Assembly: GCA_038087875.1 (NCBI GenBank)
Contig: CM075993.1
Location: 3,226,001-3,290,000 of the forward strand
Length of the DNA: 64,000 nucleotides
Reading direction: 5' to 3'
Source of the DNA: Malacoraja senta
Taxonomy: Eukaryota
Shown here: positions 1 through 64,000 of the stretch, in pieces
How positions within the stretch are numbered: the first letter of the stretch is position 1
Layout: each line of letters begins with the position of its first letter
Notes under the pieces: model-generated
What the model saw: only the letters and a program-made list of their open reading frames with translations
Told to the model about the DNA's origin: nothing
The model's database searches: none
Program-made: the position numbers and the translations under genes

Positions 1-452
1 AATCCTATGCTGCACTCCCTCAATAGCAAGAATGTCCTTCCTTAAATTTGGATACCAAAACTGCACCCAATACCCCAGGTGTGGTCTCACCAGGGTCATG
101 TACAACTGCAGAAGGGCCTCTTTGCTCCTATACTCAAATCCTCTCATTATGAAGGCCAACATGCCATTCGCTTTCTTCACTGCCTGCTGTACCTGCATGC
201 TTACTTTCATTGACTGATGAACAAGGACCCCCAGATCTCGTTGTACTTCCCCTTTTCCTAACCTGACACCATTCAGATAATAATCTGCCTTCCTGTTCTT
301 GCCACCAAAGTGGATAACCTCACACATTATACTGCATCTGCCCACTCACCCAACCTATCCAAGTCACCCTGCATCCTCATAGCATGCTCTGCACAGTTCA
401 CACTGCCACCCAGCTTTGTGGCACCTGCAAATTTGCTGATGTTACTTATAAT
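1..452 (-). mobile_element. CR1-clade LINE ORF2 fragment (degenerate)
   Basis: Minus-strand translation SNISKFA.ATKLGGSV..., similar to the RT ORF at 11.5-13.3 kb. Confidence 0.85.
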
Positions 453-455
453 TCC

Positions 456-802
456 TGGTCGAGGTTTCGGGTCGAGACCCTTCTTCAGACTGAGAGTCAG
501 GGGAGAGGGAAAGGAGAGAGATATAGACGGTGATGTAGAGAGATACAGAACAAATGAACGAAAGATATGCAAAAAAGTAATGATGACAAAGGGAACAGGC
601 CACTGTTAGCTGTGTGCTAGGTGAGAACGCCTACAGATAATGAGACTCAACGAGGCGACTCTGACGGTGGGGGAAGGATGGAGGGAAGGGGGGGGTGGTG
701 CAACAGTTACTTGCTCACCCTCCCCCTGGTCATAACAGGGACGGAGTCCCCTAAGTCATAAACCTTTCACCCCATCAGCCGTCGCATACAACACATAATT
801 CT
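456..802. mobile_element. Penelope-like fragments: 3'UTR on minus (456-713) abutting an ORF fragment on plus (717-802)
   Basis: Shared repeat with 32770-33095; plus piece reads PPGHNRDGVP..TFHPISRRIQHII (frameshifted), resembling the PLE RT-endonuclease linker. Confidence 0.6.
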
Positions 803-864
803 GCACTTTCTGTACCCCTTCCAACATGACAACATGGTGCCCAGAACTGAACGCAATATTCTAA

Positions 865-1094
865 AGGGCCTGTCCCACTTTCACGATCGAATTCACGACC
901 TTTTTTACTCGTGGACATTTTTCATCATGCTAGAAAAACGCCCCGACCTACTTGATGCCACGAGTACCTACGACTAGCATCACGGCCTGCTACGACCTAC
1001 CTACGACCTCCTCGTGACGACCATGCTGCGAGTATGAGTCAAGGGCAAACTCGGCAGAGGTCGTGAAATAGGTCGTGAAAGTGGGACAGGCCCT
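865..1094. mobile_element. PIF/Harbinger-like MITE, subfamily A
   Basis: TIR AGGGCCTGTCCCACTTTCACGA / TCGTGAAAGTGGGACAGGCCCT; TAA on both sides (862-864, 1095-1097); second copy at 49007. Confidence 0.85.
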
Positions 1095-1561
1095 TAAATT
1101 GACACAAAATGCTGGAGTAACTCAGCGGGACCAGCAGCGTTTCTGGAGAGAAGGAATGGGTGACGTTGTATCTCTAGACTGACTTCCTACACTTGTAGGC
1201 AATCGAGGCAGGTCGGTTCGGCTTGACTGAGCAAACTTACTTCGCCAAAGGGAGCCTCCAGGTGCTTGTTTACTGAAACCTGGGTGATCTCAAACATGCA
1301 GACAAAAAGATAATCTGCCATTTGGTACTTCTTTAAAGAATCTTTGTACCCTGAGGTGGGACCCCGTTTTAGGGGAGAGAGCAGGTTGGGAAAAGAGATT
1401 TTAAGCGGGCTCAATAAAACCATATTGATCGCACTGCATAAATATTTATAATAAACATATATATTTTTTAAAGACCTTGGTTTACAAAGGTAACTAAAGC
1501 TTCTCTGCTTGCTGACGCTATCTTTCTGACGGATTGATGATTGGCTCAAATTAGTCTTTGA

Positions 1562-1872
1562 CAGGTGGCACAGTGAAGCTGCTGCCTCACAGCGCCAGAG
1601 ACCTGGGTTCGATCCTGACCACGGGTGCTGTCTGTACAGGGTTTGCACGCTCTCCCTCTGTCCACGTGGGTTTTCACCGGGTGCTCTGGTTTCCCCCACC
1701 CCACATTCCAAAGACCTACAGGTTTATAGGTTAATTGCCCTCTGTAAATTGCCCCCAGTGCCCCAAGCACGCAAAACCGAGATAACTGGTGTGTGGTGAT
1801 CGCTGGTCGGCACGGACTCGGTGGGCCGATGGGCCTGTTTCCACAATGTGTCTCGAAACTCAACTAAAACTC
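1562..1872 (+). mobile_element. tRNA-derived V-SINE (HE1-like)
   Basis: A/B-box head (GGTGGCACAG..GGGTTCGATCC), central GGTGCTCTGGTTTCC domain, CR1-like tail GGGCCTGTTTCC. Confidence 0.8.
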
Positions 1873-1884
1873 TCAAGAACTTGG

Positions 1885-2185
1885 ATTCATTTCAAGAGTC
1901 AAGAGTGTTTTATTGTCATATGTCCCGGATGGGACAATGAAATTCTTACTTGCTGCAGCACAACAGAATATGTGAATATGTAAACATTGGACATAACGGG
2001 GGAAGAGAAAAACAAAGAAAAAGTTCAATAAATAACAAACATAGCGCAATAATAATATAGCCTTTTGCAGTTCAGAGCTCCGAGCTTATTCGTTGTTGTG
2101 TTTGATAGCCTGACGGCTGTGGGGAAGTAGCTGTTCCTGAACCTGGACGTTACAGTTTTCAGGCTCCTGTACCTTCTTCCTGGTG
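1885..2185 (-). mobile_element. Rex1/Babar-like LINE 3' end
   Basis: PGRRYRSLKTVTSRFRNSYFPTAVRL C-terminal ORF2 peptide plus AATAAA/(CTTGA)n tail; same family at 27265-27568, 43030-43570, 44330-44990, 47615-48028. Confidence 0.65.
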
Positions 2186-2860
2186 AAATCTGACCAGGAA
2201 CCAAAAATTCCAAACCTTGTTTGATGTCGCAAGTAAGCAGTGTTGTCAGATTTGTTCATACGCAGCCATTTATGGACACAATTATATGAATTCTACATGG
2301 AAATCCTAAACTGCAGGAGCAGATATAAAGGAGATAGCATTGCACAGGATGGGCCGAATGACCTCCTCCATCCTTTGAAGATTCCATATTGTCTTCCTTG
2401 TGAAAACACATTTCGTGTCTATAAATATCCATCATTTAAGGGCGGCAAAGTAGAGATGTTACCTCACAGCACCAGAGACCTTGGTTCAATCCTGACCTCA
2501 GGCGCTGTACAGAGTTTGTACATTGTCCCTATGACCGTGTGGGTTTGTTCCGGGTGCTCCGGTTTCCTCCCACATCCTAAAGACGTGCAGGTTTGTAGGT
2601 TAATTGGCCATTGTAAAATTACCCCTAACATGTAGGGAGTAGGATGACATGGAACAAGTATTCAGGTGATCGATGGTTGGCATGTACTCGGTGGGCCGAA
2701 GGACCTGTTTCCATGCTATATCTCTAAACTGAAATAACTAAACTAAATGGCTTTCATTTTATGCACAAACTGAATGGGATAAATGACTAGCAAGTCGCTG
2801 GAAGGTGCAAAGAACTTTGTCTGGCACTTTTACAAAAATAGCATCCACACACTGAGATTC

Positions 2861-3178
2861 TGTGGCGCAGCGGTAGAGTTGCTGCCTTACAACCAATGCA
2901 GCGCCGGAGACCCGGGTTCGATCCCGACTACGGGTGCTGTCTGTACGGAGTTTGCACGTTCTCCCCGTGACCTACGTGGGTTTTCTCCGAGATCTTCGGT
3001 TTCCTCCCACACTCCAAAGACGTACAGGTTTGTAGGTTAATTGGTTTGGTAAATGTTTAAAAAAATTGTCCCTAGTGGGTGTAGGATAGTATTAATGTGC
3101 GGGGATCGCTGGTAGGTGTGGACCTGGTGGGCTGAAGGGCCTGTTTCCGAGCTGTATCTCTAAACTGTATCTCTAAAA
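2861..3178 (+). mobile_element. tRNA-derived V-SINE (HE1-like)
   Basis: TGGCGCAGCGGTAGAG..GGGTTCGATCCC head, GTATCTCTAAA tail; another copy at 2441-2745. Confidence 0.85.
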
Positions 3179-4543
3179 TTATTGGAAATATCAGCATTGG
3201 TGATTCATCCCGAATTGTGCCAGCAATAGGTTACAGAGCAATTGATTTAGGATTAAGATGAGGAGAACTCTCGTCACTAAAGTGGGTGGAAACGCAGAGA
3301 CCAATACAGTTAAAGCAAAGAGAGATGGGTTTTTCTAGATACATCAAGGGATATGGGGAGAGCAAGAGAATATGGTGAAACAAGGAACTGCAGATGCTGG
3401 CATACCAAAGACACAGAGTGCTGGAGTAACTCAGCAGTTCAGGCAGCATCTCAGGAGAACATGGATAGGTGACGTCTTGGGTCAGGATCCTTCTTCAGAT
3501 GGAGAAGATCCTGAACTGAAGCATCACCGATCCATGTTCTCCTGAGATGCTGCCTGACCCGCTGAGTTACTCCAGTACTTCCCGCCTTCCCGCTGAGTAT
3601 TCCCTCTTGAATTCCCTCTTAAATTCCCTCCTATCACTAATGACTTCAAGAGAGTTCAAATTTGCCCTTAGGGCTAAAGGAATCAAGGGATATGGGGAGA
3701 AGGCAGGAACGGGGTACTGATTGGGGATGATCAGCCATGATCACATTGAATGGCGAATGCTGGCTGGAAGGGCCGAATGGCCTCCTCCTCCACCTATTGT
3801 CTATTGTCTTCCCAAGGGAATATGCTGTTGAGAGAGATTAACCACATAATCGCCTTTAAACTATTCACGAGACATCGCAAGGCAATGTCCCATGGTAGAG
3901 AAATAGGGACTGATAACCAAACACATCAAACAAGGGCTAAGCGTACAATTACATTAGCCCAGAGTCAACATAGAAAAAATAAAGGCTCTTTAGTCTTAGT
4001 GCATGCAGCATTTATCAGTTGATAAATGCATCAATGGTACAAATAAAATTAAATTAGTAAAATCTAATCACCACAAGAGATAAAGTGAGACTTAAATATC
4101 CAAGGACATTTAACTTTCAGAAGATAGGCTAACTGGAAGGAACTGCAGATGCTGGTTTAAACCGAAGATAGACATAAAATGGTGGAGTAACTCAGCGGGG
4201 CAGGCCTGGGTGATGCTTCGGGTCGAGACCCTTCTTCAGTCTAAAGAAGGGTGACTAAGAGTCAGGGGAAAGGGGAACGAGAGATATAGACGTCGAAGTA
4301 GGGAGATATAGAACAAATGAATGAAAGATGAGCAAAAAAGTAACGATGACAAAGGAAACAGGCCATCGTTAGCTGTTTGCTAGGTGAGAACGAGAAGCTG
4401 GTGTGGCTTGGGTGGGGAAGGGATGGAGGGAGAGGGAATGCTGGGGCTACTTGAAGTTAGAAAAACCAATATTCATACCACTGGGATGTAAGAAATTTAG
4501 CTTTGATTAAAAAAAGGATGGAATAACGTCTGCAGTAAAAATG

Positions 4544-4669
4544 GGGTGGTAGATTGCAACCTTCACGTGGTCCGCCCTGTTTCAACTAATGCAATCAACT
4601 CGACATGCACAAACGGAAGATCAAAGTTGTACTACAACTTTAGGCTGTGCACGCCACACGAAAGAAGAA
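4544..4669 (+). mobile_element. Short non-autonomous retroelement with (GAA)n tail
   Basis: 12-bp TSD GCAGTAAAAATG (4532-4543, 4670-4681); second copy ~31733-31870. Confidence 0.7.
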
Positions 4670-6779
4670 GCAGTAAAAATGAGGAAAAACACCAAAAAAT
4701 CAGGGACAAAAGACATGGAGGGGATATCAGACTGGAGTGGGAATGTAGAATATAGTATAAATTAATATATTTTTATTTCCGTTTAATTTATTGTCACAGT
4801 GAAAAGCTTGTTTGTTGCGAGCTATCCAGTCAGCGGAAAGACAATACATGATTACAATCAAGCCGTCCACAGTGTACAGATACAGGATAACGGGAATAAC
4901 ATTTAGTGCTAGATAACGTCCAGTAAAGTCTGAATAAAAGATAGTTCGAGGGTTTCCAGTGAGGTAGAACTCGGAGACAAGTTACAATCATCACGCAGGG
5001 TTTTAATCCAGGTACAATTTGTGCAAACAACGTTATTACTAATAAAGGACATACTTTACAGATTACACCCCAGTGGTATGAACATTGACTTCTCTAATTT
5101 CAGGTAGTCCCTGTTTTCTCCTCCCCTTCCCAGCTCTCCCTCAGCCCACTGTCTGCACTTCCTTTCTTCTTCCCGCATCCCCAACCCCCACATCAGTCTG
5201 AAGAAGGGTCTCGACCCAAAACGTCACCTATTCCTTCGCTCCATAGATGCTGCCTCACCCGCTGAGTTTCTCCAGCATTTTTGTCTACCAAGGCCATACT
5301 CATGATCACATTGAATGGCGGTGCTGGCTCAAAGGGCCGAATGGCCTACTCCTGCACCTATTGTCTATTGTCATGTCCAAAAGATATTTTTCTCGATCTT
5401 TATACAGAGAATGTGTTAGTTATAATATGGGGGTTAAACGAGTGATTATAATAATTTTATAGAAAGATAGAAAATGAATTGGTCAATATGAAACTAAGGT
5501 ATTAAATCTAAATAATAGAAACCACAAAAGCCTTAATGTTATGACAGGCACAAAAAACATATTAAAAGGCATGGAAATAAATGAGCAGTGGTTAACATGT
5601 AAATATTCGGTGCCTCATTTAAGGCAAGATTTATTATTTTCGACTAAAGAAAGTCCAATGGTCAAACACAGTCCATGCAAAGCTATCAAAATAAAGGTTA
5701 GTCCAGAGTTACAGTGGGGAAACAGGCCCTTCGGCCCACCGAGTCCGCTCCGACCAGCTGGCGAGAAGGAATGGGTGACGTTGAAGGGTCTCGACCCGAC
5801 ACGTCACCCGTTCCTTCTCTCCAGAGATGCTGCCAGTCCCGCTGAGCTACTCGCTTTTTGTGTCTATCGTAGCGGCGACAGAGGGGGGTTCGGGAGGACA
5901 ACGGAGGAGGATGACTGAATTTTGGAGCCTTCCCTCACAGTGGGAAACTTTGATCCCGCTGTGTGGGGATGCCTGTGTAAAAGACTATCGTGTTCTGCGC
6001 TCGTTATTATTCATATGGCTGTATGGCGACCACACATTTCACTGTACCAATTGGTACATGTGACAAGTGAATGTATCTTGTATCTTCTGTCTATCTTCGT
6101 TTTACAAATGTGAGTTGATTATTTTTGTACAGTTTTGTACAGTTTTTTTTCTTTTTTTTTTTCTATGGATGTACGGAAACTTAATTATTTTTTTCTAAGT
6201 AAAGCACTTTGGTTTCAACGCGAGTCGATTTAAACGTGCTATATAAATAAAATTTACTTACTTACTTACTATTAGTTGTGCAGAAATTATTGACACAATC
6301 TTCACCTGGCAGGTTCCCTGTTTTATTAAAGATTTATAAGCACATTCACCTGACCTACCGAACACCCCTGTAGTGTACGTCATTGAAAGTAACAGGGTAT
6401 ATAAATGTTCTAAATGTATTTTTTTTAATTATCCACTGTACTGCTCTGCGCCAATGCCATCCATACATTTATTGCAGAAAATGGATCAGCTAATGTAAAA
6501 ATCCACATTTAACAAATGAATCTTGGTTTTTTTTAAATCCCCCGAGCTCAGAACAACATGGAGGTCCCAACATGGGATTAGCGTAATATTTCTGTAAATT
6601 AAAAAATGATAATAAGGAACAGATCTCGCACGGAGCAAGCATATCGTAATGTATAAAGGAGGACAGCAAATAGTCGACAGATAACGTAGCTACTAAAAGT
6701 GGCCAGCAATTAAATAATTCGCCAATTGTCTTGAGAAGGCACATTTGCTTGGACCTGGTTTAACTGTCTGCTGGGCTTA

Positions 6780-7088
6780 GTTGAGTTAAGAGATACAGCG
6801 CGGAAACTGGCCCTTCGGCCTACCGAGTCCGGGCAGACCAGCGATGTCCCGCACACTAACACTATCCTACACACGCTACAGACAATTTACAATCTTCACC
6901 TAGCCAAGTAACCTGCAAACCTGTACGTCTTTGGAGTGTGGGAGGAAACCGGATATTCCGGAGAAAACCCACGCACGCGGGTCACAGGGAGAACGTACAA
7001 ACTCCGTACGGACAGCGCCCGTAGTCGGGATCGAACCCGGGCCTCGGGCACTGTAAGGCAGCAACTCTACCTCAGCGCCACCGTGCTG
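6780..7088 (-). mobile_element. tRNA-derived V-SINE (HE1-like)
   Basis: Reverse complement of the SINE consensus, full length. Confidence 0.8.
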
Positions 7089-8778
7089 TTCTCGCTCGCT
7101 GTGCTGGACTCTTTAGTGTTGAGAAATGATCTCGTTAAGTCAGGGGGAGATGAAGCTTGCAACCAGGCCCTTTGGCTTACTGAGAATGTCCTTTTTTTTT
7201 TACATTAACCCTACCCTTACGCTTTATAATTCATAAATTCACAGAATCTACACACCAGGGGCAGTTCACAGTGGTCAAGTAACGCACCAATATTGTGGTG
7301 TTGCGGGAGGAAACCAGAGCACCCAGAGGAAACCCACGAGGTCCCAGAGAGAATGTGTAGGAAGGAACACTGCAGATGCTGGTTTAAACCCAAGATAGAC
7401 ACAAATAGCTGCAGTAACTCTGCGGGTCAGACAGTATCTCTGGAGAAAGGGTCGCCTATTCCTTTTCTCCAGCGATACTGTCTGACCCACTGAGCTACTC
7501 TGGGTCACAGAGAGAACATGCAAACTCCCAGCAGACAGCGCCTGGGTCTAAGAATCAACCTTCTCATTGACATGTGTGAGGAGGCACAAGGAACTGCAGA
7601 TGCTGGAATCTTGAGCAAAAGATAAAGTGCAGGAGGAAACAATGAAAATAGGTGCAGGAGTAGGCCATTCGGCCCTTCGAACCAGCACCGCCGTTCAATA
7701 TGAACATGGCTGATCATCCATAATCAGTGTCCCGTTCCTGCTTTTTCACCAACTCAGCGGGTCAGGCAGCATCCATGGATGGAAGCGACGACATTACGTC
7801 TATGGACCTTTCTTCAAACCTATTCTTCCTGGGCTTGGTAGGGTATGTGGGGGTGTTTACAAGTTTTTCTTTGACACATTCCTTGAAGAAGGAATTGAGG
7901 AGATGAAGAGGAATTTCTTTAGTCAGAGGGTGGTGAATCTGTGGAATTCATTGCCATAGAAGGCCAACTCAAAGGGTGGTGGGTGTATGGAACAAGCTGC
8001 CAGAGGCGGTAGTTGAGGCAGGGACTATCCCAACGTTTAAGAGACAGTTAGATTGGTACATGGATAGGACAGGTTTGGAAGGATATGGGCCAAATGCAGG
8101 CAGGTGGGACTAGTGTAGCTGGGACATAGAAACATAGAAAATAGGTGCAGGCGGAGGCCATTCGGCCCTTCGAGCCAGCACCGCCATTCATTGTGATCAT
8201 GGGGCCCCAATCAATAACCCGTGCCTGCCTTCTCCCCATATCCCTTGATTCCACTAGAAACATAGAAAATAGGACATGTTGGATTGGTTCACACATTCTG
8301 CGGAGGACGACTTGCTGACTATATAGTGGCACTCTAATATCTGAGACAATTCTGCCCTCTTCTGCACCAACAGACAAATAACAGCCTTAACTTCACAACA
8401 AACTTTTGTCAGAGTTGTACATCAGTTCATTGCAACTGAAGAAGGGTCTCGACCCGAAATGTCGCCTATTCCTTTGCTCCATAGATGCTGCCTGTCCCGC
8501 TGAGTTCCTCCAGCATTTTTGTCTACCTGCAAGGAACCTGACGATTATTTAGCATAAATTCCCCTCGCAATATACACCTGCAGCGATGGTTCATTCCATA
8601 TCACGGGAGGGGCCCCGCCGGGGTCAAAGAGTGAGGGCAAAGGAGTAGAAGCAGTGCGCAGAATGTGGTTCTCAGCCCTATATTCTGCACTCAGTGGGAC
8701 AGGCAGCATCTCTGGAGAGAGGGAATGGGTGACGTTTCAGGTCGAGACCTTTCTTCAGACGTCTGACTCTTCTTAAGT

Positions 8779-8806
8779 CTGAAGAAGGGTCTCGACCCGA
8801 AACGTC
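8779..8806 (+). ncRNA. Minimal type I hammerhead-ribozyme-like motif in PLE repeat (representative copy)
   Basis: CTGAAGA-A-GGGT(CTCG)ACCC-GAAAC-GTC. Confidence 0.55.
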
Positions 8807-10395
8807 GCCCATTCCTTCTCTCCAGAGATGCTGCCTGTCCCGCTGAGTCGCTCCAGCATTTTGTGCCAGTCTTTGGTTTAAACCAGCATCTGCAGTTCCT
8901 TCCTACACATATTCTGCACTCTGTACGTTTCCTTTGGCGGGAAAGCATACTTGAAGATCAAGACTACAGGAATGTAAATTGCCTTTGGTAAAAATTGTCC
9001 TTAGTGTGTAGGATAGTGTATGTGTATGGGATAGCTGGTCGGCATGGGCTCATTGGGCAGAGGACCCTGCATTTTGCATTGTATCTCTCTCTCTCTCTCT
9101 CTCAAGTACAAAAGTGGAGCAAAGAGAAAGATAGTGAGTGCAGAATAGAGTTCTCAACATTGTAGTGAAGTAGTTTCAGAAGAAAAAGTCCAATGTCTGT
9201 AATCAGGTAGGTTGGAGATTCGGGTCAGTGGCCAAGCTGAAAATGTACAGGAAGGAACTGCAGATGCTGGTTTACACCGAAGACAGACACAAAATGCTGG
9301 AGGAGCTCAGCGGGACAGGCAGCATTTCTGGCTCGAAGGAATGGGTGACGTTTTGGGTCGAGACCCTTCTCAAGATTGAGAGTCAGGGGAGAGGGAAGAG
9401 AGATATGAAAGGGTACGGTGTGGAAAACAAAAGATCAAAGGGGACAAAGTTGAGGAAAATGTAGAATAGGTCATAGATCAAGAGGGCATGCAATGTAAAA
9501 TTTAATCAGGACATTCAAGCTGGTCGGAGAATGAGGATGGGGAATGGGCGGAGAGAGAGGGAAAGCAAGGGTTACTTGAAGATAGAGAAGTCAATATTCA
9601 CACCGAAATGCTGGAGTAACTCAGCGGGACAGGCAGCATCTCTGGAGAGAAGGAATGGGTGACGTTTCGGGTCGAGACCCTTCTTCAGTCGGGGAAAAGG
9701 AAACGAGAGACACAGACGGGGATGTAGAGAGAGATGGGGAACAAATGAATGAAAAATATGCAACAACAAAAAAAAGATTATAATTTTTTTTGAATATATT
9801 TCATTCATTTGTTCTATATCCCTCGACAGACCTGTCTGTGTCCCTCGTTTCCATCATAGGCTGTTTGCTAGGTGAGAATATTCGTACGACTGAGTTGTAA
9901 GTCGTCCAAGGGAAATATGTGGCGCCGTTCCTCGATGCTGTACCTCCAAACTAAACTAACTTAGGCCAAAGTTACAGAGCATGGCAGTGCTGTCTTTGTA
10001 CGCTCTGATCACTCTGAGCATGTCCTGGTGCGTTCTCTGTACCCGGCACAGTTGCAGATGTTGCTGAGGCAGGTGGAAGATGCAGAGATGTGCAAACAAC
10101 CGCTTGACTAATGAGATGCCTTTACTGGGATGAGCGGTGATTTGTATCGGAATGATTCATTCAATTGGCATCCTTAAACACACACTGGGCTTGGAAGCTT
10201 ACAATATCAGCTCATCTGCCTGGTGTCGGTCTCCAATTCATTTTTACATTAGAGGCAGCGCATGTGCAATGACAATGGTATCCATCTTATTCATTACAGG
10301 AAAAACACTACACATACTATACAACCTTGTAGATAGACGCAAAATGCTGGAGTAACTCAGCGGGTCAGGCGGCATCTCTGGATAAAGGAATATCA

Positions 10396-11078
10396 GAAAT
10401 GCAGGTACAGCAGGCAGTGAAGAAAGCGAATGGCATGTTGGCCTTTATAACAAGAGTCGTCGAGTATAGGAGGAAAGAGGTCCTTCTGCAGTTGTACAGG
10501 GCCCTAGTGAGACCACACCTGGAGTATTGTGTGCAGTTTTGGTCCCCTAATTTGAGGAATGACATTCTTGCTATTGAGGGAGTGCAGCGTAGGTTTACAA
10601 GGTTAATTCCCGGGATGGCGGGACTGTCATATGATGAGAGAATGGAGCAGCTGGGCTTGTATACTCTGGAGTTTAGAAGGATGAGAGGGGATCTTAATGA
10701 GACATATAAGATTGCTAAGGGTTTGGACACGCTAGAGGCAGGAAACATGTTCCCGATGTTGGGGGAGTCCAGAACCAGGGGCCACAGTTTAAGAATAAGG
10801 GGGTAAACCATTTAGAACGGAGATGAGAAAACACTTTTTCTCACAGAGAGTTGCGAGTCTGTGGAATTCTCTGCCTCAGAGGGCGGTGGAGTCCGGTTCT
10901 CTGGATACTTTCAAGAGAGAGCTAGATAGGGCTCTTAAAGATAGCGGAGTCAGGGTATATGGAGAGAAGGCAGGAACGGGGTACTGATTGGGGATGATCA
11001 GCCATGATCACATTGAATGGCGGTGCTGGTTCAAAGGGCCGAATGGCCTACTCCTGCACCTATTGTCTATTGTCTATT
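10396..11078 (+). mobile_element. 5'-truncated CR1 LINE (subfamily with CTATTGT tail repeats)
   Basis: ORF 10399-10806 is the CR1 ORF2 C-terminal region (LVRPHLEYCVQFWSP), followed by 3'UTR hairpin GGTGCTGG..CCTGCACC and (CTATTGT)n. Confidence 0.92.
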
Positions 11079-11556
11079 GACAGTGTGAGATGGGAAAGGT
11101 TTGAGTCTGAAGAAGGGTCTCAACCCTGAAACATCCTTCTCTCCAGAGATGCTGTCTGGCCCGCTGAGTTACTCTGGCTTTTTGTGTCTATCGAAGGTTT
11201 AATAGGATCCCGAGGGCCATTTTATTTCCACAAAGAATGTCTTTTTTTTACATTAACCCTAATGGGTATATGAACCGAGCTGCCAGAGGAGGTCATTGCG
11301 ACTTCAAAATGCATGAACACAAAAATCCCTAAAATTTGAAGGCATCCAAATGAACACTAGAGGGCCTCAACGCTACACACTTCAGATGTTAATTTTCCAA
11401 TTCAAAGTTAGAAAAGCTTGGAAGTCTTATAATGAGATTGCAATTCTTAAAGAACGAGGTGAGTAAGCAATCCTTACTTAGCCGCAGCGCCCTATTGCCG
11501 CCCATTTTGCGTGATCAATTGAAATATAGAGCATGGAAACATGCCCTTCGGCCCAT

Positions 11557-13383
11557 GAAGAGAGATTAGTTAAAACAAATGTAGGTCCCTTGCAGTCAGA
11601 AACAGGTGAATTGATCATGGGGAACAAGAATATGGCGGACCAGTTGAACAACTACTTTGGTTCAGTCTTCACTAAGGAAGACATAAATAATCTGCCGGAA
11701 ATAGCAGGGGGCCGCGGGTCAAAGGAGATGGAGGAACTGAGTGAAATCCAGGTTAGTCGGGAAGTGGTGTTGGGTAAATTGAATGGATTAAAGGCCGATA
11801 AATCACCAGGGCCAGATAGGCTGCATCCCAGAGTACTTAAGGAAGTAGCTCCAGAAATAGTGGATGCATTAGTGATAATTTTTCAAAACTCTTTAGATTC
11901 TGGAGTAGTTCCTGAGGATTGGAGGGTAGCAAACGTAACCCCACTTTTTAAGAAGGGAGGGAGAGAGAAAACGGGGAATTACAGACCAGTTAGTCTAACA
12001 TCGGTAGTGGGGAAACTGCTAGAGTCAGTTATTAAAGATGGGATAGCAGCACATTTGGAAAGTGGTGAAATCATTGGACAAAGTCAGCATGGATTTACGA
12101 AAGGTAAATCGTGTCTGACGAATCTTATAGAATTTTTCGAGGATGTAACTAGTAGAGTGGATAGGGGAGAACCAGTGGATGTGTTGTATCTGGACTTTCA
12201 GAAGGCTTTCGACAAGGTACCACATAAGAGATTAGGATACAAACTTAAATCACACGGTATTGGGGGTTCAGTAGTGATGTGGATAGAGAACTGGCTGGCA
12301 AACAGGAAGCAAAGAGTAGGAGTAAACGGGTCCTTTTCACAATGGCAGGCAGTGACTAGTGGGGTACCGCAAGGCTCAGTGCTGGGACCCCAGCTATTTA
12401 CAATTTATATTAATGATCTGGACGATGGAATTGAAAGCAACATCTCCAAGTTTGCGGATGACACTAAGCTGGGGGGCAGTGTTAGCTGTGAGGAGAATGC
12501 TAGGAGACTGCAAGGTGACTTGGATAGGCTGGGTGAGTGGGCAAATGTTTGGCAGATGCAGTATAATGTGGATAAATGTGAGATTATCCACTTTGGTGGC
12601 AAAAACGGGAAGGCAGACTATTATCTAAATGGTGGCCGATTAGGAAATGGGGAGATGCAGCGAGACCTGGGTGTCATGGTACACCAGTCATTGAAAGTAG
12701 GCATGCAGGTGCAGCAGGCAGTGAAGAAAGCGAATGGTATGTTGGCCTTCATAGCAAGAGGATTTGAGTATAGGAGCAGGGAGGTTCTACTGCAGTTGTA
12801 CAGGGTCTTGGTGAGACCACACCTGGAGTATTGCGTACAGTTTTGGTCTCCAAATCTGAGGAAGGACATTATAGCCATAGAGGGAGTGCAGAGAAGGTTC
12901 ACCAGACTGATTCCTGGGATGTCAGGACTTTCATATGAAGAAAGACTGGATAGACTTGGCTTATACTCGCTAGAATTTAGGAGATTGAGAGGGGATCTTA
13001 TAGAAACGTACAAATTTCTTATGGGGTTGGACAGGCTAGATGCAGGAAGATTGTTCCCGATGTTGGGGAAGTCCAGGACAAGGGGTCACAGCTTAAGGAT
13101 AAGGGGGAAATCCTTTAAGACCGAGATGAGGAAAAACTTTTTCACACAGAGAGTGGTGAATCTCTGGAACTCTCTGCTACAGAGGGTAGTTGAGGCCAGT
13201 TCATTGGCTATATTTAAGAGGGAGTTAGATGTGGCCCTTGTGGCTAAAGAGATCAGGGGGTATGGAGAGAAGGCAGGTACGGGATACTGAGTTGGATGAT
13301 CAGCCATGATCATATTGAATGGCGGTGCAGGCTCGAAGGGCCGAATGGCTTACTCCTGCACCTATTTTCTATGTATCTATGTA
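11557..13383 (+). mobile_element. Young 5'-truncated CR1 LINE (HER1-like) with uninterrupted RT domain (ORF to 13290)
   Basis: RT motifs KSPGPD, NYRPVSLTS, DFQKAFDKV, GVPQGSVLGP, KFADDTKL; endonuclease absent; 3'UTR ends in TCTATGT repeats; nested inside a minus-strand SINE. Confidence 0.97.
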
Positions 13384-14255
13384 TTTAAGTCCGTTCACAC
13401 TAGATCCCACTTTCTCATCCACTCCCTACCCACTGGCGGCCAATCAACCTACAAACCGGCACGTCTTTGGGGTGTGGGAGGGAACCAGAGCACCCGGAGA
13501 AACCCACATGGTCACAGTGAGAATGTACAAACTCTGCATTGACAGCACCTGTAGTCGGGATCGAACCTGGATCCCTGGTGCTGTGAGGCAGCAGCTCTAC
13601 CGGTGGGCCACACCGTTTGCGTAAGTTTAGATACTTAAATCGGGTGGTTACTTTAGCTTAGACAAAAATGCTGGAGAAACTCAGCGGGTGTGGCAGCATC
13701 TATGGAGCGAAGGAAATAGGCAACGTTTCGGCACGAAACGTTGCCTATTTCCTTCGCTCCATAGATGCTGCCTCACCTGCTGAGTATCTCCAGCATTTTT
13801 GTCTACCTTCAATTTTCCAGCATCTGCAGTTCCTTCTTAAACGGCTACTTTAGTTTATTCAGTTTAGTTTAGAGATACAGCGCAGAAACGGGCCCGCACT
13901 GACCAGCGCGGTGGCAACTTCTATCGTGATAACACTGTAATGGCCAAAGCTCACAACCCAAGCCTCTGCCCTATTTATCACATATCACTGCGAGCTAATT
14001 TTAAACAAGTATTTAAGTTATTAGCTCACATGTGAAAATAGCGCATAGGAATGTGGCATGTGTTTTAAACATTGGATGGAGGGCTTGAAACTTAATATTG
14101 CCTCACAGCTACAGGGACGGGCTCGATCCTGACCTGGGGGGGCTGTCTGCGTGGAGTTTGCACGTTCTCCCTGCGACTGCGCGTCTTTCCTCCAGTTTCC
14201 TCCCACATCCCAAGGACGTGCGGGTTTGTAGGTTAATTGGCCTCTGTAAATTGCC

Positions 14256-14560
14256 CCATATAACCATATAACAATTACAGCACGGAAACAGGCCATCTCG
14301 GCCCTTCTAGTCCTTGCCGAACACTTACTCTCACCTAGTCCCATCTACCTGCACTCAGACCTTAACCCTCCATTCCTTTCCCGTCCATATACCTATCCAA
14401 TTTATTTTTAAATGATAAAATCCTAACCTGCCTCCACCACTTCCACTGGAAGCTCATTCCACACAGCTACCACTCTCTGAGTAAAGAAGTTCCCCCTCGT
14501 GTTACCCCTAAACTTTTGTCCCTTAATTCTCAAATCATGTCCTCTTGTTTGAATCTTCCC
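14256..14560 (-). mobile_element. CR1 LINE 3' fragment nested in a SINE
   Basis: Reverse-complement CR1 3' end with (ATATGGTT)n tail, interrupting a SINE spanning ~14100-14685. Confidence 0.65.
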
Positions 14561-17072
14561 CGAGAGTGTAGCGACAGGATGAAAAATTTGGATAGCATAG
14601 AACTAGTGCGAACGGGTGATTGATGGTCAGTGTGGACTTGGTGGGCCGAAGGGCCTGCTCCCACGCTGTATCTCTGAACTAAACAAAATGCCTTTACCCC
14701 AGTGGGAACAGATGGTTCCGTTGTTAGTCTGTATCTTTCATTTCCCGGCTCTGTCTGAAGAAGGGTCTCGGCCCGAAAAACATCACCTATTCCTTTTCTC
14801 CAGAGATGCTGCCTGACCCGCTGGGTTCCTCCAGTATTTTGTGTCCATCTATAATACAGCACAGGAGGAGACCCTGCAGCCCATGATAAATTGGAAGCGT
14901 TTATTTGACTGTAAAATCTTACCTTGATTAGTTGGTTGCCTTTGAATTAGAAAGAAGCCTCCCTGCTTCAAACAGTTTAACTTGGCGTTTCCAATAAAGA
15001 ATGGTTATACATTCATTCTGCTGCCATCTGGTGGGCACATTTGTAAAAAAACAGCCTTTCATAAATTTGGAGAGAATGAGGAGCAGGGAATGGGGGTGGG
15101 AGTTGGATGTGGTGAGTTGAACAGCAGTTTTCGAGCAAGATCATATGTGATAGGAGCAGAATTAGGCCATTCGGCCCATCAAGTCTATTCCGCCATTCAA
15201 TCATGGCTGATCTATCTCTCCCTCTCAACCCCATTCTCCTGCCTTCTCCCCATATACCCTGAACTAATCAAGAATCTACCCATCTCTGCCTTAAAGGTAG
15301 TTCACCTTCAGCTTAAAGGTGTTCAGCGAAACGATCGCCCAGTCTACTTTTTGATGAGATCCTAATCTCTGGAATTCCCTCCTCAAACCGTTCCATCTCT
15401 ACTGATCAGCACAGACCCTTCATCAGTCTGAAGAAGGGTCTCGACCTGAAACGTCGCCTATTCCTTCTCTCCATAGATGCTGCCTCACCCGCTGAGTTTC
15501 TCCAGCATTTTTGTCTACCTTTGATTTTTCCAGCATCTGCAGTTCTTTCTTAAACTTTTATATGGAGCGTTACTGTAATGAAGACAGAACAGGATGAAGT
15601 CCTTCAAAGCATTCTTTATTTAACTCTGCCATACCAATAACATACAAAAAATAAATGCAATTTAATAAAATGTAGTTAAGTCTATGTATTGCACAGACAC
15701 AATATTTAGTCCTTTATGCTTTGCAAGCATTTGCCTGTACGGTGAAACTTCAAATGTTTCAGAAACCATTTAGCAGAGTGCATTTTTGCAATTCATTCGA
15801 GCTTCCACAGAACACAACACACAGTTATCACATTCAATGTTCTTAAATATATCCACATCAATGTTCACAGAAATATCTGGTTGAACTAGTCTAGAGATTT
15901 TAAACTTCTATGTATACAAAATCTTGCTTGGACAATCTTGCAGGGTCTTTGACCCTGACTGCTTCTTCAAAGGGCAACATGGGAATGAAAAGTTTAAGAA
16001 GGAACTGCAGATGCTGGAAAATCGAAGGTGGACAAAAATGCTGGAGAAACTCAGCGGGTGAGGCAGCATCTATGGAGCGAAGGAAATAGGCTGCCACAGG
16101 TCTCGACCCGAAACGTCGCCTATTTCCTTCGCTCCATGGATGCTGCCTCACCCGCTGAGTTTCTCCAGCATTTTTGTCTACCTGGGAATGAAAAGAGACA
16201 CTTTTCTGCTGGAGTAACTCAGCGGGTCGGGCAGCATCTCTGGGGAACATGGATAGGCGACATTTTAGGTCGGAACCCTTCTTCAGACCCATCCCAAAAT
16301 GTCGCCTGTCCATGTCCTCTAGAGATACCTTCTGACCCGTTGAGTTACTCCAGCTCTATTTTTTTAAATGTAAACTAGCATCTGCAGTTCCTCATGTCTA
16401 CAAGATCATGAGAATGCCTTTTTATCTTAAGACTATCTTAGCAATCGCTCGCATTGCAGTAGATGTCAGCATTGCAAATTATGAACCGGCCTCATTTCCA
16501 AAAACTAATCCATCAAAATGCATGTTCCTCTTACTCCCATCTCTCTCCCCCTAAAAAAATGCCTTCAGTTAGTTTGGAACGGGCTGTGACCTTGAGCAAG
16601 GTCCACCACACAGCATTGGCAGCAATGAACCGATGATCAGGGACAACACTAGTCTAATTGAAGGCATCCTTTCAACCTCAAGATGACAAGCATATTTACC
16701 CAACTGGAAACTGGCACCAGTTCTAATCTCTCGATCACTCCTCTTCTCGTTAACTCACCTCCCATCTTTCTCAGGAAAAGTATCCCAAAATCACGACAGC
16801 ACCATATTTTAGTGTGTCAAGCACTCTGAACTTAACGGCGTGAACAGACTGCTGGTATAATCAGAGCGCTACACATCTTGACCTTGCATTCTCCACTAGA
16901 TGTGGTACAAATGCCACTGATACCAAGTGCTAAATAATCCAGCCGCTAAAAGCAACTGTGTATGAAGTGCAACACTGTTCTGTGCAAACAGTTCAGTCAA
17001 CCTGTGCAAAAAGCAAATGCTCAAAGCTTGGGTAACACATCTGCCGAACCGTAACGCATTTTTAATGGGTTA

Positions 17073-17402
17073 TAGCCCTGTCCCACGGTACGAGTTCATT
17101 CCAAGAGCTCTCCCGAGTTTCAAAAAAATCAAACTCGTGGTAAGCACGGAGAATGAACGTAGCGGGTACGTCGGAGCTCGGGGACGTCTCTGAGCGGCTC
17201 GTAACGCTAAGGGCAGGTACTCGGGAAGACTCGCTAACGGCAGGTAAGCACGGGAAGACTCGTGAAGATTTTTCAACATGTTGAAAAATGTCCACGAGAG
17301 CCCCGAGTACAGACGAGTGGCCATTACCGTAAATCTCCGTGTTCGAATCAGGGCAAACTCGGGAGAGCTCTTGGAATGAACTCGTACCGTGGGACCGGGC
17401 TA
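17073..17402. mobile_element. PIF/Harbinger-like MITE, subfamily B
   Basis: ~48-bp TIR TAGCCCTGTCCCACGGTACGAGTTCATTCCAAGAGCTCTCCCGAGTTT; TTA on both sides (17070-72, 17403-05). Confidence 0.85.
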
Positions 17403-17976
17403 TTAGGGTGCGAGACGCTTAGAGATTTCCACATTCACTGCCCGAGCGGAATTGCAGCACGGGATCATACAGGCAAGTTCCAAAGGACGAGTTGATTGAC
17501 AAAATAACTGCACTACATCCAGGGAAATGTCCGCATTTGTAAATAGGGATTCATTGTCTATACATATTGGTCACCTCTCCTCAACTAACATCACGATCTT
17601 TTCACGATTCGCATAAATCGCGTTCTATAAGTACATTCAATGATTCAGCAGAGTAAACCGCATTTCAGCTTGCAGTATTCTCTGTAATAAGTGGAAGCAC
17701 AACAGCTATGAGCAAAATAAAGATTCTCCTGTCATTAAATATCGATGAACAACACAAACATGGCTTTTGGCCCTCAGCTTTTTTTTTACTTGACCTAAAA
17801 GAGGGAGATAAAACTAGGAGCCAGAGTCAAGCTCTGCGACCCATCGTATACTGGTTGCCACAATGACTCACTCCTTATGCACACACAGCAAGGCAGAAAA
17901 CACAATACAGGACTTCCAATACCACTCACTGCTGATTCGCTGCCACTGCAGCGCTTTGATGAAAGGAGAAGCGGAA

Positions 17977-18272
17977 TTTAGTTTAGTTTAGAGATAGTGC
18001 GGAAACAGGACCATCGGTCCACAACGACCAGCGATCCCCGCACATCAACACTGTCCTACACACAATAGGGACAATTTACAATTATACCAAGCCAATTAAC
18101 CTACAAACCTGTACGTCTTTGGAGCGTGGGAGGAAACCGGAGCACCCGGGAAAACCCACGCGGTCACGGGGAGAACGTACAAACTCCACACAGACAGCAC
18201 CCGTAGTCAGGATTGAACCCGGGTCTCCGGCGCTGTGAGGCAGCAACTCTACCGCTGCGCCACCATGATGCC
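17977..18272 (-). mobile_element. tRNA-derived V-SINE (HE1-like)
   Basis: Full-length reverse complement with (CTAAA)n tail. Confidence 0.85.
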
Positions 18273-21200
18273 AAGATACACAAAAGGTGTTTTTCGGTGC
18301 TGGTGTTAGCAAAATAAAATGTTGGTGATGGAAAAGTCAAACAAAAATAAACTTCATACAGACGTGTTTGGAAGTGTCAGGAATTTTCAGCGACATTGGG
18401 AATTTCTCACTGATAATGTTCGATGGGTTGTCTACTCCATCTACACTTCTGCCTCAACCCATCACAAGGGAGGAGCAGGGAAAGCTCCCTTCAACATTCA
18501 GCAGCTCCCAGAGCCGCCAGTTCTCAGTTACCGAAGAAAGACACAAAAAGCTGGAGTACCTCAGCAGGTCAGGCACATGGAGTAGGTGACGTTTCGGGTC
18601 GAGACCCTTCTTCAGACCCGACCCGAAACGTCACCTATTCCTTCTCTCCAGAGATGCTGCCTGACCCGCTGAGTTGCTCCAGCATTTTGTGTCTATCTTC
18701 GGTGTAAACCAGCATCTGCAGTTCCTTCTTACAGATTAAGCATTCAGTTAACACGCATCTGAATTCATCAGTCAATGTTCCAGTCGAGGTAGCAGTTAGA
18801 ACTAAGTGTCAAAACTGGAATGAATCAATTAACCATGCATTTAAAACAAAGCTCATACTCCAATTCCAATATTTCAGACTTATTTCTATATTAGACATGG
18901 TTTTGAGAAAAATCATATGAAAGAATTGCAGATGCTGGTTTCAGCCGAAGATAGAAACAAAATGCTGGGGTAACTCAGCGGGACAGGCAGCATCTCTGTA
19001 TTGAAGGGATGGGCGACATTTCGGGTCGAGACCCTTCTTCAGACTGAAGAGCGTCACCCATTCCTTCTATCCAGAGATGCCATGCCGCCTGTCCCGCTGT
19101 TACTCCAGTATTTTGTGTCTATCTTTTTTGAGAAAATTCTCCAGTCCAAATTCTCCAATCAAGAAAATTCCAGACGAGGCAGTTCTCTGCGAGTTAACGA
19201 TTCTGCAGCATAATTTACAGCGCAGGAATCACTTTACTCGCTGTATGTACTCTTCCCAATATAGATCGAAACATCTGAACTGTGCAAAGATGAGGGCTAA
19301 GCAATTCTTCAGAGGGCTATTTGATGAAGTCATTAACCTGCTCATTTTAAAAACTTCCTATCAAAACGGGCCACAAATGATCGCACATAAACGCATCAGT
19401 TATTCAGACCGTAGTGTCCACCGTAAACTCGCAGAGTAATTAGTGACTGTGAGATGCTCGATGATTTTACCACCCTACCAACCTCTCCCCCCCCCCCAAC
19501 CTCACAGTTTAAACAGACTCAATAGTAAAACGATAATTAACAGGATGCCAAGATGTCTCGCCCACACTGTGCAAGAAGACAGAATTTTGGTGATATATTT
19601 ATATGTAAAGTCATTGGAAGTTTAAAAAAAAGTTAGTGTTTCAACTGAGTTTAGTTTAGAGAGAATCAGTGTAGAAACAGGTCCTTCGGGTCGATATCCT
19701 ACACACTAGGGGCAATTTACAGAATCAAAAGACAAGCAGTATTGTTGCACTGTGTTGTTGATATGAAGATTACTGTGCAGACTATTAGAGGTGAGAACCA
19801 GCCCAAGTTTAGCTCAGGAGCACTTACAAAAGTCAGTGTAAACATTTGAATCAAGCATCTGTTGTGATGAGGATCAGTGCATCAGGTAGCACTTGCTTCA
19901 AACTAAGCAAACCAAATATCCACATGCTCAAAATTAACTAATTTAGAAGAAGGGTTTCGGCCCGAAACGTTGCCTATTTCCTTCGCTCCATGGATGCTGC
20001 TGCACCCGGTGAGTTTCTCCAGCACTTTTGTCTACCTCAAAATACCCTTGTAGGTTCATTTAAGTGGCGACATGTTGTAAAAGCTGATGAGCTCCCAACT
20101 ACCCCACTCGTTGCAACTGACACTGTGGTACCGAAACATAAAGGGACCTCATTCCGAATCTGTTAAATATGCATTTTCTTTGTGACATAATAGACTAAAC
20201 GAAGACTAAAGGAGGAAGAGAAGCAAGTGGTTTCTGAATGTGTATTAAAACTGAGCCCCTCGCAAAATCTGATTCGCAACATCTTGAATGGCAAAGAGAT
20301 CCATTATTTCTTTGGAGGCAAAATTAGTCTCAGCTACCAAATTTCTTAAAATGTGTGCATAGGGATTTCTTTGAAGTTGCTACTTAGGTTTCCCCTTCAG
20401 TCGCAGGTAGCAACAAGTTGATAGTGTTAATATTTGTAGAAGCTGATGACGATTTTTAGATTCCTGCGTACTGGTGCCCCATTGTGTTTTTGTGTTAGTC
20501 CAAGTCATTGGCAAGGGAATTTAGTTGGAACGTTTCATTACAAACATCCATGAATATCGAAGGTAGACAAAAATGCTGGAGAAACTCAGCGGGTGCAGCA
20601 GCATCTATGGAGCGAAGGAAATAGGCAACATTTCGGCCCGAAACCCTTCCGGGTTTCGTCCCGAAACGTTGCCTATTTCCTTCAGGGTTTCGGCCCGAAA
20701 CGTTGTCTATTTCCTTCGCTCCATAGATGCTGCTGCACCCGCTGAGTTTCTCCAGCAGGTACATAAAAATGCTGGAGAAACTCAGTGGGTGCAGCAGCAT
20801 CTATGGAGCGAAGGAAATAGGCAACGTTTCGGGCCGAAACCCTTCTTCAGACTGATGAATATCTATTCAATTCATTGCACGAACGCAAGTGCAGTCATAC
20901 TCTCAGAAACTTTGCATCTGAAGGAACTGCAGATGCTGGTTTAAACCGAAGATAGACACAAAATGCCGGCGTAACTCAGCGGGACGGGCAGCATCACTGG
21001 AGAGAGGGAATGGGTGACGTTTCGGGTCTCGACCCTTCTTCAGAACTCTCTGAAGATGGTCCACGACCTAAAACGTCACCCATTCCCTCTCTCCAGAGAT
21101 GCTGCCTGTCCCGCTGAGTTACTCCGGCATTTTGTGTCTATTCTCAGAACCTTTACTTTGTGCGGCAATTTTATTACAATGGCACATGATGCGTGGTTCC

Positions 21201-22600
21201 CCAAAACTGCTCACACCCAGCATGGAAATCAGACACCTCGGTTTCTGGACAATACACAACTGTCCAGTCCATTACAGTGCTGCCTGATGCTAGATTTCAC
21301 TCGTTTCCGATTCATCTTGTCGCCTGACCTAGTGCAAGAAGTTAAGTTGCCACCCAGCCAGCACCCCGCAAACAAGGCGAGCGTGGACGCGCAATTCTGG
21401 GCTGGAATTTTGAGCGCGCACACAATTTTTTAACCAAGGTTTACTCAGTTTGAAGACATCACATACATTGAGAACAAAATAGTTTGGTTTAGAGATACAA
21501 CCCCGGCAGCGAGTGTCTTTGAAAACTCGCGACGCCATCATTCCTCAGTAGAAACCTCTCACTGTCAGAAGACACCTTCAAGATAACACCTTTACAATCT
21601 GGAACTTATTGAGTTGGGGGCTGTGGACATACTCTTCCACTGTGCAAATAATTATAAAGAACCCACTTACAGGGTCTCCAAGAAGACAGTTTAAACATTA
21701 TGTTATAGACATTATTATGGATACTACATTTGGTACCAGAGTCATTCTTATTTCTGGTCATTCTTGTGTACGCTCCTCCGACAATGTCCAAAAGCTGATT
21801 CGTACAAGTTATATCCTTAGAGTGCCAATAATGAATGTCGAGTGAGTAAATGCAAACACAGATTTAAGCTGCTTGCATTTAGAGTTCAATATAGCACTCC
21901 TATTACTGCCCATAGGCCATAAATAGTCAAAGGTTTGGAGTTAGTTTTCATTTCCCACCAAACTCCCATCTTGTTCGGGTAATTCTTGCGTCGAGGTTTC
22001 GCCTGATGACAACCAGGAGTTCAGTCTTCACAATCCTCCATTGTCACGTCTCCCACTAAATTTGGTCCTTGCGTACAGGATGAAACAGTGCGATCCATAA
22101 ATGTGCCAACAGTCTGTACAAAATCTTTTTTTTTTTTTTGCCCAGTAAGAGCTGCCGTGTGCAGAATGCGATCGGTGAACATCTTGGGTTAATGCACAGA
22201 CATGCACCCTGTGACACCACAAAATCAATCACTTACCCCAATATTTTAGATCTGTTTCTAATAATATCTTTCAGTTTGAACCAGTGACCGACTCCAGCAA
22301 TGCTGCATCATCAGCGTTCAAATGGCAGCATATCCTGGAGAAATGTATTTGCACACATCTGGATACTCAAACAGACAAGAACTGACCACATAGATTAATG
22401 GGACATGGGTGATACCCAGGTGATAAAGGGTGAGCAATTACATTCCACACATCAGGTTGTTAAAATTGGACTCGTATATGCAAATATACTTTCCCTGTTC
22501 AAAATATATTGATATTCACACAGTCAGGTCTGCAGTGCTGTAGAAAACACAATCGCCCAAAATTAGCTTCTCCTCCGAGATGGTGCGGGAGGGGCTGTCA

Positions 22601-22758
22601 TTACTGCACAGTACAAGAGCTTTCCGCCTGGCAACAGGCACAGACTGTAGAGGTAAGAGGCTTGGGGGAATCAGGTCAAGATCTTCGTCGTCTGGGATTT
22701 CGTCCAGGTGATAGCCGTCTTTCAGGAGCTGACGGTTCAGGTCCTGATTCACTTGCTG
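22601..22758 (-). CDS. FAM219B: FAM219B exon 6 coding part (QQVNQDLNRQLLKDGYHLDEIPDDEDLDLIPP[K]PLTSTVCACCQAESSCTVQ*), one base missing at 22664-22668
   Basis: Invariant FAM219 core LDEIPDDEDLDLIPP; adding one C restores the Cys-rich tail and the CaaX-like CTVQ with stop TAA at 22603-22601. Confidence 0.93.
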
Positions 22759-23954
22759 CTGAAAGAAAAAGGGGCGCCTTTTTTTCTCCCCCCTGCCAAG
22801 CAAGACAATCCCACGCCCAACTGCACAGCACTCCTCTTATTATTTGGCACCCACCAAGTAATAAGCCAGAGATAGGCACACAAAGTGCTGGAGCAACTCA
22901 GCGGGTCGGGCAGCGTCTCTGGAGAACATGGATAGGAGACGTTCTGGTCGGGACCCCCTTCTTCGAAAAGCAGTCGTCTCCAGTGATGCTGCCTGAGCCG
23001 GTGAGTTACTCCAGCACTTTGTGTCGATCATTGGTACAAACCAGCATCTGCAGTTCCTTCTTATTACATTATTAAACGGTTAGCCAGATGGGAATCTGAA
23101 GGGCCAACAAGCCAATTACGGAACAAATAGAAGAGAGACACAAAAAGCTGGAGTCGCTCAGCGGGACAGGCAGCATCTCTGGAGAGAAGGAATGGTTGAC
23201 GTTTCGGGCTGAGACCCTAAACGTCACCTATTCCTTCTGAGCGACTTCAGCTTTTTGTGTCCATCTTCGGTTTAAACCAGCATCTGCCTCTCTTTCCTAA
23301 ATATAACAAATAGACTGAAGGAGCCACCAAGTGTTTTAATTCCACATAGAAAATTCTAATTTGTCTCCTTGTCAGTCTAATTTGTGTCCATGATTAGAAC
23401 CTAACGAAGCCCACTCTGCAGCCCTGCAAGAGATCGGATGGGCCAAATGGCCTTCTGTGCAGCAAGCAAGCATCAAAATACACAAAGGACAAGCGATACA
23501 CATACAAGCCAGGCAACTGAAGCATTCCAATTTTGCTACATGCGGAAACAGGGTTGGTATCTTTACTCACTGGTCCCTCAATATGTAACCACCAATGCCC
23601 AAGGTCTGAAACTTTCATTGAAGTCGTTTCACCCAAAAACCTTTGTGCCGACATTTTACTTTCTTGACACAGGATCTGGTTATTGTGGAACTCTTCGAAG
23701 GATGCAATTACTCACTGTCTTCAAACATTAAGTCCCAGCCCTGTACTCCAGAGGGTATAATATCTTTCATGGCATTTCCGGTGGAGAAAGATTGGGCTCA
23801 GAACCAAGGGCGATATGATGATCAGCTCTTTAGGCCAACGTCACCATGTCTTGCGCAGGAAGGGACCGCAGGTGCTGATTTAAACCGAAGATGGACACAA
23901 AATGCTGGAGTAACTCAGCGGGACGGGCAGCATCTCTGGAGAGAAGGAATGGGT

Positions 23955-23982
23955 GACGTTTCGGGTCGAGACCCTTCTTCAG
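23955..23982 (-). ncRNA. Minimal hammerhead-like motif, sense to FAM219B intron 5
   Basis: Reverse complement GACGTTTCGGGTCGAGACCCTTCTTCAG. Confidence 0.5.
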
Positions 23983-24222
23983 ATCCTTCGTCAAAATATC
24001 TGAACAACTGCAATATCTGAAGTGGTTGAGAACAGGGTTTGGAAAACACAAAAAGTCCCTTCTGAAAACCTGTAAAACATGTGACCACCAGTGGGGAGTG
24101 GATCTCACTATGAATGTCCACTTTAGAACTGAGGCAAAGTACAGAAGCCAAAGGAATGGCTTCATAGATCAAGGATATATGGGAAAAGACTGAGAATTTC
24201 TATTTACACCTATTTATACAAG

Positions 24223-24521
24223 AGCGGCACGGTGGCGCAGCGGTAGAGTTGCTGCCTTGCAGCGCCAGAGACCTGGGTCCGATCCTGCTACTGGTGCTGT
24301 CTGTACGGAGTTTGGACGTTCTTCTCGTGACCTGCGGGGGTTTTCTCCGGTTTCCTCCCACACTCCAAAGACGCATCGTTTTTTAGGTTAATTGGCTTCA
24401 GTAAAAATTGCAAATTGTCCCTAGTGTGTGTAGATATGTTTAGTGTGCGGGGATCACTGGTCGGTGCGGACTCGGTGGGCCGAAGGGCCTGTTTCCGCGC
24501 TGAATCTTTAAACTAAACTAA
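24223..24521 (+). mobile_element. tRNA-derived V-SINE (HE1-like)
   Basis: GGCACGGTGGCGCAGCGGTAGAGTTGCTGCC head to (CTAAA)n tail. Confidence 0.88.
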
Positions 24522-24716
24522 GCCTAATTTGATCAAAAACAACAAATTCGCCAAACAAAGAGAAAGTATGATTCATGCTTAGCAAAACAAGGGAGACACC
24601 ACAACCACACTGGCTGAAAGAACAGTAGCAGAATGAATACAAAATGCTGGAGTAACTCAGCGGGACAGGCAGCATCTCTGGAGAGAAGGAATGGGTGACG
24701 TTTCGGATCGAGACAT

Positions 24717-24744
24717 CTGAAGAAGGGTCTCGACCCGAAACGTC
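24717..24744 (+). ncRNA. Minimal hammerhead-like motif (representative copy)
   Basis: CTGAAGA-A-GGGT(CTCG)ACCC-GAAAC-GTC. Confidence 0.55.
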
Positions 24745-25222
24745 ACCCATTCCTTCTCGCCAGAGATGCTGCCTGTCCCGCTGAGTTACTCTAGCTTGTT
24801 GTGTCCATCTTCGGTTTAAACCAGCATCTGCAGTTCCTTCCAACACAGTAGCAGAATTAACCAATGCTTTCATAGAGAAGCAGGGATGAAGGGGAACAAA
24901 CTGCAGGGTTGCAGATGGCAAGAGCAGGGAAACAAAAAGCTCAGATAGACGCAAAATGCTGGAGTAACTCAGCAGGACAGGCAGCATCTCTGGAGAGAAG
25001 GAATGGGTGCCGTTTCAGACTGAAGAAGGGACTCAACCCGAAATATCACCCATTCCTTCTCTCCAGAGCTCCTGAGTTGCTCCAGCTTTTTGTGTTTATC
25101 GTCGATTTAAACCAGCATCTGCAGTTCTTTCCTGAACAAAACGCTCACAGGTCCATTGGCCAAATAATGGCTTCTTTCAATGAGACATTGATTTTATGAT
25201 GCTTCTGCTTCATTCAGCTCAC

Positions 25223-25277
25223 CTCTGCAGAAGAATAGCCTGATGATGAATAATACTTGGATTCAAACTCGCCCTCA
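25223..25277 (-). CDS. FAM219B: FAM219B exon 5 (EGEFESKYYSSSGYSSAE)
   Basis: FAM219 motif SSGYSSAE; ttttccag / gtgagc; 55 nt, phase 2 to 0. Confidence 0.93.
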
Positions 25278-26120
25278 CTGGAAAATAACACAAAGAAACC
25301 AGTTTGTGATGCATGCGATTAAACCACAAGAAGAAATATTTCACAGAAACTTACTCTATATATAACTTCCCATAACATAAAATTTTAAACAGCAAAAGAT
25401 GGAACTTGCAAACATCAATTTCTCTGTGTTGGTTCATAAATAATAGGGGCAGAATTAGGCCATTCAACCCATCAATTCTACTCCACCATTCAATCATGGC
25501 TGATCTAACTCTCCCTCCTAGCACCGTTCTCCTGCCTTCACCCCATAACCCCTGACACCCGTACTAATCAAGACTTCTGCTGTAGAAATATCCATTGACC
25601 TGGCCTCCACAGCCTTCTGTGGCAACTAATTCCACAGATTCGCCACCCTCCGACTAAAGAAATTCCTCATCTCCTTCCTAAACACAATATACTGGAGGAA
25701 CTCAGCGGGTCAAGCAGCATCTCTGGAGAAAATATTTGGGTGATGTTTCGGGTCAGGATGCTTCCTCGAGCACGAGAGGAGTGATGGGAAGCCCACTGAT
25801 ACCAGCTTGATGCTGCTACTCTGTTCAAACTATTAGTGGACTTAAACAAGCAGAGGTGAAAGCGTTTTCATTGTGAAGGCTTTCAAAACCAACGTGAACC
25901 ATCATCGATAGAACAGTAGTCACTTAAACAATCATGTCTTCGTGAGACAGCAGAGGTGAAAGTCAGTGCCAAGATGCAAGACACTACTTTGGTACATATC
26001 TTTTCCATGCCTCGAGTTTGGAATCACAACTAACCCGTTTACAAACTCAATGACTATGTGCCACTCCACCACCAAATTCTAAATTACTGCTTCATCTATC
26101 CAACCTTTCCCTATTGTCTG

Positions 26121-26424
26121 CGGCACGGTGGCGCAGCGGTAGAGTTGCTGCCTCACAGCGCCAGAGACCCGGCTTCCATCCTGACTACGGGTGCTGTCTG
26201 TACGGAGTTTGTACATTCTCCCCGTGACCTGCGTGGGTTTTCTCTGGGTGCTCCAGTTTCCTCCCACACTCCAAAGACCTACAGGTGCGTAGGTTAATTG
26301 ACTTTAGCAAAATTGTAAATTGTCCCTAGTGCGTGTAGGTAGCGTTATTGTGCGGGGATCGCCGGTCGGCGCAGAATCGGTGGGTCAAAGGGCATGTTTC
26401 CTCGCTGTATCTCCAAACTAAACT
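26121..26424 (+). mobile_element. tRNA-derived V-SINE (HE1-like)
   Basis: Same consensus, full length. Confidence 0.88.
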
Positions 26425-26525
26425 ACTTTATTCTCAATGTACATAATAGCTTCAAATTGAGTCAATCTTGATAAAATATTGCGTGCAATCTTAAAATCCA
26501 TCCATGATTAGGTGTTAACCCTCAC

Positions 26526-26603
26526 CTGTCTGACTCCAAGGACACTAACGATTCATCCGGGTTTTGTTTCAAGGCAGAGTATCCTTTATTGAATTTTACT
26601 AGC
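26526..26603 (-). CDS. FAM219B: FAM219B exon 4 (LVKFNKGYSALKQNPDESLVSLESDS)
   Basis: VKFNKGY..L.Q.PDE.LVSL is FAM219B-like rather than FAM219A (VVPNKGY); tttatag / gtgag; 78 nt, phase 2 to 2. Confidence 0.93.
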
Positions 26604-26725
26604 CTATAAATGAAAGAAAAGGAATAAAGACATAATGGGTAAAACAAACTAAATGTTATTAAAACCAGCACTTCCCCTGTTGACTTCTTTGGGTCTTTTA
26701 CTTGAATTTGCTCAATTGTGAGTTA

Positions 26726-27211
26726 AGGGCCTGCCCCACTTGGCCGTCATTTGCGCCTCATTTACGCGTCATATGTAAAATAGGTCGACGCGTCGTGATG
26801 CGCGACGTCGTGCACAAATCACGCGTCAACACAGCCGTCTGGAGCGCGTGACGTCATTAGAACACCCTGCGGCGCGCGGAAAGACATTGACGCAAAACGT
26901 AAGGACGTGACGCACGATGACGTAACCATGCGTCACCACGCGATACATGTGAGACGTCGGGACGCCAGTGTACGACGCCAATGCGTCAGCGTGCATACCC
27001 AATGCTTCAGCGTGCGTACGCGATACGCAGGTGGCGCGCGAGGATTTTGTTCCTGTACTAAATCCTGGAGTACCGCGTGCCACCGCATACGATTCCACGG
27101 CTTACGCATGCGCACCCAACGCATGCGCACCCAACACGTCACGACGTGTCGACCTAATTTACATATAACACGTAAATGAGGCGCAAATGACAGCCAAGTG
27201 GGACAGGTCCT
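26726..27211. mobile_element. PIF/Harbinger-like MITE, subfamily C (CpG-rich)
   Basis: Long imperfect TIR AGGGCCTGCCCCACTTGGCCGTCATTTGCGCCTCATTTACG; TTA on both sides (26723-25, 27212-14); many internal TGACGC/GCGTCA motifs. Confidence 0.85.
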
Positions 27212-28730
27212 TTAAGAGACATGAGCGTTTTGTCATATGTACTGAAACGGAGCAATGGACTTCTTGTCTCTTCTCCCCACTACCTTCAGGTAGAATGTAC
27301 AGGAGCCTGAAGACTGCAACGACCAGGTTCAGGAATAGCTACTTCCCCACAACCACTTGGCTCGGACAAAACTCTGAACATTAATAGCCCATTATCTGTT
27401 ATTTGCACTTTATCAATTTATTTATTCATGTGTGTATATATTTATAGAAGGGTATATGGACACACTGATCTGTTTTGTAGTCAATGCCTACTATGTTCTG
27501 TTGTGCTGAAGCAAAGCAAGAATTTCATTGTCCTATCAGGGACAATAAACTCACTTGAACTTGAACTTGTGGGGAAACAAGGAATTGCAGATGCTGGTTA
27601 CACGAATGGACACAAAATGCTGGAATAACTCAGCGGGAACAAGGAAACTGGAGCACCCGGAGAAAACCCACGCAGGTCACGGGGAGAACGTAACACAGCC
27701 AAATAGCAAAAATATCAAAAATTATAACCAATAATCAATACTAGTCCAAATGACTTGGGACATAATGCTGAAAGAGAAAAATATGTCCTTCCATCCAATT
27801 TGAAGATTTGTAGGTTAATTTGCCTCTGTAAATAGCCTCTTGTGTGTCTAAGAGACTGCAGATGCTGGTTTAAACTGAAGATATAGACACTAAAAACTGG
27901 AGTAACTCAACATGTCAGGCAAGAAAAGCAATAGGTGACATTTCGGGTCTCGAGAGATGCTGTCTGACCCGCTGAGTTACTCCAGCTTTTCGTGTCTACC
28001 TTGTGTGTAGGTGGACTATTTTCTTTGGTCTATTGTCTAACGGGTGATCGATGGTCGGCATGGACTTGGTGGGCCGAGGAGCCTGTTGTATCGGCCAAAT
28101 AATGGCACAAGGGAGATGATCATGTACGGTATGAAGGAAGGAAAAGAGACAACAGGATGAGCGAGGACACCAAAGATATTAATATATCCCTGCAGCTATT
28201 TCAGCCCACAAGATTTTACCGCATAGAGTATGCTGGGTGAGGAGGCATGGGAGTAGGTAAGTGGGGAGCATTGGGCAACTTGTTTTGCTGAAGTGCCTCC
28301 TCTAATTCTGTCTAACAATTTCAGAACCGACCAGACTTGCCTGCAATTGCGGCAGACGCCAACAAACAGGCTTAGATACTGTGCAGGGAGGAACTGCAGA
28401 TGCTGCTTCACACCGAAGATGGACGTAAAATGCTGGAGTAACTCAGCGGGACAGGCAGCACCTCTGGAGAGAAGCAATGGGTGACGTTTCGGGTTGAGAC
28501 CCGTCTTTCTGAAGAAGGGTCTCGACCCAAAATGACACTCATTCCTTCTCTCAAGAAATGCTGTCAAGCTGAGATACTGAGTCACCCTGCGATGCGACGC
28601 TTTCTACCAAATGCTTTTTTTTTTTTATGGAGGAGATAGTTTTCATTCCCATTAAATTGATTTCCTAAAATAATTCTCCTCTGAGTCACAGTAGCTTAAG
28701 GGCGTGTTGGAACAGAGCAGGATGACTAAC

Positions 28731-28821
28731 CTTTTAGTTCCAGACTTGGGCTGGTGTAAGACTGGACCTCCAGCCATTGCTTTCTTCTTGAGAACCCTCT
28801 TGGCCAATTCTCGATGCTTCT
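28731..28821 (-). CDS. FAM219B: FAM219B exon 3 (QKHRELAKRVLKKKAMAGGPVLHQPKSGTKR)
   Basis: Similar to FAM219B KHRDLAKAVLRRKGM; ttttgcag / gttagt; 91 nt, phase 1 to 2. Confidence 0.9.
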
Positions 28822-31800
28822 CTGCAAAAGGGAAAAGCAGGACAAAATTCAACTCGGACAGTGAGTGCCACGGTGGTGTAAGCTGGTGGAGCTGCTGCCT
28901 CACAGCGCCAGCGACCCAGGTTCGCTCCCTGGAACGTCCTCCCAGTGACTACATTTCAGTTGAGCTTTCTTTGTCACATGTGCCGAGGTACAGTGAAAAT
29001 CTTTTGTTCGGCAGAAAGACAACACACGATGACAATCGAGCCGTTCACATTGGACAGTTCGGAGTAGAGATTTAAAAGTGCGGAGCTGGGAAACATGGGT
29101 TTCGTCCGGGTGCTCCCGTTTCCTCCCACATCCCAAAGATGTGCGGGATTGTAGATTAATTTGTACTTCTAACTTGCACAGAAGCAAAGGTAGACAAAAA
29201 AGCTGGAGAAACTCAGCGGGTGAGGCAGCATCTATGGAGCCACGGAATGATATGGAGCGAAGGCATCTATGGAGCAGAAGCAAATGTCACTGGGCTATAA
29301 CCTTTCCTGCTGCTGGGATTTTCAAGAGTAAACTCTGGGCAGTGGAGGGATGACTTCCCTTGTACATTTACACATGATTAGAAAACCATGTCCACAGTCA
29401 CCACCCAAGACAGCAGCATTGCCCAGCACCAAAGTCCATTCACAGAGGACATGGTAAGCGTGCCTTCGTAATGAATAGCTTTCAAAGTCTTGGGGCAAAA
29501 TGAGGTAACAATGCAAACTACTGCCTGGAGCTATCCGCAGATGCTGCATGGCCTGCAGAGTTCATCTGGAGGATAGAATAGGAAGCAACTGCAGATGCCG
29601 ATTTAAACTGAAGATTGACACAAAATGCTGGGGTAACTCAGCGGGACATGCAGCATCTCTGGAGAGAAGGAATGGGTGACGTTTCGGGTCGAGACCCTTT
29701 TTCAGATGCTGAGTAACTCCAGCATTTTATCTGTCTTCATCTTGAGGATTGTTTTATGCTCCAGATTCCAGCAATCTCGTGTCCCCAACTCATTATGTCC
29801 AATAAAAGGGACAAATATCCCAATAGATCTCTCGTTCCCACCTAACTACACCCTATCCTTTTAATGCCAAATTCATGATAATTAAATGATAAGGTTGTAG
29901 GAAATTGCACTGTATATCCATCCAGGTGAATGGTCCAAGGGGTCTCGACTAGAAACGTCACCTATTCCTTCTCTCCGGAGATGCTGCCTGTCCCACTGAG
30001 TTACTCCAGCGTTTTGTGTCTATCTGTATGGGTTGGGCATCTGTATAAAATAAAAGTCGTCCCGTATGTGTGCAGGGAGTGGATGAGAAAGTGGGATTAA
30101 ATTGAACTGATGCGAGACAAATCCTGGCCTTGCCAACTGTGTCTCGATGTCAAAATCAAAATCCACTTGAGCAGCTTGGAAAACATCAATTTAAACTTCA
30201 CAATAAAAATAAATAACTTGTATGTTCTCTTCCATTGCTCGTCACGACTATACCAAAGAACCAAGAATGGATGCAAAACGCTGGAGTAACTCAGCGGGTC
30301 AGACAGCATCTCTGGAGAGAAGGAATATATGACGTTTCGGGTCGACACCCTTCTTCAGAACAGTCTGAAGAAGTGTCTCGACCCAAAATGTCGCCTATTC
30401 CTTTTCTCCAGAGATGATGTCTGACCCGCTGAGTTACTCGAGCGTTTTGTGGCTATCTTCGGTTTAAACCAGCATCTGCAGTTCCATCCTACACATAGGC
30501 AATCAAGTCAAGTTAGCTCGAGTGAATAATCTTACTTCGCCAAAGGGTGCTGAGTTACTCCAGCTTTTTCTGTCTATCCAGGTTAAACCAGCATCTGCAG
30601 TTCCTTCCTACGTAAACCAAGGAACTATAGAAGAGTTTAAGCTTGTGCAGTGCAAGTGTTCAATCAATGATCTCTCAACTCCAGTAATGAAGGAAATAAT
30701 TCCTTTTGAAGTTTCAAGACAGATTTCCAATTGCTGCAATATATTTTCCCATGTTGGTTTGCTCTCTTTTATTGAACAGTTTAATCACCAAAGTTTCCTC
30801 TCAGATTAATTGCCCCAAAGCCGATGCTGTTGATCTTTTTCAAACTAATGCGTTTGAACAACCAGTAAAGGCAGCAATTTATCACCTCACAACAACTTGA
30901 GAATCTGATCCAGAGTGCAATCTTTTCATTCTTAAATTGCAGCTTTCGGCACAGATTTACTTCTTCCACGCACGCTGGGAAAGCAATATAGTTTACACTG
31001 AGAAAGAGCAAACTGAAGAAGAGACGCAAGGAACTGCAGATGCTGGAACCTTGCGTAGAACACAGTCTAAACATTTCTACTCGGATACTTGCACCGATGA
31101 CCGAGTTATGTAGAATTCTGACTTTTCCTTGTGCAAGAAATATCGTGAAACACAATGTTTGTATTCGGATTCAGTCCGAATTTGGTAAAGTCACAACCCC
31201 AGACCACTCCGAAGGACAACTGCAACAATATTACCTCAAGATTCTTCTGGCACAAGTCCCAAGGACTGGGAGAGGAGCCATTTTAAGCTGTTATTTTAAC
31301 AGGGTACAGAACAATGATTCATACTGATTCACATGATCATGTGATGATGAAGTTCTGAGACCATAATAACAAACAATCTCACTTGATAATTTGAGTTACT
31401 CACAGGGCCAATTCGTACTTTGCATTTGGCAAGCTTTCCGATCACTATGAGGATTGGAGAGAGAATTTTAAAAGAGACTAGACCAAGGGGGGCCCGTTGG
31501 GTCCCGTCCCCTCAACACGCGGTTGTGGGGGGGGGGGGGGGGGCTGCGGCATCACACACACACTAACCACCCCCCAAACACACAGGGGAGGGAGGGGGGT
31601 AGGGGAGGGGAGATGGGGGGCGGAGGGAGAGCGAGAAGGGGGGAAGGGGGAGAGAGTGGGGAGGGGGCAGAGAGTGGGGGAGGGAGGTGGAGAAGTTTAA
31701 AGAGATGTGAAGAGCCAATTTAGCAGATGAAGAGGGTGAAAGATTGCAACCTGTTTTGACGAATGCAAACAACCCGGTCGGTGTGCACAGTCAAATAAGA

Positions 31801-32606
31801 TCAAACAGAACAAGTTGTCCTACAACTTTAGGCTGTGCACGCCACACGCAAGAAGAAGAAGAAGAAGAAGCCGGTAGGAAGCGTACCGACATAGTGACTC
31901 CTTTGTGATGTTATCACTGACATTTTGTACTTTTACAATGGCTTTATCAGTTGCGTCAGTTTATCAGTATTGGCAGTGTACTTGTGTAGGAAGGAACTGC
32001 AGATGCTGGTTAACGCCATAGATAGACACAAAATGCTGGAGTAACTCAGCAGGACAGGCAGCATCTCTGGAGAGAAGGAATGGGTGACGTTTCGGGTCGA
32101 GACCTTTCTTCAGACGCGACCCAAAACGTCACCCATTCCTTCTCTCCAGAGATGCTGCTGCCTGTCCCGCTGAGATACTCCAGCATTTTGTGTCTATCTT
32201 CACTACTGTACTTAGTGTTTACACAGAGAGATAATAAATCAAGGCAGTAACTGCCCCACCTCTAACGTTGACATAATGGAGGCGCACGCCTCCAGAGTGC
32301 ATCACAGCTAGATTGCAGAATCCCACAACCGTATAAGGAAACAGACGGCAGACAGAAACAACAGCACACAGATGGCAACCAGAATAATTAACGAGCTTGC
32401 CAACTCCACTGGCTCAGGGGCTGATTCCCTCAGCAGAAGCGAACCAGGAACAAAAAGTCACAACCCCTCCCCCCACAATCACACACTGTCCCGGTTTGAG
32501 GACATACAATTCCTACAACGGTACATGGTCAAAGTCCCAGAAGTCCTTACCCAAGTACTCCCCCTTCTTTTACCCCCGCACCCCCCATCCCCACCCAAAG
32601 TACTCG

Positions 32607-33095
32607 CATTAACTCCCCCTCCCACTCCCACACTAACCTTTCTGTCCTGGGCCTCCTCCGCTGTCAGAGTGAGGCCCAACGCAAATTGGAGGAGCAGCAC
32701 CTCATATTTCGCTTGGGCAGCTTACACCCCAGCGGTATGAACATTGACTTCTCTAACTTCAAGTAGCCCTTGCTTTCCCTCTCTCTCTGTCCCCCCCCCC
32801 CCCCCTTACCCCAGTTCTCCGACTAGTTTCACTGTCCTGCTGATTGATTTTACTGATCGTACGCCACCATGTCACCTCCCCCAGCGCTAACAATGAACCA
32901 TTCCACATTTCCTTATCATCGTCTGCTTTGATCTGTCATTTTCACACCTCGCCCTTCCACTGACTCTCAGTCTGTAGAAGGGTCTCGACCCGACAACATC
33001 AATCATTCCTTCTCGCTAGAGATGCTGCCTGTCTCGCTGAGTTACTCCAGCATTTTGTGTCTATCGCTGGTGTAAACCAGCATCTGTAGTTCCTT
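32607..33095 (+). mobile_element. Penelope-like element 3' end: endonuclease C-terminus plus 3'UTR/pseudo-LTR
   Basis: 32611-32766 translates NSPSHSHTNLSVLGLLRCQSEAQRKLEEQHLIFRLGSLHPSGMNIDFSNFK*, resembling the GIY-YIG C-terminal R..E..I..L....P.G.N motif; continuous with the abundant short repeat found throughout the window. Confidence 0.8.
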
Positions 33096-33562
33096 GTGTT
33101 TAAGAAGGAACTGCAGATGCTGGAAAATCGAAGGTAGACAAAAATGCTGGAGAAACTCAGCGGGTGCAGCAGCATCTATGGAGCGAAGGAATCCTTCGCT
33201 CCATAGATGCTGCTGCACCCGCTGAGTTTCTCCAGCATTTTTGTCTACCATCAGTAGTTCCTTCCTCTGCAAAGTACCTACACCCTCACGGCTGATGCAG
33301 TTTGGGGCAGCTCAAGCAACTCTTCAGGGCAGCATAACACACCTGAACACATCACACACCTGCAGGCATTCAAAGAGCAAATTAAAGTGACAGTTTTGGA
33401 CTTCTACAGAACCAATTATTAAAGGGCATCAGTTTGGAGATACAGCATGGAAAAGGCACTTCAGCCCAGGATGCAGGCTGACCATCGATCACCGGTTCAC
33501 ACTAGATAGTTTTCCCACTTTCTCATCCACTCCCTACAACACCAAGAGAAATTAACCTCAAA

Positions 33563-34242
33563 CCAGGCAGTGAAGAAAGCGAATGGTATGTTAGCTTTCA
33601 TAGCAAAAGGATTTGAGTATAGGAGCAGGGAGGTTCTACTGCAGTTGTACAGGGTCTTGGTGAGACCACACCTGGAGTATTGCGTACAGGTTTGGTCTCC
33701 AAATCTGAGGAAGGACATTATTGCCATAGAGGGAGTGCAGAGAAGGTTCACCAGACTGATTCCTGGGATGTCAGGACTGTCTTATGAAGAAAGACTGGAT
33801 AGACTTGGTTTATACTCTCTAGAATTTAGGAGATTGAGAGGGGATCTTATAGAAACGTACAAAATTCTTAAGGGGTTGGACAGGCTAGATGCAGGAAGAT
33901 TGCTCCCGATGTTGGGGAAGTCCAGGACAAGGGGTCACAGCTTAAGGATAAGGGGGAAATCCTTTAAAACCGAGATGAGAAGAACTTTTTTCACACAGAG
34001 AGTGGTGAATCTCTGGAACTCTCTGCCACAGAGGGTAGTCGAGGCCAGTTCATTGGCTATATTTAAGAGGGAGTTAGATGTGGCCCTTGTGGCTAAAGGG
34101 ATCAGAGGGTATGGAGAGAAGGCAGGTACGGGATACTGAGTTGGATGATCTGCCATGATCATATTGAATGGCGGTGCAGGCTCGAAGGGCCGAAGGGCCG
34201 AATGGCCTACTCCTGCACCTAATTTCTATGTTTCTATGTTTC
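33563..34242 (+). mobile_element. 5'-truncated CR1 LINE, near-identical to 12714-13383
   Basis: ORF 33570-34139 almost identical to the C-terminus of the 11.5-13.3 kb ORF; TTCTATGT tail. Confidence 0.95.
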
Positions 34243-35411
34243 TAACCCGCATGTCTTTGGGAAGTGGGAGGAAACCGGAGCACCCGGAGGAAACTCGTGC
34301 GTTCACAGAGAGAATGCACAAACTAATAGAAGCATAGAAAATAGGTGCAGGAGTAGGCCTTTCGGCCCTTCGAGCCAGCACAGCCATTCAACATGATCAT
34401 GGCTGCTCATCCAGAATCAGTACCCTGTTCCTGCTTTCTCCCCATATCCCTTGATTCCGTTAGCCCTAAGAGCTGGATCTAACTCTCTCTTGAAAACACC
34501 TAGTGAATACAGACAGCAGGTAAGGCAGGTAACCCGGGTCTTATTGACCTGAGAGCGGTAACGCAGCAGCTGTATCGCCGCCAGCCAGCAGAGCTTTCAA
34601 GCTTTTCGTATTATCTGCCCGATGGAGGGGGGGGGGGGGGGAATAACTGGGGTGAAAGTGGTCTTTCATGTAACATCTGGGCTCAACTCTTCTAGAGCAC
34701 ATGAAAGAACTAGATAGGGCTCTTAAAAATAGCGGTCAGGGGATATGGGGAGAAGGCAGGAACGGGGTACTGATTGGGGTGATCAGCCATGATCACGTTG
34801 AATGGCGGTGCTGGCTCGAAGGGCCAAGTGGCCTACTTCTGCACCTATTGTCTATTGTTCTCACTCCTGTCAGCCAACTAGCCCACACTCCACAATTATA
34901 TCATTCACAGCTGAAAAGCATCAAGGTTTACAATGGGCAAGTGCCCCGTGCTGTGGGTTGGGTGAATCAATAAACCTATTCATTTGGGTGATGGAGCATG
35001 TTGGTACCATCAAGCCTCATGCATTAGGAATGACCACAGACCCAGAAGACTGGAATGTAGCCAACCTTTGAAATAAGATATAGACACTAAATGCTGGAGT
35101 AACTCAGCCGGTCAAACAGCATCTCTGGAGAAAAAGAGGAGGTGATGTTTCGGGTCGAGACCCTTCTTCAGACCGAGAGTCCCCTAGGGGAAAGGAAAAC
35201 GAGAGATATAGAGACAGTGATGTGGAACAAATGAATGAAAGATATGCAAAAAATGAAATAAGATCTTGGATTCAGACAAGATAACACGTGCGAGCGTGAA
35301 CTATCAGGTTACCATTACTACCTGCAGCCTGTGGGATTATACAGCTTATGTAGTGTCCAGGGGACTCGAGTGCCTGTACAGCCTCACTTGATCAGCTAGC
35401 TTGTGACTCAC

Positions 35412-35511
35412 GTAATTTGAGATGTATTGATGATGTTCTGGTGCTGGTCGGCAGTTTCTTCTTCTCATTCATCTTGAAGGCAGTCTCATTCTTCCAGCTT
35501 TTGGTGTAGCC
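35412..35511 (-). CDS. FAM219B: FAM219B exon 2 (GYTKSWKNETAFKMNEKKKLPTSTRTSSIHLKL)
   Basis: Pyrimidine-rich acceptor ...gtttcaag and gtgagt donor; 100 nt, phase 0 to 1; splicing to exon 3 gives the FAM219 motif IHLKLQKHRELA. Confidence 0.8.
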
Positions 35512-35649
35512 CTTGAAACGGAACAAATAAGGGAGAGGAGAAAACACTCGTTACAAAGCAAGTCACCTCCCTCTAAAAGGCCACTCTGCCCGGCGAATCT
35601 GTTCCTATCATCCAACAGACTGATCTGAGCGCAATCCAAGTCTAGAAGT

Positions 35650-36233
35650 TGGGAGGTCATGTTGCAGTTGTATAAGACGTTGGTGAGGCCGCATTTGGAG
35701 TATTGTGTTCAGTTCTGGGCACCATGTTATAGGAAAGTTGTCAACAAGCTGGCAAGAGTACAGAGAAGATTTACGACGATGTTGCCAGGACTAGAGGGTC
35801 TGATCTACAGGGAGAGGTTGAGCAGGCTGGGACTCTATTCCTTGGAGCGCAGGAGGATGAGGGGTGATCTTATGGAGGTGTATAAAATCATGAGAGGAAT
35901 AGATCTGGTGGATGCACAGTCTCTTGCCCAGGGTAGGTAAATCGAGGACATAGGTTTAAGGTGAAGGAGAAAAGATTTAATAGGAATCTGAGGGGTAACT
36001 ATTTCACACAATGGGTGGTGGGAGTATGGAACAAACTGCCAGAGGAAGTAGTTGAGGCTGGGATTATCCCAATGTTTAAGAAACAGCTAGACAGGTGCAT
36101 GGATAGGACAGGTTTGGAGTGATATGGGCCAAACGTGGGCAGGTGGGACGAGTGAAGCTGGGACACCGTTGGCCGGTGGTGGCAAGTTAGGCCGAAGGGC
36201 CTGTTTCCATGCTGTATCACTCTATGACTCTAT
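35650..36233 (+). mobile_element. Older CR1 LINE 3' fragment (ACTCTATG tail subfamily)
   Basis: MLQLYKTLVRPHLEYCVQFWAP..; a related minus-strand copy lies at ~45586-46066. Confidence 0.85.
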
Positions 36234-36634
36234 AACCTCAGCTCCACATTCATGCCAATCCCTGAAATTTTCCATCCTGTCCCTATCATAAACCCATCCA
36301 CCTCAGCCTTAAAGATATTCAAAAAGTGCTTCTGCTCCCTTTACGAAGAGAGTTTCGTAGACTTAGTGCTGGATTTGGAAAAAAAAACAATCCCATTGTC
36401 TTAAATGAGTGATCTCTTATTTTAAACTATAATCCCTAGGCCTAGATTCTCTGTCAAGAGACCATCATCTCCACATCTACTGAGTTACTGACCGAGTAAA
36501 CTCGTGCTGGGTGTAAAGAGATTCAGGTTCACGGAAGGCACATTGCTCAGAATGCTGTTTGAACAAAGAGCAAGTGAACTAGGGAAATGTTAAACCCCAC
36601 AATGAGGTTGCCTCATCCTTACTGCAATATTAGA

Positions 36635-36918
36635 CTTTAAAGATACAGCGCGGAAACAGGCCCTTCAGCCCACCGGGTCCGCGCTGACCAGCGATCACCC
36701 CTATACACTAACACTGTCCTGCAGACTAGGGACAATTTACAATTTTTTCCCAAAAGCCAATTAACCTACCAACCGGTCGTCTTTGGAGTGTGGGTAAACC
36801 AGAGAAAACCCACGCAGGTCACGAGGAGAAGGTGCAAACTCCGTACAGGCAGCACCCGTAGTCAGGATCCAACTGGGGTCTCTGACGCTGCAAGGCAGCA
36901 ACTCTACCACTGCACCAC
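36635..36918 (-). mobile_element. tRNA-derived V-SINE (HE1-like)
   Basis: Reverse complement of the SINE consensus. Confidence 0.8.
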
Positions 36919-38444
36919 CTCGATCTTCTATTAGAAACTCTCCATCGTAGAATGCTGCCAAGACAGCATTTAGCCATTTAAATCCAAGGAGGCTTTCTTC
37001 AAAAGCAGCTGCATCTGGTTCTACAACCTGGCCCCATTCCAGGCAACCAAGCGATTGCTTTTCATATTTAACATAACTTTTCACAACCATGAGTCAATGT
37101 ACCTCTCAGCATCTCAACTTGCCAACAGGAATGTCAACAACTATCAAAACAAAACAGCCGCATAAAACCTGAGACACAAGGAACTGCGGATGCTGGAACC
37201 TTCGGCAAAACACAATTACTGGAAGAACTCAGCAAGTTAGGCAGCATCTGTAGAAGGAAGTGGACAGATGCCCCATTTTGGGCAGGGCCCTTCTTCAGTC
37301 TGATTGTAGTAAGTGGTGGTGGGGGGGGAAGAGGTGGTACAAAGTCAGACGAGTGATAGGTGGAGATAAACTCAAAAAGCTGGAGTAACTCAGCGGGTCA
37401 AGCAGCATCTCTGGAGAACATGGACATGTGATGTTTCGGGTCGAGACCCTTCTTCAGACTGATTAAGGTTGGGGGGAGAAAGCTGGAAGAGCGGTAGTGG
37501 TGGGACAAATCCCAGCAAGTGATAGGTGGATGCAGGCAAGGAAGGGGGTTTAGCGGGACATGGGTCAAACACAGGAAAGTGGGACTAGTCAAGATGTGGC
37601 ATGGACAGGTTGGACCAAAAGGCACGCTTCCACAGTGCACGACTCCATGAGACAAAAAGTGTGAGATGCGGAGATAAGCATTGAAGAAGCGTGAAATGTG
37701 ATGCCGGAGGAAGGAATACGTCTAAAAGGGGACGGGGTGGAAGGGACAGGGAGAAATGTGCATCCGGGTGGGACACCGATGCTGCCCGACCCACTGACTT
37801 ACTCCAGCACTTTGCATCTTTCTTTGTAAACCAGCAAGAGAGAGTTAGATAGAGCTCTCGGGGCTAGTGGAATCAAGGGATATGGGGAGAAGGCAGGCAC
37901 GGGTTAGTGATTGGGGACGATCAGCCATGATTACAATGAATGGTGGTGCTGGCTCGTAGGGCTGAATGGCCTCCTCCTGCACCTATTTTCTATCTGCAAT
38001 TCCTTGTGCCTGCTTTTAAAATCAAGTAAATTATGCATAAAGATAGACTCAGAACATCTGTTGTGAACAGTTTTAGCAGAATATTTTAAAAGGTGTTTTC
38101 ATTTGCAAGAAACAAGACTCCTCTGATTTTATGGGACCGTAAAGATGATAATCGCAGCTTTGCATTCTGCAGCTATCGTTAAAGGTTTAAAGTTCGAGTG
38201 CAACAGAAGTGCTAATGAACCATTTTCCAGGAGAGATGTTAATTACTGCTTTTAGTGTGTTCATGCGGCACAAAAACACCTCGAGTGCAGATTCAGCAGC
38301 TGCAATCAGCCGTCTCCACCCAAACTCATCAAGGATTTGCAGGTTAATTGGATAGTGCAGAAGTGACTTGCTCCAAGTATTCAAGATAACAGTGTCAAAT
38401 AAAACTCCACAACTAGTCTTATAGTAAGACTAGTCTCCATCAGT

Positions 38445-38472
38445 CTGAAGAAGGGTTTCGGCCCGAAACGTT
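38445..38472 (+). ncRNA. Minimal hammerhead-like motif, UUCG-loop variant
   Basis: CTGAAGA-A-GGGT(TTCG)GCCC-GAAAC-GTT. Confidence 0.55.
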
Positions 38473-38604
38473 GCCTGTTTCCTTCGCTCCATAGATGCTG
38501 CTGCACCCGCTGAGTTTCTCCAGCATTTTTGTGTACCTAGTCTTATAGTAATCTTGGGCACCGGGAAGACAAGTGCATTCATTGTCAAAATGAAGCCTGG
38601 TGCC

Positions 38605-38945
38605 CCAACACGGTCCTTCAGGAGCTGAACCTGGACACACTTTCCACAGTTGTAGCAGCCAGAGGCACCAGCAGTGTCCCTGACCTCCCACATCCTGCAA
38701 GCATCGCACTGAATCAGCTTCCCTGTCATTCCTTTACTGCGTCTCGCCGTCTCCAACTTTTGGCGTAGTCTCCGCCTTCAGCCTCCTCGCCAAAGACTCT
38801 CGACTCAAAGACTCGCATTTTTCTCACAAGGCACTCGAGCCAAAGACTCGCACTTTTCTCACAAGGCACTTCCCTCGACAAGGCCGCTCCCCTAGAGCCG
38901 ACCTTGCTAAAATTAGCTGATAAATTGACTGATTCGTTTACTTGT
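38605..38945 (-). mobile_element. CR1 LINE 5' end (5'UTR and ORF1 N-terminal zinc finger)
   Basis: MTGKLIQCDACRMWEV...CYNCGKCVQVQLLKDRV: CxxC..CxxC followed by a heptad-like segment, as in CR1 ORF1p. Confidence 0.7.
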
Positions 38946-39317
38946 CGATTTGCTAATTAAATTCCTCAGCCAATCCCCGCACTCACTCCTTCACCCAGGG
39001 AGAACTTACAAACTCCGCACAGCACCCAGCGTCAGGATCAAACATGGGTCTCTGGTGCTGTAAGGCAACAACTTTCCCGCTGCTTCACTGTACTTCAGTG
39101 AAAGGTGAAAGGCAACCACAAATGTTATGGCTGCACCATGATAACCAAATAACCTCCAGTTTAGTTTAATTATATTTATATTAGCAGAGCAGTATGCATA
39201 AGCTGCAAAGAAGATTTAAGTGACTCTGCAGTGGATTAATGACGAAGGAAAGTGATGTGAGTAACTACTTAATCAGAGCCCCACCTGCAACTATACATCT
39301 GCGACTTGGGGTTAACA

Positions 39318-39765
39318 TATGAGCGTTTGTCAGCAATGGGCTTGTACTCGCTGGAGTTCAGAGGGATGAGGGGGGAGGGCCTCATTGAAACTTACCGAAT
39401 AGTGAAAGGCTTGGACAGAGTGGGTTGTGGAGAGGATGTTTTCATTAGTGGGAGAGTCTAGGACCAGAGGCCATAGCCTCAGAACTAAAAGACGTTCCTT
39501 TAGGAAGGAGATTAGGAATTTCTTTAGACAGAGGGTGGTGAATCTGTGGAATTCTTTGCCACAGAAGGCTGCGGAGGCCAAGCCAATGGATATTTCTAAG
39601 GCAGAGATAGATAGATTCTTGATTAGGACTGGTGTCAGGGGTTATGGGGAGAAGGCAGGAGAATGCAGTTAGGAGGGTGAGACAGATCAGCCATGATTGA
39701 ATGGCAGAGTAGATTTGATGGGCCAAATGGCCTAATTCTGCTCCTATCACTTATGAACTTATGAT
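39318..39765 (+). mobile_element. Degenerate CR1 LINE 3' fragment (CTTATGA tail subfamily)
   Basis: ERMFSLVGESRTRGHSLR..FFRQRVVNLWNSLP. Confidence 0.85.
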
Positions 39766-41562
39766 CAATTTTAATCATATTCAACACCTAAATCTTTCAC
39801 AGTGGTGAAAAGGGCCTTGGTGTAATGATCAGAGAAGAGCTAAACAAAGTGACCAAAGAGCACCTACAGACAAATAGATGGTGAGTTACCCCTCAGGTTC
39901 CTTTTAAATCTTTCACCTCTCACCTTAAACCAATGTCCTCAGCTTCTTGATTCCCCTACGCCATTCCCCACATGAGTTTATACAACTCCTTAAGATCACC
40001 CTCCTTTTCCTGCACTCCAGGGAATAAATTCTTTACTTGCCCAACGTCTCCCTAACCTCCTCTGCCTCAGTGGAGGCCAGTTCTCTGGATACTTTCAAAA
40101 GAGAGCTAGACAGGGCTCTTAAAGATAGCAGAGTCAGGGGATATGGGGAGAATGCCGGAACGGGGTACTGATTGGGGATGATCAGCCATGATCACAATGA
40201 ATGGTGGTGCTGGCTCGAAGGGCCAAATGCCTACTCCTGCACCTATTGTCTATTGCCTAAAGCTCAGGCCCTCAAGTTCTGGCAACATCTTCGTAAATCT
40301 TCCACGCACTCTTTCCAGTTTAACAATGTTTCCGACAGCAGGGTGACCAAAACTGAACACAATATTCCTAATGTGGCCTCACCAACTTCTTGTAGAACTG
40401 TAACATAACATTCCAACTTCCATACTCAATACCCTGACTGATGAAACTCAAGTTTAGCATCAATGAACACCCATCTATTGACATAACCCATCTTCTCTGC
40501 TACACTTCTCAACTTTGCTCACGATAAGATTGTGTCTGTTACCCACTTGCAGTGGGCAACTTTATGGTCATCAAGGATACCAGACAGTCCTTAACTGATC
40601 CATCATGCATGCATGCCGTCAGAATAACAGTGGGTGAGATAGTGGTGCAGCTTATAGAGCTGCTGCCTCTCAGCGTATAGACCCAAGTTCGATCCTGACC
40701 ACTGGTGCTGTCTGTGGGAAATTGCACATTCTTCCAGTGACCCATGCATTTCCTCTGGTTGATCGGTTTCCCGCCCTTATTGAGAAGGGAGTGAATGAGA
40801 AAGTGGGATAACATAAAACTAGTGTGACTAATGGTAGACGTGGACTCTAAACCGTGGATAGACTAAATAATCTTGGCCAAGTGCCATCTTTAGCATGTAT
40901 CAATGGAATCAACATATGCAGGGGATTGTAAACCTCTCCCATAGAAAGCAGGACACAAAATCTTGGAGAAACAAAACTGAAAGATAGCTGGAGAAATAAG
41001 CACCTGCAGATGTTGGTTTAATCAAAAGGACACAAAATGCTGGAGTAACTCAACGGGTCAGGCAGCATCTCTGGAGAGCAAGAATGGGTGATGTTTTGGG
41101 TTGAGGCCCTTCTTCTACCTGTCTTGCTGAATTACTCCAGCATTATGTGTCCATCTTCAGTGGAAACCAGTATCTGCAGTCCCATCCTCTACATCTGCCT
41201 CCCCCCTCAAAATTCCTTCTGCCACATTAACCCTTGTGAAGCATGCCGCCAAATCCCCTCAAAACCTGGAGTCGGGCCCAACCCCTCTCCAGACCTAAAG
41301 GGGGCACCGCAAACCACCAAAACCTGGAGGGAGGTGTGTGCCCCCAAACAGCCCTCCCCTCCCCTCCTCCAACCCTCCAACTCCCCCCCTCCCACCACCC
41401 TTCCAACCCCTCCTCCCCCCCCTCCCCTCCTCAAACGTGTTCCCCCAAACGCCAAGATTGTGAGGTGGGGGGGGGGGGGGATGTGTGAGACCCCACACCC
41501 AGCCCAGAACCGGGAGGAGCGCCCCAACGTGAGTGTCCCTGTCCCCCCGGCGCCGCCATTAC

Positions 41563-41625
41563 CGAGGGCCCGGGTTGCTGCGGCAACGCGACGTCCACCG
41601 GCCGCTGAAGCTCCGCCGCCTCCAT
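41563..41625 (-). CDS. FAM219B: FAM219B exon 1 (MEAAELQRPVDVALPQQPGPS)
   Basis: gcgATGG Kozak-like start in a CpG island; gtaatg donor; 63 nt, phase 0, fits exon 2; the poorly conserved N-terminus is assigned by position and phase. Confidence 0.7.
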
Positions 41626-41639
41626 CGCATCACATCGCC

Positions 41640-42280
41640 CCGCGCTCGGCACTTCCGGTCAGCTGACCGCGGCAGCGGCTCCGCCCCTTGGTGACGTGAA
41701 ATAGACCCCGCCCCTGGTGACGTAAAATAGAGACCCCGCCCCCTAGTGACGTGTCATATAGACCCCGCCCCCGTGTGACGTAAATAGAGACCCCTCCTCC
41801 TAGTGACGTAACCTAAAGACCCCGCCCCATGATGAGGTTAACTGGAGACCCCGCCCCCCTGGTGACGTAAAATAGAGACCTCGCCCCCTAGTGAGGTATC
41901 CTATAGACCCCGCCCCCTGGTGACGTAAAAGAGACTCCGCCCCTGGCGACGTGAACTAGAGACCCAGCCCCCTGGAGACGTAAAATAGAGACCCCGCCCC
42001 CTGGTGACGTATGATGGACACAACGACCGCCCTCCCAGAAACGTCATTATGTCCCCGCCCTTCATGACGCGTGATGGAATCCCCGCCCCTCGGTGACGTT
42101 TACATGAAATCCCGCCCTTCTGTGATGTGTACGTGAAACCACGCCCCTCTCTGTGACGTGTCTTACAGTCCCCGCCCCCCCCCGGTGATGTATACATGTC
42201 CCCGCCCCCCGATGACGTCGCGGAGCTCGGCCCCCGCCCCGTTGACGTGTATTGGAGACCCCGCCCCTCTGTGACGACCC
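41640..42280 (-). promoter_or_regulatory. FAM219B promoter: ETS-type site (CACTTCCGG 41650) plus tandem array of ~21 GC-box/CRE-like units (~29 bp)
   Basis: Repeating gaCCCCGCCCC-N3-5-gTGACGT unit starting ~55 bp upstream of the ATG; CpG-rich. Confidence 0.75.
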
Positions 42281-45200
42281 ACGCATTCCCCCCCCCTCCC
42301 GGGTCCTAGCGCCCACCCTCCGGCTCAGCATCAGCTCAGCTCCCCCGGGTCCTAGCGCCCACCCTCTCTCTACACCCAACTCTCTCATCTCCTCCACCCT
42401 CTGGAGAGAAGATACAGGAGCTGAAAACCTCATATGTCCTCTACGGGTGTCAGAGGTCATGGGGAGGTGGCAGGAGAATGGGACTAGAAGGGAGTAATAG
42501 ATCAGCCGTGACTGAATGGCGGAATAGACCTGATGGGCCGAATGGCCTAATTCTGCTCCTATCCCTTACGAACATGATTTAAGAACAGCTTCTTCCCCAC
42601 TGCTATCAGACTCCTGAACCCATCACACCTTTCACATCGATGATAGACACAAAATGCTGGAGTAACTGTCTGAAGTGATTGATCTTCAGAAGGGTCTCGA
42701 CCAGAGATGCTGCCTGTCCTGCTGAGTTACTCCAGCATTGTGTGTCTATGTTGAATGAGAATTTGTTTCTTTCTGCCATCTAGTGCCCAGTTGAAGAACA
42801 GCGTCAGCAGAATCACTCAACATGGACAAAGACCCTTCGGCCCCACTGAGTTTGTGTCAACCATCAAACGTCCATTTACATTAACCCATGTTTACACCAA
42901 CTCTATGTTCTACTCTGTCCATATTCTCCTCCACGCCCCCAATATTTATCACACGCCCCCTCATGCAACAGACAAGATTTGTTATATTTCATTATCTCAT
43001 CGTTTCATTAAGAATGTTTTTTATTGTATATGACCCAAAATTCTCACTTGCAGCAGCACAACAGATATGTAGACAAAGTACTGTGTAAACACTATCATAA
43101 GCAACATAAAGAAGTTCACTATATCAAAAAACAATCAATAATAGTGGAAAGACAAAAGCAATGCCCCTGAAATCTAAGGTAGACAAAAATGCTGGAGAAA
43201 CTCAGCGGGTGAGGCAGCATTTATGGAGCGAAGGAAATCCTCACCCAAATCCTCATCCTCATCCAGCATTTTTGTCTACCTTCGATTTTCCAGCATCTGC
43301 AGTTCTTTCTTAAACAACCCCTCAAATCTATGTAGTTCAGAGTTTATTTGAGGTTGTGGTGTTTAATAGCCTGATGGCTGTAAGGAAGAAGCTGTTCCTG
43401 AACCTGGACGTTACAGTTTTCAGGCTCCTGTACCTTCTTCCTGATGGCAGGGGTGAAGTGAGAGCGTGGTCAGGGTGGTGTGGGTCTCTGATGATGCTGG
43501 CTGCCTTTTTGGCTCCTGTAGACTCCTGCAGATCCCTTCGATGGTGGGGAGGTCAGTACCCATGGACTGGGCAGTGTTCATCGCCTTTTGCAAGTCTTCT
43601 TCGTATGAAGTCGGACATCGGCACAATGAACGGCAGATGCTGGAGCCTTGAGCAAGAAACATAAAGTGCCGGAGTAACTTAGCAGTTCAGGCAGCACCAC
43701 TGGAGAACATGGATAGGCGACGATTCGGGTCTGGATCCTTATTCGGAGATGCTACCTGACCATCTGGGCTACTCCAGCACTTGTGTTTTTCCCTCCACTA
43801 AGGATGGGACCCAACCTAAAACGTCATATGCCCTTTCCCTCCACAGATGCTGCCTGGCCCGCTGAGTTTATCCAGCAGCTTTTTTTAATCACGATTCCAC
43901 ATCTGCGGTTTCTTGCATTTTCCGCAGTAATACACCGAAGTTTAGACACACCATTTGTCATGTTTTGTTTTGCTTTGAAGTAAATATGGTGAAATAAGTT
44001 GCAGTCCCACTCATCTGTTCTCATTCAGTAATCCCAGAGTGACTCACTATATTGGCTGGGACATTCAACAGAGTTAAAAAGTAATTTTGGAAATTCCCTG
44101 CCATTTTTCACATTAAGCACACAGACTGACTCTGTATCCTAACCACTGGACAACCAAATCCAACCTTGTCACCTCCCTACCTCCGTCTCCTCCTTTAGGT
44201 GCAGTGTCATGGACTCATACAATGTGGAAACAGGCCCTTTGGTCCAACTTGTCCCATCTCTACACTAATCCCACCTGCCCGCGTTTGGCCCAAATCCCTC
44301 TAAACCTGTCCTATCCATGCACCACTGCCATTGGGAAGGAGGTACAGGAGCCTGAAACCTGTAATGTTCTGGTTCAGGGACAGCTTCTTCCTTACAGCCA
44401 TCAGGCGATTAAACACTACAACCTCATATAAGCTCTGAGCTACATAGACTATTATTGTTATAATTAATATTATTGCACTATTATTTGTTTTTTGAGTATG
44501 TGTGTATATGTATGTGTGTATATATATGTATGTATATTAAGAATCAAGAGTTTATTGTCATGTGTCCCTGATAGGACAATGAAATTCTTGCTTTGCTTCA
44601 GCACAACAGAACATAGTAGGAATTGACTACAAAACAGATCAGTGTGTCCATATACCATTATATACGTAAATACACACATGAATAAATAAACGGATAAAGT
44701 GCAAATAACAGATAATGGACTATTAATGTTCAGAGTTTTGTCCGAGCCAAGTTTAATAGCCTGATAGCTGTGGGGAAGCAGCTATTCCTGAACCTGGTCG
44801 TTGCAGTCTTCAGGCTCAAATATATATGTGTACTTGTGAGAATGTGTTTATTTACACACACTGAACTTTTTTTCTCTCTCTCATTTATTATATTGTTTAT
44901 AGTGTACTATGCCTACATATTCTGTTGTGCTGCTGCAAGTAAGAATTTCATTGTTCTATCTGGGACACAGGGCAATAAAACACTCGTGAATCTCATCCTG
45001 TCCAATTATTTCTCAAATGTTGCAATAGTCCCGGCCTCAACTACCTCCTCTGGCAGCTCGTTCCAAACACTCATTACCCTTTATGTGAAAAATTTACTCC
45101 TCGGGTTTTTATTAAATATTTCCCCCTCAATCTTAAACCTTGAGTCCTCTGGTCCTCGATTGCCCTACTCAGGGCAAGAGACTCCGTGCGTCTACCCGAT

Positions 45201-46747
45201 CTATTCCTCTCATGGTTTTGTACACCTCAATAAGATCACCCCTCGCCCTCCTGCGCTCCAAGTCCTAAACTGCTCAACCCTCGTCCTCCACCTTTGCATG
45301 GGCACAGAAGACTCACCAACAACAAAACATGAATTATCAGTTCCTCTACGCAATCAAGACAGTGATAATGCAAAAAAAGAAGTATGGTAAATGTCCAAAG
45401 AGGAATTGTGCCGCTGTAACACGAAGCAGAACTCAAGTTGTATCATGAGAACAGCAACAATTTTCCACATTCTTGTGGTTACTGTAACTTGGATGAACCT
45501 TATGTTGCAATTGATCAATTCGCTCAAGGCATGCATTTAAACTTTAGACACAAAAAGTTGGAGTAAGTCAGCAGGTCAGACAGCATAGTCATACAGCATG
45601 GAAACAGGCCCTTCGGCCCAACTTCCCCACACCGGCCAACATATCCCAGCTACACTAGTTCCACCTGCCCGCGTTTGATTCATATCCCTCCAAACCTGTC
45701 CTATCCATGTACCTGTTTCTTAAATGTTGGGATAGTCCCAGCCTCAACTACCTCCTCTGGCAGCTTGTTCCATACACCCACCACCCTTTGTGTGAAAGTT
45801 ACCCCTCAGATTCCTATTCAATCTTTTCCCCTTCACCTTAAACCTATGTCCTCTTGATCCTCGATTCACCTACACTAGGCAAGAGACAGCCTACTCAACC
45901 GCTCCCTATAGCTCAAACCTTCTAGTCCTGGCAACATCCTCGTAAATCTTTTCTGCAGCCTTTCCAGCTTGACAACATCTTTCCTATAACCTGGTGCCCG
46001 GAACTGAACACAATACTCTAAATGTGGCCTCACCAACGTCTTATACAACTGCAACATGGCCTCCCATCAACTCTGGAGAAAAGGAATAGGTGATGATTCA
46101 GGTCAAGTCGACCCAAAAATCACCTACTCCTTTTCTCCAGAGATACTGTCTGACCGGCTGAGTCACTCCACCTTTTTGTATCTATCATTGTGTAATATAA
46201 TTGCTTAATATTGCTTTCTTAAATATTATTCCTTAAATGTAAAGACGTGCATTATCAAGATATTGAAATTATATTTATTTATCAATTTTTTTCTGATTTG
46301 ATGAAGTTATTTGAATTCCTTCAAACTACGTGATGAAGCAAAATCTCGATTGCCACACACACCATCCTGGAGCCATTTGCGATTTTCCGTAGTTATTTTT
46401 TAAACACTCCCTGGACAACATTAATTGTTCAGTTCTGTCAGATCTCAGAAAATGATCTAAATGAAAACCAGGTGGTTGTCAGCACCTGTCTCACTCATGG
46501 CAAACTAAAAAGCCTTTTACCTAATTTAATGGACATTCTCAAATCCTTGCATGACTTTGCCACTCCCTAACTGTCATCCGATCCTGTTACAACACTTTGT
46601 AAGCTGTGCAGCAGATCGTTGACCACATTAGCGACGCAGTGGTGCTGGTTTCCGACGGGAACGGTGACGGAAGCACCACACATCTCTGTCCTCCAGTTCC
46701 TGCGGACTTCCGCCGCTGGAAGTCTAGGATGTTGGTGTGTGTGTGTG

Positions 46748-47012
46748 CTTTATCATCATTCCTTACAATGCCGTGTATGACAGTGATCGCAACTTCTACT
46801 GAAGTGTGTGGATGGCCGTTGGCTCGCTAGGAGCTCATCCGCCCTTTGACGGGTTTCGTTTTTGGTCCTGCTGGGGGTCCACAGCCCCCTCCTCACCTGG
46901 CAAACTAGGTGGGGGAGACGGTTTAGTCGCCGACTATCCTACCATGGAGCAGGTAGCACGGGATTACATGGTACCCGTGGCGGGGGGAACTCCCCCCGAC
47001 CTGACCTGGTCG
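46748..47012 (-). mobile_element. Putative short RTE-like non-autonomous element
   Basis: GC-rich structured block ending in ACACGGCATTGTAAGGAATGATGAT on the minus strand; single copy here, so family assignment is by resemblance only. Confidence 0.3.
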
Positions 47013-47614
47013 GGTATGAGTGCCAAACATTGCCAGAGCCAAAGATCTAAAATTCCCTTCTACAGCAGCTTTTTACTTCTGTTTTTCTCCTCTACCATGT
47101 TTGGATTTACAATCCACTTGCTTTGAACCATATGCCCTGCTATACTTCTTCTCATTTGATTCAGTGTCAAATTAGTCCTAATTTCACCATAGAACAGTAC
47201 AGCACAGAAACGGGCCCTTCGGCCCACAATGTCTGTGCTGTACATGATGCCTAATCTTCTCTGCCTGCACGTGATCCATATTCTTCCATTTCCTGCATAT
47301 CTAAAAGCCTCTTAAACGCCACTATCGTTTCTGCCTACACCATTACCCTTGGCAAGCACGTTCCAGGCACCCACCACTACATGTATATAGAACAACGAAC
47401 ATAGTACAGCACACAGGAACAGGTTTGCACTTACAATCCACCTGCTTTGAACCATGTTGCCCTGATATCCCCTGCTATAAGCTATTCCTAATTTCAATTT
47501 CAATTTATATTTTCACCAATTGAATTATTTTTTTAATTGAAAAAGATTACTCATGATGCCAGACCCACTGAGAATTTCCATCCCTTTGTACATTAATTCC
47601 TTATTTAAACCCAT

Positions 47615-48028
47615 CATCAGCTCTGACCTCCCTACCATCGAGGGGATCTATCGCAGTCGCTGCCTCAAAAAGGCTGGCAGTATCATCAAGGACCCACACC
47701 ATCCTGGCCACACACTCATCTCCCCGCTGCCTTCAGGTAGAAGGTACAGGAGCCTGAAGACTGCAACGTCCAGGTTCAGGAATAGCCGCTTCCCCACAGC
47801 CATCAGGCTATTAAACTCAACTCAAACAAAACTCAGAACATTAATAGCCATTATCTGTTTATTTATACTTTATCTGTTTATTTATTCATGTGTGTATATA
47901 TTTATATAATGGTATATGGACACACTGATCTGTTCTGTATTCATGCCTACTATATTCTGTTGCAAGAAAGCAAGAATTTCATTGTCCTATCTGGGACACA
48001 TGACAATAAACTCTCTTGAATCTTGAAT
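47615..48028 (+). mobile_element. Rex1/Babar-like LINE 3' end
   Basis: LPTIEGIYRSRCLKKAGSIIKDPHHPGHTLISPLPSGRRYRSL..RFRNS.FPTAIRLLN plus AATAAA and (CTTGAAT)n tail. Confidence 0.75.
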
Positions 48029-49006
48029 TGTTCAAATTGGTCTTTCATCTCTTGGTTATTTGTGGGGGTGCAGTGGAAAATGAATTGCAGAACACCAAAA
48101 GCAATTCATTACATGTCTCCATTGGGTGACTTTATGCTCTCAACCTGCTGTCTCAGTAATACCACTGTTGGAAAGCAAGTAACTTGCTTGCACTGATATT
48201 TGGCCTTGGCTTGTGTTACAACCATTGCATCAGGAGAAAATTCAACAGGAGTTCTTTAAAACACCCATGTATTACGCGGCTAAAATTGTGTGCATGTACC
48301 TTGATTGTCCCTGACTCTTAATGTATAAGAAGGAACTGCAGATGCTGATGTACACCAAAAATAGACACAAAATGCTGGAGTAACTCAGCGAGTCAGGCTG
48401 CATCTCTGGAGAAAAAAATAGGTGACGTTTCGTGTCGAGACTCTTCAGTGTCGGATGAAGGTTCTCGACCCGAAACGTCACCCGTTCCTTTCCGCCAGAG
48501 ATGCTGACTGACCGGCTGAGTTACTCCAGCATTTTGTGTCTCTTATTCAAGCAAAACCGATCAAATGCAAGACAACACTCCGGCAGCACCCTGCCTATTA
48601 TTTCAGCGCGTGAAAAAGATAATTTCACACCTTCCAAGAAAAAAAGCAGGGAAAAAAATTGCCAGTGCATTTAATCTGCAGATCACAATAAGAGGAAATA
48701 CATTAGACAGATGCAGTCTATGAACAGCGCAAAGGAAACCACAGAGAATCTGTTATGATGAAATACCACTTACTTATTAATTTTAAATGAGTATCTTTTC
48801 AGCCAACCGTCATCAATTTTTTAGCTTGTTATCTCTGAAGAGACTCCATTTTTTATAGGTCAATGTGGAAGCAGAGCAAAAATGGGACATTAAAACAGCT
48901 CTTCAGACCCAGCATTCATTGAATCATCTACGTTCCCTCATGTGATTCAGCATAAACAGGAAGGCTTTGGTGATAACTCACGTCCTGCAGTTTTTGTGAA
49001 GAGTAA

Positions 49007-49360
49007 AGGGCCTGTCCCACTTTCACGACTTAATTCATGACCTTTTTTATTCGTGGACATTTTTCATCGAGCTAGAAAAAAACCCCGACCTACTTGATGC
49101 CACGAGTACCTACGACTAGCATCACGGGTCTAAAGGGTTCCGGCCCGAAACGTTGCCTATTTCCTTCGCTCTATAGATGCTGCTGCCCCCGCTGAGTTTC
49201 TCCAGCACTTTTGTCTACCTTCGATTTTCCAGCATCTGCAGTTCCTTCTTAAACACCAGCATCACGGCCTGCTACGACCTACCTACGACCTCGTGACGAC
49301 CATGCTGCGAGTATGAGTCAAGGGCAAAATGGCAGAGGTCGTGAAAGTGGGACAGGCCCT
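49007..49360. mobile_element. PIF/Harbinger-like MITE subfamily A with nested PLE fragment (49128-49257)
   Basis: Same TIR and interior as 865-1094; TAA TSD; nested insertion flanked by AGCATCACGG (49118-49127, 49258-49267). Confidence 0.88.
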
Positions 49361-50694
49361 TAACAGCAAAGATCTATGAAAAAGCAATGAACCCACACGT
49401 CGCGGTGTTGTGAACGTGGAGGTTCAAAACTCGCTGGCCACCAGCTGAAGTTCAGAATTACATGGGTTTTGCTGGACTGCAAGTGAATTTCAAATGTGGT
49501 TTCAAATGCAGGTTTGTGCTGCAGCTATTATTTTGCAACTCAAGCTTGACGTTCTTTGTGGTGTTTGTTGATTGAGGCATTAGGATGTTGTTGTTCACAT
49601 TACGAGGGTTTCACCAATTTACAGGAAGCAGGCAATGGCCATCTATAAAGTACTTTGGTAGTGTGGTCGTTGTAGAGATATGGATAAGTGTATTGTGCCT
49701 GTCTCTCTCTCTCCTCTCTCACACACAGACATATTCTGGCTCAACACACAAACTTCATCCTCCCTCTATCTTGATCATTTGTCTCCATATGTCAAAGGGC
49801 GGCACAGTAGTAGAGTTGCTGCCTTACAGCACCAGAGACCCGGGTTCGATCCTGACGATGGGTGCTGTCTTTACGGAGTTTGCACATTCTTCCTGCGACC
49901 TCGTGGGTTTTCTCCAGGCGCTCCAGATTCCTGCCACTGTTGCTCGTTACCCCAGAAGGAAGCAGCCCCCCCACTCCACACTCCATCCCAGGAATGACGC
50001 CACCCAAAGCCTACAGCCTAGCCCAGAAAACTAACTGCTCAATACTACACAATGACCGTACGTCCTCAGATTCTTCTCAAAATAGTGTGAGCAAGCTACC
50101 CAAATGGCCTCACGGAGAAACAGCATCTGACAACTATCACAGCCGTTAAAGACAGCATTGGTACGAACATTGACAAGTTGAAGCTGCCGCCACCTGGAAT
50201 TACTAGTGCTTTTGGCAGCCCAGACTTTGACAGGGAATGATTGTGCATGCATTATCATTGGGTTCATGATCAGCACGTGCTCCATCGATGTAGAAGGTTC
50301 AACCAGTCCCGGCCCAGGGTCCGATCACTCGGCACGGGGGAGCTGAGATCCCACCCCGGGCGATGCGGGAGCTTGATCGCCTCGACGCGGAGGGCCCAAA
50401 TGCCGCCGGCTGCGACCGTCAAGATCGTCCCGTCAACGGAAGACTCGAGGCCCCCCAACCGCTGGCACACAAAGAAGGGAAGAGATTGAACTTTTTTTTC
50501 TCTGTCCATCACAGTGAGGAATGTGGAGGAGTCACTGTGGTGGATGTTTATGCTAAAATGTACTTGGTGTGTTTTGTTGCTTTTTATTGGTATGACTATG
50601 GCAAATGAAATTCCTCGTATGTTGCAAAACATACTAGGCTAATAAAGTAATTATGATTACGATGATATAAATCTGTTCAAACAGCAGGTATCAA

Positions 50695-50836
50695 TGTATC
50701 AGGCCACTGTTTATTGAACTGAGTTCATAGGGAAACAGAATACATACAACAGAACAGAATTAAATGTTCGATAGTAATATTTCACACTGTATCTTGTATC
50801 ATGTACAATCACATCAAATGAAGGTCTGGAAACCGT
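50695..50836 (-). other. COX5A: Candidate non-coding terminal (3'UTR) exon of COX5A
   Basis: Polypyrimidine acceptor cttttctcttccag ending at 50837; AATAAA on the minus strand at 50715-50710; unique AT-rich sequence. Alternative candidates exist near 52130-52520. Confidence 0.4.
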
Positions 50837-51667
50837 CTGGAAGAGAAAAGATGTTGAATAATGTCAGGCAAATTCCTTTTGATCTCATTCAAACTGAACA
50901 AAGTTGCCAATAAATATAGGAAATCAGGCAATAGAAAACATCAAGGATATTATGTGCATGAAGGAACTGCAGACGCTGGTTTAAACCGAAGATAGACACA
51001 AAAAGCTGGAGTAACTCAGTGGGACAAGCAGCATCTCTGGAGAAGGGTCTCGACCCGAGACGTCGCCCATTCCATCTCACCAGAGATGCTGCCTGTCTCT
51101 GCTGAGTTACATGTAAAAGTGCTACATTTAAGCACATAATTTTGTTTGCAGGAAAAAGGAACTGCAGATGCTGGAATCTTGAGCAAAAGACAAAGTGCAG
51201 GAGGAATTCAGCACGTCAGGCAGCACCTGTGAGGGAGTGGATGGGCGAAGTTTCCATTTGCGACCCTTAGTCAGTCATACAGCGTGAAAACAGGCCCTTC
51301 GGCCCAACTAGCACACGCTCTTCAGACTCATTTCTTCCAAGGCCCGAACCGAAATCTCACATCGATTCCCTCCACAGATGCTGCCTAATGCCAAGTTACT
51401 CAAACACTGTGTGTTTTACTTAAGTTGTTCAGAACCAGATTCGATCTTGTAACAGCAGTAATAAAGGCAACCAGCATTTTATTTTTACAAGCTGCCCTGA
51501 CAAATCTAGACATGATGACATTTTCAGTCCCACCTACAGATCTGCCGTCAGCTGAAATGGCTGCACCTCAAAGATCCAGGCACAAAAAAATGATGCAACA
51601 ACAATAAGTGCCGGTTGCGTGGGTCATACAAGCCTGGTTATTAAATGTCAGTAATCTTAGGTTGGGA

Positions 51668-51954
51668 GGGCACGGTGGCGCAGCCATAGAGTTGCTGCCT
51701 TACAGCGCTGGAGACAATGGTTCTATCCTGACTGTCTGTACGGAGTTTGTACGTTCTCCCCGTGGGTTTATCTCTGAGATCTTCAGTTTCCTCCCACACT
51801 CCAAAGACATACAGGTATGTAGGTATACTGGCTTGGCATAAGTGTAAATTGTCCCTACTATGTAGGATAGTGTTAACGTGCGGTGATCGCTGGTTGGTGC
51901 GGACTCGGTGGGTCGAAGGGCCTGTTTCCGCGGTGTATCTCTAAACTAAACTAA
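51668..51954 (+). mobile_element. tRNA-derived V-SINE (HE1-like)
   Basis: GGCACGGTGGCGCAG head to (CTAAA)n tail. Confidence 0.85.
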
Positions 51955-52833
51955 GAGGTTGGCATTTTTGAATGATCACAGGCGCAGAAAAGCAATCTAA
52001 AATTGGTTGAAGATAGATGCAATGCATCAAGGTACGTCAAGCAATCACTTTCCATTCAGTGCAAGGGTTGAATCACAAAATCCAACAATGTATTGGCTCA
52101 AGAAGCATCCAATATCAAATTATTACTTTGCTTTATTGAAAAGTAGTAATGTTGCTTGATTCTGAAATGTTTCACCGACAAAGCAATATTTTAGACCGAG
52201 TCATTTGCAACAAAAACCATTAATTACATGAAGATGTCAAATGACGCAATGGTCTAGAAAGGTGGAGTAGGTATCATTTTTATTGAGGCGACAGTATCTT
52301 TAAAAATCTAAACGCTAGTGGAATAAATGAGAAATCTATACCAAAGTCAACATGTTTTTTCAGAGCCATTTCATTAAAAACAGAAGGCAATTGATGAAGG
52401 CAATTGATGAAATTTCCAACTCATTAATAAATTTATCACCTTCTCTAGATTAACCTATTACAAGTGAAGAATGGCGACTCAGTCAGCACACCCATGGATC
52501 ATTTTTAATGAAGCCTTGAAATTTTCTACTACAAAAGTCAACAAGTAAGAACAAAGCGAACTGCTCGTGCAACTCGATAGACACAAAATGCTGGAGTAAC
52601 TCAGCGGGACAGGCAGCATCTCTGGAGAGAAGGATTGGGTGACGTTTTGGGTGGAGACCCTTCTTCAGACACTTCTCGACCCGAAACGTCACCCATTCTT
52701 TCTCTCTAGAGATGCTGCCTGTCCCGCTGAGTTACTCCAGCATTTTGTGTCTGTCTTCGGTTTAAACCAGCATCTGCAGTCTCTTCCTACACACTGCTAG
52801 TGTAACTCAATGGGTCAGGCAGCACAGTGGACG

Positions 52834-53860
52834 CAAAGGGATGGTTGTCAATTCAAGACCAGGAAACATTGACTATCCCTCTGCCTCATGTGCTGAGTGC
52901 CTCCAGCAGTTTGGGGTTTTTTGCTCCAGATTCCAGCATGTGCAGTTTCTTGCACCTCCAAGACTTTAAGAGTGTCTGAATGCATTAAAGATAAAGCTCT
53001 TAAATGCATTAAAGCTCTTAAAGATAGCAGAGTCACTCAAGGGATATTTATGAGAAGGCAGGAACGGGGTACTGAATGTGGATGATCAGCCATAATCACA
53101 GTGAATGGCACTGTTGGCTCGAAGGGCCGAATGGGCTACTCCTGCACCGATAGTCTATCAGGAAGAATCCAAAGTCCAGGATCATTCCAGCTTTGTGCAC
53201 ATGGGGATATAGATTCTATTAATAGGAAATTTCTGAAGGCTAACAGACCATAATATGGGATCAAGTTAAACTCCTTAAATCAATTGAAAATAATTTAAGA
53301 GTTTAACAGAAGGTACACAAAAGTGCTGGAGAAACTCAGCGGGTGCAGCAGCATCTATGGAGGGAAGGAGATAGCAACGTTTCGGGCCGAAACCCTTCTT
53401 CAGACTTTCAATTGATTTAAGGAGTTTAACTTGATCCCATATTATGGTCTGTTAGCCTTCAGAAATTTCCTATTAATAGAATCTATATCCCCATGTGCAC
53501 AAAGCTGGAATGATCCCGGTCTTTGGATTCTTCCTGATAGACTATAGGTGCAGGAGTAGGCCATTCGGCCCTTCGAGCCAGCAGTGCCATTCACTGTGAT
53601 CATGGCTGATCATCCCCAATCAGTACCCCGTTCCTGCCTTCTCATAAATATCCCCTGGGTGACTCTGCTATCTTTAAGAGCTTTAATGCATTTAAGAGCT
53701 TTATCATTAATGCATTCAGACACTCTTGAAGTCTTGGAGGTGCAAGAAACTGCACATGATGGGAATCTGGAGCCAAAAAAACAAACTGCTGGAGGCACTC
53801 AGCACATGAGGCAGAGGGATAGTCAATGTTCCTGGTCTTGAATTGACAACCATCCCTTTG
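52834..53860. repeat. Long inverted repeat: arms 52834-53289 and 53406-53860, ~116-bp spacer containing a PLE fragment
   Basis: Arms read as reverse complements with scattered mismatches; the ORF track shows near-identical peptides on opposite strands (52848/53584, 52897/53610). Confidence 0.95.
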
Positions 53861-54214
53861 TTTAACATATCTTTTAGTTCAATATTTCCACAGCTAATGA
53901 TTCAGATTTCACTTTCTGTAGATGACTGTGTATGATTGTGGCTTAGTGTGAATTATTGTCTGATAACACTCATGCACCACCTTGGGACATGTTATTACAT
54001 TAAGGCCACCATTAAGGCCACCGTATTTGTTATTATAAAGTAGACTCCAACTATTTTTTTTGGTGGCCAATCCAGTACATTATTTTATTCTTACACATGA
54101 TTTTATTACTTAAAAATACAAATTTGAAATTTTGCATATCTCCGCACAACATTAAATTGGTTGAATTATACAAATATTTAATCAGTGCTATTCTAAACTC
54201 ACCAAAGTATAATA

Positions 54215-54328
54215 TTATAATTTGTCTAGACCTATCTCCTCTGGGGTAGGAATTCCGAGTTCAGTTAGCGTGGGCCGGAGTTCTCGAATAACGTACGGAT
54301 AGATCTCTTTGTGAGGCCCGGCTTTATC
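54215..54328 (-). CDS. COX5A: COX5A exon 4 coding part ([37 protein letters not shown])
   Basis: Matches the COX5A C-terminus; ttttgcag acceptor; TAA at 54217-54215; a GTGAG donor 12 nt after the stop (exon end 54203) implies a separate non-coding last exon. Confidence 0.97.
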
Positions 54329-55718
54329 CTGCAAAAGTTGAGAGGAGTCAACATTAATTCAGCCATATAATGCAATAAACCTGACCACAGCAAAACTCCA
54401 ATAATCTGGCGTACAAATATCCAGCATATGGCACCCTCCTGCAATCTGAAAATGCGAGCAGGGGTAGGTGGCCTGAACGGAGGTAGCAAACACTGGCGGG
54501 GGTGGAGTCAGGAAACACTGGTTGGATTTGTGGCCTGTTCTAGGGTATGAAGTTCTTGCATGTTTCAGATCGCTTTGACAAGTTGAAACATACACGCTGA
54601 AACTTAACAGGTTCCGCTTCCTGCTGCTGTTTAAACTCCCTTCAAACTCAGGGGGTTTTACAGATTTTGTTTCTCTTATATTACTGTGCAACGTTTTAAG
54701 TGAAAAGATTACACTGGGGATGTGCCAAATTATTGGAGAATGACTGCATCGCTCAGGCACCAGCATTTGCATGGTTATATTATGGACTAAAAGAGCTGGC
54801 TTATTCCGATACAAGTAAACAGCTTATTTCAACTTAAAGCAGCAATTCACCAGCGCCAACACTGAAGCTACCTTTTATTCTAAATTCACTTTGGCATTAA
54901 AGGCACTCCCTTCTGTTTTCGCCCTTCGTGGAAAAAAATGTATATGTTGAAATCCAAACGGGTGCCTTTGTTTTCTGCGAGAATATCATTAATAGTTTGA
55001 TCTAAGGATATGCCAATTCTGGGGAAGGCCATATTCCCAATTCTAAGGGGTATTAAGAATCAATTGCATAGCGTAAGACTGCAGGCAACGGCACCACAGG
55101 GAGCAGTGTCAGTGGTGCGTAGATTATTCATTGTTTGCTTGCAAGGTGCACAGTGGAAATGCAGGGAATAGTCGGGTCACATCTGAGGGAAGAAAAACAG
55201 AGTTAAAAGGTCTCCAATGAGGTAGACGGTAGGTCAGGACTGCTCTCTAGTTGGTGATGGGATGGGTCAGTTGCCTGTAATAGCTGGAAAGAAATTGCCC
55301 TTGAATCTGGAGGTATGTGGCTTCACACTTCAGTACCTCTTGCTTCAGGCTTCAGACAACAAGCCTCGTCAGTTCAGCAACAGAAGTAGGTAAATGAAGA
55401 CATGAAGTGCAGCATAGCCAGGATGGAAAATGGGCTAACAGTAAAGTATCACAGACTTTCAGTATTTGCAGCACTTAGCAACTTGCAAGAGGTTACATGT
55501 TTAAAGCATCTGAGCAATAAATAGGATATCTGCATTGCAGATTCAAACAGGATGCAGCAACCAAAATTGCCTCCATTTTATAGCTCTGCAAAAAATAATA
55601 CTACACTATTCTCATGTGCAAACTTAATATCTCACCCAGATATCAACATACTACAATCTTTTACCTTCATGATTACAAAACAAGTAACTGAAGGTAAAGC
55701 AGTTTCAATTCCACTGAC

Positions 55719-55840
55719 CTTGACTGCTTCGAGGATACGGATTGCACTAGCTAGATCATTTAATCTACGGCATGCTCTCAGGGCTGCATCAATAATGTTG
55801 GGTTCAGGAACCAGATCGTATCCAATGAGGGTGTTCATTC
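55719..55840 (-). CDS. COX5A: COX5A exon 3 ([41 protein letters not shown])
   Basis: Hallmark COX5A peptide; ttttactttcag acceptor, gtcagt donor; 122 nt, phase 1 to 0. Confidence 0.97.
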
Positions 55841-57808
55841 CTGAAAGTAAAATAGACATTCACTGCAGCAAAATCAGCAGAGGTTTTTCTTAAAACGACA
55901 ATTTTCAAAGAAATATCAAGCATTTAATGCAATGCAAGTGCACAATAGAATAGAAGGGACAGGGATCAGATTTGGGAAATTTAAATTGTGTGCTGCAAGG
56001 ACCAAGAATCCACATATGTCAAAGGCAGACACAAAATGCTGGAGTAACTCAGCGGGATGGGCAGCATCTCTGGAGACGTTTCGGACGAGACCCTTTTTCA
56101 GCGAGTCACTCCAGCATTTTGTGTCTACCTTCGTTTTAAACCAACATCTGCGTTCTTTCCTACACCAACATATGTCAGTCCCAGCTCAGACTGGCACAGA
56201 AGCGGAACTTGATTCAGGGTTAAATTGAAAAATTCCCAAATGGAACGCTGATCATTTTGTATTTCTTGCAGTTTACAGAAACAACTCCACGTTGAACCCT
56301 TTAACCCCCCCCCCCCCCACCACCAATTAACGGCCACCTATATCCCTCCTTCTGGCTCACATTTTACTCCTTCTCTCTCCTTATCTGACACCCTTTTCAT
56401 CTCTGTCCTTTGCCCACCTATCTGCCAATCCAAACACCTTCACTGTAGATGGACACAAAGTGTTGGAGTAACTCAACGGGTCTGGCAGCATCTCTGGAGA
56501 AAAAGAATGGGTGACGTTTCGGGTCGGGACCCTTCTTCGGATGGAACATCCCATACCCTTTTTCTCCCAGTGATGTTGCCTAACCGGTTGAGTTCCTTCA
56601 GCGCTTTGTGTCTACGTTTGGTTTCCACGAGCATCTGCTGTTCCTTTCTACACCCCTTCACTTGTATCCGCCTATCAGGTTCCAGCCCTTGCCCTGCCAT
56701 CACCTCCTTTCCAGCAACCTTTGCCCTACTATAATCAGGACCCCAACCTAAATGTCGCCGATCCATGTCCTCCAGAGATGTTGCCTGTCCCACAAGTTAC
56801 TCTGGGACTTTGTGCTAACTGTCCCCGCATTGAAAATAGTTACACAGCAGAATACAAACTGCATTTAGCGCCAACAGTTATCAATCCAAATTGGCTTGGA
56901 GCAGCAGTGTATGTCACACACCATACAGCCAAATCCAGTCTACTGGAGATAGACACAAAAAGCTGGAGTAACTCAGTGGGCCAGACAGCATCTCTGGAGA
57001 AAACAAATAGGTGAAGTTTCAGGACAATTCCCTTCTTCAGACCGAGTCATTCAGACTGCAGTTCCTCACTACGGATGTTCTTGCTCCAAAAGTCTCCAAC
57101 AAGAACTCAACCCCAACCAAGTGACCCTCTCACATTCTTAACGGATACAGGTGAACCTATGTCATCTACAAAATACACTTGCCACAAACCCACATGGTTG
57201 CTAATTCACACATCTCACTCAAAATAGCACATGAACAGACACTCACGTGGGCAAAAGCTCTGCCACACATTCACCTTGTTCCCACCCCGGCCAAATGTCT
57301 TGTTCGTTCCCACTGCAGGCAGTACCCAAATGACAGCTTCAGACAAACCACAATTACGGGAAAACAAACAGACTTCAGGAGAAAATTTGGAAGAAAAATG
57401 AATGGAGGTAAAATTCTCCTTTCACCTCCACAGGATCATAATGCACAAATGAACTGATCACCTGCTTTCAATGGGGCTTGTGAGGGGACGGGGATATTAA
57501 TTCACAACTTCACAAGTAAGAGGAGTAGAATTAAGCCATTCTGCCCATCGATTCTACTCCACCATTCAATCATGGCTCATCTCTGTCTCCTAATTTTCTG
57601 CCTTCACCCCATAACCCATGACAAAATTCAGATTTTTAATGTAAAAATAAATTTGTCATGATTCACATTACAATTCTTCTTCCAACTTTATTCAAACTGT
57701 AGTAAGGAAAGCTTGATTTTTGGACAATAGACATGGTCTATGAGGTTGAAACGTTCTCCGAGGGGCAGTGACATCAACAGGGCTATCCCAACAGATTTTT
57801 CTTTTTAC

Positions 57809-57926
57809 CTTTTCGGGAGCTCCCAGGCGTCGATGTCAGGCTTGTTGAAGTACGTCACCCAGCGGGCATCAAACTCCTCATCCGTCTCCTGCTTCCCATG
57901 TGAATACCATCGTGCAGCAAGGGCAG
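57809..57926 (-). CDS. COX5A: COX5A exon 2 ([37 protein letters not shown]..), with one extra base near the 3' end
   Basis: Translation matches the COX5A mature N-terminus; tttgacag acceptor and gtaaaa donor; 118 nt where 117 is needed for phase 1 to phase 1. Confidence 0.95.
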
Positions 57927-60900
57927 CTGTCAAAGAAATGCATGCTTCAAGCCCCACTGCAAAATCCTACTTTCAGCAACCAATATTTTCAATGGCGTAC
58001 TGCTCCACATACACTTGCTGCAGTTCTTTCATTTCATTAAATAATCATCTTACAGATAATTAAACAGATGGGACACCTAGTGACTGCCACCATTAATTAA
58101 TCCCATGCATTATTGTAATTTCCTCTTGCGGACATCTAGACCAAGGTCACAATTTATTTCCAGTCTCCAACGTGCAAAGCTGAGAATTCATCCAACTATA
58201 ACACAAGGCTGCTGTAATTTTATTTGTGAAATATTTTTAAGAACAGATGAGCACATTTTCCAGAGTATTAACAAGGAATTGAATTATCATAATTATCATT
58301 AACCCGTCTTGTGCAAAGAGAAAATCAAGCAAAGAGAAAATCAAGCCATGAACAAGACAGATGACCAAGAAGATTACAGTTTGTATCAGTTGCCAAACAG
58401 TTCCAAACTCAACAAATCAATCTCAGTTGAAGACTTCAAGATGTTAAAATGCAGATCATGATCAAAGATATTTCAGTGAAGGTTTACCATGTTCATTGTC
58501 CCATCCATATGACATATGACAATAAAACACTCTTGACGTCTGGACTGTAGAATTCTAAATTGCTCAATGGCAATTAAACAAGGTGACAGTAAACCAGAAA
58601 CATTTCAATACGTTGGCAAAATAAAAACCCTAACCTGATTTGGGGAGAGTGAGGAAAAAAAAAGATTACAACTGATTCAAATCAGAAACAACCTGTTTCC
58701 GATGTCCAGTTCCTCGCATGTTTCAAAAAGACTTCCAAATAACCTGGCCCCTGACAATTTTTGGTAGATTTTCTGGGGTGGAGGGGCACCCATGAAATAA
58801 AAGCAATATTATGCCAGATTTGAATTGTGTTCAGTAAACGAACCTTCAATGTTGGGAACAGGCACCTAATCCACAATTCTTCTCGACACTTAAAACAAAA
58901 GATTGCCTGTAGGTGTGACTTTTGAAATTAATCCGGAAAGCAAGAGATTAATCTCTTTTGGAACGCAATGCTGGATCAGCAACAATAAATCTTGCCCAAT
59001 TTATTACAATGCTCATTTTGAAATATAAGGAAACGTTAATTATTAAGAGCCAAGCCCAAGCAGTTTCCCCAGAACCGAAACAAAATAAACCCTCAACTTC
59101 CTTAAAATGCTTCAAATGAACAGTTTAAGGGCTCACCACCAATGCTCAGCATCTTAACAAATTCAAAGACCAAAAAGGGGTGAAATGCTTCATCAACCAA
59201 TATTTTCCAAACATTTGGGAGCAATCTTGATAAACATATTTAGAAAAATAATAGCTGATATTTCACTATTCAACGAGGCCTTTTTAAAAATTGCCATTTA
59301 TATGAATACTGGCAAATGCAAAACTCTACTTGAAGTTCCCAGAGAGCTTGAAGAACAGCCACTATACTTCACAGAATTTTACATCAGATTTCACATGGCC
59401 TCTGTGTTTCAATCTTCCCTTTGACACCTGACATTGATTATACAACATGGCCTGGAGACTTAATAAAGAAAATGCCAAGCACAAGCAACAACTCCAGTTG
59501 CAACCCAAGGCCTCAGAGAGGTACTGCTGTTTTTTACCTGTCCAGTACGCCAAGACATTTCGGGAATAATAGCTGTTCCAAGCAGCTCATGTATCCCACG
59601 CCTGGATACAGACCGATTCAATTAGCTTTCCAAAGTAAGGCATTAATATATTTACAACTGGACATGCTGAATTAATTTAACTATTCATTAACTGAAGTTC
59701 AGTCATTTCCTATTCACGCTAGTTTAACAAAGCACGGATGCCAACACAGTAATAAACCAAAAAAATATATTCGGGCATCCTCTCTATTTCAGAGACAGGT
59801 TCTTCATGGCACTGCAAAAAATAAAGAAATGTATCCTCTGAAATGTGTGAGTTGACTCATAAGGTGCTCATTCAGACCCACAGACTATTGAGCCTTCTAA
59901 GCCTGCTTTGCAATTTGATAAGATCATTGTTAATCTGATTGTAACCTCAACACAGTGTTATCTTCTAACTACAATAACCTTTCACCCAATAATCCACACC
60001 CACCTTAAAAATATTCAAGGACAGTTTCCACTGCCTCGTGTGAAAGTTTAAAATAATGCACGACCTTCAAAAACGTTAATCTATCCCAAAACAATCCTCA
60101 CTTCAAGAGTGTCCCCCAAACAGGAAACAATCAAATCAATATACCATATGGGACGTGCGTTTTAGATTCCATAAAAGTAGGAGTCTTTTTGACAATTTGA
60201 ATAGTGCTGCAGCATTGGTGGAAATGCCTTCAGGCCAGAAGTAAAAGACGACCTTGAAATATCCTTCCACAAATGCGGTGTTAATTTCGGCGTTTGCAGA
60301 CGGAGGTGGTGACAATTTGGAAATTCTAATGAAAACTAAAAGAGAATAATCTTCAAATCCCAATACATTAGTCAAGCACATCAGTCATTTCCCCAAAATA
60401 CACGGGCCTCTGTCGGGCGTGCCTTAAGTATGCAAACGCTGCATTCTGGCTAACGATTAAGACAGCATTTCATGGTTTCTCGGATTTCTAGTTTGCATCG
60501 TTCTTAAACCACCACAATCACCCAAGGGTCATTAAAGATGTACACAAGGTGACAGCAATACAGGGAATGGTGGAAGAGGGAGATGTGGACAAAGGAGGAT
60601 GCAAGGGGGGGGGGGTGGAAGATTCAATCCAATTATATCTGGGGTAAGATGGAACGGTATTCAGAAAGCCGGTGAATGAAGTCTGCAGGGACACAGGGAA
60701 GGTGAACGTAATGAGTGGAAGGTGACTGCAAGGAGAAAGGAAAAAGATAATGTACTACTACTACCAGCGGGGGGGGGGGGGGGGGTTTAACAGTGGGTGG
60801 GGCAGCTAACATTGGCTGGGCTGAAGATATCCACAAAAGAAGTGTTAAAGAAAGGAACTGCAGATGCTGGAAAATCGAAGGTACACAAAAATGCTGGAGA

Positions 60901-61691
60901 AACTCAGCGGGTGCAGCAGCATCTATGGAGCGAAGGAAATAGGTAACGTTCGGGCCGAAACCCCTTCTTCAGAAGTGTCAGCAGTGTGGCTAACGATTAA
61001 GACAGCATTTCATGGTTTCTCGGATTTCTAGTTTGCATCGTTCTTAAAGGAGGAGGTGGATCGGAGGGTTGGGTGGATAGGATACGGACAAGGGAGGGGG
61101 GGGTAGGGAGAACTGTCAGCTGTGCAGTGAGTTCAGGGGGGGGGGGGGGAGTGACCAAAGATGCTATAGGATCTTTGGGAGTGACTGTAGGATGATAGTA
61201 GGAGGGTGTGGGGTTGAGGGAGAAGTAGGGTGGAAGGTTTGGAGGGAGGTGGTGATAGAATTCAGCTGTGCAGTTGGATTGTGGGGGGGGGGGGGGGTGA
61301 CTACAAGGTGAGGAAGGTAGGGAGGAGTTGAGGGAGGGGGTGAAGGGGTGAGGCTAGCGGTGAGGAGGTAACGGATTGAAGGGGGGGGGGTGAAGGGGAG
61401 GGGTGGGGACCGCAGGGCGAGGTCGGAGGGAGGGGTGAGGGAGGTGATCACCGCAAGGTGAGGGTAGGGGTGAGGGTGAGGGGGTGAGGGCGAGGGCTAC
61501 AGCCAGTGGAGGCCGGCGTGTGGACCCGAGGTCTCCCCGCCCACAGGCCCGAGGGCCTACCTCTCCTGCCGCCGGGTCATTACAAGGACACGGGCCGGTG
61601 CGGCTGCAGCGGGCAGGGGGGGAGCTCGGGAGAGCCCGGGGCTGGGCTGGGGACTGATGCCGCCTCACACACACACACTCCCCCCCAGTGC

Positions 61692-61701
61692 CCGCCATTT
61701 T
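61692..61701. promoter_or_regulatory. YY1-like motif CCGCCATTTT at the start of COX5A intron 1
   Basis: Match to the CCGCCATNTT consensus ~40 nt into intron 1; the related CCGCCATT lies at the FAM219B exon 1 donor (41553-41560). Confidence 0.45.
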
Positions 61702-61741
61702 AGGGGGTCGCCTGTCACCGCCGCCTCATGCTGTCTCTCAC

Positions 61742-61862
61742 CCGCCGGCTGGGCCCGGGCCTGGGCTGATGGTGTCCCCCCTCTGGCCGCCGCCCTCCTC
61801 CAAGCGGCCAGGCCGCCTCTGCTGCTGCTGCTGCTGCTGCACCTCAGCGCCGCTCGGAACAT
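61742..61862 (-). CDS. COX5A: COX5A exon 1 (mitochondrial targeting peptide MFRAALRCSSSSSSRGGLAAWRRAAARGG...QPA)
   Basis: ATG at 61862 in a CpG-rich region; Arg/Ala/Ser-rich presequence without acidic residues; GTGAG donor after 61742; 121 nt, phase 1, compatible with exon 2. Confidence 0.88.
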
Positions 61863-61964
61863 GGCTGCTCGCCGGCTGCTCCCCGCTCCTCACGTGGCGA
61901 TCGCCACCGCCGCTGCCTGGCTGAGAGGAGAGAGAGAGAGAGAGAGAGTGCGCCCGCCTCCTGC

Positions 61965-62900
61965 ACCGGAATTACGTCACCCGCCCCGCACTAGATGTCA
62001 CTTCTTACCCTCTCCCCTTCCCTCCCGCCCCGCACTGACGTCACCCGACAACCACCTCCGGATGTCACTTCCTCCCTTTCCGTCACCCGCCCCGCACTGA
62101 CGTCACCCGACAACCACCTCCGGATGTCACTTCCCTCCCTTTCCGTCACCCGCCCCGCACTGACGTCACCCGACAACCACCTCCTGATGTCACTTCCCGC
62201 CCTTTCCCTCTCCCGCCCCGCACTGACGTCACCCGACCACCTCCCCCTGATGTCACTTCCCTCCCTTTCCCTCTCCCGCCCCGCACTGACGTCACCGACC
62301 ACCTCCCCCTGATGTCACTTCCCGCCCTTTCCCTCTCCCGCCCCGCACTGACGTCATCGCTCCCGCCGGCAGGATGTCATTTCCGCCCCCTTCCCCTCTC
62401 CCGCCCCGCACTGACGTCATCAGCCAACCTCCTCCTGATGTCTGAAGAAGGGTTTCGGCCCGAAACGTTGCCTATTTCCTTCGCTCCATAGATGCTGCTG
62501 CTGCACCCGCTGAGTTTCTCCAGCATTTTTGTCTACCTTCCTCCTGATGTCACTTCCCTCCCTTTCCCTCACCCGCCCCGCACTGACGTCTTCCGACAAC
62601 CTCCCCCCATGATGTCACTTCCCTCCCCCCGCCCCGCACTGACGTCATCCACCCGCCGGCAAGGACGTCACTTCCGCCCCCTTCCCCTCTCCCGCCCCGC
62701 ACTGACGTCAGCCCTCCCCTTCCCGCCGGCAAGGTTGTCACTTCCGCCCCCTGTCCCTCTCCCGCCCCGCACTGACGTCAACCCTCCCCCTCCCCTGACA
62801 CGGACGTCATTTCCGCCCCTCTGTCTCTCTCCCCACACACACACACACGTTGGCAACCGAAGACACTTCCGCCCCTCTCTCAAGCCCCCGCTTCCGGCAC
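61965..62900 (-). promoter_or_regulatory. COX5A promoter: tandem array of ~11-12 units (~62-63 bp), each with GC-box, palindromic CRE and ETS-core motif
   Basis: Unit CCCGCCCCGCACTGACGTCA...GATGTCACTTCC; TGACGTCA at 62036, 62098, 62161, 62224, 62287, 62349, 62412, 62640, 62703, 62773. Confidence 0.78.
62441..62538 (+). mobile_element. PLE-derived fragment inserted in the COX5A promoter array
   Basis: TCTGAAGAAGGGTTTCGGCCCGAAACGTTG...GTCTACC flanked by duplicated CCTCCTGATGTC. Confidence 0.85.
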
Positions 62901-63074
62901 CTCCCTCCCCACAGATGCTGCCCGACCCGCTGAGTTACTGCAGCCATCTTGTTCTGTTACCACAGTGAGTGAGCTGGATTATCCATCCGTACGTGTGTTT
63001 GCCACAAAAAAACCTTCAGCTTTAACACTGTGAGATGTGAGTAAACAGCCTGAGATAATATGAGGAGAATAACC

Positions 63075-64000
63075 TAAAGGTAGCAATGTTACAGAATTTT
63101 GAGATTTTAAAAAATAAAGTCTGCAAATTTATCCCATCAGATAAAGCATAAAAAGACGTTAATTTGACACCTAATTCACTTTCATATCTTCAGTATTAAA
63201 AAAGTTATGGCCATTTTCATACTCGGAAATTAGCATCTTGTTCCCTATTGCTTTTCCATTGACTTAACACAAAAGCTGTGATCGAGGACAGTTAAAAGGC
63301 CCATAACTTTCTTAAAAAATTAAGAGAACTGAAAGAAATGTTCAGTTATTATAGATTGAAGCATTCTAAAACAAACATGAAACAATCTTACTTAGATGAC
63401 ATGAAATTAAAGCATATAATTAGTTAGTTACCTAATTGTAGCTAATTACAAAATTCAATTACTAGATCTAAACATCTATCAATTTCTTAAGAATAGATGA
63501 ACATTTTTAAATAGCCTAAGTGTCCAAATAACATTCACACAAGAATTCACAATATAACATATTTTTAAATCTCATTGTCATGGATTTACAGGGCCAAATG
63601 GAAGGAAATGAATGTTTAATACCTGTAAAATTAATGGGCATTTAAATCATCTTGCGAGTGGGTTTTTATGGAACGCGATCATTTGGAACGTTGATTTGCG
63701 GTGAATTTAACCCCGTATCGGCATGACAAATACTGCTGTTAGTTCGGGGAAAATAATCACCGTTTCGCATTTAAAAATGTGAATTAAAGGCCTCTTAAGA
63801 AGCATTTTTATACATAAAATAAACTGCTTTCGTTTACCTGTCCAATGTGGTGAAATCCGTCCCGTTGTCGGCATTGACGGCTTTCGAAGCTGATTTCAAA
63901 TAACTCCAGCGCTGAACTTGTCGATCGAATAAAAATAAAAAATACACAAAACGCCCGTCGGAACGATTCTTCAGCAAAAGCTGGCACTCCAACGAAATAT
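63075..64000. repeat. AT-rich block, possibly a non-autonomous DNA element running off the window end
   Basis: Abrupt composition change, lacks the local SINE/PLE repeats, contains opposed AAAGTTATGG / CCATAACTTT motifs; no terminus pair visible. Confidence 0.3.

Follow-up and report, generated by a model that had tools for sequence, protein, structure and literature searches.

Two adjacent genes in a 64,000-nucleotide stretch of DNA from the skate Malacoraja senta (hereafter the window), FAM219B and COX5A, are each preceded by a tandem array of short units that pair a GC box with a CRE. The two arrays are of independent origin, the array of COX5A consists of local copies, and the motifs are retained in both. 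We propose, with a probability of roughly 0.6, that the arrays would represent independently grown, motif-retaining upstream activating regions of TATA-less CpG-island promoters. The analysis concerns two loci, in adjacent genes, in a window chosen for showing the pattern, and positions are anchored on ATGs and first donors, not on transcription starts. The features are:

22516-22758, 25223-25277, 26526-26603, 28731-28821 and 35412-35511, minus strand: later exons of FAM219B
41320..41480, minus strand: low-complexity start of FAM219B intron 1, sense strand G-rich (plus-strand skew -0.39)
41563..41625, minus strand: first coding exon of FAM219B (63 nt, phase 0)
41650..41658, minus strand: canonical ETS site CCGGAAGTG, between array 1 and the FAM219B ATG
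41680..42290, unstranded: array 1, 21 units of about 29 bp as delimited by hand, each a GC box, 2-5 bp and a half or variant CRE
54215-54328, 55719-55840, 57809-57926 and 61742-61862, minus strand: coding exons of COX5A (Pfam PF02284)
61050..61480, plus strand: low-complexity DNA in COX5A intron 1, G-rich (sense C-rich), skew +0.77
61692..61702, minus strand: full YY1-type motif, about 40 bp into COX5A intron 1
61923..61977, minus strand: pyrimidine (TC)n tract and non-canonical ETS/half-CRE, between array 2 and the COX5A ATG
61978..62830, unstranded: array 2, 11 units of 56-70 bp (mode 63) and one fused proximal unit
62443..62538, unstranded: short, SINE-like, high-copy retro-element fragment, inserted in module B of the seventh unit of array 2

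The FAM219B exons join in frame into an open frame of 209 codons, and the later exons match Pfam PF15260; the gene is presumably the B member, judging from human synteny with COX5A. Among the 101 of 167 ORFs tested in the non-repeated DNA at 1-23 kb (at least 38 aa), the Pfam match was to a FAM219 exon only, and with some of the ORFs of 23-54 kb scanned as well, this is consistent with an earlier statement, from a first-pass annotation of the sequence, that the window holds only two gene starts. For COX5A, the exon-1 leader scored best, among the matches listed, with a protein of the skate Rhinoraja longicauda (P0049). Its exon 2 measures 118 nt (3n+1), which leads to a +1 frameshift and a stop at codon 92, and two changes affect nearly invariant residues (K in 118/120 matches; R in 0/120). 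The gene may therefore be a decaying copy. The frameshift falls in a C run and may be a sequencing indel.

TRF identified a repeat of period 29 at 41681-42011 (11.6 copies, score 366) and one of period 63 at 62022-62442 (6.7 copies, score 600), in agreement with the periods annotated before. Among the 49 TRF rows of the whole window these are the only two with a period of at least 20 and at least 4 copies, the top score outside both promoter arrays being 125. The head-to-tail units fall within a size of 10-100 bp, and the arrays occupy a proximal-promoter position relative to the ATGs, at a distance of 56 bp (array 1, FAM219B) and 116 bp (array 2, COX5A). Composites of the form CCGCCCC-N2..6-TGACGT occur 21 times in the window, 10 in array 1 and 11 in array 2, compared to none in 100 dinucleotide shuffles of the window and at most one when the GC-rich islands were shuffled by themselves (2000 shuffles each). 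All 21 are on the plus strand, confirming that both genes have upstream arrays that pair a GC box and a CRE in one orientation. Similarly, all 24 occurrences of CCCGCCCC in the window lie inside the arrays, and a motif scan found no third array copy in the window. One 12-mer is common to both arrays. After masking of the motifs, the best local score between the arrays was 18, slightly below the mean of the shuffles (19.1), and 163 of 200 shuffles reached or exceeded it, so that the spacers are indeed unrelated, as had been claimed.

Each unit of array 2 consists of a module A and a module B, and the linkers form two subfamilies. Module A has 20 bp, i.e. a GC box, GCAC and a full CRE, and is identical in 10 of the 11 units, while module B is an overlapping ETS/CRE-like site. 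The 4-bp spacer of module A is invariant, and we know of no motif that fully explains this fixed spacing. Only 2 substitution events were counted in the 25 motif columns versus 37 in the 38 other columns (binomial p~1e-6), on the basis of one alignment and one unit tree, with C-rich linkers that are prone to misalignment and mutation. The true motif mask gave the single lowest value among 63 rotations, and the difference also appeared in the linker subfamilies separately (1 in 25 vs 14 in 38, p 0.006; 2 in 25 vs 20 in 38, p 0.002).

In array 1 the proximal 12 units are homogeneous, and the distal 9 have diverged and have mainly the motifs in common. The GC-box core (CCGCCC or CACGCCC) is kept in 18 of the 21 units and TGACG in 14. 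The half-CRE columns have 13 events in 6 columns versus 95 in the 22 others (p 0.009), with 3 of 28 mask rotations equally low; the motif retention thus resembles that in array 2, but is weaker. The full site TGACGTCA is absent from array 1 versus 10 palindromic sites in array 2, so that the description of both arrays as carrying a CRE applies in full to array 2, and in array 1 mostly to half-CREs.

The FAM219B-side island (801 bp, GC 0.64, CpG o/e 0.96) is covered by the array over 610 bp, and the COX5A-side island (1411 bp, GC 0.67, CpG o/e 0.79) over about 740 bp. The CpG o/e ratio is 0.92 in array 1 and 1.05-1.16 in array 2, against 0.54 for the window. CpG islands are commonly defined by GC > 50%, CpG o/e > 0.6 and a length > 200 bp. 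No TATA box was found at either promoter, the three TATAAAAR matches of the window being located elsewhere; judged by these sequence features, both putative promoters belong to the TATA-less CpG-island class. SINE copies in the window, used as a control for CpG decay, were uninformative (CpG 9.6% vs non-CpG 8.1% divergence). Hairpin formation was considered and rejected, as array pieces fold no better than shuffles (z -0.8 and -1.1). A common rule of helical phasing was rejected as well, since 63 bp corresponds to 6.0 turns but 29 bp to 2.8. G-quadruplex patterns lie over array 2 and distally in array 1, yet also in many other places.

Further elements had been listed as common to both genes, and these agree less well; for the intron skew and the COX5A ETS site, the common grammar is weaker than stated. 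Low-complexity DNA with G/C skew does occur in intron 1 of both genes, but with opposite sign. An ETS core near the start is canonical at FAM219B (equalled in 52/2000 shuffles), but non-canonical at COX5A, with no strict ETS site in 61640-61977. The full YY1-type motif AANATGGCG is found only at COX5A (0/2000 shuffles), and FAM219B has the bare 7-mer core in its first donor (41553-41559), which was equalled in 126/2000 shuffles. From its sequence, 61923..61977 is the probable initiation zone of COX5A. Its (TC)n tract could alternatively be a splice acceptor. SP, ETS, CREB, YY1 and the 5' splice site form the standard vertebrate promoter motif set (bioRxiv 10.1101/2023.06.27.546584).

The retro-element fragment in array 2 is flanked by a 13-bp target-site duplication (62430-62442 / 62539-62551), has 68 BLAST pieces across the window, and reaches a summed contig depth in the millions in all four runs. 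In contrast, the contig depth over the array 2 bins is 0-35 (contigs were aligned to array 2 only), indicating that array 2 does not belong to a dispersed repeat. Three other organisms (B, D and G) have contigs that align to 10, 8 and 4 of the 11 array 2 bins, at a depth of 2-29, and the intron-1 contig of organism B differs from the window in 15 of 227 letters, with 16 gap letters in addition. Array 2 is therefore probably older than the split from organism B, its contigs being putative orthologues. One low-depth difference in organism B is located in an array 2 GC box. Run X1, a possible source sample, was excluded as independent evidence; in runs X1, X2, X6 and X12, 3, 1, 3 and 7 of the 11 array 2 bins were without cover, from which no inference was drawn. 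Among the runs listed for the sequence there was none of RNA, which is uninformative on expression. As to variation in copy number between individuals or species, array 2 is not bridged by any single contig, and SINE reads dominated the table of joints.

We propose that a short piece with an Sp/KLF GC box and a CRE would have duplicated locally in tandem, separately at each gene, the COX5A piece additionally holding the overlapping ETS/CRE site. The GC-box-to-CRE order and the 3-4 bp spacing would then reflect a pre-existing favoured pair that was amplified twice, rather than a shared ancestry of the arrays. Sp/KLF, CREB/ATF and ETS proteins are predicted to occupy many copies simultaneously; the occupied copies may keep the island unmethylated amid methylated, transposon-rich surroundings, and initiation would be driven within the 50-120 bp that separate array and ATG. 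The genome of one cartilaginous fish is hypermethylated save at the starts of expressed genes (PMC5437953). New copies may originate in the germline through breakage and duplication of bound, open sites, and copies whose motifs are damaged may be lost through selection, or since only bound copies continue duplicating. The convergent tandem amplification that the first-pass annotation had suggested is supported at these two promoters by the lack of homology beyond the motifs, the undispersed array 2, and motifs that are kept while linkers drift. Against the proposal stand the toleration of the retro-element insertion in array 2 and the unit lengths without common helical phasing.

Alternatively, only one or two proximal units would matter, and the rest would accumulate by germline duplication of bound or recombining promoter DNA without benefit, block-wise conversion keeping the 20-mer uniform. 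We consider this unlikely, although several observations favour it. Such a bias is known in human spermatogonia (PMC8559717), the insertion in array 2 was tolerated, and the invariance of the 4-bp non-motif spacer suggests that the 20-mer may be block-copied by conversion. Motifs are moreover uniform upstream of COX5A, and if this is a decaying copy, strong selection on its promoter fits poorly. The elephant shark PRDM9 is apparently partial and not rapidly evolving, and could steer recombination to promoters (PMC5519329); information on PRDM9 in skates was found neither there nor in PMC8892340, as far as these were covered. However, retention is position-specific, in each of the linker subfamilies as well as among old diverged units, which needs a filter that reads the motif, and the human insertions are shorter than the array units.

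Quite improbable, in our judgement, is a local coincidence on a minisatellite-prone, GC-rich, high-recombination small chromosome, where CpG islands hold such motifs anyway and the window would be uninformative on the genome. In its favour, the two genes are neighbours and come from a window chosen for showing the pattern, 10-20% of human promoters have tandem repeats (PMC3840602), and skate microchromosomes, on one of which the window might lie, are GC-rich (PMC10115646). Yet the remaining ~62 kb contain no other long minisatellite, the human figure mostly reflects repeats of 1-9 bp, and motif pair, order and spacing are identical in both arrays. The latter agreement, and the shared 12-mer, could also point to one dispersed GC-box/CRE-carrying repeat or transposon co-opted at both genes, and an unrelated metagenome contig (L001) has similar short tandem modules; the absence of similarity beyond the motifs and of a third copy in the window, and the low depth of array 2, make this very improbable. 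A transposon-derived promoter would be expected to show inter-locus homology and dispersed copies; the former was not found, nor, for array 2, the latter. An assembly artefact, to which the possible indel in COX5A exon 2 and small indel differences in run X1 might point, is hardly credible in view of the structured differences between units (subfamilies, an age gradient, an insertion with target-site duplication) and the contigs of other organisms that align to array 2.

Each array is a natural replicate experiment, in which 11-21 sister copies reveal the bases that a promoter keeps; in the present case these are the bases of a 20-bp composite of GC box and CRE whose spacer is fixed. If limited to a few loci, the pattern would exemplify a known process with unusual clarity. 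More speculatively, and we are inclined to doubt it, a large share of skate housekeeping promoters, and perhaps those of cartilaginous fishes, might be, instead of unique sequence, locus-specific factor-site minisatellites that renew themselves and defend against methylation. Bound copies would then preferentially duplicate via breaks directed to promoters, which a weakened PRDM9 might favour, the arrays would defend short CpG islands from methylation in a retro-element-crowded genome, and repeat masking would have concealed such promoters from genome papers. Such a genome-wide pattern would imply a vertebrate lineage with promoters evolving by repeat turnover, could serve to test if homotypic clusters of sites are adaptive or a by-product of mutation, and would mean that the main regulatory content of shark and skate promoters escapes any analysis of repeat-masked sequence.

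In the literature searched, largely open-access main texts, minisatellites of motifs were not found described for promoters of cartilaginous fish. Neither of the two little-skate genome papers uses the words 'tandem' or 'satellite' in its main text, and a manta preprint names tandem repeats merely as a repeat class. A metagenome scan for the double composite with periods of 25-55 yielded four loci (three bacterial-looking by composition and context, the fourth being L001), none from cartilaginous fish, of which the collection may contain none. A scan of viral contigs yielded 25 loci, 24 with a single composite, and no arrays.

Among known systems, the SV40 21-bp GC-box repeats, the CMV CRE repeats and the HTLV-1 21-bp repeats likewise form strong constitutive control regions from repeated GC-box or CRE units, but these are viral, with few copies or dispersed units, and the likeness is one of description. 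The promoter VNTRs of TYMS and HRAS1 are also minisatellites of factor sites, but they are polymorphisms of a single locus, next to a promoter that is otherwise unique sequence. The overlap in module B of array 2 resembles in geometry that of the ETS-CRE motif to which GABPa and CREB bind (PMC3464117); GGAAGTGAC[AG]T has 8 matches in the window, all in array 2, and the 11-mer CGGAAGTGACG is exact in 1 of 11 units, with variants in the rest, most units having lost one or both CpGs. Human MORC3-restricted tandem repeats with large motif clusters, SP/KLF and ETS among them, similarly carry factor sites in their units (PMC13373173), but are mostly repressed, latent enhancers, whereas the skate arrays abut the starts of two housekeeping-type genes. 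Duplication of bound sites as a mutational route has already been described (PMC8559717, PMC3188502); what is new is the sparing of motif columns relative to linkers in array 2. In Drosophila regulatory modules local duplication is likewise a source of neighbouring sites, but the duplicates diverge, often to other factors (PMC3188502), while in skate the motifs are fixed and the linkers diverge. Finally, germline tandem duplication at bound sites builds motif clusters in human (Kaiser et al. 2021, PMC8559717), and the skate arrays are alike in tandem copying at regulatory DNA and in homotypic clusters without common descent between loci. The human events are single insertions of 5-20 bp, for which CTCF, NRF1 and PRDM9 are named, with no CREB/ATF in the main text; the skate arrays, in contrast, consist of 29-63 bp multi-factor units in 11-21 copies that make up most of the island.

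Pfam matches to exons identified two genes in the window, FAM219 and COX5A, both on the minus strand. No third gene was found among 101 ORFs tested in the 1-23 kb section of the window, in keeping with the first-pass annotation, which had counted only two gene starts. The six FAM219 exons join in an open frame of 209 codons with its ATG at 41625; from human synteny with COX5A we take the gene to be FAM219B. Two additional ATGs lie directly upstream of this start (41626-41640, minus strand), one followed by an immediate stop and the other out of frame. Among 120 COX5A matches, the exon-1 leader scored highest against the skate Rhinoraja longicauda, followed by sawfish and stingray; all three proteins begin at the equivalent Met, identifying the ATG at 61862 as the orthologous COX5A start and marking the organism as skate-like.

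The COX5A copy in the window may be mis-assembled or decaying. One extra base in a C run of exon 2 (57809-57926, minus strand, 118 nt) produces a frameshift and a stop at codon 92, exon 3 encodes N where 118 of the 120 matches carry K, exon 4 encodes R where none does, and the leader contains an expanded Ser run (CTG repeat, 61819-61840). One of the two residue changes recurs in a protein from a collection contig (P0001) that crosses the exon 3-4 junction, so this change may be real.

Upstream of both starts lie the only tandem repeats, two of the 49 rows of the scan, with a period of at least 20 and at least four copies:

41680-42290, array 1, starting 56 bp upstream of the FAM219B ATG: 21 units, near 29 bp in length, whose CREs are half-sites
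61978-62830, array 2, starting 116 bp upstream of the COX5A ATG: 11 units, mostly 63 bp, each with a module A and a module B, in two linker subfamilies
seventh unit of array 2: short retro-element fragment flanked by a 13-bp target-site duplication

The arrays make up most of one CpG island and about half of the other. All 21 GC-box+CRE composites (CCGCCCC, N2..6, TGACGT) of the window fall inside them in a single orientation, as had been claimed for both starts, compared with none in the shuffled window and at most one in shuffles of the GC-rich islands alone. The pattern is real and locally well supported. In array 1 the proximal 12 units are alike, while the distal nine have little in common except the motifs. 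Module A consists of a GC box, GCAC and a full CRE, and module B of an overlapping ETS/CRE-like site. Apart from the ETS-CRE overlap, the motif names are consensus labels that we presume to apply. The overlap label follows passages of PMC3464117. The 63-bp unit can be split into parts of about 27 and 36 bp, both of which end in a CRE-like site, and TRF also reports periods of 27 and 30; an older unit of about 30 bp may have been built up into this higher-order repeat.

The arrays appear to have arisen independently. The proposal that their spacers are unrelated was borne out: aligned with motifs masked, they scored 18 against a shuffle mean of 19.1, and 163 of 200 shuffles scored at least as high. 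A shared transposon as the source of both is very improbable. Contigs of four sequencing runs were aligned at 80% likeness to 61300-63200, covering array 2 only; their summed depth, which is not a copy number, was 0-35 over the array and millions over the inserted retro-element, a difference of five to six orders of magnitude, which excludes a dispersed high-copy repeat as the array-2 unit. A further high-copy repeat starts some 250 bp past the array (63080-63200; depth 1e5-1e6), so the COX5A island is tightly hemmed in by repeats. In three other organisms with aligning contigs (B, D and G), 10, 8 and 4 of the 11 array-2 bins were covered, and the intron-1 contig of organism B shows 15 mismatches to the window over 227 letters, with 16 further letters in gaps. 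Array 2 is thus probably older than the split from organism B, and the array contigs are putative orthologues. An assembly artefact is the least credible explanation of all.

Position-by-position retention of motifs among sister units adds evidence beyond the original observation. On a tree of the 11 array-2 units, two substitution events fell in the 25 columns fixed in advance as GC box, CRE or ETS, against 37 in the 38 others (p about 1e-6), which include C-rich linkers prone to misalignment; the true motif mask was the single lowest of 63 rotations. The contrast persists inside each linker subfamily (p 0.006 and 0.002), and module A is the same in 10 of 11 units, with every CpG kept. In array 1 the 6 half-CRE columns took 13 events and the 22 others took 95 (p 0.009; 3 of 28 rotations reached so low a value). 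Of its 21 units, 18 have retained a GC or GT box. Such retention suggests that something reads the motif in every copy. A CpG-decay control failed, and one low-depth difference in organism B falls within a GC box.

We consider it reasonably probable (about 0.6) that each array serves as the activating region of a TATA-less CpG-island promoter. Their position, content, independence and motif retention have been established directly, and we infer factor binding, methylation state, start sites and a benefit of the arrays. The many predicted Sp/KLF, CREB/ATF and ETS sites would hold the island open and unmethylated, with initiation immediately downstream. Sp/CREB/ETS-type sites belong to the ordinary vertebrate promoter vocabulary (part of bioRxiv 10.1101/2023.06.27.546584), and a cartilaginous fish genome is described as hypermethylated apart from the starts of expressed genes (passages of PMC5437953).

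The main rival, in which duplication at bound germline sites yields the surplus copies as a by-product, is rather unlikely. Such duplication has been shown in humans (passages of PMC8559717), and PRDM9 looks partial in elephant shark (part of PMC5519329), which could concentrate breaks on promoters; nothing on skate PRDM9 was found in the literature passages checked. The GCAC spacer (62033-62036 and equivalents) is invariant in all 11 array-2 units and accounted for by no known motif; it may reflect a factor or pair reading the whole 20-mer, or block-wise conversion could explain it. Local coincidence is quite unlikely.

Other features claimed as shared are weaker than stated. Intron-1 G/C skew is present at both genes but with opposite signs, the ETS core is canonical at FAM219B but non-canonical at COX5A, and a full YY1 motif near the first donor occurs at COX5A but not at FAM219B. 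A third skewed low-complexity tract, mid-intron at 31520-31700, has no motif array beside it; tracts of this kind are therefore not confined to gene starts.

A genome-wide motif-array promoter architecture, as envisaged earlier, is doubtful: arrays at two of two promoters are suggestive, but these are neighbouring genes in a window picked for the pattern. Composite scans of metagenome and viral-contig collections revealed no cartilaginous-fish locus. In a metagenome contig unrelated to the window (L001, 2380-2555, near the contig end), an AlkB-like 2OG-Fe oxygenase ORF (PF13532) is preceded by two short tandem runs, one of 2-3 GC-box+CRE units and one of 2-3 ETS+YY1-type units; the contig, which shares the motif vocabulary, may come from an animal virus or a mobile element. 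One FAM219B intron holds a MITE-like CpG-rich element (26725-27212; o/e 1.7; inverted ends of 74 bp) that bears the sole full CRE outside array 2 and is the densest CpG spot of the window.

Site clusters formed by local duplication are known in humans (PMC8559717, which also cites Gotea 2010 on homotypic clusters) and flies (PMC3188502). Human tandem repeats carrying SP/KLF and ETS clusters exist (part of PMC13373173), and promoter tandem repeats, mostly microsatellites, are common in human and chicken (passages of PMC3840602, PMC4617956 and PMC4203960). No description of motif minisatellites at cartilaginous-fish promoters emerged from literature searches, or from term look-ups in two genome papers on skates and one preprint on the manta, within mostly open-access main texts. 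Whereas human bound-site insertions measure 5-20 bp, the present arrays have 21 units of about 29 bp and 11 of mostly 63 bp. The process, local site duplication, is known; its form at these cartilaginous-fish promoters is a new variant.

Follow-up and report, generated by a model that had tools for sequence, protein, structure and literature searches.

Introduction

Tandem repeats that carry transcription-factor sites are known from promoters, reportedly including the 28-bp repeats of TYMS, the 30-bp repeats of MAOA and the Sp1 repeats of ALOX5. Among viral enhancers, repeats of 21 bp are known from HTLV-1, where they contain a CRE between GC-rich flanks, and from SV40, where they consist of GC boxes. 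The locus described here, a tandem array upstream of FAM219B in a 64-kb window (the whole stretch of DNA that was analysed), resembles the promoter VNTRs in that units of 10–70 bp lie directly upstream of a gene, each with factor motifs, and in that the arrangement of copies differs between lineages. It departs from them in that its 21 units are strongly diverged, with just two motifs surviving, and in that two neighbouring genes carry unrelated arrays with one motif pair at one spacing. With the HTLV-1 and SV40 repeats it shares CRE cores and/or GC boxes repeated upstream of a start site, but it belongs to a cellular promoter and has far more, and more diverged, copies.

Regulatory modules born from local sequence duplication have been described in the fly, where they show cryptic pairwise similarity and often diverge to sites for other factors (PMC3188502). 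At FAM219B, too, local duplication may have supplied the sites and point mutation may then have modified them; unlike the fly modules, they form an overt array of a two-site module in which the sites are kept. Human proximal promoters contain SP1, CRE, ETS and ETS–CRE motifs (PMC3464117), the same vocabulary that is found here, including the ETS/CRE-like halves of a second array upstream of COX5A. Unlike the present arrays, the human promoters of that study are single copies, repeat-containing promoters having been removed. By analogy, the FAM219B array may work in the manner of known promoter minisatellites and duplication-born site clusters. A literature search whose scope excluded most subscription papers returned no description of such arrays in cartilaginous fishes, and the words 'tandem' and 'minisatellite' do not occur in the main text of the skate genome paper (PMC10115646), which does describe ATAC-seq, H3K4me3 and methylation data for skate.

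Overall organization of the FAM219B array

FAM219B (Pfam PF15260) and COX5A (Pfam PF02284) are both encoded on the minus strand of the window. A skate FAM219B-like protein can be aligned with six coding exons, which makes a skate or a close relative the probable source of the DNA; when the last of these exons served as the query, most of the 120 proteins listed, out of 709 matches in all, bore the name FAM219B. The first coding exon is followed by a phase-0 GT donor at 41562, which is in phase with exon 2 at 35511. The coordinates of the features are collected in Table 1.

Table 1. Features of the FAM219B and COX5A promoter regions (window positions).
Feature	Position	Strand	Remarks
FAM219B first coding exon	41563..41625	-	21 codons; 78% identity over 23 aligned residues
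Other five FAM219B coding exons	about 35412-35511, 28724-28822, 26528-26605, 25223-25279, 22601-22761	-	Match to skate FAM219B-like protein
Single ETS-type site between array and ATG	41650..41659	-	Contains CCGGAAGT
FAM219B array	41679..42277		599 bp
Proximal units 1-12	41679..42010		More alike; spacer identity 0.70 among units 2-12
CTCF 15-bp core, one mismatch, unit 3	41735..41749	-	Core of PMC8629902; also 41909-41923 and 41993-42007
Distal units 13-21	42011..42277		Spacers nearly unrelated (0.39); motif matches 124/141
Promoter array upstream of COX5A (ATG about 61862, minus strand)	61973..62823		11 full units and a truncated first unit
Short interspersed repeat inside COX5A array	62443..62538		13-bp target-site duplication

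The array consists of 21 head-to-tail units of ~29 bp each (modal length 29 bp) and starts 54 bp upstream of the FAM219B ATG. This agrees with its placement directly upstream of exon 1 by the first-pass annotation, provided that no further, non-coding exon lies upstream. Each unit comprises a spacer (about 10 nt), a GC box, a linker (about 3 nt) and a half-CRE; on the transcribed (minus) strand the CRE comes first and the G-rich GC box second, towards the gene. The ~29-bp period proposed earlier is confirmed by motif-blind autocorrelation, which has its maximum at lag 29 (0.52 versus 0.27 expected); the distal part alone gives 0.45 at this lag and 0.46 at lag 89. TRF calls are limited to 41681–42011 (11.6 copies) and 42074–42149. 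There is no further copy of the array within the 64-kb window.

The number of units agrees with the first-pass annotation, but its description of them as CCCCGCCCC-N3-5-GTGACGT was too tight, as the exact pattern occurs in only six of the 21. CCGCCC is intact in 17 units and TGACG in 14, the plus-strand TGACG being absent from the remaining seven; in one of these, unit 13, the plus-strand half-CRE is lost and a TGACG lies on the other strand at 42042. In 13 of the 21 units, the T of TGAC lies 8 nt from the G of the GC box. The most frequent 8-mer at the half site is TGACGTAA (five units), and the full CRE, TGACGTCA, is found in none of the 21.

Mean pairwise identities of spacer, GC box and CRE are 0.70, 0.90 and 0.88 among proximal units, 0.39, 0.85 and 0.74 among distal units, and 0.40, 0.87 and 0.81 between the two groups. 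The proximal units, earlier called homogeneous, are indeed more alike than the distal ones but are not homogeneous, with 1–10 changes between one another. The claim that distal spacers have diverged while both motifs were kept likewise stands in part: the spacers and the overall motif matches agree with it (Table 1), but both cores are intact in just five of nine distal units (and in six of 11 proximal units, units 2–12).

Motif conservation

Since cutting the units by their motifs would be circular, conservation was scored by position-blind wraparound alignment to unit 12. Over the other 20 units, motif positions matched in 277 of 300 cases and non-motif positions in 186 of 279, the excess at motif positions that the first-pass annotation had led one to expect from a per-position alignment. 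In the distal units the corresponding figures are 124 of 141 for the motifs and 62 of 128 for spacer and linker, and for A/T bases alone 26 of 30 and 34 of 82. A distal excess of this size, whether for all bases or for A/T alone, was produced by 0 of 150 neutral simulations under each of three models (one with uniform rates and two GC-biased), all of which copy whole units, without partial-tract gene conversion or slippage in C runs. The excess is weaker in the proximal units (139 of 150 versus 109 of 138, unit 12 excluded) and was equalled there by none of 150 uniform simulations and by six and three of 150 GC-biased ones. To take shared history into account, parsimony steps were counted on a tree of units 2–21, and 21 of 71 fall in the 15 motif columns out of 29; no simulation of 300 was as low at each of three scales. 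As a control for post hoc choice, the null was also allowed the most favourable cyclic shift, and one simulation of 300 was then as low.

Within the motifs, the whole C-rich box is kept and not its CpG alone (167 of 180), and conservation within the CRE is lowest at the C of its CpG (16 of 20). The linker between the motifs varies, with 21 of 37 distal positions matched, which argues that the two motifs are kept separately and not as one block. These alignments and simulations support a stronger constraint on motif positions than on spacers, the main loophole being partial-tract conversion or C-run slippage. Selection on binding sites, as the first-pass annotation suggested, accordingly draws support from the excess over the neutral models and from the tree test, with less from the proximal units.

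CpG content and methylation

CpG islands are longer than 200 bp, with a GC content above 50% and a CpG observed/expected ratio above 0.6. At 599 bp, GC 0.60 and a ratio of 0.92 the array falls in this class, the background ratio of the whole window being itself 0.54; the exon 1 region has GC 0.72 and a ratio of 1.0. The CpG of the GC box is kept in 19 of 21 units and that of the CRE in 17 of 21, with two TG changes. Protection from methylation-driven decay, offered earlier as a cause of motif retention, does not suffice: the A/T bases of the distal motifs are kept too, the C of the CRE CpG is less well kept than the other CRE positions, and hypomethylation, which removes the hypermutability of CpG, would not slow changes at T and A and is thus not the whole explanation. 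It may nevertheless contribute. CG methylation blocks the binding of CREB (PMC3464117), so that function of the array would require an unmethylated state.

The array could also be a neutral GC-rich minisatellite in a CpG island, in which the motifs, being part of promoter DNA, are merely copied along, short-tract conversion or mispairing anchored on the C-rich core holds that core uniform, and hypomethylation spares the CpGs. The CpG ratio of 0.92 fits such an origin, as does the G-rich strand, with G4Hunter scores of at least 1.2 in 19% of the scanned windows; the turnover of the array between organisms and the near-invariance of the COX5A block, both described below, would follow from it as well. 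On the other hand, retention of motif A/T bases is predicted neither by GC bias nor by hypomethylation, the FAM219B linker varies, and two unrelated backbones have the same spacing. We consider neutral copying unlikely as the explanation.

A G-quadruplex was rejected as an account of the array: the canonical pattern has no match in it, and TGACGT would be left unexplained.

Comparison with a second sample and related organisms

Comparison contigs were obtained from four of 14 listed runs and represent a second sample of the source organism and three further organisms (B, C and D). The second sample covers 41534–41754 with no differences and 41934–42295 with no substitutions and one gap, the segment 41755–41933 lying outside its cover. 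Organisms B and C are each represented by a single contig that runs through the exon 1 region, where it differs at 14 (B) or 18 (C) of about 200 letters, to 41681 and then straight into array-type units. The continuing units best fit 41882–41951 in B and 41882–41958 in C, with six and eight other letters and an uncertain placement in the repeat; relative to the window, about 200 bp of the proximal part (the length of seven units) is skipped in both. The contig of organism D reaches 41698, through unit 1, with a loose end that resembles the next spacer.

On these alignments the unit type predates the splits among the organisms and its arrangement differs by ~200 bp, through either a gain in the lineage of the window or a loss in the others; within the array, the cover in B, C and D is of proximal units. 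A difference in arrangement between organisms implies that the array turns over. The proximal units differ from one another (1–10 changes) at least as much as the species do in exon 1. Regarding the related loci to which the first-pass annotation had pointed, the unit type is indeed present next to exon 1 in B, C and D, but the between-species substitutions listed inside the array number only seven (two in motif cores and five outside), too few for a test of constraint. In organisms C and D, G>T at 41922 gives TTACGT in one unit. The single ETS-type site between the array and the ATG has no substitution listed in the contigs of B, C and D; it contains the 8-mer that ranks first among the ETS motifs of Table S1 (PMC3464117).

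In one run of organism D, records are short, depth at this locus is high and a loose end reads as a Tn5 adapter. An ATAC-type library would give this, but so would ordinary tagmentation, and it is not counted as evidence.

A second array upstream of COX5A and the shared spacing

The promoter array upstream of COX5A lies 20 kb from that of FAM219B and is composed of 11 full units of 56–73 bp (one of them interrupted) and a truncated first unit, with periods of 63/70 bp. The short interspersed repeat inside it has further copies in the window, with identities of up to 95%. Each unit contains a near-invariant 20-nt block with a GC box and a full CRE, together with an ETS/CRE-like half, one of which reads GCGGAAGTGACGTCC. 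The overlapping arrangement CGGAAGTGACG, an ETS–CRE composite, is present in one COX5A unit and nearly so in several, and in none of the 21 FAM219B units. For ten of the 11 full units, the repeat-interrupted unit and the truncated first unit being left out, one of 35 parsimony steps falls in the 20 motif columns, and no stretch of 20 columns in any of 300 simulations held so few steps. The block is near-invariant including its linker, as block conversion would give. All 11 blocks also carry a CG at gap 3.

The composite CCGCCC-N5-TGACG occurs 19 times in the 64 kb (eight times in the FAM219B array and 11 times in the COX5A array) versus 0.01 expected, always in the same orientation relative to the gene. 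The two arrays thus have the same order and orientation of GC box and CRE and the same 8-nt gap. Their backbones are unrelated, with no blastn match between them at E < 0.01 and a longest common word of 12 nt that is C-rich. The first-pass annotation had called the FAM219B array independent, which is true of its backbone but not of the order, orientation and spacing of its motifs.

That two adjacent genes have unrelated arrays with the same pair at the same distance suggests a spacing rule and not an accident; a gap match between only two arrays could be due to chance, at roughly 1 in 20 to 1 in 60 by our own estimate. Table S1 of PMC3464117 lists the most promoter-localized split 8-mers of human promoters. 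All seven CpG-CRE rows among the 20 rows of its N5–30 column fit a CG 8 nt before TGAC, two of the seven also fit a gap of 6, and three distinct 4-mer contexts are represented. In the human table the flanking CG stands within GCGC, CGCG or GGCG and not just within an oriented GC box, and the single CpG-CRE row of the 4-bp column corresponds, by our own reading, to a 3-nt gap. The authors themselves state that pairs at 5–30 bp co-occur at many distances and not at one fixed distance. The 8-nt gap in the human table is best taken as a hint and not as a rule.

If both arrays descended from a single dispersed seed that carried the GC-box/CRE pair, such as a piece of promoter borne by a transposon, the shared spacing would be a matter of ancestry and not of binding geometry. 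Such descent would account for the same order, strand and gap in both arrays; the flank just past the distal end of the FAM219B array (42298–42366), which contains a 23-bp direct repeat spaced at 46 bp, also matches contigs from organisms C and D whose own flanks are unlike, and it may be a dispersed element. Descent from a seed is nevertheless quite improbable in our estimation, given the lack of blastn similarity, the short C-rich common word, the different linkers and spacers of the two arrays and the occurrence of the same gap in the human promoter statistics of PMC3464117.

Candidate readers of the array

The 8-nt gap bears on a further possibility, namely a proximal array made up chiefly of CTCF sites that overlap the GC box and half-CRE, with a role as insulator or loop anchor. 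A scan with a 14-bp sequence that we take to be the CTCF consensus gave six matches in the window (0.85 expected), three of them in units of the array. The same three of the 21 units match the 15-bp core of PMC8629902 at one mismatch (none exactly), and in these units such a core requires an 8-nt gap. The other 18 units, the great majority, have no match at this threshold, however, and the window as a whole has a background of 30 one-mismatch matches (0.47 per kb). Positions important to CTCF would fall in the linker, which is one of the most poorly conserved parts of the unit, and the COX5A block has the same gap without being a CTCF core. A predominantly CTCF-binding array is on these grounds very improbable.

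The array might also be functional but read by proteins other than SP and CREB/ATF factors, such as E4F1 or PAR/C-EBP-type bZIPs, which we assume to be candidate readers of the half site, or a fixed-distance CpG reader. The frequency of TGACGTAA at the half site (5/21), the TTACGT of organisms C and D and the varied CG contexts of the human table (PMC3464117) are all compatible with other readers, to which we give only a slender chance, since the whole C-rich box is kept and not the CpG alone.

Proposed origin and function

The reading that we favour, with a probability of about 0.65, is that the FAM219B array is a housekeeping promoter that arose when a module of SP/KLF and CREB/ATF sites was amplified in tandem, and that purifying selection acts on its motifs. 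The array has the structure of a promoter VNTR (21 units with a period of 29, directly upstream of the first coding exon) and is a homotypic cluster of both motif types, with copies beyond chance (CCGCCC in 17 of 21 units, TGACG in 14 of 21 and eight copies of the composite). The putative module would consist of a GC box (SP/KLF-type) and a half-CRE (CREB/ATF-type), with TGAC 8 nt past the GC-box CpG. Tandem amplification of one such module at a TATA-less CpG-rich promoter would build the array, and slippage or unequal exchange would then add, remove and reshuffle units. Purifying selection would clear changes from both motifs and leave the spacer and linker to drift, and the many copies might provide additive or redundant occupancy that keeps the promoter open and active. 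SP/KLF and CREB/ATF proteins are assigned as the probable readers from motif identity and general knowledge, and selection as the cause, the start site and any influence on transcription or methylation are likewise inferred. It is hard to see how selection would maintain every one of 21 redundant copies, which counts against this explanation.

More broadly, skates, and perhaps batoids, might build housekeeping promoters genome-wide from a fixed-spacing GC-box/CRE module with an independent backbone for each gene. Both promoters recognized in the window fit this, but they are two neighbouring genes, and we regard the generalization as tentative and rather doubtful. If it is true, nature would have provided in these arrays a series of multiplexed mutagenesis experiments, from which a CpG-N8-TGAC spacing rule valid across vertebrates could be read. 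Each array holds many mutated copies of one module in one place and so reveals which bases matter. Should such arrays be common in skates, the preferred SP/CpG-CRE geometry would become directly testable, as would the building and upkeep of CpG-island promoters in a repeat-rich genome; should they be rare, the present case would be a well-supported but local curiosity.

A scan for a two-unit pattern gave no matches in viral contigs and 22 loci in metagenomes, none of them like the FAM219B array and most of them apparently unrelated GC-rich short-period repeats. One promoter-like metagenome locus (L003, 1392–1547, minus strand), which is no independent evidence since the pattern itself selected it, has two copies of GC box plus full CRE at the same 8-nt gap. 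After them come repeated motifs that we presume to be YY1-like, upstream of what appears to be an intron-containing AlkB-like gene.

Other features of the window

The last coding exon of FAM219B has a frame change in a C run (22663–22666) relative to all four compared proteins; this is probably a homopolymer assembly error and is a warning for the C-run lengths of the array. Outside the arrays, an exact CTCF core is located at 15020–15034 and a one-mismatch match at 42773–42786. The first coding exon contains a palindrome (41574–41587) that resembles what we take to be an RFX X-box, a likeness that survives two synonymous changes in organisms B, C and D. A CpG-rich element of ~485 bp in a FAM219B intron (26727–27211), bounded by long terminal inverted repeats and flanked on either side by TTAA, looks like a MITE, and a 586-codon open frame at 11530–13287 presumably resembles a LINE reverse transcriptase.

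Follow-up and report, generated by a model that had tools for sequence, protein, structure and literature searches.

A promoter-proximal tandem array of GC-box and CRE motifs at skate COX5A and a separate array with this motif pair at the neighbouring FAM219B gene

Introduction

Reiterated binding-site modules are a feature of several viral enhancer-promoters, including the 19-bp CRE repeats of CMV, the 21-bp GC-box repeats of SV40 and the 21-bp CRE repeats of HTLV-1. Among cellular genes, the human promoter for the reduced folate carrier contains a polymorphic 61-bp repeat with Sp1/AP2 sites (PMC3899988), promoter repeats have been linked to both expression and methylation (PMC4857002), and in flies the birth of binding sites through local duplication has been described (PMC3188502). 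In addition, a composite motif in which an ETS site overlaps a CRE is bound by GABPA and CREB1 (PMC3464117, PMC4555227). Single promoter minisatellites carrying binding sites are a known phenomenon, and the new part of the present work is a multi-copy motif array together with its recurrence at the next gene. Our literature search, which had most subscription papers and genome-paper supplements outside its scope, gave no report of tandem motif-array promoters in cartilaginous fishes and nothing on the COX5A promoter itself; the word 'tandem' is absent from the main text of the little skate genome paper, as are 'promoter' and 'minisatellite' from the main text of PMC10620051.

Here we analysed a stretch of 64,000 nucleotides from the skate Malacoraja senta (contig CM075993.1), referred to as the window, which carries the genes COX5A and FAM219B, both on the minus strand.

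Results

The COX5A domain PF02284 was found in three of the four COX5A coding exons, whose boundaries show AG/GT ends (Table 1). A Pfam search with exon 1 itself gave no match; its predicted product would resemble a mitochondrial targeting peptide, and a (CAG/CTG)n tract at 61818-61840 gives rise to a run of six serines in this putative peptide. In run X18, which consists of spliced contigs, exon 2 is joined to exon 1 at a depth of 2167 in a contig that continues into exon 3, from which it follows that a related species splices exon 1. Exon 2 contains an extra base at 57815 (length 118 instead of the in-phase 117), which is missing from the contigs of runs X1, X4 and X12 and is an assembly error. 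FAM219B likewise holds a 1-nt frameshift in a C/G run, at about 22663-22668 in its last exon, which is probably an assembly error as well. As such C/G-run errors occur in the assembly, the distinction between unit lengths of 62 and 63 bp is unreliable and single-base details of the array need caution.

FAM219B comprises six exons from 41625 to about 22600, of which those following exon 1 were placed by tblastn at 35.5, 28.8, 26.6, 25.3 and 22.7 kb; a splice-pattern search found nothing for exon 2, but tblastn did locate it. The best named matches to a FAM219B exon (11 matches, 22 candidates) reached 91% for Rhinoraja, 91% for the ray Hypanus and 79-82% for sharks, and for exon 1 the Rhinoraja protein was the best fit among the named proteins tried.

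Table 1. Positions of the features discussed in the text, in window coordinates.
Feature	Position	Strand	Remarks
COX5A coding exon 4	54215..54328	-	PF02284, E 5.7e-8
COX5A coding exon 3	55719..55840	-	PF02284, E 5.9e-18
COX5A coding exon 2	57809..57926	-	Pfam PF02284, E 1.6e-6
COX5A coding exon 1	61742..61862	-	ATG at 61862; open frame, GT donor, phase fits exon 2
5' leader with (TC)n tract	61863..61952	-	from sequence; skipped as repeat in all four runs
Unit 1, degenerate proximal	61953..62023	.	GC-box-like, CCGGAA abutting TTACGTCA, intact GC box, AGATGTCA; aligns to unit 4
Units 2-12	62024..62834	.	CCCGCCCC-GCAC-TGACGTCA, then a pyrimidine spacer, another CRE-like site that overlaps an ETS-like core, and a C-rich spacer
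SINE-like fragment, 96 bp, inside unit 8	62443..62538	.	identical 13-bp target-site duplications at 62430-62442 and 62539-62551
Sole perfect ETS/CRE overlap 11-mer CGGAAGTGACG	62666..62676	-	unit 10
Eight canonical G-quadruplex (G4) motifs at unit junctions	62008..62768	-	8 of the 16 minus-strand G3N1-7 motifs of the window; predicted folding
Distal degenerate tail	62835..62900	.	(CA)n tract; ETS-like cores ACTTCCG at 62865 and TTCCGG at 62892
FAM219B coding exon 1	41563..41625	-	tblastn, skate FAM219B P0002, residues 1-23
FAM219B array	41681..42290	.	21 units of ~29 bp (TRF period 29; mean 29.0), GC box + TGACGT half-CRE; 56 bp upstream of ATG

Several further elements were noted around these genes. 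In run X1, COX5A exon 2 is covered by an additional, diverged contig (57816-57927) with nine other letters and three gap letters, and in the DNA-type run X4, which has a low-depth joint of exon 2 to exon 1, small insertions match this contig; the diverged sequence may be a processed COX5A retrocopy. Within COX5A intron 1, a stretch of ~60 bp occurs at 60442-60508 and again at 60988-61048, flanking a purine-rich segment and a SINE-like copy. An open frame of 586 aa at 11530-13287 on the plus strand encodes a reverse-transcriptase domain (PF00078, E 3e-32) and is probably a LINE copy, with related pieces near 10.4 and 33.6 kb. CpG-rich segments (o/e 1.0-1.4) of ordinary or low GC and without GC boxes at 17040-17460, 26720-27210 and 63500-64000 are probably young non-autonomous transposons; the one at 26720-27210 has apparent inverted-repeat ends, as seen by eye, and carries the only TGACGTCA of the window outside the COX5A array.

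The COX5A array is composed of 12 tandem units at 61953-62834, starting 91 bp upstream of the ATG, with lengths from u1 to u12 of 71, 62, 63, 63, 63, 62, 63, 172, 56, 63, 70 and 74 bp; blastn matches reach an array edge at 61953-61958. Tandem Repeats Finder (TRF) reported a period of 63 bp with 6.7 copies and 90% matches at 62022-62442, a period of 70 bp at 62628-62833 and sub-periods of 27-30 bp inside the array. Head-to-tail units in the range of 10-100 bp give this region the structure of a putative promoter minisatellite, and the transcription start site (TSS) likely lies in the leader between the array and the ATG. Unit 1, which resembles two GC-box+CRE-like halves, may be a relic of the founding promoter block. 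The 172-bp unit 8 measures 63 bp once its 96-bp SINE-like insertion is removed, a fragment with 95% identity to a copy at 38443 and 62 blastn matches within the window; a literature search gave no identity for this family. In a neighbour-joining tree of ten units, u2-6 and u9 stand apart from u7 and u10-12, and unit 8 is by eye closer to the u2-6/u9 lineage. As the lineages are interleaved along the array, unequal exchange between units appears to have taken place.

A GC box is present in all 12 units, a perfect CRE in ten and the ETS consensus CGGAAGT in two. The GC box closest to the ATG is degenerate and lies 91 bp upstream of it; for the closest intact one the distance is 118 bp. CCCGCCCCGCACT occurs in 12 copies (61980-62761). 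Ten of the eleven perfect TGACGTCA palindromes of the window fall inside the array, compared with 0.56 per window on average, and three at most, in shuffled sequences (n = 100), and further CRE-type sites of the array are one TGACGTCT and one proximal TTACGTCA. These counts bear out much of a preliminary description of the region, which had spoken of a tandemly amplified promoter module with ~11-12 units starting ~100 bp upstream of the ATG, of ten perfect palindromes plus one variant and of 62-63 bp between the first seven CREs (62, 63, 63, 63, 62 and 63 bp). Two of its statements stand in part: GTCACTTCC, ascribed to each unit, is found in nine of the 12 and absent from three, and an ETS core, likewise ascribed to each unit, has the consensus form in only two, the minus-strand tally being CGGAAGT in two units, CGGAAAT in two, AGGAAGT in one, GGGAAGT in six and a broken core in one. 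This core is overlapped by the second octamer of the unit (TGATGTCA, GGATGTCA, GGACGTCA or similar). While the geometry of an ETS/CRE overlap is kept in all units, the perfect CGGAAGTGACG was found in one of the 12, and we read the site as a mostly decayed ETS/CRE overlap and the ETS part as weak.

The first 19 bp of the unit, the GC-box+CRE block, are identical in all 11 CRE-bearing units, and even the most diverged units (73-86% identity) retain an intact core. Across the ten units that were aligned, with u1 and u8 left out, pairwise differences are 0% for both GC box and linker, 2.5% for the CRE, 7% for the ETS core and 14% for the second octamer, while the two spacers reach 33% and 23%, so that motifs change more slowly than spacers and linker overall (5.7% versus 24.7%). 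Variable columns number 5 of 29 in motifs versus 20 of 34 in spacers and linker (Fisher p 0.0009), and by parsimony the initial 20 of 63 columns account for one of 37 changes (if change were uniform, P would be 4e-4 for any window of this kind). These statistics are inflated, since the motifs served as anchors for aligning the units and the columns are non-independent. Taken at face value, the pattern of conserved motifs and variable spacers speaks for selection acting on the motifs; similar conservation could result from gene conversion that starts in identical blocks, and assembly error may lie behind part of the spacer variation. Since the 4-bp linker GCAC varies no more than the motifs do at COX5A, the conserved block does not consist of known motifs alone; at FAM219B the linker is variable.

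CpG islands are recognized as stretches longer than 200 bp in which GC content exceeds 50% and CpG o/e exceeds 0.6. The array, with a GC content of 0.65 and a CpG o/e of 1.03 over 921 bp, qualifies as one, the o/e of the whole window being 0.54. As a control for CpG decay, 38 SINE-like copies showed transitions at 18 of 343 CpG positions (5.2%) versus 50 of 1276 other C/G positions (3.9%), a comparison confounded by subfamily structure. Because CpG transitions are barely raised and TE-like pieces elsewhere in the window reach o/e values of 1.0-1.4, CpG richness is no proof of an unmethylated promoter.

Among the 21 units of the FAM219B array, CCGCCC occurs in 17 and TGACG in 14. Compared in pairs without gaps, the units mismatch at 8% of GC-box, 16% of half-CRE and 53% of linker positions; for the spacers, where indels inflate the values, the figures are 44% and 61%. 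The corresponding values for the nine distal units are 4%, 21%, 51%, and 63% and 67%. The array has a CpG o/e of 0.92 and no G4 motif in its body. Just upstream of exon 1, at 41647-41657, lies the ETS-type 11-mer CGGAAGTGCCG, a variant enriched at housekeeping genes (PMC3464117).

The COX5A and FAM219B arrays agree in the order of their motifs and in orientation to the gene. GC-box CG and CRE CG lie 13 bp apart in every one of the 11 CRE-bearing COX5A units and in 11 of the 21 FAM219B units; 16 of these 21 fall within 12-14 bp. All 24 copies of CCCGCCCC in the window lie inside the two arrays, and so do all GC-box..TGACG pairs (21/21), of which 30 Markov simulations predict 0.2. TRF reported no other array longer than 80 bp in the window, and the two occupy its only two zones that are both GC-rich and CpG-rich; blastn between them (word 7, E<1) gave zero matches. 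The chance of both long arrays abutting first exons is 1e-5 by a rough, post hoc estimate, and the recurrence amounts to two of two promoters in the window, which is a very small sample. The presence of a GC-box+CRE array at both promoters hints that the amplification of repeats may be how skates form ordinary promoters.

No other copy of the COX5A unit was found in the 64 kb of the window. The depth comparison spanned 57700-62085 and hence the first two COX5A units only; in the one 123-bp bin at 61963-62085 depth was 21.7 in X1, 11.5 in X4 and 4.7 in X12, against about 24, 24 and 9 in single-copy intron, with X1 being nearly identical to the window and not independent of it. Compared with the 1e6-1e7 reached by the SINE-like family at 60787-60933 in the same three runs, this near single-copy depth shows that the unit does not belong to the dispersed repeats of high copy number, although a few further copies are possible since short contigs may be filtered. 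The proximal part of the array seems to be present in two related species (organisms C and G), as judged from this single 123-bp bin; gaps aside, 124 letters separate these organisms from the window across about 1900 bp of intron. Run X18 had zero cover on 61963-62085, which was not taken as evidence on the TSS. In a metagenome scan the 20-bp core gave two single matches with an array at neither locus, which we ascribe to chance. A single exact 20-bp core was seen at 1001-1020 of contig L002, an unrelated, eukaryotic-looking contig, without an array around it.

Discussion

Any explanation has to account for a tandem, locus-specific array that stands before the first coding exon and whose motifs are conserved over its spacers. 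We consider it probable, with some reservation, that the array arose by local tandem amplification and serves a CpG-island housekeeping promoter as its upstream activating region. A founding block of 60-70 bp with GC box, CRE, decayed GC box and ETS/CRE overlap, of which unit 1 is maybe a relic, would have been copied upstream via slippage or unequal exchange, possibly aided by the G-quadruplex-forming junctions. Selection would then have retained the GC-box+CRE core in each copy, leaving the spacers, most ETS cores, the exact phase and the retroposon insertion free to change. In the resulting array, Sp/KLF and CREB/ATF sites would form a redundant cluster, joined by GABP/ETS as a minor partner, which would hold the promoter open and drive constitutive transcription with no need for a precisely phased complex, and FAM219B would have arrived at the same GC-box+CRE array from a different unit. 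Factors were assigned to motifs according to PMC3464117 and general knowledge; the same source describes motifs of these kinds as general proximal-promoter motifs.

Part of the evidence would equally suit a neutral minisatellite, in which the proximal one or two units do the work, the rest is a by-product of unstable, G4-prone sequence and the invariant block goes back to conversion or recent homogenisation. Eight G4 motifs mark the unit junctions, and G4 structures are reported to drive the instability of the human minisatellites CEB1 and CEB25 in yeast (PMC2673046, PMC3486850); u2 and u3 differ by zero substitutions, the unit lineages are interleaved, the insertion in u8 was tolerated, and short shark chromosomes are richer in simple tandem repeats (PMC10620051). 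We nevertheless regard neutrality as unlikely, since the distal FAM219B units keep GC box and half-CRE amid 63-67% spacer mismatch and without G4 motifs, and the core is intact in the COX5A units of only 73-86% identity. The agreement of the two arrays in motif order, orientation and modal 13-bp spacing, together with the 27-30-bp sub-periods at COX5A and the two GC-box+CRE-like halves of unit 1, might alternatively reflect one old mobile or satellite monomer of about 30 bp (GC box + CRE) that seeded promoters in the manner of the tandem promoter monomers of retroelements. Such a common source is improbable in view of the missing blastn match between the arrays, the depth of the proximal units, which is near single-copy and below repeat level, and the fact that terminal repeats or target-site duplications were not noticed around either array by non-systematic inspection.

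The preliminary description had further proposed that the period would place the sites on one DNA face and had linked the motifs to nuclear-encoded respiratory genes. Relative to u2, the phase of u3-u8 stays within 0.2 turn, whereas u9-u12 are off by 0.19-0.52 turn, so that one face holds for seven of the 11 CRE-bearing units and fails for the four distal ones, the phase being broken by the 96-bp SINE-like insertion and the 56- and 70-bp units. As the 29-bp period of FAM219B moreover corresponds to 2.76 helical turns, phasing is not required. A respiratory-gene rationale proved unnecessary, because the motifs are general and the GC-box+CRE pair is also amplified at FAM219B. A helically phased Sp/CREB/GABP array, specific to a respiratory gene and setting the output of COX5A through its copy number, could draw on the 62-63 bp of u2-u8, with u8 at 63 bp before the insertion, and on u7 and u10, which are both 63 bp long although their spacers differ; given the distal units, the equal design at FAM219B and a consensus ETS core in two of 12 units, we hold it to be very improbable. 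That the array is an assembly artefact is scarcely credible. Both genes of the window do carry a 1-nt frameshift, and none of the contigs examined spans the array, but divergence among the units reaches 27% and is tree-like, one insertion has perfect target-site duplications and the proximal units are covered in three runs by contigs; assembly errors may affect the length or number of the units, not give rise to the array itself.

Beyond an amplified activating region at COX5A, it is possible, though on balance doubtful, that CpG-island housekeeping promoters of skates, and perhaps of batoids or cartilaginous fishes, are commonly locus-specific minisatellites which converge on a selected GC-box+CRE pair with 13-bp spacing. 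If true, this would represent a promoter architecture common to the lineage, perhaps a defence of promoters in a genome dense in retroposons, as well as a natural mutational scan of Sp/KLF-CREB grammar, in which the diverged units reveal the constrained positions of the GC-box+CRE module. Two unrelated arrays that have only motif pair, orientation and spacing in common suggest a general and easily testable rule for housekeeping promoters, which would concern a slowly evolving, repeat-rich vertebrate genome. GC-rich repeated promoters of this kind would be easily missed in short-read assemblies.

The CMV, SV40 and HTLV-1 repeats resemble the COX5A array as reiterated CRE or GC-box modules upstream of the start, and differ from it in that the array is a cellular single-copy locus. 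With the reduced folate carrier repeat the array shares a GC-rich, promoter-proximal unit of about 60 bp with Sp-type sites, but at COX5A 12 multi-motif copies fill the proximal upstream region, the motifs are conserved over the spacers and the design recurs at the next gene; the human repeat is polymorphic (PMC3899988). In its way of working the COX5A array would be comparable to a promoter VNTR. The second site of every COX5A unit has exactly the geometry of the ETS/CRE overlap (PMC3464117, PMC4555227), with the CRE CpG, the ETS flank or both off-consensus in 11 of the 12 skate units. Like the CEB1 and CEB25 minisatellites (PMC2673046, PMC3486850), the COX5A array has a G-rich strand with G4 motifs in most units; unlike them, it is situated at a promoter and contains conserved binding motifs, and the FAM219B array lacks G4 motifs. 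As in flies, neighbouring sites in the skate arrays would have arisen by local duplication and then diverged, but whereas the fly duplications are statistical traces of up to about 50 bp (PMC3188502), the skate sequences are intact arrays of 10-20 copies at core housekeeping promoters.
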